A stretch of 23,145 nucleotides of DNA from Chloroflexota bacterium (lineage in GTDB: Bacteria; Chloroflexota; Dehalococcoidia; UBA2979), in the NCBI GenBank assembly GCA_027593235.1, contig JAQCIU010000045.1, forward strand, positions 1-23,145. The letters run 5' to 3'. The position numbers were made by a program, and so were the translations under genes. Below the pieces are notes generated by a model that was not told the origin of the DNA, searched no databases, and was given only the letters and a program-made list of their open reading frames with translations. Positions 1 to 23,145 of the stretch are shown piece after piece. Position 1 is the first letter of the stretch, and every line of letters begins with the position of its first letter.

Positions 1-790
1 CGAAGCGGCGCGCCGGGCGGCGCGTGATCAGCACGCCCTCGGGCAGCTGCGTGGCGGGGAGGCTGCGCTCGCCGTCCGGGATCAGCAGCTCGCGCGGGGC
101 GAGCCGCGCCCATTCGCCGGCCAGCTCGTCGGCGCCCAGCAGCTGCAGCTCCAGCTCACCGGTGGTCACGTCGCAGGCCGCCAGCACCCAGCGTGCCGCG
201 CCGCGTGGATCGGCCGGGCCGGGTGCGGCCGCGGCCAGCCAGTTGTGCGCGCCGCTCGGGAGTAGCGCACCGCTCTCAACCGTCCCCGGCGTCACCACGC
301 GCAGGATCCGCCGCTCGACGAGTCCCTGCCCCGGCTCGCTCACCTGCTCCGCGATCGCGACGCGGTGGCCGCCGCTGACGAGCCGTTCGAGGTAGCGTTC
401 GAGCTGGTGGTGCGGCACCCCGGCGAGCGGAATCCGCCCTTCGCCCTTGCCCATCGGCCGCGAGGTGAGCGCGATCCCCAGCTCGCGCGAGCAGAGCTCG
501 GCGTCGTCGTCGAAGGTCTCGTAGAAGTCGCCCATCCGAAACAACAGGATCGCGTCCGGCTGCTGCGCCTTCAGCGCCAGGTACTGGCGGCGCGCCGGGG
601 TGAGGCCGGGCTCCGCGCTGCCGCGCGTCCGCGCGCGCGACGACGCGACCCGCGATGGACGCGCGGCGGCGGCCGGCGATGAATCGCCCTCGGTCGCCGG
701 ATCGGGCGGCCGGATCGGGACGTCCGCAGATCGTTCGAGCCGTGGCTCCGACAGGAGCGCATCCTCCGCGGGGAGCGGATCGGGGTTCAG
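1..790 (-). CDS. mutS: DNA mismatch repair protein MutS, 5' part (runs off the window edge; start codon uncertain)
   Basis: Not in the ORF track. Manual minus-strand translation gives LTPARRQYLALKAQQPDAILLFRMGDFYETFDDDAELCSRELGIALTSR...PLAGVPHHQLERYLERLVSGGHRVAIAEQ...VERRILRVVTPGT, the MutS domain I signature. The frame is open up to TAA at 808-806. CTG at 790 is a tentative start. Confidence 0.93.
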   Translation of the reverse strand, partial: MNPDPLPAEDALLSEPRLERSADVPIRPPDPATEGDSSPAAAARPSRVASSRARTRGSAEPGLTPARRQYLALKAQQPDAILLFRMGDFYETFDDDAELCSRELGIALTSRPMGKGEGRIPLAGVPHHQLERYLERLVSGGHRVAIAEQVSEPGQGLVERRILRVVTPGTVESGALLPSGAHNWLAAAAPGPADPRGAARWVLAACDVTTGELELQLLGADELAGEWARLAPRELLIPDGERSLPATQLPEGVLITRRPARRF

Positions 791-876
791 CCGGGGATCA
801 GTACCTTACGCGCCCCCAGCGGACGCTTCCACGGGCAACGGCGGTCGCCGCGCGGCGCGTGCCGCCCTGTGGACGA

Positions 877-1815
877 TCAGGCGGCGACGCGGTCCCGTCC
901 GTTGCGTTTCGCGGCGTAGAGCGCGGTGTCAGCGCGCCGGATGAAGTCATCGATCGATTCGCCGGCGGCCGGCTCGACCGCGACACCGAGGCTCGCGGTG
1001 ACGTGCACGATCCCGCCGCCCGCATGCGCGGCGCCGTCGATCCCGTCGAGCGACACGACTGCTGCGGCGGTGGCGTTGCGGAGCGCCTCGGCGAGCGCGA
1101 TCGCGGTCTCGCGGGTTGCGCCGGGGAAGACCGCGAGGAACTCCTCGCCGCCCCAGCGGCCGATGTGCGCACCGCTCGGCAGCGTTTCGCGGATCGTCGC
1201 GGCGACGACCGAGAGCACGGCATCGCCGGCGGCGTGCCCGTGGGTGTCGTTGACCAGCTTGAAGTGATCGATGTCCAGCAACGCGACGGCGAACGGCTCG
1301 CCGCTGGCGGCCGCGGCGTCGAACGTCGGCTCGGCGCGCGCGAGCAGGCCGACGCGGTTGAGCAGGCCCGTCAGGCCGTCGTGGGTCGCCATCCGTTGCA
1401 ACACCTGCTCCGCCTCGCGGCGCACGGTGATGTCGGTGCCGATGCCGAGCACGCTGTAGCCACCTTCGCCGGGGGCGAGCGCGGTGAAGCTCATCTGCAC
1501 CCAGACGCTGCGGGCCGGCCCCTCGACCCGAAAGACCGCGTTCAACACGTCCTCGCCGCTGCGCCGGACGCGCTCGTGCGGCTGCTCTTCGAGCGGGATC
1601 AGGCGTCCACGCTCGTCGAAGTAGCGCACCGCCTCGTTCGCGGCGGCGTCACCGTCGGCGCACCCGAGCGTGGCGACGATCTCGTCGCCATAGTGCTGGA
1701 GTTGCCCGCTGTCATCGCGGATGGTGACGATCAGCCCGGCGCCCTCGCAGACGTTCAAGACCATCGCCGCATCGAGGTGCGGCGCGATCCCCTGGAGAGC
1801 CCGAAACAACGCCAT
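877..1815 (-). CDS. PAS/PAC-GGDEF diguanylate cyclase
   Basis: Motifs TDITVRREAE, HDGLTGLLNR, DIDHFKLVNDTHGHAAGD, GRWGGEEF and ADTALYAAKRNGRDRV. Confidence 0.92.
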   Translation of the reverse strand: MALFRALQGIAPHLDAAMVLNVCEGAGLIVTIRDDSGQLQHYGDEIVATLGCADGDAAANEAVRYFDERGRLIPLEEQPHERVRRSGEDVLNAVFRVEGPARSVWVQMSFTALAPGEGGYSVLGIGTDITVRREAEQVLQRMATHDGLTGLLNRVGLLARAEPTFDAAAASGEPFAVALLDIDHFKLVNDTHGHAAGDAVLSVVAATIRETLPSGAHIGRWGGEEFLAVFPGATRETAIALAEALRNATAAAVVSLDGIDGAAHAGGGIVHVTASLGVAVEPAAGESIDDFIRRADTALYAAKRNGRDRVAA

Positions 1816-2040
1816 ACAACCGCCTTGCCAGCCGTCAGTTGATCACATGCGGATCACAGGACTCTCTGAGCATCGGCACGCGGCGCGATGCCATGTAGCA
1901 CCGATGTGAGGCGATGGCGGCCGATCGGCGCTCGCCATGGAGGAATCAGGCTCCGCGCAGTGAACGTCCACACCGTGCGAGGCGATCGTCTTCGCGCCGG
2001 CCGCGGGCGGTCGCCGAGGACAGCGACGCGCCGGATCGCG

Positions 2041-2046
2041 CACAAT
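2041..2046 (+). promoter_or_regulatory. Putative -10 element (CACAAT) for tRNA-Leu
   Basis: TATAAT-like hexamer about 20 nt upstream of the tRNA 5' end, in otherwise GC-rich DNA. Confidence 0.4.
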
Positions 2047-2065
2047 CGCCCCGCCGCGCACACGC

Positions 2066-2149
2066 GCCGGGGTGGCGGAATGGCAGACGCAGCGAGCTTA
2101 AACCTCGCGGCCGCGAGGCGTGTGGGTTCGAATCCCACCCCCGGCACCA
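2066..2149 (+). tRNA. tRNA-Leu, anticodon TAA (UAA)
   Basis: Acceptor stem GCCGGGG/CCCCGGC, discriminator A, encoded CCA. D-arm GCGGAATGGCAGACGC. Anticodon stem GCGAG/CTCGC with loop CTTAAAC. Long variable arm. T-arm GTGGG-TTCGAAT-CCCAC. Confidence 0.97.
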
Positions 2150-2218
2150 CTGAGCAGCGCCGCGGTCGACCCATATTCACAACGTGCACCTGCCATGCGG
2201 GATCACCCGTAACGCATG

Positions 2219-2248
2219 TTGTCAGGCGTCACATACACCTTGTATGAT
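2219..2248 (+). promoter_or_regulatory. Sigma70-type promoter for the diiron operon
   Basis: TTGTCA (2219-2224), 18 nt spacer, TATGAT (2243-2248). An inverted repeat CATAC-N5-GTATG overlaps the -10. Confidence 0.65.
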
Positions 2249-2448
2249 GCCGGGAGCAAGCCGAATCTGCGCGGGCAACTTCGCGTTGCGATCCGCCCGC
2301 CGTTCGGTACGCCGGTGCCCCAGGCACCATCCGCGGGCGTCCGCGCCGAGGCCCAGGTTTGGTCACTGCGGTCCGGATGCACATCCGTCCGGCACGAGGC
2401 CGGTCGGGCAGGGCCGTTGAACAGCAGGGTCCGTTCACGGGGAGAACT

Positions 2449-3588
2449 ATGGCAACTGAGGTCCGATCGACCGATACGCAGGGGACGCCCGTCAGCAGTG
2501 AGTACCAGGCATTGCTCGACTACGGTCGCGGCAACGGCTACAAGCTCGACTGGCTGCAGCCCGGCCCAACGCTTGGCACTAGTCCGGAGTTCAACTCCAA
2601 GGCCGGTGGTCTGCTGCTGCAAGATGCCGACCTCGGTCCGTTCGGCCAGGTGCCCGAATTCAGCGACAACATGAGCGGCCGGCCGCGCGGCGCGATTCAG
2701 CGCCCGAGCGCGCCCCGCGTCGGCAACTACCCGGTTCGCACCAAGGCGGACGTCTGGCTGCGCAACGGCGCCCAGCTCTACGAAGAGGCCGTGCAGCGCC
2801 AGTGGTCGTCCTCGACCGACGTGCCGTGGCACACGCTCGAGGAGCTGCCGGACGACATCGAGCGCGCCGAGTGCATGCTCGCCACCTTCCTGACCGAGGT
2901 CGAGTTCGTCGCCGGCGACGTGCCCGGCAAGTGGATCGCCTACACCACCCCGGACTACTACGAGCCGCGGATGTTCCTGATCTCCCAGATCATGGACGAG
3001 GCGCGCCACATGGACGTCTTCCGCAAGCGCGCGCTCGCCAACGGCGGCGGCTTGATGGGCCAGCTCGACAACTCGGCGCTCGCCGGTGGCGCGATTGACT
3101 CCGCCCGCGACTTCACCGAGATGTCCGCTCGGCTGCACATCTCCGGCGAGGGCCTGGTGCTCTCGATCTTCCGGATGGGCGAGCTGATGAGCTACAACGA
3201 CGCCGAGAAGGCGATGTACCGCCTGGCCGCCTCGGACGAGTCGCGCCACGTCGCCTTCGGCGTGATGCACCTCCAGTACCTGTCGCAGACCGACCCGGAG
3301 CGCAAGGCCGAGATTCACAGCTACCTGGACGAGATCGAGATTGGCCTGGCCCGGGGCTTCGGCGGTCAGAACCCCGCCGCCCGCGGCACGCCGTCCAGCG
3401 CGGCGCTCTCGATCCTCCTCGGTGGTGGCGCGGACGCCGCGTCGCTGCGCGAGGGCGAGCAGATCGCGGTGGCGCTGCGTCAGCGGCAGATCAAGGAATA
3501 CGTCCAGCGCGTGCGCGTCGCCGGCTTCGGTGACCGCTTCGAGGATGGCCGCGCCAACCCGGCACTCGCACAGTACGTCGCGGCCTAA
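2449..3588 (+). CDS. Ferritin-like dimetal-carboxylate (diiron-type) protein, putative catalytic alpha subunit
   Basis: ATG 2449 follows a GGGGAGA RBS. Complete ligand pattern TEVEF...DEARH...GEG...DESRH, plus an LYEEAVQRQW..TDVPW N-terminal motif reminiscent of R2lox/AurF-like ferritin-fold oxidases. Confidence 0.85.
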   Translation: MATEVRSTDTQGTPVSSEYQALLDYGRGNGYKLDWLQPGPTLGTSPEFNSKAGGLLLQDADLGPFGQVPEFSDNMSGRPRGAIQRPSAPRVGNYPVRTKADVWLRNGAQLYEEAVQRQWSSSTDVPWHTLEELPDDIERAECMLATFLTEVEFVAGDVPGKWIAYTTPDYYEPRMFLISQIMDEARHMDVFRKRALANGGGLMGQLDNSALAGGAIDSARDFTEMSARLHISGEGLVLSIFRMGELMSYNDAEKAMYRLAASDESRHVAFGVMHLQYLSQTDPERKAEIHSYLDEIEIGLARGFGGQNPAARGTPSSAALSILLGGGADAASLREGEQIAVALRQRQIKEYVQRVRVAGFGDRFEDGRANPALAQYVAA

Positions 3589-3607
3589 GGCCGCACACCA
3601 ACTACCA

Positions 3608-3646
3608 GACGGCGCCCGCGCCCCCTTGGGGACACGGGCCGCCGTC
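3608..3646 (+). terminator. Intergenic GC-rich hairpin (weak terminator or mRNA-stability element)
   Basis: Imperfect stem GACGGCG-CCCG..CCCC / GGGG..CGGG-CGCCGTC, followed only by GCTT. Confidence 0.45.
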
Positions 3647-3694
3647 GCTTGGTACTGACCGCCGCCGCGCGCGGCCAACGAGGGGAATCACTGG

Positions 3695-4768
3695 ATGGTT
3701 CAGCAGGCAACACCAGACACCGCAGCGTCGGCGGATCCGCCCCCCGACTTGAGCTGGATGGAAAAGACGCTCGGTTGGGGCACCCGTGCCCGGCCGGAGC
3801 CGCACGGCGGCGGTCTCACCGTCGACGCGCTGAACATCGGCGTCTACGCCGACGTGCCGGATCACATCCCGTACCGCAACCGCTGCCCGCGTGGCGCCTA
3901 CCCGGCGCCGGAAGCCGGCAACATCGGCGGGTACTACCTGCAGGACAAGTACGAGCAGTGGTCAGATGTGGCCGGCCTGCTCTACGAAGAGGCGATTAGC
4001 CGCCGCTGGTCGACCGCGACCGACGTGCCGTGGGAAACCGCTGGCAACGTCCCGACCGACGTCGAACTCGCCGTCGCCCAGGTCGCAACCGAGCTTTGCC
4101 AGCAGGCCTCGATCGAGACCGAGGTGATCTCCGCCTGGCTGCAGAACCTCAGCCCCGGTTACCACGAGGTGAAGCTGTTCCTCTCGACCGTCGTCTACGA
4201 CGCGGCGCGGATGTTTGATGGCTACCGCAAGCGCGCCATGCTCAACGGCGGCGGCATGCTGCTCGAGAGCCCCGGCCGGATGAACCGCCAGATCCTGGAG
4301 ACCTACGCGGGCTGGTCGGAGACCGTGCTCACGCAGTACATCATGCGCGGCACGCTCCAGAAGACGATCCTGCGCTACCTCTCCGTCTACGGCCCGACCG
4401 AGGCCGATCGGGTGCTCGCCTGGCGCATCCTGCCGGACCGCGCCCGCACCGCCGCCTACGCGATGGACCATGTCCGCTTCGCGATCAGCCAGCGCCCGAC
4501 GCTCCGCAAGACGTTCGACGACTGGCTGATGCTGGTGGAGATGGTGCAGTCCGCGGAGAACCGCGATCCGGTCCTCTGGGAGGCGCTCGCGATCATCTTC
4601 GGTGGCGGCATCAAGGGCATGGACGAGGGCATGGCTCGCGTCCGCGAACTGCAGGCCGACTGGGTCCGCGAGTACATCAGCTACACGAAGGTCGCCGGCA
4701 TCAACCGCGGTGCGAAGCTCTTCCCGGGATTCGGGATGATGCTGAACACCGACGCGGCCGCCGGCTAG
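3695..4768 (+). CDS. Ferritin-like paralog lacking metal ligands, putative structural beta subunit
   Basis: Colinear with the upstream gene (PRGA, LYEEAISRRWSTATDVPW, RKRAMLNGGG). The ligand motifs read CQQAS, DAARM, MRGT and DRART. RBS GAGGGGA. Confidence 0.8.
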   Translation: MVQQATPDTAASADPPPDLSWMEKTLGWGTRARPEPHGGGLTVDALNIGVYADVPDHIPYRNRCPRGAYPAPEAGNIGGYYLQDKYEQWSDVAGLLYEEAISRRWSTATDVPWETAGNVPTDVELAVAQVATELCQQASIETEVISAWLQNLSPGYHEVKLFLSTVVYDAARMFDGYRKRAMLNGGGMLLESPGRMNRQILETYAGWSETVLTQYIMRGTLQKTILRYLSVYGPTEADRVLAWRILPDRARTAAYAMDHVRFAISQRPTLRKTFDDWLMLVEMVQSAENRDPVLWEALAIIFGGGIKGMDEGMARVRELQADWVREYISYTKVAGINRGAKLFPGFGMMLNTDAAAG

Positions 4769-4774
4769 CCGCCG

Positions 4775-5077
4775 ATGCCGTTGTTTGCCTACCGCTGCGA
4801 TTCCTGCGAGGGACAGTTCGAGGCGCTCGTGCGTCCGAACCGCTCGCCCGAGCCCGTGGCGTGCAAGCTCTGCGGCAAGGAAACGATCCGCAAGGTGCCG
4901 ACCGCGTTCGCGCTCGCACACAGCGAGCTGGACGCGATCCGCGCCCTCGATCCCCGCTACAAGCGGATGGTCGAGGACCAGATGACGAAAACGCCGGAAG
5001 CCGAACCCATGCGGCATCTGGCGAAGATGACACCGTTCGACGTGGTCGATGACCCCGGCGATCCAATTGATTTCTAG
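4775..5077 (+). CDS. FmdB-family zinc-ribbon (CxxC...CxxC) protein
   Basis: MPLFAYRCDSCEGQFEALV...VACKLCG matches the MPxYxYxCxxC...CxxCG pattern. Starts 6 nt after the previous stop. Confidence 0.85.
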   Translation: MPLFAYRCDSCEGQFEALVRPNRSPEPVACKLCGKETIRKVPTAFALAHSELDAIRALDPRYKRMVEDQMTKTPEAEPMRHLAKMTPFDVVDDPGDPIDF

Positions 5078-5101
5078 AACAGACCACGGAGGAACAACAT
5101 C

Positions 5102-5545
5102 GTGACCACCGGCACCCTCACCTTCCCGTCGACCGACTGGTTCCAGGCGCTCGCCGACATCACCAAGGAAGACCTGGGCTACAAGAAGTTCGGCCGCATG
5201 AATGCCGTGATCGCCTTCAAGATTGGCGACACGAACATCAGCTGCAACTTCGACGTACTCGACATCCGCGACGTGCGTGAGATCACCAACGAAGAGCTGC
5301 GCGACGTCGACATCGTGATCGAGATGCCGGAAGACGTCTGGTCGGGGATGCTCGCCAACATCAAGGAGCACGGCCGTGCCGTCGGCGAGTGGACGCTGAA
5401 CACGCTGGACCTCCGCCTCGACGAGGAGATCCACAAGAACATGATGGGCGACGGCTTCAAGGCGGACTTCTTCTTCCGCTACAACCCGAGCCTCCAGGTC
5501 TTCATCGACAACGCGGCGAAGCTCGACTTCGACGTCGCCTCGTAA
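5102..5545 (+). CDS. SCP2-like (sterol carrier fold) small acidic protein
   Basis: GTG start after GGAGGA. The N-terminal FPSTDWFQAL and the D-I-V-I-E-M-P-E-D-V-W segment resemble SCP2-like proteins. Codon usage is strongly biased. The fold call is an inference. Confidence 0.6.
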   Translation: MTTGTLTFPSTDWFQALADITKEDLGYKKFGRMNAVIAFKIGDTNISCNFDVLDIRDVREITNEELRDVDIVIEMPEDVWSGMLANIKEHGRAVGEWTLNTLDLRLDEEIHKNMMGDGFKADFFFRYNPSLQVFIDNAAKLDFDVAS

Positions 5546-5582
5546 GGACCGACCACTGGACCGCGCAGACGAGATCACGGTC

Positions 5583-5616
5583 GACGGCCGTCCCACCGGG
5601 GGCGGCCGTCTTCGTT
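5583..5616 (+). terminator. Intrinsic terminator closing the four-gene diiron operon
   Basis: 12-bp stem GACGGCCGTCCC/GGGGCGGCCGTC (one G-U), 4-nt loop, TTCGTT tail. Confidence 0.65.
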
Positions 5617-5651
5617 AACGGCGTGCGACGAGACCGCGCGGCAACGCGCGG

Positions 5652-5657
5652 TATGAT
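5652..5657 (+). promoter_or_regulatory. Putative -10 (TATGAT) for the Mo-subunit gene
   Basis: Near-consensus hexamer between the terminator and ATG 5712. Confidence 0.5.
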
Positions 5658-5711
5658 CCGCGCGAGCACCGCCCCGGGACAACGCCCGGTCCGCCGAGAG
5701 GATCCCCGCCG

Positions 5712-8006
5712 ATGACGACCGTCCAACGCCCGCTGACCGTGATTGGCACGCGCCCCATCCGGCCGGACGGCGTCGAGAAAGTCACCGGCCGCGCGATCTA
5801 CGGCGCCGATGTCCGGCTCGCCGGCATGCTCCACGGGCGCGTCAAGCGCAGCCCCCACGCGCACGCGATCATCAAGCGCATCGATACTTCGAAGGCGCTC
5901 GCGTTGCCCGGCGTCCACGCCGTGATCACCTACGAGGACTTCCCGGAACCGGCCGAGCCGGTGATGCAGACGATCCGCGGACCGATGCCGACCCAGTGGG
6001 ACATCGAACGGCTGATGGCGCGGCGCAAGGTGCTCTTCAAGGGCCACCCGGTCGCCGCGATCTGCGCGAACGATCCGCACATCGCCGAGGACGCGCTGCT
6101 GCTGATCGAGGTCGAGTACGCGGTCCTGCCGCCCGTCATCAGCATCGACGACGCGCTGGCGCCGGGCGCCCCGATCCTCCACGACGACGGTCTGTCTGAC
6201 CTCGTTGAGGGCCTGCTCGAGCCGATCGACGGCCGCCCGACGAACGTCGCCCGCACGATCGAGATGGGCTTCGGCGACATCGAGGCGGGCTTCGCCGCGG
6301 CCGAGGTGGTACTCGAACGCGTCTACGAGACCGGCATGGCGCACCAGGGCTACATCGAGACCCACAACGGCACCGCCGTCTGGAACCCCGACGGCAAGCT
6401 GACGATCTGGACCAGCACCCAGGGCGCCTTTGGGATCCGTCAGAACGTCGCGCGCATCCTCAACCTCCCGCTCGGCGACCTGCGGGTGATCCCGACCGAG
6501 ATCGGCGGTGGCTTCGGCGCCAAGAACGTCGTCTACCTGGAGCCGCTGGCCGCACTGCTCTCGAAGAAGAGCGGCCGGCCGGTGCAGATCACGATGAACC
6601 GCGCCGAGGTGCTGGAGGCGACCGGCCCCACCTCCGGCACGCGCTCCTTCGTCAAGATCGGCGCGATGCGCGACGGCACGCTCGTCGCCGCGGACATCCG
6701 CCTGGAGTACATGGCGGGCGCGTACCCCGGATCGCCGGTCCCCGGCGGCGCACGCTGCGCGGTCGGCCCCTATCTCGTCCCCAACCAGCGGATCATCGGG
6801 CTCGACATCGTGCTCAACCGCCCGAAGGTGGCGGCCTACCGCGCCCCGGGCGCGCCGGCCTCGGAGTTCGCCGTCGAGTCGATCCTCGATGAGCTGGCCG
6901 AGCTGCTGGACATGGATCCGATGGAGCTGCGCGACAAGAACGCGGTCACCGAAGGCGATCCGCGCAGCGACGGCGCGACGCACGGCTCGGTCGCCGCGCG
7001 CGAAGTGGTCGCGGCCGTGATCGCGCACCCCCACTACCGCGCCGAGATCACCAAGCCCGACGTCGGGCGCGGGGTCGCGATGGGCTTCTGGCAAAACGGC
7101 GGCGGCGAGTCCAGCGCCTACGCGAACGTGCACGAGGACGGCACGGTCACCCTCGTTACCGGGTCGGTCGACATCGGCGGTCAGCGCGCCGCGCTGGCGA
7201 TGCAGTTCGCGGAGACAATGGGCATCGCCTACGAGGACGTGAACTCGCTCGTCGGCGACACCGAGACGATCGGCTTCACCGGCAACACCGGCGGCAGCCG
7301 CACCACCTTCGCCACCGGCTGGGCGGCGTACCAGTCCGCCCTCGACATCCGCGAGCAGCTCGAGCGTCGCGTCGCGAAGCTCTGGGACGTCTCGCCGGAC
7401 GCGGTCTCGTACGACCCGACCGATGCGTCGCTGCACGGCCCCGACGGCAAGGTGATGACGTTCAAGGAAGCGGCGAAGCGACTGCCCGGCAGCGGCGGCA
7501 ACATCCAGGGCCGCGCCGACGTCGTCTCGACCAGCGTCGGCAAGGTCGGCGCCTGCTTCGGCGCCCACATCGCGGACGTCGAGGTGGACCGCGAGACTGG
7601 CAAGGTGACCGTCCTCCGCTACACCGCGATCCAGGACGTCGGCCGCGCGATTCATCCCGCTTATGTCGAGGGACAGATCCAGGGCGGCGCTGTCCAGGGC
7701 ATCGGCATGGCGCTGAACGAGGACTACCTCTACCGCGCGGACGGATCGATGGCGAACGCCTCGTTCCTCGACTATCGGATGCCGGTCACGAACGATGTCC
7801 CGATGATCGACACCGTGCTCGTCGAGGTGCCGAACCCCGGTCACCCGTACGGCGTGCGCGGGGTTGGCGAGGTGCCGATCGTGCCGCCGCTGGCGGCGAT
7901 CGCGAACGCGATCCATGACGCCGTCGGCGTCCGCATCACGAAGCTGCCCGCCACGCCCGCCGTGATCCGCGCAGCGCTCGAGGAGCTGGAAGCCGGCCGG
8001 TCGTAG
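5712..8006 (+). CDS. Xanthine dehydrogenase/aldehyde oxidase family molybdopterin-binding (large) subunit
   Basis: Motifs KVTGRAIYGAD, RSPHAHAII, HQGYIETH, GGGFGAK, AYRAPG, GGSRTT, EGQIQGGAVQGIG and RGVGE (catalytic Glu). Confidence 0.95.
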   Translation: MTTVQRPLTVIGTRPIRPDGVEKVTGRAIYGADVRLAGMLHGRVKRSPHAHAIIKRIDTSKALALPGVHAVITYEDFPEPAEPVMQTIRGPMPTQWDIERLMARRKVLFKGHPVAAICANDPHIAEDALLLIEVEYAVLPPVISIDDALAPGAPILHDDGLSDLVEGLLEPIDGRPTNVARTIEMGFGDIEAGFAAAEVVLERVYETGMAHQGYIETHNGTAVWNPDGKLTIWTSTQGAFGIRQNVARILNLPLGDLRVIPTEIGGGFGAKNVVYLEPLAALLSKKSGRPVQITMNRAEVLEATGPTSGTRSFVKIGAMRDGTLVAADIRLEYMAGAYPGSPVPGGARCAVGPYLVPNQRIIGLDIVLNRPKVAAYRAPGAPASEFAVESILDELAELLDMDPMELRDKNAVTEGDPRSDGATHGSVAAREVVAAVIAHPHYRAEITKPDVGRGVAMGFWQNGGGESSAYANVHEDGTVTLVTGSVDIGGQRAALAMQFAETMGIAYEDVNSLVGDTETIGFTGNTGGSRTTFATGWAAYQSALDIREQLERRVAKLWDVSPDAVSYDPTDASLHGPDGKVMTFKEAAKRLPGSGGNIQGRADVVSTSVGKVGACFGAHIADVEVDRETGKVTVLRYTAIQDVGRAIHPAYVEGQIQGGAVQGIGMALNEDYLYRADGSMANASFLDYRMPVTNDVPMIDTVLVEVPNPGHPYGVRGVGEVPIVPPLAAIANAIHDAVGVRITKLPATPAVIRAALEELEAGRS

Positions 8007-8028
8007 CGACCGGCCGCGGCGGCGCACG

Positions 8029-8304
8029 ATGGCGGTCCTCCACGTCCCCGCCCCGCTGCGGTCGCTTTGCGGTGGCCGCGATCGGATCGAGGCCGCCGGC
8101 GAGACGCTGCGCGCGGTCTTCACGGCGGTCGGTCGCGAGTACCCGGAGCTGAACGCGCGGATCCTCGATGCGCACGGGCTGCGGCCGGAGATGGCCGTCG
8201 CGATCGACGGATCGATCCTCGACCAGAGCGGACTGCTCGAGGCCGTCACATCCGACACCGAGATCTATCTCGTGCCGCCGATCGGCGGCGGGTCGGCGGA
8301 CTGA
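8029..8304 (+). CDS. MoaD/ThiS-family ubiquitin-like protein
   Basis: 91 aa with a beta-grasp pattern (VPAPLRSLCGG, GETLRAV, YPEL, AVAIDG), ending IYLVPPIGGGSAD. Confidence 0.85.
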   Translation: MAVLHVPAPLRSLCGGRDRIEAAGETLRAVFTAVGREYPELNARILDAHGLRPEMAVAIDGSILDQSGLLEAVTSDTEIYLVPPIGGGSAD

Positions 8305-8356
8305 GCGCCGCCCTCCCCCAGCTGTACCCGGCCCTACTCCCACTCCGCCCCGGCCT

Positions 8357-8365
8357 TGCTACCAT
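8357..8365 (+). promoter_or_regulatory. Putative extended -10 (TGcTACCAT) for the fused CoA-transferase
   Basis: TGn-TAnnnT located upstream of RBS GAGGAG (8396-8401) and ATG 8409. Confidence 0.5.
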
Positions 8366-8408
8366 CCCCTCGCGCTCAACACGGACGCGATGACCGAGGA
8401 GAACCCGG

Positions 8409-10874
8409 ATGCTCGAGGGCGTGCGCGTGATCGACCTGAGCGCCGATATCGGCGGCGCGTTCGCCGCCCGATTGCTGGCTGTCTACGGCGCCGACGTGAT
8501 CCTCGTTGAGCCGCCCGCGGGCCATGCGATCCGCCACCGCGCGCCGCACCTCGCCCGCGCGGAGCGCGATCAGGAACAACACCAGCACGCCGACGATCCG
8601 GACGCGAGCATCCTCGCCGCCTACTACCACGCCGGGAAGCGCTCGATCGTGCTTGACCTCGACAGCGCCGAGGACCGCGCGACGCTGGAGACGCTGATCG
8701 CCGGCGCCGACGCGGTGATCGACTCGCACGCACCCGGTGAGCTGTTGGCGCGGGGGATCGACCTCGTCGCGTTGAGCGAACGTTTTCCGGCGCTCGTCGT
8801 CACACAGATCACGCCGTACGGACAGACCGGGCCGCGTGCCGGCTGGCGCGCGACCGCGCTGACCGCGGCCGCCGCCGGCGGCGAGATGGCACTCTGCGGC
8901 GACCCGGAGCGCGAGCCGCTGAAGACCGCCGGGCATCAGGCCTACCTGCAGGGCGGCCTGAGCGGCTTCTCCGCGACCGCGACCGCGCTCTACGCCGCCG
9001 CGCGCAGCGGCGTCGGCGACCGGATCGACCTCTCGATCCAGGAGGTGCAGAACTCGATGCTCGAGGGCGCCGGGCCGGCCGCGCTGACGCGCGGCACCGA
9101 CGCGACCCGCGGCGGCAACGTCGGGCGGGCGACCTGGGGCATTCACCCCTCGAAGGACGGCTACATCGGCGTCGCCGGGATGCCGCGCCAGGGTCCCTCG
9201 GTCTACGCAGCGATCGGACATCCCGAGTTCAAGGACGACCCGCTCTTCGGCGTCTCCTGGTCGCCCGAGGCGGACGCGGTGCTGCAGGTGCTCGTCCCGG
9301 AGTGGACGATGCAACACACCTCGAAGGAGATTTTCGAGCTGGCGGACCAGCACCGCGCTCCGTTCGCGATGATCCCGACCCCGCGTGAGCTACTTGAATG
9401 GCCGGGCCTCGTGGAGACCGGCTTCTGGCACGAGGTCGCGCACCCGGTGCTCGGCACGCACCCGCTGCCGTCCGGGCCGATCGCGTTCGACGGCGACCGC
9501 GGCACGCAGCAGCGGGCGCCGCTGCTCGGCGAGCACAGCGACGCGGTGCGCGCGGAACTGCCGGAGGCGTCGCCCGTCCCGGCCTCGGTGGCAACAGGCG
9601 CCATCGAGGCCCCGCTGGCCGGCCTGCGGGTGATCGATGTGACGCAGGTCTGGGCCGGGCCGTACGCCTGCCGCTTCCTCGGCGATCAGGGCGCCGACAC
9701 GATCAAGATCGAGGGCCCGGCGTTTCCGGACTCGGTGCGCGGCCTCGGTGGCGACTTCGATCCGGACGTGATCAACCGCAGCTCGTACTTCAACGAGTAC
9801 AACCGCAACAAGCGGGGGCTGGTGATCAACATCCAACAGCGCGAGGGCGCCGACGCGATCCGGCGGCTTGTCGCGAACGCCGACATCTTCGTCGAGAACT
9901 GGAGCTCCGGCGTCGCCGACCGGCTCGGCCTCGGCTACGCGGACCTGCGGGCGATCAACCCGCGCCTGATCTACGTCTCGATGCCGGGCTTCGGCCACGA
10001 GGGGTCGGACGCGCACCGGATTGGCTACGGCCCGACGATCGAGCAGATGGGCGGCCTCGTCGCGCTGCAGGGCTACGAGGGCGGCCCGCCGCACAAGAGC
10101 GGTATCTCCTACGGCGACCCGATCTCCGGCACCACCACCGCCGGCGCTGTCGGCATCGCGCTCCACCGCCGCGAGCGCAGCGGCGAGGGATGCTACATCG
10201 TGGTCCCCCAGCGCGACGGCATCGCCGGCCTGATCGGCGAGTACGTTATCGCCGAGGCGATCGGCCAGCCGATACCGATCCGGATCGGCAACCGCGACCT
10301 CGAGTACGCACCGCACAACGTCTACCGCACGCGCGACACCGAGCCGCGCCCGCGCCTCGGCCTCCAGGAGGAGCTGCTGGGCGAAGAGACCGACACCTGG
10401 CTCGCGATCGCCGTCGACAGCGACGAGGCGTGGCAGAGCCTCCGCGGCGTGATCGGCGACGCGCGCCTCGATGCTGCGGCCTACACGCAGGTCGAGGGCC
10501 GGCGCGCCGCGCAGCCGGCGATCGACGCCGTGATCGCGGAATGGGCGCGCGACCTCGAACCGGACGAAGCGGCGACCAGGCTGCAAGCCGCCGGCGTCGC
10601 CGCGTCGCCGGTCTATACGCCGCTCGGCCTGTCGACGGACGCCCACCTCGAGGCGCGTAGCGCCTTCACCACGTACGACCACGCGGTCACCGGCGTGCAG
10701 CGCACCACGCTGCCGGTCTGGCGGATGGCCCGTCGCCCCGTCACCCGCGTCGGGCCCGCGCCCGCCTTCGGCCAGCACAACACCGAGGTGCTCACCGAGC
10801 TGGCGGGCTACTCGCCGGAGGAGGTGGAGGCGATGGCCGCCTCGGGGCTGACGGCGACGACGCCGGTCGCCTAG
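8409..10874 (+). CDS. Two-domain fused family III (CaiB/BaiF) CoA-transferase
   Basis: Two CaiB repeats: LEGVRVIDLS...GADVILVEPP...GKRSIVLDL and LAGLRVIDVTQVWAGP...NRNKRG. The catalytic-type Asp is present only in domain 2 (SYGDPISG). Confidence 0.93.
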   Translation: MLEGVRVIDLSADIGGAFAARLLAVYGADVILVEPPAGHAIRHRAPHLARAERDQEQHQHADDPDASILAAYYHAGKRSIVLDLDSAEDRATLETLIAGADAVIDSHAPGELLARGIDLVALSERFPALVVTQITPYGQTGPRAGWRATALTAAAAGGEMALCGDPEREPLKTAGHQAYLQGGLSGFSATATALYAAARSGVGDRIDLSIQEVQNSMLEGAGPAALTRGTDATRGGNVGRATWGIHPSKDGYIGVAGMPRQGPSVYAAIGHPEFKDDPLFGVSWSPEADAVLQVLVPEWTMQHTSKEIFELADQHRAPFAMIPTPRELLEWPGLVETGFWHEVAHPVLGTHPLPSGPIAFDGDRGTQQRAPLLGEHSDAVRAELPEASPVPASVATGAIEAPLAGLRVIDVTQVWAGPYACRFLGDQGADTIKIEGPAFPDSVRGLGGDFDPDVINRSSYFNEYNRNKRGLVINIQQREGADAIRRLVANADIFVENWSSGVADRLGLGYADLRAINPRLIYVSMPGFGHEGSDAHRIGYGPTIEQMGGLVALQGYEGGPPHKSGISYGDPISGTTTAGAVGIALHRRERSGEGCYIVVPQRDGIAGLIGEYVIAEAIGQPIPIRIGNRDLEYAPHNVYRTRDTEPRPRLGLQEELLGEETDTWLAIAVDSDEAWQSLRGVIGDARLDAAAYTQVEGRRAAQPAIDAVIAEWARDLEPDEAATRLQAAGVAASPVYTPLGLSTDAHLEARSAFTTYDHAVTGVQRTTLPVWRMARRPVTRVGPAPAFGQHNTEVLTELAGYSPEEVEAMAASGLTATTPVA

Positions 10875-11004
10875 CGCCCTCGAACGTGGCGGCGGGCGTC
10901 CTCGAAAGCGACGAGCGCGCCTCGTCAGTGGGCGAGTTGCTGCGCAGTGGCGTGGTTGGTTCGGAGGACGGAACTCACCGACGATCGTTCGGCGCCTCCA
11001 GCAC

Positions 11005-11343
11005 CTAGGGCACCTCGATGCGAAAGTCGCCCGGTTCGACGTCAGCCCAGGACACCTCAAAGACCGAGAGGAGACGGCCCGCCTGGTCGCGTACCTCCCA
11101 GCGGTGGGGCTCGACCTCCAGCCCGTCCATGAAAATCCCCTCGACGGCCTCCCCGGGTTCGAGGCGCCACTGTGCGAACCTATACGCGAAGACCACGACC
11201 GTTTGGTCGGAGCGATTCACGATGTCGTAGTACCCGGCTGGTCCACAGTCGGGCTGCAGGAACGCGACGACCAACACCACCGCTGCGACAGAACTCGTCC
11301 CGACCCTCATCGCACCCACGTTCAGACTGATGTGAGGTTCCAC
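11005..11343 (-). CDS. Small hypothetical exported/membrane-anchored protein (start GTG 11343 or ATG 11310)
   Basis: Hydrophobic N-terminal stretch VAAVVLVVAFL followed by a beta-rich domain. The composition does not look like a shadow ORF. It abuts the stop of the upstream ORF. Confidence 0.55.
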   Translation of the reverse strand: MEPHISLNVGAMRVGTSSVAAVVLVVAFLQPDCGPAGYYDIVNRSDQTVVVFAYRFAQWRLEPGEAVEGIFMDGLEVEPHRWEVRDQAGRLLSVFEVSWADVEPGDFRIEVP

Positions 11344-11667
11344 TCAGTCTAAGGAGACGGTGTCGGGATCGGTACGCCGGCGTACCTGGAGCCCGGGATC
11401 CAGATCCGCCTCCCAGAGCTGGTCCTCCGCGCGATGCGCGCGGTATGACGAGGGAGTCCAGGGCGAGTAGGCGGCGCGCTCGTCCTGGGCGACCTGGTCG
11501 TCGAAGTAGGGGTCGCCGTCATAGGAGCCGGGGGCGACGCCGGGCGTCGCGCGCGGCGCCGAGCCCGCGATACCGGGCGCGACGCCCTGCGTGTTCTGGC
11601 CAAACAGGCGGCGCAGGCGCTCGGCGCGGGTTTCGGGGTGGGGGGTGAACTCGTCGGGCAGCGGCAT
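11344..11667 (-). CDS. Hypothetical Pro/Gly/Asp-rich protein
   Basis: Strong RBS GAGGAG 7 nt before ATG. GVAPG occurs twice. No recognisable family. Confidence 0.5.
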   Translation of the reverse strand: MPLPDEFTPHPETRAERLRRLFGQNTQGVAPGIAGSAPRATPGVAPGSYDGDPYFDDQVAQDERAAYSPWTPSSYRAHRAEDQLWEADLDPGLQVRRRTDPDTVSLD

Positions 11668-11757
11668 CGGCGTACTCCTCGCTTCTCTCGAAGCTGGAGC
11701 GGGTCCGATCGCTAATCAAACACCTCGGCGCAGGGCACTCACGAGAAGGGCGGACGG

Positions 11758-12609
11758 CTACTCGCCGCCGCCCGACTGGGCGTCGCGTGCCGCGCGGTGC
11801 AACTCGTAGTTGTCGACGGCGCGCTGGACCATCGGGCGGCGGCGGCCCGCGGGCTTATCGAGGGCGAAGCCGGGGTCTTTCTCGCCCTGCTGGCTCAGCA
11901 GGTAGTGGGCGTGCGCGCCGCGGATGTGCTGGCTGAAGCCCTGCGATTCCTGCGCGTCGTTGACCATCTGCTTCATCATCCGGAGCTGGAACGAGTCGTT
12001 CTCGGCGACGCGGCGGGCGTAGGCCATCGTCTCCGCCTCGAGCTGGTCGGCGGGGTAAGCACGGTTCGCGAAGCCCAACTCGACTGCCTCCGCGCCATCG
12101 ATGAAGCGGCTCTCGAAGAAGATCTCCTTCACCTTGCGCGGGTGAAGGTCCCAGGGCGGCGAGAAGTACTGGAAGTTCGTGCCGAGGAACATCGCATCGT
12201 CCGCGGCGAAGATCAGATCCATCGCCGAGGCGATCATCCAGCCGCCGAAGATGCAGTAGCCGTGGACCATCGCGATCGTCGGCTTCGGCAGATTGCGCCA
12301 GCGCAGCGTGTTCTCGACGTTCATCGAGGTGGACCGCTCGAAGAGCCCGCGCAGGCCCTCCTCATACGGGCGCTCTTCCTGGTCGGCCTTCTCCTCGGGG
12401 GTGCCGAGGTCGTGGCCGGCGGAGAAGGATTCGCCGAGCCCGGAGAGGACGATCACGCGTACGTCGCGGTCCTCGACGGCGCGGGCGAAGGCGTCGTCCA
12501 TCTCCTCGCGGAGCTGGCGGCTCTGGGCGTTGCGGTACTTCGGTCGGTCGAGCTTGACGCGCGCGACGCGGCCGTCGACCTCGTACTGGATCTGTTCGTA
12601 GTCGGTCAT
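11758..12609 (-). CDS. Crotonase-superfamily (enoyl-CoA hydratase-like) protein, atypical active site
   Basis: True start ATG 12609 (MTDYEQIQY). Motifs LDRPKYRNA, FSAGHDL, PKPTIAMVHGYCIFGG and GAEAVELGFAN. Confidence 0.9.
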   Translation of the reverse strand: MTDYEQIQYEVDGRVARVKLDRPKYRNAQSRQLREEMDDAFARAVEDRDVRVIVLSGLGESFSAGHDLGTPEEKADQEERPYEEGLRGLFERSTSMNVENTLRWRNLPKPTIAMVHGYCIFGGWMIASAMDLIFAADDAMFLGTNFQYFSPPWDLHPRKVKEIFFESRFIDGAEAVELGFANRAYPADQLEAETMAYARRVAENDSFQLRMMKQMVNDAQESQGFSQHIRGAHAHYLLSQQGEKDPGFALDKPAGRRRPMVQRAVDNYELHRAARDAQSGGGE

Positions 12610-12653
12610 CGTGCCGCCTTCGCTGTGTGCTGGCTCTCGCCGGGACCGATCCG

Positions 12654-13916
12654 CTACTGCGGCGGCCCCTCGCCGGTGATGTTCTTCGCCAACAGTTCTT
12701 CGTACTGCTCGTCGCTCATGCCGAGGAACTCGCGGAAGACCTCGAGCGAGTGCTGGCCCTGCAACGGTGCCGGGCGCTCCACCTTCGTCACGGCCTTGGA
12801 GAAGTGGAACGGCGCGCCGACCTGCGGCCAGCGACCGGCCTCGGGGTGATCGAGCTCGATCACGACGCCGCGCGCGCGCAGCACCGGGTCCGCCGACACC
12901 TCGAGTGAGTCGAGGACCGGCGCGGCGATCACGCCGGCAGCGGAGAGGCGGTCTGCGAGGGCGTCGCGATCCTCGGAGGCGGCCCATTCGGCGATCGCGC
13001 GGTCGAGGTCGTCCTCGTGCTGCTTCCGCGCGGCGTTGTCCGCGAAGCGGGCGTCGGTGTCCCAGCCGCGGTCGGCGACGGCGCAGAGCGCGGCCCACTG
13101 CGCCTCGGTCTCGGCGGCGAGCGCGACCCAGCGGCGGGTGCCCTCGGCGGTCGGTTGGACCGCGTAGATGCCGTGCGGCGCGAAGGTGAGGTGGCGGTTG
13201 CCGAGGCGCGGACGCTGCTCGCCGGTCAGCGTGTACTGGAGCGCGCTGTCGCCGATGTTCGCGAGGTTGGCCTCCTGCATCGAGAGGTCGACGTACTGGC
13301 CCTCGCCGGTGCGGTCGCGCTGGTGGAGCGCCGTGACGATCGCGGCGAAGCCGTAGAGCCCGGCGACGGCGTCGGGGTACATCTGCCCGGAGTTCATCGG
13401 CGGCCCGTCCGGGTAGCCGAGCAGCGCCGACATCCCCGAGGTGGGCTCGATCGTCCCGCCGATGCCGGGGATGTTCGCCCACGGGCCGTCGTGGCCGTAG
13501 GCGGAGAGGCTGGCCACGATGACGTCCGGCTTGATCGCCTTCAGCTCCTCGTAGGAGAGCCCGAGGTTGCCCACCACGCGCGGTGAGAAGTTCTCCGCGA
13601 CGATGTCGGCGAACGGCACCAGCGCGCGATAGATCGCCAGCCCCTCGGGGGTCGAGAGGTCGACGGTGAACGACCGCTTGCCGAGGTTCACCGAGTTGAA
13701 GAGTCCGTTGACGTTCCACGGATGCTCAGCCGTTGGCACCTGGGCCACGGCGTCGGCCATCGGCGTGGCGTAGGTACCGCGCCAGGAGTCGGGGCGCTTG
13801 CGCACCTCGAGCTGGATGATGTCCGCGCCGGCCATCGCGAGCAGCTCCGTGCAGTAGGTCCCCGCCCACGCCTGCGTGAGCACGATGCCGCGGACGCCGG
13901 CCAGCGGCCCGCTCAT
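12654..13916 (-). CDS. Family III CoA-transferase subunit with catalytic-type Asp
   Basis: Start ATG 13916 overlaps the upstream stop (ATGA). Motifs PLAGVRGIVLTQAWAG, NLGKRS, ENFSP and MYPDAVAG. Confidence 0.92.
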   Translation of the reverse strand: MSGPLAGVRGIVLTQAWAGTYCTELLAMAGADIIQLEVRKRPDSWRGTYATPMADAVAQVPTAEHPWNVNGLFNSVNLGKRSFTVDLSTPEGLAIYRALVPFADIVAENFSPRVVGNLGLSYEELKAIKPDVIVASLSAYGHDGPWANIPGIGGTIEPTSGMSALLGYPDGPPMNSGQMYPDAVAGLYGFAAIVTALHQRDRTGEGQYVDLSMQEANLANIGDSALQYTLTGEQRPRLGNRHLTFAPHGIYAVQPTAEGTRRWVALAAETEAQWAALCAVADRGWDTDARFADNAARKQHEDDLDRAIAEWAASEDRDALADRLSAAGVIAAPVLDSLEVSADPVLRARGVVIELDHPEAGRWPQVGAPFHFSKAVTKVERPAPLQGQHSLEVFREFLGMSDEQYEELLAKNITGEGPPQ

Positions 13917-15208
13917 CGCATCGCTCCCGGCGCTCGCTGCATTGACGGTGCTCCGGGGGTGACGGGCGTCGCCTCGGCGACCAACACGCCCGCCGCGAGG
14001 AGCGTTTGCACGCGCTCCTCCTCGACGTCGTACTCGCCGAGGAGCGCCAGCGTATGCTCGCCCGGACGCGGGGCGCGGGTGCGCAGGCGCCACGGGGTGG
14101 CGGAGAGCTTCACCGGCGCGCCGGTGTGTTCAGGGCCCTCGGGATCGTCGTCCGCGCGCACCCAGAAGCCGCGCGCGCGCAGGTGCTCGTTGTCGGTCAG
14201 CTCGTTCATCGCGAAGACCGGACCAGCGACCACGCGCCGCACGCCCAGTTCGTCGAAGAGGTCGCGCCGGCTCCAGCCCGCCATCGCCGTGTGTACGCGA
14301 TCGACCCACAGCTCGCGGTGCTCGTTGCGGTACCAGCCCTCCTGGAGCTGCTCGTCATCGGCAAGGTCATCGAGGCCGAGCACGCTCATCGCATCTCGAT
14401 AGAAGTGTGCGCGGCTGAGCGTCAACGCGAAGAAGCCGTCCGCGACCGGGACCGGGCCGCCAGTGACGTCCATCGTCTCTTTGCGTGCGCCGACCTCGCC
14501 CGCGTATTGCGCGCGCAGGAGCGCCGGCGCGAAGGTCGACGCCATCACCTCGAACTCGCTGATATCGAGGTGCTGGCCGTCGCCGGGACTCGGTCGCTCG
14601 GGGCCCCCGGAATCGGCGGTGACCGCTCGATGGTGCAGCGCGGCGACCGCCGCGGCGTAGGCCAGCACGCCCGTGCAGTAGGAGCCCTGGTACTGGGTCG
14701 CCTGCAGCGGCGGCTGCGCAGCGAAGCCGTTGATCGAGGCCCAGCCCGACCGCGCCGAGCTGGTGAGGTCGTTCCCGGGCAGCGCCGCATACGCGCCGTC
14801 CTGCCCGTGCGCCGTCACCGAGACGACCACGAGGCCCGGGCGGATCGCCTCGAGCGTCTCGGCATCGAGGCCCCAGCCCGCCAGCACGCCGGGCGCGAAG
14901 CTCTCGATTAGCACGTCGGCGTGTGTCACGAGGTCGCGCAACAGTTCGCGACCGGACTCCGCCTCGAGATCGAGCACGAGCGATCGCTTGTTCGCCAGCA
15001 GATGCTCCGCGGGGATGCCGCGCCCGTCCTCGGTAGCCGGGGCGTGCGCGCGCAGCGGGTGGCCGCCGAGCGGCTCGACCAGCGCAACGTCCGCGCCGAA
15101 GTCGGCGAAGAGGCGGCTGCACCAGGCGGCAGCGACCGAGGTGCTGAGGTCCAGCACCTGCAGCCCGTGGAGCGCGCTCTCGGTTGGCTGATCCTGACCG
15201 GTGGTCAC
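13913..15208 (-). CDS. Family III CoA-transferase subunit lacking the catalytic Asp
   Basis: Motifs LHGLQVLDLS, FADFGADVALVEP and NKRSLVLDL. The Asp-equivalent segment reads QYQGSYCTG. Confidence 0.9.
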   Translation of the reverse strand: MTTGQDQPTESALHGLQVLDLSTSVAAAWCSRLFADFGADVALVEPLGGHPLRAHAPATEDGRGIPAEHLLANKRSLVLDLEAESGRELLRDLVTHADVLIESFAPGVLAGWGLDAETLEAIRPGLVVVSVTAHGQDGAYAALPGNDLTSSARSGWASINGFAAQPPLQATQYQGSYCTGVLAYAAAVAALHHRAVTADSGGPERPSPGDGQHLDISEFEVMASTFAPALLRAQYAGEVGARKETMDVTGGPVPVADGFFALTLSRAHFYRDAMSVLGLDDLADDEQLQEGWYRNEHRELWVDRVHTAMAGWSRRDLFDELGVRRVVAGPVFAMNELTDNEHLRARGFWVRADDDPEGPEHTGAPVKLSATPWRLRTRAPRPGEHTLALLGEYDVEEERVQTLLAAGVLVAEATPVTPGAPSMQRAPGAMR

Positions 15209-15224
15209 TGCTTCGACCGGCCGC

Positions 15225-16064
15225 TTAGTCAGCGCTGCCGCGCTTGGCGACCTGGAAGATCGTGGTGTGGCGGATACGCGTCAGCTCGGTGCCGTCCTCG
15301 GCGATCAGCTTCGCGTCGAGCACCGCGTAGTGGTGGCCCTTGCGCTCGAACGCGTCGGCCAGCCGTCCGATCGAGGTGACCGTCTGGCCCGACTCGAAGC
15401 GCGCGAGGTTCTGCACGTGCGTCGACGAGTGAATCGCCGGACCGTAATCGAACGAGTGGTGCATCAGGCGCGTCATGCGACCGGCGATCCAGCCGGGGTG
15501 GACCAGCGGGTGCGCGCCGATGAAGCGCGGGTCCGAGGTGCGCTGCTTCTCGACGCCGTACTCGCGCGCGTCCGCCTCGCTGATCGGGGTGGCGAGTGGG
15601 CGCATCTGGTCGGTGCTGTGCGCGAGGTCGAGCGTGAGTCGCGGCAGTTTCGCCGGGCGCTCCTCGGCGGTGCGACGCTCCGGCTCGGTGATCTCGTCGA
15701 ACCAGGGCGCCTTGCCCAGGCCCAGCTCTCCGACGAGCGCGTTATCGCCGCTCGGCTTGGTCATCCGGAACGTGTGCCCGCCCTCGGCGGTCTCATCCAC
15801 GCGGACCGTCAGCTCGTCGCCCGGGTAGGTCGGTCGGCGGAACCGAACCAGCGCCCAGCCGTCGTCGAGCCAGCGCTCGCCGAGCGACTCGAGGATCGTT
15901 GGCGTCGCCCAGCCCCAGACCGTCACGCCCCCAACGAGCGCCGCCTGGTACCCATAGTCCTTCGCGCCCTGCGTCGAGTGGATGGCGTTTGAGATGGTCG
16001 GATCGTCCGGACCATCGAGGAACGCGGTCACCACGTTCTCGGCAAAACGGTTCGCGGTCGTCAT
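15225..16064 (-). CDS. MaoC-like double-hotdog protein (putative R-specific hydratase/dehydratase)
   Basis: ATG 16064 after GGAGGG. SNAIHSTQGAKDYGYQAALVGG is a MaoC NxIH motif, followed by VRFRRPTYPGDEL. A second hotdog half includes AIHSSTHVQN and FERKGHHYAVLD. Confidence 0.75.
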   Translation of the reverse strand: MTTANRFAENVVTAFLDGPDDPTISNAIHSTQGAKDYGYQAALVGGVTVWGWATPTILESLGERWLDDGWALVRFRRPTYPGDELTVRVDETAEGGHTFRMTKPSGDNALVGELGLGKAPWFDEITEPERRTAEERPAKLPRLTLDLAHSTDQMRPLATPISEADAREYGVEKQRTSDPRFIGAHPLVHPGWIAGRMTRLMHHSFDYGPAIHSSTHVQNLARFESGQTVTSIGRLADAFERKGHHYAVLDAKLIAEDGTELTRIRHTTIFQVAKRGSAD

Positions 16065-16095
16065 GAAGCCCTCCAGGCCTGCCGGGTCGGGGCCG

Positions 16096-16101
16096 ATTGT
16101 A
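16096..16101 (-). promoter_or_regulatory. Putative internal -10 (TACAAT)
   Basis: Near-consensus hexamer in the 65-nt gap upstream of the MaoC-like gene. Confidence 0.5.
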
Positions 16102-16129
16102 GCCGGGCCGCCGTCCGAGGAAACGTTTG

Positions 16130-17248
16130 CTAGCCGAGCCACTCCGCCAGCACGCCGTCCGTGTCCTGCCCCGGCTCCGCCGGAGCCGGACGGTTCGGCA
16201 CCGCGGGCCCGTCTTCGAGGCGGAACGGGCGTCCGGGAATCGCGACCGCCGCGCCGGTCGGGCCGGGCACCTCACGCAGCGTCGCGCGCGCCTCGAGCTG
16301 CGGGCACGAGAACAGATCGTCGACGGTCTGGACCAGCGCGAAGGTCAGGTGCAGCGCCTCCGCCTGTTCGAACCACTCCTGCGCCGTCTGGCGAAGGAAC
16401 GGCGGTACGAACAGCTCCAGGTACTCGTCCCAGTGCTGCATGCGCCCCTCGGCGGTCGCGAACCGCTCCTCGCCGAGCCGCGGTTCAGCGAGGAGTTTGG
16501 CGACGCCGTCCATCCGCATGTTCGAGACGGCGCCCGCGGCGCAGTACACGAACCGATCGGAGGCCGGCACCATCCGCAGCGCCTGCTTGATCCGCTGCTC
16601 GCGGCGTGCCACCTCGCCGTCGTGGGCGTACGCCGAAGTCGGCGTGTAGGTCAGCGCCGCCATCGCCTCGACGAGCGACACGTCGACACGGCGCAGTCCG
16701 GCGCCGAGGTCCGACGACAGCTTCGCCGCGACCGCCGCGCCCGCGCCGGCGAGCCCGCCGGTCATCGCCGCCGCGTACGGCGGGAGTTGCATCGGCGGCT
16801 GGTCCCATTCGCCGGTCAGGAAGAGCAGACCGCTGGCCGCCTGCACCACGAGATCCGAGGCCGCCCAGCCCGCCCGTGGACCGCGCAGCCCGAACGCCGT
16901 CACCGACACCACCGCCGATCGCGGAGTGAGGGTCGCGAACGCCGCGCGCTCGATTCCGCTCGCGGCGGCACCCGTCGGCGAAAAGTCGCCGATCACCACG
17001 TCCGCCGCGCCCGCGAGTCGATCGAGGGCCGCGCGATCCTCGAGGACCACGCTCCGCTTGCCGCTGTTCACGAACGCGAACGCGCCGCCTTCGCCGCCAC
17101 CCCAGCGCGAGCCCTGGCGCCGCAGCGGATCGCCACCGCGCGGCTCGACCTTCACCACGTCCCAGCCCACCTCGGCGAGCAGCTTCGTCGCGTAGCCGCC
17201 GGCCACACCGGTCGACAGATCGATCGCCCGCGGCGCGCTCTCGCTCAC
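16130..17248 (-). CDS. Family III CoA-transferase subunit lacking the catalytic Asp
   Basis: Motifs AIDLSTGVAGGYATKLLAE, VVKVEPRGGDPLR and NSGKRSV. The Asp-equivalent segment reads PYAAAMTGG. GTGA overlap with the upstream gene. Confidence 0.9.
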   Translation of the reverse strand: MSESAPRAIDLSTGVAGGYATKLLAEVGWDVVKVEPRGGDPLRRQGSRWGGGEGGAFAFVNSGKRSVVLEDRAALDRLAGAADVVIGDFSPTGAAASGIERAAFATLTPRSAVVSVTAFGLRGPRAGWAASDLVVQAASGLLFLTGEWDQPPMQLPPYAAAMTGGLAGAGAAVAAKLSSDLGAGLRRVDVSLVEAMAALTYTPTSAYAHDGEVARREQRIKQALRMVPASDRFVYCAAGAVSNMRMDGVAKLLAEPRLGEERFATAEGRMQHWDEYLELFVPPFLRQTAQEWFEQAEALHLTFALVQTVDDLFSCPQLEARATLREVPGPTGAAVAIPGRPFRLEDGPAVPNRPAPAEPGQDTDGVLAEWLG

Positions 17249-18522
17249 GAGGAAGCCCCATCCCGTGCCGCTTGCCAGCGATCGCGAACGTCCTCGATTG
17301 GCACGACGCGCGACAACTCGCCGCGCTCGATCCGGACCGCGCTGTCGGGGACCGCACGGGTGCCGCCAGCGGGAGCACTCGCGGAGTCGACGGCTGCTCC
17401 GGTGGCGAAGAGCGCGTCGACCGCGGAGGTGTCGTAGCCGGCCTCGAGGAGGACCGCCCGTGTCGAGGCGCCGATCTCCTCCGGGGCGTGCAACGCCGGC
17501 GGACCGCCGCCCCAGACCGGCCCGGCGAGCGGGACGCCGTCAGCGTCCGTGGACGCGAGCACGCCGAAGTAGGAGCGCGCCCAGAGCTGCGCGTCGCTGA
17601 CCTGATCCGAGGAGTCCGCGACCACCGAGGCGGCGACGCCCTCGGACTGGAGCGCGACCGCGACGTCCTCGGCGTTTCGCGCGCCGATCGCCGCCGCGAT
17701 CGCGACGGAAGTGGGATCGCCCTCGATCGCCAGCGCGCGGCCCACGGCCGCGAGTTGATCGGCCGCGGCGCTGACCGCGACGTGCCGATCCGCGCCGGCA
17801 GCAGCGAAGACCTCGTGCAGCGCGAAGCGCGTGTCGAGGTTGCCGGCGCGGCGCGGCTCCGTGCCGCCGAACGCCCGCTCCGCGACCGTGGCGCCGATCT
17901 GGCTGATCGCCGTCTCGTACAGCGAGATGTCGATGTGCTGCCCGAGCCCGGTCCGTCCGCGGCGTTCGAGCGCCGCGAGGATCGCCGTCAGCAGGTGCAG
18001 CCCGCAGATGTTGTCGGCGTAGACGATCGTGCCCGGACGTCCCGGCCACGCATCCGCTTCGCCAATCAGGTTGTTCTGGCCGGAGATCGATTCCGCGCCG
18101 GGGCCAAAGAGCGGCCGCTCGCCCCACGGACCGGTCGTCCCGAAGCCGGTCAGCGAGACGTACACGACGTCGTCGCGGACCGCCTTGATCCCGGGGTAGT
18201 CGATCCCGAACTTGCGCATCACCCGTGGCGTGTAGTTGTGCGCCACGACGTCGCAGGTCGCGGCGATGCGACGGAACGCCTCCGGACCGGCCGACTGCGA
18301 GAGATCGAGGGCGACCCGACGCTTGTTCCGGAACAGATCGACGCCCGCGACCACCGGCGCGCGGCCGGGCGCCTCCACGCGGATCACTTCGGCGCCTAGA
18401 TCGGCGAGGTGACGTGTGGCGAACGGGAGCGCCGCGGCCTGCTCCATCGAGAGCACACGGACGCCCTCGAGCGGGCGCCCGACACCGGTGATCGCGGCCT
18501 CGATCGGATCGATCGTGGTCAC
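17245..18522 (-). CDS. Family III CoA-transferase subunit with catalytic-type Asp
   Basis: Motifs PLEGVRVLSMEQAAALPFATRHLADLGAEVIRVE, RNKRRVALDL, TGFGTTGP and VYADNICG. Confidence 0.9.
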   Translation of the reverse strand: MTTIDPIEAAITGVGRPLEGVRVLSMEQAAALPFATRHLADLGAEVIRVEAPGRAPVVAGVDLFRNKRRVALDLSQSAGPEAFRRIAATCDVVAHNYTPRVMRKFGIDYPGIKAVRDDVVYVSLTGFGTTGPWGERPLFGPGAESISGQNNLIGEADAWPGRPGTIVYADNICGLHLLTAILAALERRGRTGLGQHIDISLYETAISQIGATVAERAFGGTEPRRAGNLDTRFALHEVFAAAGADRHVAVSAAADQLAAVGRALAIEGDPTSVAIAAAIGARNAEDVAVALQSEGVAASVVADSSDQVSDAQLWARSYFGVLASTDADGVPLAGPVWGGGPPALHAPEEIGASTRAVLLEAGYDTSAVDALFATGAAVDSASAPAGGTRAVPDSAVRIERGELSRVVPIEDVRDRWQAARDGASS

Positions 18523-18528
18523 CGCGGG

Positions 18529-19458
18529 CTAGAAGGTGGCGATCGGGTTCACCGGCGAACCGGTCCCGCCGATCACGATCAGCGGCGCGATCACCAGCAT
18601 GAATTCGTAGCGGCCGTGCTCCGCGCAGATCTGGGACAGCCGTTCGAAGTTTGCGTTGTCCAACAGCGGCAACCCCATGTGCGGGATCACCACCTCGTGG
18701 ATCGGAATGCGGCCGTACTGCTCCTGGCCGGACGCCTCCTGGAGGTCCCAGCCGAGCAATGATGCGTCCGTCTCGTGGAGGAACTCGATCGCCGAGACGC
18801 CGACGCCCGGGTTCTTCGAGGGAACGCCACCAAATTCGTGGTCCGGGTTCAGCCGGAAGAACGGCTCCGCGCCGGAGCGAATCAGCACCGCGTCCCCTGG
18901 GCGCGGCTCGATGAGCTGCTGCTCCGCCCACTCCTGGAGGTGCCAGCCCTCGACCGGTTCTCCCAGCGCCACGTGATCAGCGCCACGCATCACCGGGATG
19001 TCGTAGAGCACCCCACGCGTCACGATGCCGTCGCGCCAGTAGTCGACGGAGTTCGTCTTCGCGCCATCCTCGGTCACCAGCGACGAGTCGCGGCCGTTGT
19101 AGAGCTGGCCGTTGTCGCCGGTGAAGATGTGGCACAGCGCATCGATGTGGGTGTTCACGAACCCGTGGTACGAAACGCCGATGTAGTCGCCCGAGGACCA
19201 TGGTCCGACCGACATCTTGTGGTCAGCCGGTCGCGGGTTGCGCGGACCGCTGATCACCGCTTCCGTCGCGATCGGGTTGGCCAGCGACACCGTGCGCCCA
19301 TTGCGGACCAGCGCACTCGCATCGCGACGCACCTCGTCGCTGATGTGATTCAGCGTGCCAAGTTGATCGTCCGTGCCCCAGCGGCCCCAGTTGCTGAAGC
19401 GCTCCTTGTAGGCCAGATACTCTTCGACGCTCGGTTGCGTTCGTGTTTGCAGTGTCAT
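18529..19458 (-). CDS. Cyclase-family (kynurenine formamidase/isatin hydrolase-like) metallohydrolase
   Basis: ATG 19458 after GAGGGGGA. Motifs NWGRWGTDDQLGTLN, the HGFVNTHIDALCH metal motif, GIVTRGVLYD, PGDAVLIRSG and GGTGSPVNPIA. Confidence 0.92.
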   Translation of the reverse strand: MTLQTRTQPSVEEYLAYKERFSNWGRWGTDDQLGTLNHISDEVRRDASALVRNGRTVSLANPIATEAVISGPRNPRPADHKMSVGPWSSGDYIGVSYHGFVNTHIDALCHIFTGDNGQLYNGRDSSLVTEDGAKTNSVDYWRDGIVTRGVLYDIPVMRGADHVALGEPVEGWHLQEWAEQQLIEPRPGDAVLIRSGAEPFFRLNPDHEFGGVPSKNPGVGVSAIEFLHETDASLLGWDLQEASGQEQYGRIPIHEVVIPHMGLPLLDNANFERLSQICAEHGRYEFMLVIAPLIVIGGTGSPVNPIATF

Positions 19459-19480
19459 GGAATCCCCCTCGCGCGGCGGG

Positions 19481-19489
19481 ATTGTAGCA
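19481..19489 (-). promoter_or_regulatory. Putative extended -10 (TGcTACAAT) for the cyclase/CoA-transferase operon
   Basis: TGn-TACAAT 22 nt upstream of the start codon. Confidence 0.6.
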
Positions 19490-19546
19490 GCGTGGCGGAT
19501 CTCGCTCGGGGGGCTCGCGCTCGTGTACAGGAAACGCAATACAGTG

Positions 19547-19568
19547 ACTTGTGCCAAATGGCACAAGT
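19547..19568. promoter_or_regulatory. Palindromic operator, Rex/CRP-like spacing
   Basis: Perfect inverted repeat ACTTGTGCCA-AA-TGGCACAAGT between a TACAGT -10 candidate (19540-19545) and the GGAGGG RBS of the cupredoxin gene. Confidence 0.7.
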
Positions 19569-19579
19569 GGAGGGAACCT

Positions 19580-20056
19580 ATGTCACGAGTACGCGGTTTG
19601 GCTCTGTTGAGTCTGCTCACCATCGGCCTGTTTGCGCTCGTCGGCTGCAGCAGCAGCGACGACGACGCCGACGCCAGCGCCACCAGCGAGGGGACGGCGG
19701 CGGCCACCGCGGAAGGCGGCGCTGACGAGACGGCGCTGGCCTACCGGCTCGCCGACTTCGAGATCGTTGGCCCGGCGATCGTCGCCGCGGGCAACGTCCG
19801 ATTCGACGTCACGAACGCCGGTTCGCAGCTGCACGAGTTCGTGATCGTCCGCAGCGACGCCGCCCCGGACGCGCTCCCGATCGTCGATGCGCTCGTCCCG
19901 GAGGACCAACTCGACCTCGTCGGTGAGATCGAGGAGTTCGCAGCTGGCGAGGAGCGCTCGAGCTCGTTCAACCTGACGCCGGGTACCTACCTGCTGATCT
20001 GCAACATCGCCGGGCACTACCAGCTCGGGATGGTCGCGCAGCTCGGCGTCGAGTAA
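19580..20056 (+). CDS. Blue-copper (cupredoxin; auracyanin/sulfocyanin-like) lipoprotein
   Basis: Signal peptide with lipobox LVGC, then a low-complexity linker. Type 1 Cu ligands: His in LHEF and CNIAGHYQLGM. Confidence 0.88.
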   Translation: MSRVRGLALLSLLTIGLFALVGCSSSDDDADASATSEGTAAATAEGGADETALAYRLADFEIVGPAIVAAGNVRFDVTNAGSQLHEFVIVRSDAAPDALPIVDALVPEDQLDLVGEIEEFAAGEERSSSFNLTPGTYLLICNIAGHYQLGMVAQLGVE

Positions 20057-20081
20057 CGCAGGCCTCGGAAGCTCGGCTTCC

Positions 20082-20111
20082 CGGAAACGCGCCCTGCGGG
20101 GCGCGTTTCCG
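20082..20111. terminator. Hairpin between convergent genes (probable terminator)
   Basis: Perfect 13-bp stem CGGAAACGCGCCC-TGCG-GGGCGCGTTTCCG, 25 nt after the cupredoxin stop. Confidence 0.65.
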
Positions 20112-20197
20112 CGTCTGGCACTGCCGTCGGATCGGTGATCGACCGGCCACGCGCGACATGCCATCGAGGACCGTCGCGCCGCGGGGCGCGCTCAGCC

Positions 20198-21015
20198 TCA
20201 GACGAGCGGATAGGCGGCGCCGCTCGGCACGAAGAGGTAGTTCGACCATTCGATGTTGCTGTGTTGCTCTACCACGGTCACCGGCTCCCGCCGCCCATCC
20301 GCCTGCAGCCTGATCATCTGGTAACCGGCGTCCTGCAACAGCGCGACCACGGCATCCTGGCGCTCACGGCGGATCGCCATCGGCCCGTTGCCGCCATAGG
20401 TGGGCAGCAACTCCGTGACGATGTAGGGCTGGTCGCGCTCGATGAACGGCATCAGTGTCCGAAACACCTCCAGCTCCGCATCCTCCACGTCGACCTTCAA
20501 CACGCCCCAGCGCGCCGCTACCAACTCAGGCGGCAGGAACGCGCCCTCGATGATCGCCACCTTGATCCGGCGGCCGAACCACGAGTCCGGGAGAATGCCC
20601 TCGACGAGGCTCCCCTCGCCGCCACCGACGGTGCGGCTGCGCAGATCCACCGCGCCGGTCGTCGCGCCGATCCCGAACGGATACACGGCGCAGTGATCGA
20701 GGTCGTTCGCTTCCACCAGCGCGTTCACGTAATGAACGCACGAGGGGTTCGGCTCGAAGCCGAAGTACTCCCAGTCAGCGCGCACCGACTTCGCCGCCAG
20801 TAGCGTCTGGCCCAGGTTCACGCCCACGTCCACGAAACAGCCGGTGGCATGCCGTTCAGATCCACCAGGAGTGGGACCATCAACGGCTCGTAGTCGTGCC
20901 GCAGGCGCGCGCCGACACCGGCGAGCACGGGCACCCGGTAGCGCCGGCCATTCAGCCGCTTCCGCATCGTGAAGTTGACGCGCCGGGCGGCGGCCAGTCG
21001 CAACTCTCGGAGCAT
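20198..21015 (-). pseudogene. FkbM-family SAM-dependent methyltransferase with an apparent frameshift near 20840-20865
   Basis: FkbM motifs FVDVGVNLG, GFEPNP, LKVDVEDAELEV and PYIVTE lie in one frame. The RBS-supported start (GGAGGT-6nt-ATG 21015) and a natural-looking N-terminus lie in another frame that stops at 20818. Confidence 0.7.
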
Positions 21016-21155
21016 GCGCGCACCTCCGCACCGTGGTCCGCGCGCAGCCTACGTCCTAGCGAATATTCCTGTCCGTTTATTCTCGTTAATCGCTCGTATG
21101 AATCACGGCAGGCATCCGAGCGAGCGAGCGCGGCGGAACGGGAGCGCCTCGGCGA

Positions 21156-22562
21156 TCAGTCCACGTCGGCGGTGCTCGACGAGCGCCGTGCGTCGCCTGA
21201 AGCGGGACGCGGGGCGTCGTGCGGCTCCGCGCCCAACTCGCCGGGCACGTAGTACACATTGCCCTCGACCGAGGGTGGCCGATGACTCTGTTCCGGCACC
21301 ACGTGACCGGGGCGATCGTGGGCGTTCTGGTAGCCGGCGCCGTAGCCCAGCTCCTTCATCAGCCCGGTTGCGGCGTTACGCAGGTGCATCGGCACGGCGT
21401 CGTTGCGCGTCCGTTCGGCGTCGGCCTGCGCTCGACCGTAGGCCACGTACGCCGAGTTCGACTTGGGTGCGCGCGCCAGATAGACCGTCGTCTCCGCCAG
21501 CGGCAACTTCGCCTCCGGCATCCCCAGGAAATGCACCGCTTGCTGGCACGCGACCGCCAGCGGCAGCGCCTGCGGGTCGGCGAGCCCGACGTCCTCGGCG
21601 GCGAGGATCACGAGGCGGCGGACGACGAAGAGCGGATCCTCGCCTGCCTCCAGCATCCGCGCGAGCCAGTAGAGCGCGCCGTCCGGATCGGAGTCGCGCA
21701 TCGTCTTGATGAACGCCGAGACCGTGTCGTAATGGGCGTCGCCCATCCGGTCGTAGAGCATCGTCGGGTGCTGGGCGGCGCCCTCGAGGGCTTCGCGCGT
21801 CACGCGACGCACGCCGTTGTCGTCCGGCTTCGTGATCCGCGCGGTCAGCTCCACCAGGTTGAGCGCGGTGCGCGCGTCGCCCGCCGCCAGCTCCGGCACC
21901 ACGCGCAGCGCCTCCTCCTCGACCTCGACGTGATGGGCGCCCAGTCCGCGCTCCTCATCGGCGACCGCGTGCTTGACGATCTCGATCAGATCCTCGGGGC
22001 CCAACAGCTCCAGCCGGAACACGCGGCAGCGCGAGAGCAACGGGCCGACGACGTAGAACGACGGGTTCTCCGTCGTCGCGCCGATCAGCGTGACCGTGCC
22101 CGCTTCCACGTGGGGAAGCAGCGCGTCCTGCTGTGCGCGGTTGAAGCGGTGCAGCTCATCGATGAAGAGGATCGTGCGGCGTCCGGAGATCCGCTCGCGT
22201 TCGCGCGCCTCCTCGATCAATCGCCGCACGTCCGCCACGCCCGAGGACACCGCCGACAGCTCCGCGAAGTAGCGCTGCGTATGCGCCGCGACGATCGAGG
22301 CCAGCGTCGTCTTCCCCGCGCCCGGTGGTCCCCACAGCACGATCGAGGTGAGGTCGTCGGCATCGATCATCCGGCGCAGCGGCCGGTCCACGCCAACCAC
22401 GGCTTCCTGTCCGACAAACTCGTCAAGCGACCGGGGCCGCATCCGCGCGGCCAGCGGCGCGCCCTTCGGCAGCTTCGGTGCGCTCGAGGGCTCCTCGAAC
22501 AGATCGCTCTGCACCCCGGGTGGCGGGGCGCCAGCACGGCGGCGTGAGGGTGGGGTAGTCAC
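21156..22562 (-). CDS. rarA: Replication-associated recombination protein A (RarA/MgsA AAA+ ATPase)
   Basis: Motifs [17 protein letters not shown], Walker [41 protein letters not shown] and VPMHLRNA. Confidence 0.96.
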
Positions 22563-22568
22563 GCACGC

Positions 22569-22574
22569 AGTCTA
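22569..22574 (-). promoter_or_regulatory. Putative -10 (TAGACT) of a leaderless rarA transcript
   Basis: TAnnnT hexamer 6 nt upstream of the GTG start, with no RBS. Confidence 0.5.
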
Positions 22575-22666
22575 TGCATCAATCATCGCGAACGTTGGTG
22601 GGGAGCCGTCGCGCGCGATGGTACGGTGAACTCAAGACACCCTGACCCAACCAAAGGAGCCCGCAC

Positions 22667-23098
22667 ATGGCCGCCATGATTCAACACGTCGATCCCCACA
22701 TACGAGTAAAGAACGTCGCCCGCTCAGCCGAGTGGTACGCACGCATGCTCGGCCTCACGGTCGAGATGGCGATGCCCGACAAGAAGGCCCCGAGCTTCGT
22801 CCGCTTGGGCAGCGACGCCGGTGTCGCGCTGATGATCAGCGACGGCGGCGACCCGATGAAGGCGAAGCCCCCAACCAAGACCGTCGCCGCCGCGATCAGC
22901 ACCCGCAAGGCACAGCACGTCGTCGACCTCTACTTCCGCGTCGACAGCGACGTGAAGAAGCTCTACGCCTCGGCCAAGCGCAAGGGCGCGAAGATCAGCC
23001 AGGAGCTAACCGAGCAGCCGTACGGGATGCTCGACTTCGCGATGAAGGACCCGGACGGCTACACCGTCACGGTGGGCCAGGACGTCACGCCCTCGTAG
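22667..23098 (+). CDS. VOC (glyoxalase/bleomycin resistance) family protein
   Basis: Motifs HIRVKNVARSAEWYARMLG, LYFRVD and QPYGMLDFAMKDPDGY. RBS AAGGAG. Upstream TGgTACGGT (22619-22627). Confidence 0.9.
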   Translation: MAAMIQHVDPHIRVKNVARSAEWYARMLGLTVEMAMPDKKAPSFVRLGSDAGVALMISDGGDPMKAKPPTKTVAAAISTRKAQHVVDLYFRVDSDVKKLYASAKRKGAKISQELTEQPYGMLDFAMKDPDGYTVTVGQDVTPS

Positions 23099-23145
23099 CG
23101 CCGCGTCGCACCTCGATCGAAACGGCCGGCGCTCACGCGCCGGCC

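Follow-up and report, generated by a model that had tools for sequence, protein, structure and literature searches.

The window analyzed here, a 23,145-nt stretch from an uncultured Dehalococcoidia bacterium taken at its full length, carries a cassette of four genes, designated alpha, beta, Cys4 zinc ribbon, and SCP-like, between positions 2449 and 5545 (Table 1). As a prior sequence-only reading had described, the genes are co-oriented, and ORF calling placed all four on the + strand with intergenic gaps of 106, 6, and 24 nt along that order. The alpha start is an ATG inside a longer ORF (2359–3588), and relatives of the protein span 374 to 392 residues. The promoter proposed by the same reading was recovered as a promoter-like site, the sole one in positions 1800 to 5800 (shuffled sequence mean, 0.5); this element also precedes alpha in its two nearest relatives (L006 and L007), despite diverged flanks, and is absent from every other locus of the 161 compared. 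The site stands directly 3′ of a tRNA-Leu. A terminator had been placed at 5583–5616. The hairpin part of that proposal stood, with a 51-nt fold of −29.8 kcal/mol (z −3.5), but a consensus terminator scan of positions 1800 to 5800 did not report it, because the T run of its tail is short.

Table 1. Features of the cassette and of its 3′ surroundings in the window.
Feature	Position	Strand	Description
Promoter-like site TTGTCA-N18-TATGAT	2219..2248	+	10/12 match; ~200 nt upstream of alpha
Alpha	2449..3588	+	Predicted ferritin-like dimetal-carboxylate subunit, 379 aa
Beta	3695..4768	+	Alpha paralogue, 357 aa, six ligand positions replaced
Cys4 zinc-ribbon protein (FmdB family, predicted)	4775..5077	+	100 aa, start 6 nt past beta stop
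SCP-like acidic protein	5102..5545	+	147 aa
G+C-rich hairpin	5583..5610	+	12-bp stem, 4-nt loop, then TTCGTT tail
Two-domain family III CoA-transferase	8409..10874	+	821 aa; both halves full PF02515 domains

Alpha contains the two E...ExxH motifs by which the ferritin-like dimetal-carboxylate superfamily is recognized, in the pattern E152, E184-x-x-H187, E234, E264-x-x-H267, with spacings of 32 and 30 residues and two D-E-x-R-H motifs. This full E/ExxH/E/ExxH set, noted at the outset, is invariant in 40/40 aligned alpha-type proteins and likewise in every one of the 80 alphas used for the tree, and the alignments show that alpha carries the predicted metal site. Alpha exceeded the cut-off of no Pfam family. 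Among solved structures, the best relative in a PDB profile search was a homologue of VlmB, a diiron oxygenase of azoxy biosynthesis (6d9f/8wvr; E 1.3e-13, profile positions 146–325); it has two D-E-x-R-H motifs in common with alpha, but the core helices alone align (~180 positions). The same search detected R2lox 4hr0 at E about 1e-7, and hhalign of alpha against a Chloroflexota R2lox gave a probability of 94 and E 1.4e-7.

Alpha shares the E/ExxH/E/ExxH ferritin-like signature with the R2lox proteins of G. kaustophilus (4hr0), M. tuberculosis (3ee4), and S. acidocaldarius (7qbk), and also a phenylalanine (F191) after the first ExxH, where the radical tyrosine would be; neither system has a dedicated reductase. 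Proteins of the R2lox type perform O2 activation at a Mn/Fe or Fe/Fe center, and R2lox is further characterized by a Mn/Fe cofactor and a hydrophobic channel that holds a fatty acid. Characterized R2lox proteins are homodimers and lack accessory genes of the kind found here, whereas alpha is encoded together with a paralogue that lacks the ligands, with an SCP-like protein, and with a zinc ribbon, and has an N-terminal extension of ~100 residues, common to alpha and beta. The Tyr-Val ether cross-link of R2lox is described for Y162 and V72 of GkR2loxI (PMC6060897); in both the PDB profile and hhalign alignments, the cross-link tyrosine column is occupied in alpha by a leucine (L229). Of the R2lox NCBIfam models (NF006198–NF006202), the best (NF006200) scored 35.6 bits against a cut-off of 194, and a search of the cassette's own genome with NF006198 gave no match at 1e-30. 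R2lox membership was rejected on the bit score and the cross-link column.

Three further families were rejected. For the AurF-type N-oxygenases, alpha had no PF11583 match at E 0.1 or below. The soluble diiron monooxygenases (MmoX/Y, TmoA/E, phenol hydroxylase) also pair a catalytic alpha with a ligand-less beta of common origin, but their subunits are of ~500 aa, and the cassette has no coupling protein, Rieske ferredoxin, or reductase; PF02332 matched neither alpha nor beta, and phenol hydroxylase appeared in the PDB profile search at E 0.24. Phenylacetyl-CoA epoxidase is described as a dimer of heterodimers in which a catalytic diiron PaaA and a structural paralogue, PaaC, act with a small PaaB on a CoA thioester (PMC4498308). 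PaaABC(D)E thus resembles the cassette in its catalytic, structural-paralogue, and small-subunit logic and in its CoA-thioester substrate; in contrast, detectable homology is limited to one metal helix, and no PaaE-type reductase is found in the cassette's genome. No match to PF05138 was obtained at E 0.1 or below, the hhalign E-values for E. coli PaaA, PaaC, and PaaB were 0.043, 0.34, and 0.86, and no NAD_binding_1 domain was found in the assembly. The initial impression that the proteins resemble R2lox more than the monooxygenases was supported by the Pfam, NCBIfam, PDB profile, and hhalign comparisons, in which PaaA/C were also the more remote, and the description of an uncharacterized multicomponent enzyme was supported as well. 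By these comparisons, alpha is distantly related to R2lox and to the solved VlmB homologue and falls outside any named family or Pfam model.

Beta, when searched alone, matched nothing in the PDB or Pfam. Its identity to alpha is 27% (E 9e-42), and at the family level, hhalign aligned the two over 322 columns (probability 100, E 3.7e-72). The six ligand columns are occupied in beta by A, A, M, R, R, and T, confirming an earlier suggestion that the second gene is a paralogue of the first devoid of ligands. Conservation of beta is nonetheless strong, with 48 invariant columns among 46 sequences. From paralogy, ligand loss, and this conservation, we infer that beta pairs with alpha; it would take the place that a second protomer has in R2-type dimers and, itself noncatalytic, would shape the substrate channel or the assembly.

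Synteny was compared over 79 loci, among which 34 were arranged as alpha-beta-Zn-SCP, 20 as alpha-beta-SCP-SCP-Zn, and 7 as alpha-beta ended by a contig edge. The zinc ribbon and SCP-like genes lie 3′ of beta in 54/54 loci where the contig continues, which bears out the proposed co-conservation of the four genes. The proposal of an alpha/beta heteromer as the defining feature did not survive the wider comparison. In metagenome-assembled genomes labelled Myxococcota or Deltaproteobacteria, an SCP-like gene accompanies a ligand-complete alpha and a ligand-less partner in 34 of 41 loci, and a zinc ribbon in none of the 39 scored; a third lineage, with several phylum labels, has alpha and an SCP-like gene with no beta in 17/18 loci. 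Conserved clades of solo ligand-complete alphas occur in the tree set, alpha-alpha tandems exist, and some alpha-beta pairs have neither SCP-like nor zinc-ribbon genes nearby. Beta is therefore dispensable in some lineages, as the solo alphas, tandems, and alpha-SCP pairs attest, and the SCP-like protein, which is encoded beside alpha in four of the observed gene arrangements, is the constant partner of alpha across phyla. Among 301 Dehalococcoidia genomes, 81 had beta together with an SCP-like gene, 3 beta only, 15 an SCP-like gene only, and 202 neither; about a quarter of those sampled possess the family. Alpha/beta-like matches number up to 6 or more in many genomes that have only 1 to 3 SCP-like genes.

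These distributions bear on the unlikely alternative that alpha is an ordinary R2lox-type homodimer and beta a diverged paralogue that merely shares the operon and serves a different function, for example in regulation or in binding a ligand. A homodimer would be consistent with the many loci in which a ligand-complete alpha stands alone or with only an SCP-like gene, and with a second, solo alpha, 79% identical, in the window's own genome. However, all loci in which beta was found have an alpha next to it, and beta retains the complete fold over the 322 aligned columns as well as the 48 invariant residues, which argues against an independent role. Five genomes that carry a solo alpha locus were checked, and four of them had a true beta elsewhere, which would allow sharing in trans; PaaA/PaaC, as described in PMC4498308, is a precedent for a catalytic/structural pair.

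Gene 3 encodes a protein that, by sequence, is an FmdB-family zinc ribbon, matching PF09723 (E 1.5e-11; 44.6 bits, cut-off 34.4) and TIGR02605 (E 1.2e-12; 47.7 bits, cut-off 31.3). The two CxxC motifs first noticed in it are real features of the family, as C8, C11, C30, and C33 are invariant in 35/35 sequences; the C-terminal tail is also conserved. Against the PDB, its profile retrieved GATA-type C4 fingers (best E 1.8e-4), and rubredoxin was absent among the matches. Rubredoxin identity was rejected on this resemblance to C4 zinc fingers and the lack of a PF00301 match, a family for which the genome gave none at E 0.01 or below (19 candidates scored). The zinc ribbon is the weakest step of the proposed mechanism: it may be a small subunit particular to certain lineages, and a role as a structural clamp is more likely than one in electron transfer.

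Gene 4 had been described as small, acidic, and SCP2-like. Its size and acidity (pI 4.44) were upheld, and its likeness to SCP2 is weakly supported. The protein matched nothing in Pfam or NCBIfam, PF02036 (SCP2) had no match at 1e-5 in the genome, and only 1 of 71 gene 4 relatives matched that model (E 0.047). Remote signals came from a PDB profile search, with T. thermophilus SCP2 at the top (2cx7/1wfr; weak E 0.19–0.24), and from hhalign against 29 PF02036 proteins, which was collinear over 69 and 92 columns at weak E-values of 0.051 and 0.012; the nearest Atlas clusters are auto-named "putative SCP2." Among 151 Chloroflexota genomes, 8 encode fusions of an R2-like protein with a true PF02036 SCP2 domain, and directly adjacent SCP2 and R2-like genes occur in one genome. 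In two such fusions, both uncharacterized (L199 and L200; PF02036 at E 1.7e-9 and 1.4e-10), the domain order mirrors that of alpha followed by the SCP-like gene, and the R2 part aligns with the alpha profile over 207 columns (probability 97.7, E 1.8e-12). The fusions differ in being one polypeptide, in matching PF00268 and the R2lox model, and in having neither beta nor a zinc ribbon, and gene 4 did not align with their SCP2 domain (E 0.3). A further parallel is offered by UbiJ and UbiT, SCP2 accessories of ubiquinone hydroxylases that are proposed to bind substrate and organize the complex; the same source reports an SCP2 carrier-fold protein encoded with hydroxylase genes and, in one case, fused (10.1101/587956). 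Like gene 4, UbiJ and UbiT stand for small proteins encoded with the genes of an enzyme, but their partners are flavin or U32-type hydroxylases, and both match PF02036, unlike gene 4.

Linkage to alpha and the R2-SCP2 fusions are the grounds for assigning the SCP-like protein an accessory role: it may bind an organic substrate and hand it over to the metal site of alpha or act as an effector. That it carries no substrate and instead gates the metal site as an effector or coupling protein, functionally like MmoB or DmpM of the soluble diiron monooxygenases, is slightly less probable than the homodimer alternative. A small acidic protein always found beside alpha that is not demonstrably SCP2, with a conserved C-terminal extension past its SCP2-like part, would fit such a role, yet the Pfam search of gene 4 included the coupling-protein family and gave no match, the sole remote signals indicate SCP2, and true SCP2 domains occur in fusion with related R2-like proteins.

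As had been anticipated, neither a coupling protein nor a reductase accompanies the cassette: no 2Fe-2S (Fer2) domain was found on this contig and no FNR-type reductase domain (NAD_binding_1) in the 89.7%-complete assembly. In the window's clade, the two-domain CoA-transferase is a conserved downstream neighbor; in the window, an inserted Mo-hydroxylase gene lies between it and the cassette, as does a MoaD-like gene. Orthologues of the transferase (43–68% identity) lie on the same strand 92 to 1215 nt past the SCP-like gene in 14 of the 54 complete loci, all belonging to the window's clade. This linkage suggests a carboxylate or CoA-ester substrate and gives substance to the CoA-linked context of the sequence-only reading. 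The hydrophobic substrate also envisaged there is not favored, given that the neighbors are CoA-transferases and TcuA-like dehydrogenase and galactonate-dehydratase-family (sugar-acid dehydratase) genes; a crotonase gene occurs as well. Because neighbor genes vary between clades, substrate inference is limited to the window's clade.

The same surroundings weigh on two other alternatives. One is that the cassette encodes a VlmB/AurF-like N-oxygenase or N–N-oxidizing enzyme of small-molecule biosynthesis, as the VlmB homologue being the best solved relative might suggest. VlmB is reported to turn a hydrazine into an azoxy group and to have as its partner a membrane hydrazine synthase, VlmO, within a biosynthetic cluster (PMC11705231). 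No membrane gene resembling VlmO was found in the window. VlmB is not known to have beta, SCP-like, or zinc-ribbon partners. This alternative is very improbable: no biosynthetic genes are nearby, the neighbors being catabolic, the AurF Pfam model does not match, and the family is expanded in SAR202-type genomes, for which PMC5395668 describes catabolic paralogue families. The other alternative, with little probability although more than the N-oxygenase, is that no substrate is turned over and the proteins are R2lox-like ligand-binding or self-modifying, or rubrerythrin-like, handling peroxide or iron. PMC6060897 gives the physiological function of R2lox as unknown and its known chemistry as the self cross-link, and the missing linked reductase would agree with such a role. 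Set against this are the leucine at the cross-link position, a paralogue expansion with variable catabolic neighbors, as fits substrate-diversified enzymes, and TetR regulators adjoining many cassette units, which suggest small-molecule induction.

We consider it somewhat probable, on sequence grounds, that the cassette encodes a soluble, cytoplasmic, O2-activating dimetal-carboxylate enzyme of an unnamed R2lox-related family, with beta, the SCP-like protein, and the zinc ribbon as accessories. The cofactor of alpha would be Fe/Fe or Mn/Fe. Since there is no dedicated reductase, the substrate itself or a general donor of the ferredoxin type would supply the electrons, and the chemistry would be of the oxidase type, involving two or four electrons, like that of R2lox or VlmB. 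For the window's clade, a carboxylic acid is the probable substrate, which the linked two-domain CoA-transferase would handle as a CoA thioester.

A broader reading is possible but doubtful. Alpha and the SCP-like protein may form the core of a large, unrecognized class of reductase-independent R2lox-type oxidases, in which a carrier-fold subunit presents a carboxylate or CoA ester to the Mn/Fe or Fe/Fe site and beta and the zinc ribbon are later additions. SAR202-type organisms have been proposed to oxidize recalcitrant dissolved organic matter (PMC5395668), and on this reading their expansion of the family would be a main, overlooked O2-dependent route into recalcitrant carboxyl-rich matter and a first physiological function for the R2lox branch. 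The cassette in any case provides genomic handles on that branch: a constant carrier-like partner, which related proteins contain in fusion with the enzyme; a degenerate, putatively structural paralogue; and linkage to CoA-transferases and carboxylate-catabolic genes. Identification of the substrate would give carbon-cycle models, and likewise the repertoire of biocatalysts, a new type of oxygenase or oxidase. The family, which has no Pfam model or name, is large: there were 2127 matches among 8000 scored candidates, and 673 clusters at the 50% level matched at E 0.001 or below.

The four cassette genes lie co-oriented on the + strand (2449–5545), as the sequence-only reading had it, in a window of ~70% G+C, and are separated by gaps of 106, 6 and 24 nt in order. 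Each of the encoded proteins is acidic (pI 4.4–5.3) and looks soluble. The promoter proposed upstream of alpha was corroborated: the promoter-like site was the sole one found in positions 1800–5800 (shuffles average 0.5), and the same element occurs 5' of alpha in L006 and L007, the two loci most closely related to the window's, where the flanks have diverged and the order tRNA, promoter, alpha is retained. The element was absent from all other loci among the 161 examined. Rfam matched only the tRNA in the window, leaving the ~200-nt leader (2249–2448) without a match. The terminator proposed at 5583–5616 stood in part; a stable G+C hairpin is present, but it was unlisted by the consensus terminator scan because the T tail of the following sequence, TTCGTT, is short.

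Features of the window and of loci elsewhere discussed in the text (prefixed positions refer to loci of relatives or, for G000, to the window's own genome)
Feature	Position	Strand	Remarks
MutS, N-terminal part	2-544	-	runs off left edge
GGDEF protein	877-1815	-
tRNA-Leu(taa)	2066-2149		upstream of cassette, directly before promoter-like site
Promoter-like site	2219-2248		TTGTCA-N18-TATGAT, upstream of alpha
Alpha	2449-3588	+	379 aa
Beta	3695-4768	+	357 aa
Gene 3, Cys4 zinc ribbon	4775-5077	+	100 aa
Gene 4, SCP-like protein	5102-5545	+	147 aa
G+C hairpin, 12 bp	5583-5610		after gene 4; -29.8 kcal/mol, z -3.5
Mo-hydroxylase large subunit (xanthine-dehydrogenase-family molybdopterin subunit)	5712-8006		between cassette and CoA-transferase
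MoaD-like gene	8029-8304		between Mo-hydroxylase gene and CoA-transferase
Crotonase-family gene and four single-domain family III CoA-transferase genes	11758-18522	-
Putative cyclase	18529-19707		after CoA-transferase run
Weak cupredoxin-like ORF	19457-20056	+	SoxE E 1.1e-4
FkbM-family methyltransferase	20198-21031	-
MgsA/RarA-type AAA ATPase	21156-22562	-
R2-SCP2 fusion	L199:1305-2609	+
R2-SCP2 fusion	L200:1422-2756	-
Locus listed with the fusions and the adjoining SCP2 and R2-like genes	L201:2184-3483	+
Second, solo alpha of own genome	G000:C29:23727-24863 (L005:7728-8867)		79% identical, six ligands kept

The full E/ExxH/E/ExxH set read in gene 1 was borne out by an alignment of 40 alpha-type proteins reaching down to 26% identity with the window's alpha, in which all six ligands (E152, E184/H187, E234, E264/H267) were invariant. 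E172, R186, D263 and R266 were likewise invariant, forming two D-E-x-R-H motifs. An HMM search of alpha, suggested as a check, encountered no characterised family: no Pfam family reached threshold (sole match DUF455, E 0.0076, 16 bits versus 34), and the NCBIfam model for R2lox, the R2-like ligand-binding oxidase, scored 35.6 bits where 194 is required. A search of all PDB sequences with a profile built from the 40 alphas gave matches to a homologue of the azoxy-biosynthesis diiron oxygenase VlmB (6d9f/8wvr; E 1.3e-13), to R2lox from G. kaustophilus (E about 1e-7) and S. acidocaldarius (E 1.7e-6), to aldehyde-deformylating oxygenase (E 0.03) and to phenol hydroxylase (E 0.24); entries for PaaA, BoxB, methane monooxygenase, AurF and desaturases were all missing from the matches. 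A likeness to R2lox and AurF over the monooxygenases had been claimed, of which the R2lox part was retained and the AurF part was not. Alignment by hhalign to E. coli PaaA (E 0.043) covered 38 columns around one metal helix, and PaaC and PaaB gave E 0.34 and 0.86. The cross-link tyrosine of R2lox, identified as Y162 in passages of PMC6060897, differs from the residue at the aligned position of alpha, L229. From these profile, HMM and hhalign scores, alpha is placed in the ferritin-like dimetal-carboxylate superfamily, where it is related to the R2lox/VlmB branch but falls in no named family.

Beta, which had been described as a ligand-less paralogue of alpha, was confirmed as such. The two proteins are 27% identical (E 9e-42), and their families align by hhalign over 322 columns (probability 100, E 3.7e-72), with A, A, M, R, R and T occupying the six ligand columns in beta. 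Despite this loss of ligands, beta is under strong constraint, because 48 columns are invariant among its 46 orthologues.

Gene 4 matched nothing in Pfam or NCBIfam. The top two PDB matches to its family profile were the T. thermophilus SCP2 structures 2cx7 (E 0.19) and 1wfr (E 0.24), and hhalign against 29 true PF02036 proteins drawn from Chloroflexota genomes (one row from an unpublished genome, G467) gave E 0.051 over 69 columns; when the query profile was broadened to 122 SCP-like sequences, 92 collinear columns aligned at E 0.012. Language-model clusters nearest to gene 4 homologues were auto-named "putative SCP2", and in one neighbouring cluster PF02036 was annotated on 12–20% of members. 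The PF02036 model itself matched neither gene 4 nor anything in its own genome at 1e-5, and among 71 gene 4 relatives it matched 1 (E 0.047). Indications of SCP2 likeness are consistent across searches, if weak; given these remote signals and the failure of PF02036, the earlier label "SCP2-like" has weak support from profile comparisons (E 0.012–0.24) and none from the family model, and gene 4 is therefore named "SCP-like". The database names encountered for the family are "hypothetical protein" or "ferritin-like domain-containing protein", and for one gene 4 relative "predicted small metal-binding protein".

A true SCP2 domain occurs beside an R2-like domain in some other Chloroflexota, as single polypeptides of 435–445 aa. 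The R2-like domain of these fusions scores E 1e-15 to 3e-16 with PF00268 and E 1e-31 to 6e-34 with the R2lox model, and the C-terminal domain passes PF02036 (E 1.7e-9 and 1.4e-10); full-length relatives were found in 8 of 151 sampled genomes, spanning at least three families. In another Chloroflexota genome, an SCP2 gene (E 3.4e-17) adjoins an R2-like gene. The alpha profile aligned with the R2 part of the fusion (probability 97.7, E 1.8e-12, 207 columns) more strongly than with canonical R2lox (probability 94, E 1.4e-7, 155 columns), whereas gene 4 failed to align with the SCP2 domain of the fusion (E 0.3). Quite apart from the weak SCP2 likeness of gene 4 itself, the fusions support the idea that R2-like oxidases of alpha's branch work together with a carrier-fold module. 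A search for fused forms of alpha above 664 aa came up empty, a result that counts as weak evidence.

A scan of one genome per species yielded 199 alpha relatives. Among the best 79 of these loci, the arrangement alpha-beta-Zn-SCP was present in 34 and alpha-beta-SCP-SCP-Zn, with two SCP paralogues, in 20, including Gammaproteobacteria-labelled MAGs; 7 showed alpha-beta stopped by a contig end, 17 alpha alone and 1 an alpha-alpha tandem. Zinc ribbon and SCP-like genes followed beta in all 54 of these best-79 loci where the DNA continued. Of 301 sampled Dehalococcoidia genomes, which are not independent relatives and include an unpublished one (G258), 84 have beta (E <=1e-40) and 96 an SCP-like gene (E <=1e-10): 81 carry the two together, 3 have beta without SCP-like, 15 have SCP-like without beta, and 202 lack both. 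Some Dehalococcoidia genomes hold alpha-beta pairs and an alpha-alpha tandem with no SCP or zinc-ribbon gene nearby. Searching with a 40%-identical alpha, P0140, gave 41 loci from Myxococcota- and Deltaproteobacteria-labelled MAGs, 34 of them arranged SCP-alpha-partner or SCP-partner-alpha; L120 has room yet no SCP match, and the remainder are cut. In those 34, alpha carries EEHEEH while its partner lacks all six ligands; no zinc ribbon was found in any of the loci. With a third alpha, P0137, 18 loci labelled Acidimicrobiia, Binatia, Gammaproteobacteria and Thermodesulfobacteriota were recovered, in 17 of which the SCP-like gene directly follows alpha (the other is cut), with no beta or zinc ribbon within 5 kb of those 17. 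The co-conservation claimed for the four genes is seen in the 54 loci where DNA continues past beta, but not in these other architectures. Across lineages, then, it is the SCP-like gene and not beta that constantly accompanies alpha; beta and the zinc ribbon were added in particular lineages. A TetR gene lies 5' of 15 Myxococcota/Deltaproteobacteria-type loci (e.g., L097:4762-5439, +) and divergently upstream of 8 alpha-SCP loci (e.g., L172:4198-4854, -), which suggests small self-contained ligand-induced operons in other phyla.

All 19 solo alphas of the tree set kept the six ligands. In a quick maximum-likelihood tree, from which a filter left out L029 and L052, they branched within the cassette alphas as one clade of 13, one of 5 (SH-aLRT 97 for both) and a single sequence. 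The window's own genome carries one on another contig, flanked by uvrA and a phosphotriesterase-family gene; beta, zinc-ribbon and SCP genes are all missing nearby. Of five more genomes with a solo-alpha locus, four carry a true beta (66–79% identity) at another place.

Gene 3 scores over cut-off for the Zn_ribbon_8 and FmdB-family models. The two CxxC motifs noted earlier supply its only four cysteines, which are shared by all 35 sequences; a conserved tail comes after them. A role as a rubredoxin-like electron carrier is ranked down, since the PDB matches of the gene 3 profile were to GATA-type C4 fingers (best E 1.8e-4), with no rubredoxin among them; the rubredoxin Pfam model had no match anywhere in the window's own genome. 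In one 1.5-kb metagenome contig, a single record (P0363), second-type SCP-like and zinc-ribbon genes share one 227-aa frame, either a genuine fusion or a lost stop codon, and a lead only. The absence of a linked reductase, also claimed, was sustained: no 2Fe-2S (Fer2-type) domain is on the contig (the rest of the genome has four), the 89.7%-complete assembly lacks an NAD_binding_1 domain, and the genes flanking the cassette in 55 sources include no conserved reductase.

A complete dimetal site in alpha, a conserved ligand-less paralogue, a repeated tight SCP-like linkage and a Cys4 protein were all observed. Alpha and beta are predicted to form an R2-type dimer in which alpha alone would be catalytic. 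A precedent for a dimer with one catalytic subunit is the PaaA/PaaC pair, in passages of PMC4498308. The SCP-like protein may offer substrate to, or gate, the metal site, as proposed for UbiJ and UbiT with the ubiquinone hydroxylases in part of 10.1101/587956. In the five-gene form (alpha-beta-SCP-SCP-Zn), the two SCP paralogues may echo the alpha/beta pseudo-symmetry. Another parallel for the role proposed for the SCP-like protein is the COQ7-COQ9 pair. The zinc ribbon would be a structural clamp; its use for electron entry, by analogy with the rubredoxin domain that has this role in rubrerythrin, would be possible but is unsupported. Candidate chemistries are hydroxylation, epoxidation, desaturation and an oxidase-type reaction. 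The kind is known, a dimetal oxygenase/oxidase with a degenerate structural paralogue, while the family and its accessory set are not; a full-text literature search returned no paper describing the cassette family.

Cassette neighbours differ from clade to clade. Within the clade of the window, the SCP-like gene is followed on the same strand in 14 of 54 loci by a two-domain family III CoA-transferase (821 aa) whose halves are both full PF02515 domains, and ten loci of the clade have a flavoprotein gene, the one representative scanned exceeding the cut-off for TcuA, tricarballylate dehydrogenase (557 bits versus 369). Crotonase and more CoA-transferase genes follow downstream, as in the window's 11758–18522 run, part of which is syntenic with relatives of the clade. 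The Mo-hydroxylase and MoaD-like insertion is particular to the window, its relatives being without it; the best NCBIfam model for the Mo-hydroxylase was 4-hydroxybenzoyl-CoA reductase alpha (443 bits, cut-off 995). At window positions 8029–10874, the MoaD-like gene found at this place is missing in relatives. The CoA-transferase, TcuA-like and crotonase neighbours therefore favour, for the window's clade, a carboxylic acid handled as its CoA ester, which fits a proposal for SAR202 CoA-transferase expansions in passages of PMC5395668. With CoA-transferases and a TcuA-like protein as neighbours, a hydrophobic lipid is, for this clade, ranked below a carboxylate or CoA ester, so that of the "hydrophobic or CoA-linked substrate" of the sequence-only reading the CoA-linked half is kept. 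A sister clade carries three CoA-transferase genes upstream of the cassette; downstream of it lie two enolase-superfamily genes in tandem, and the two representatives scanned passed the galactonate-dehydratase model cut-off. The five-gene clade lies near an aquaporin-type channel, a 2-oxoacid:acceptor oxidoreductase, an MFS transporter and an epoxide hydrolase.
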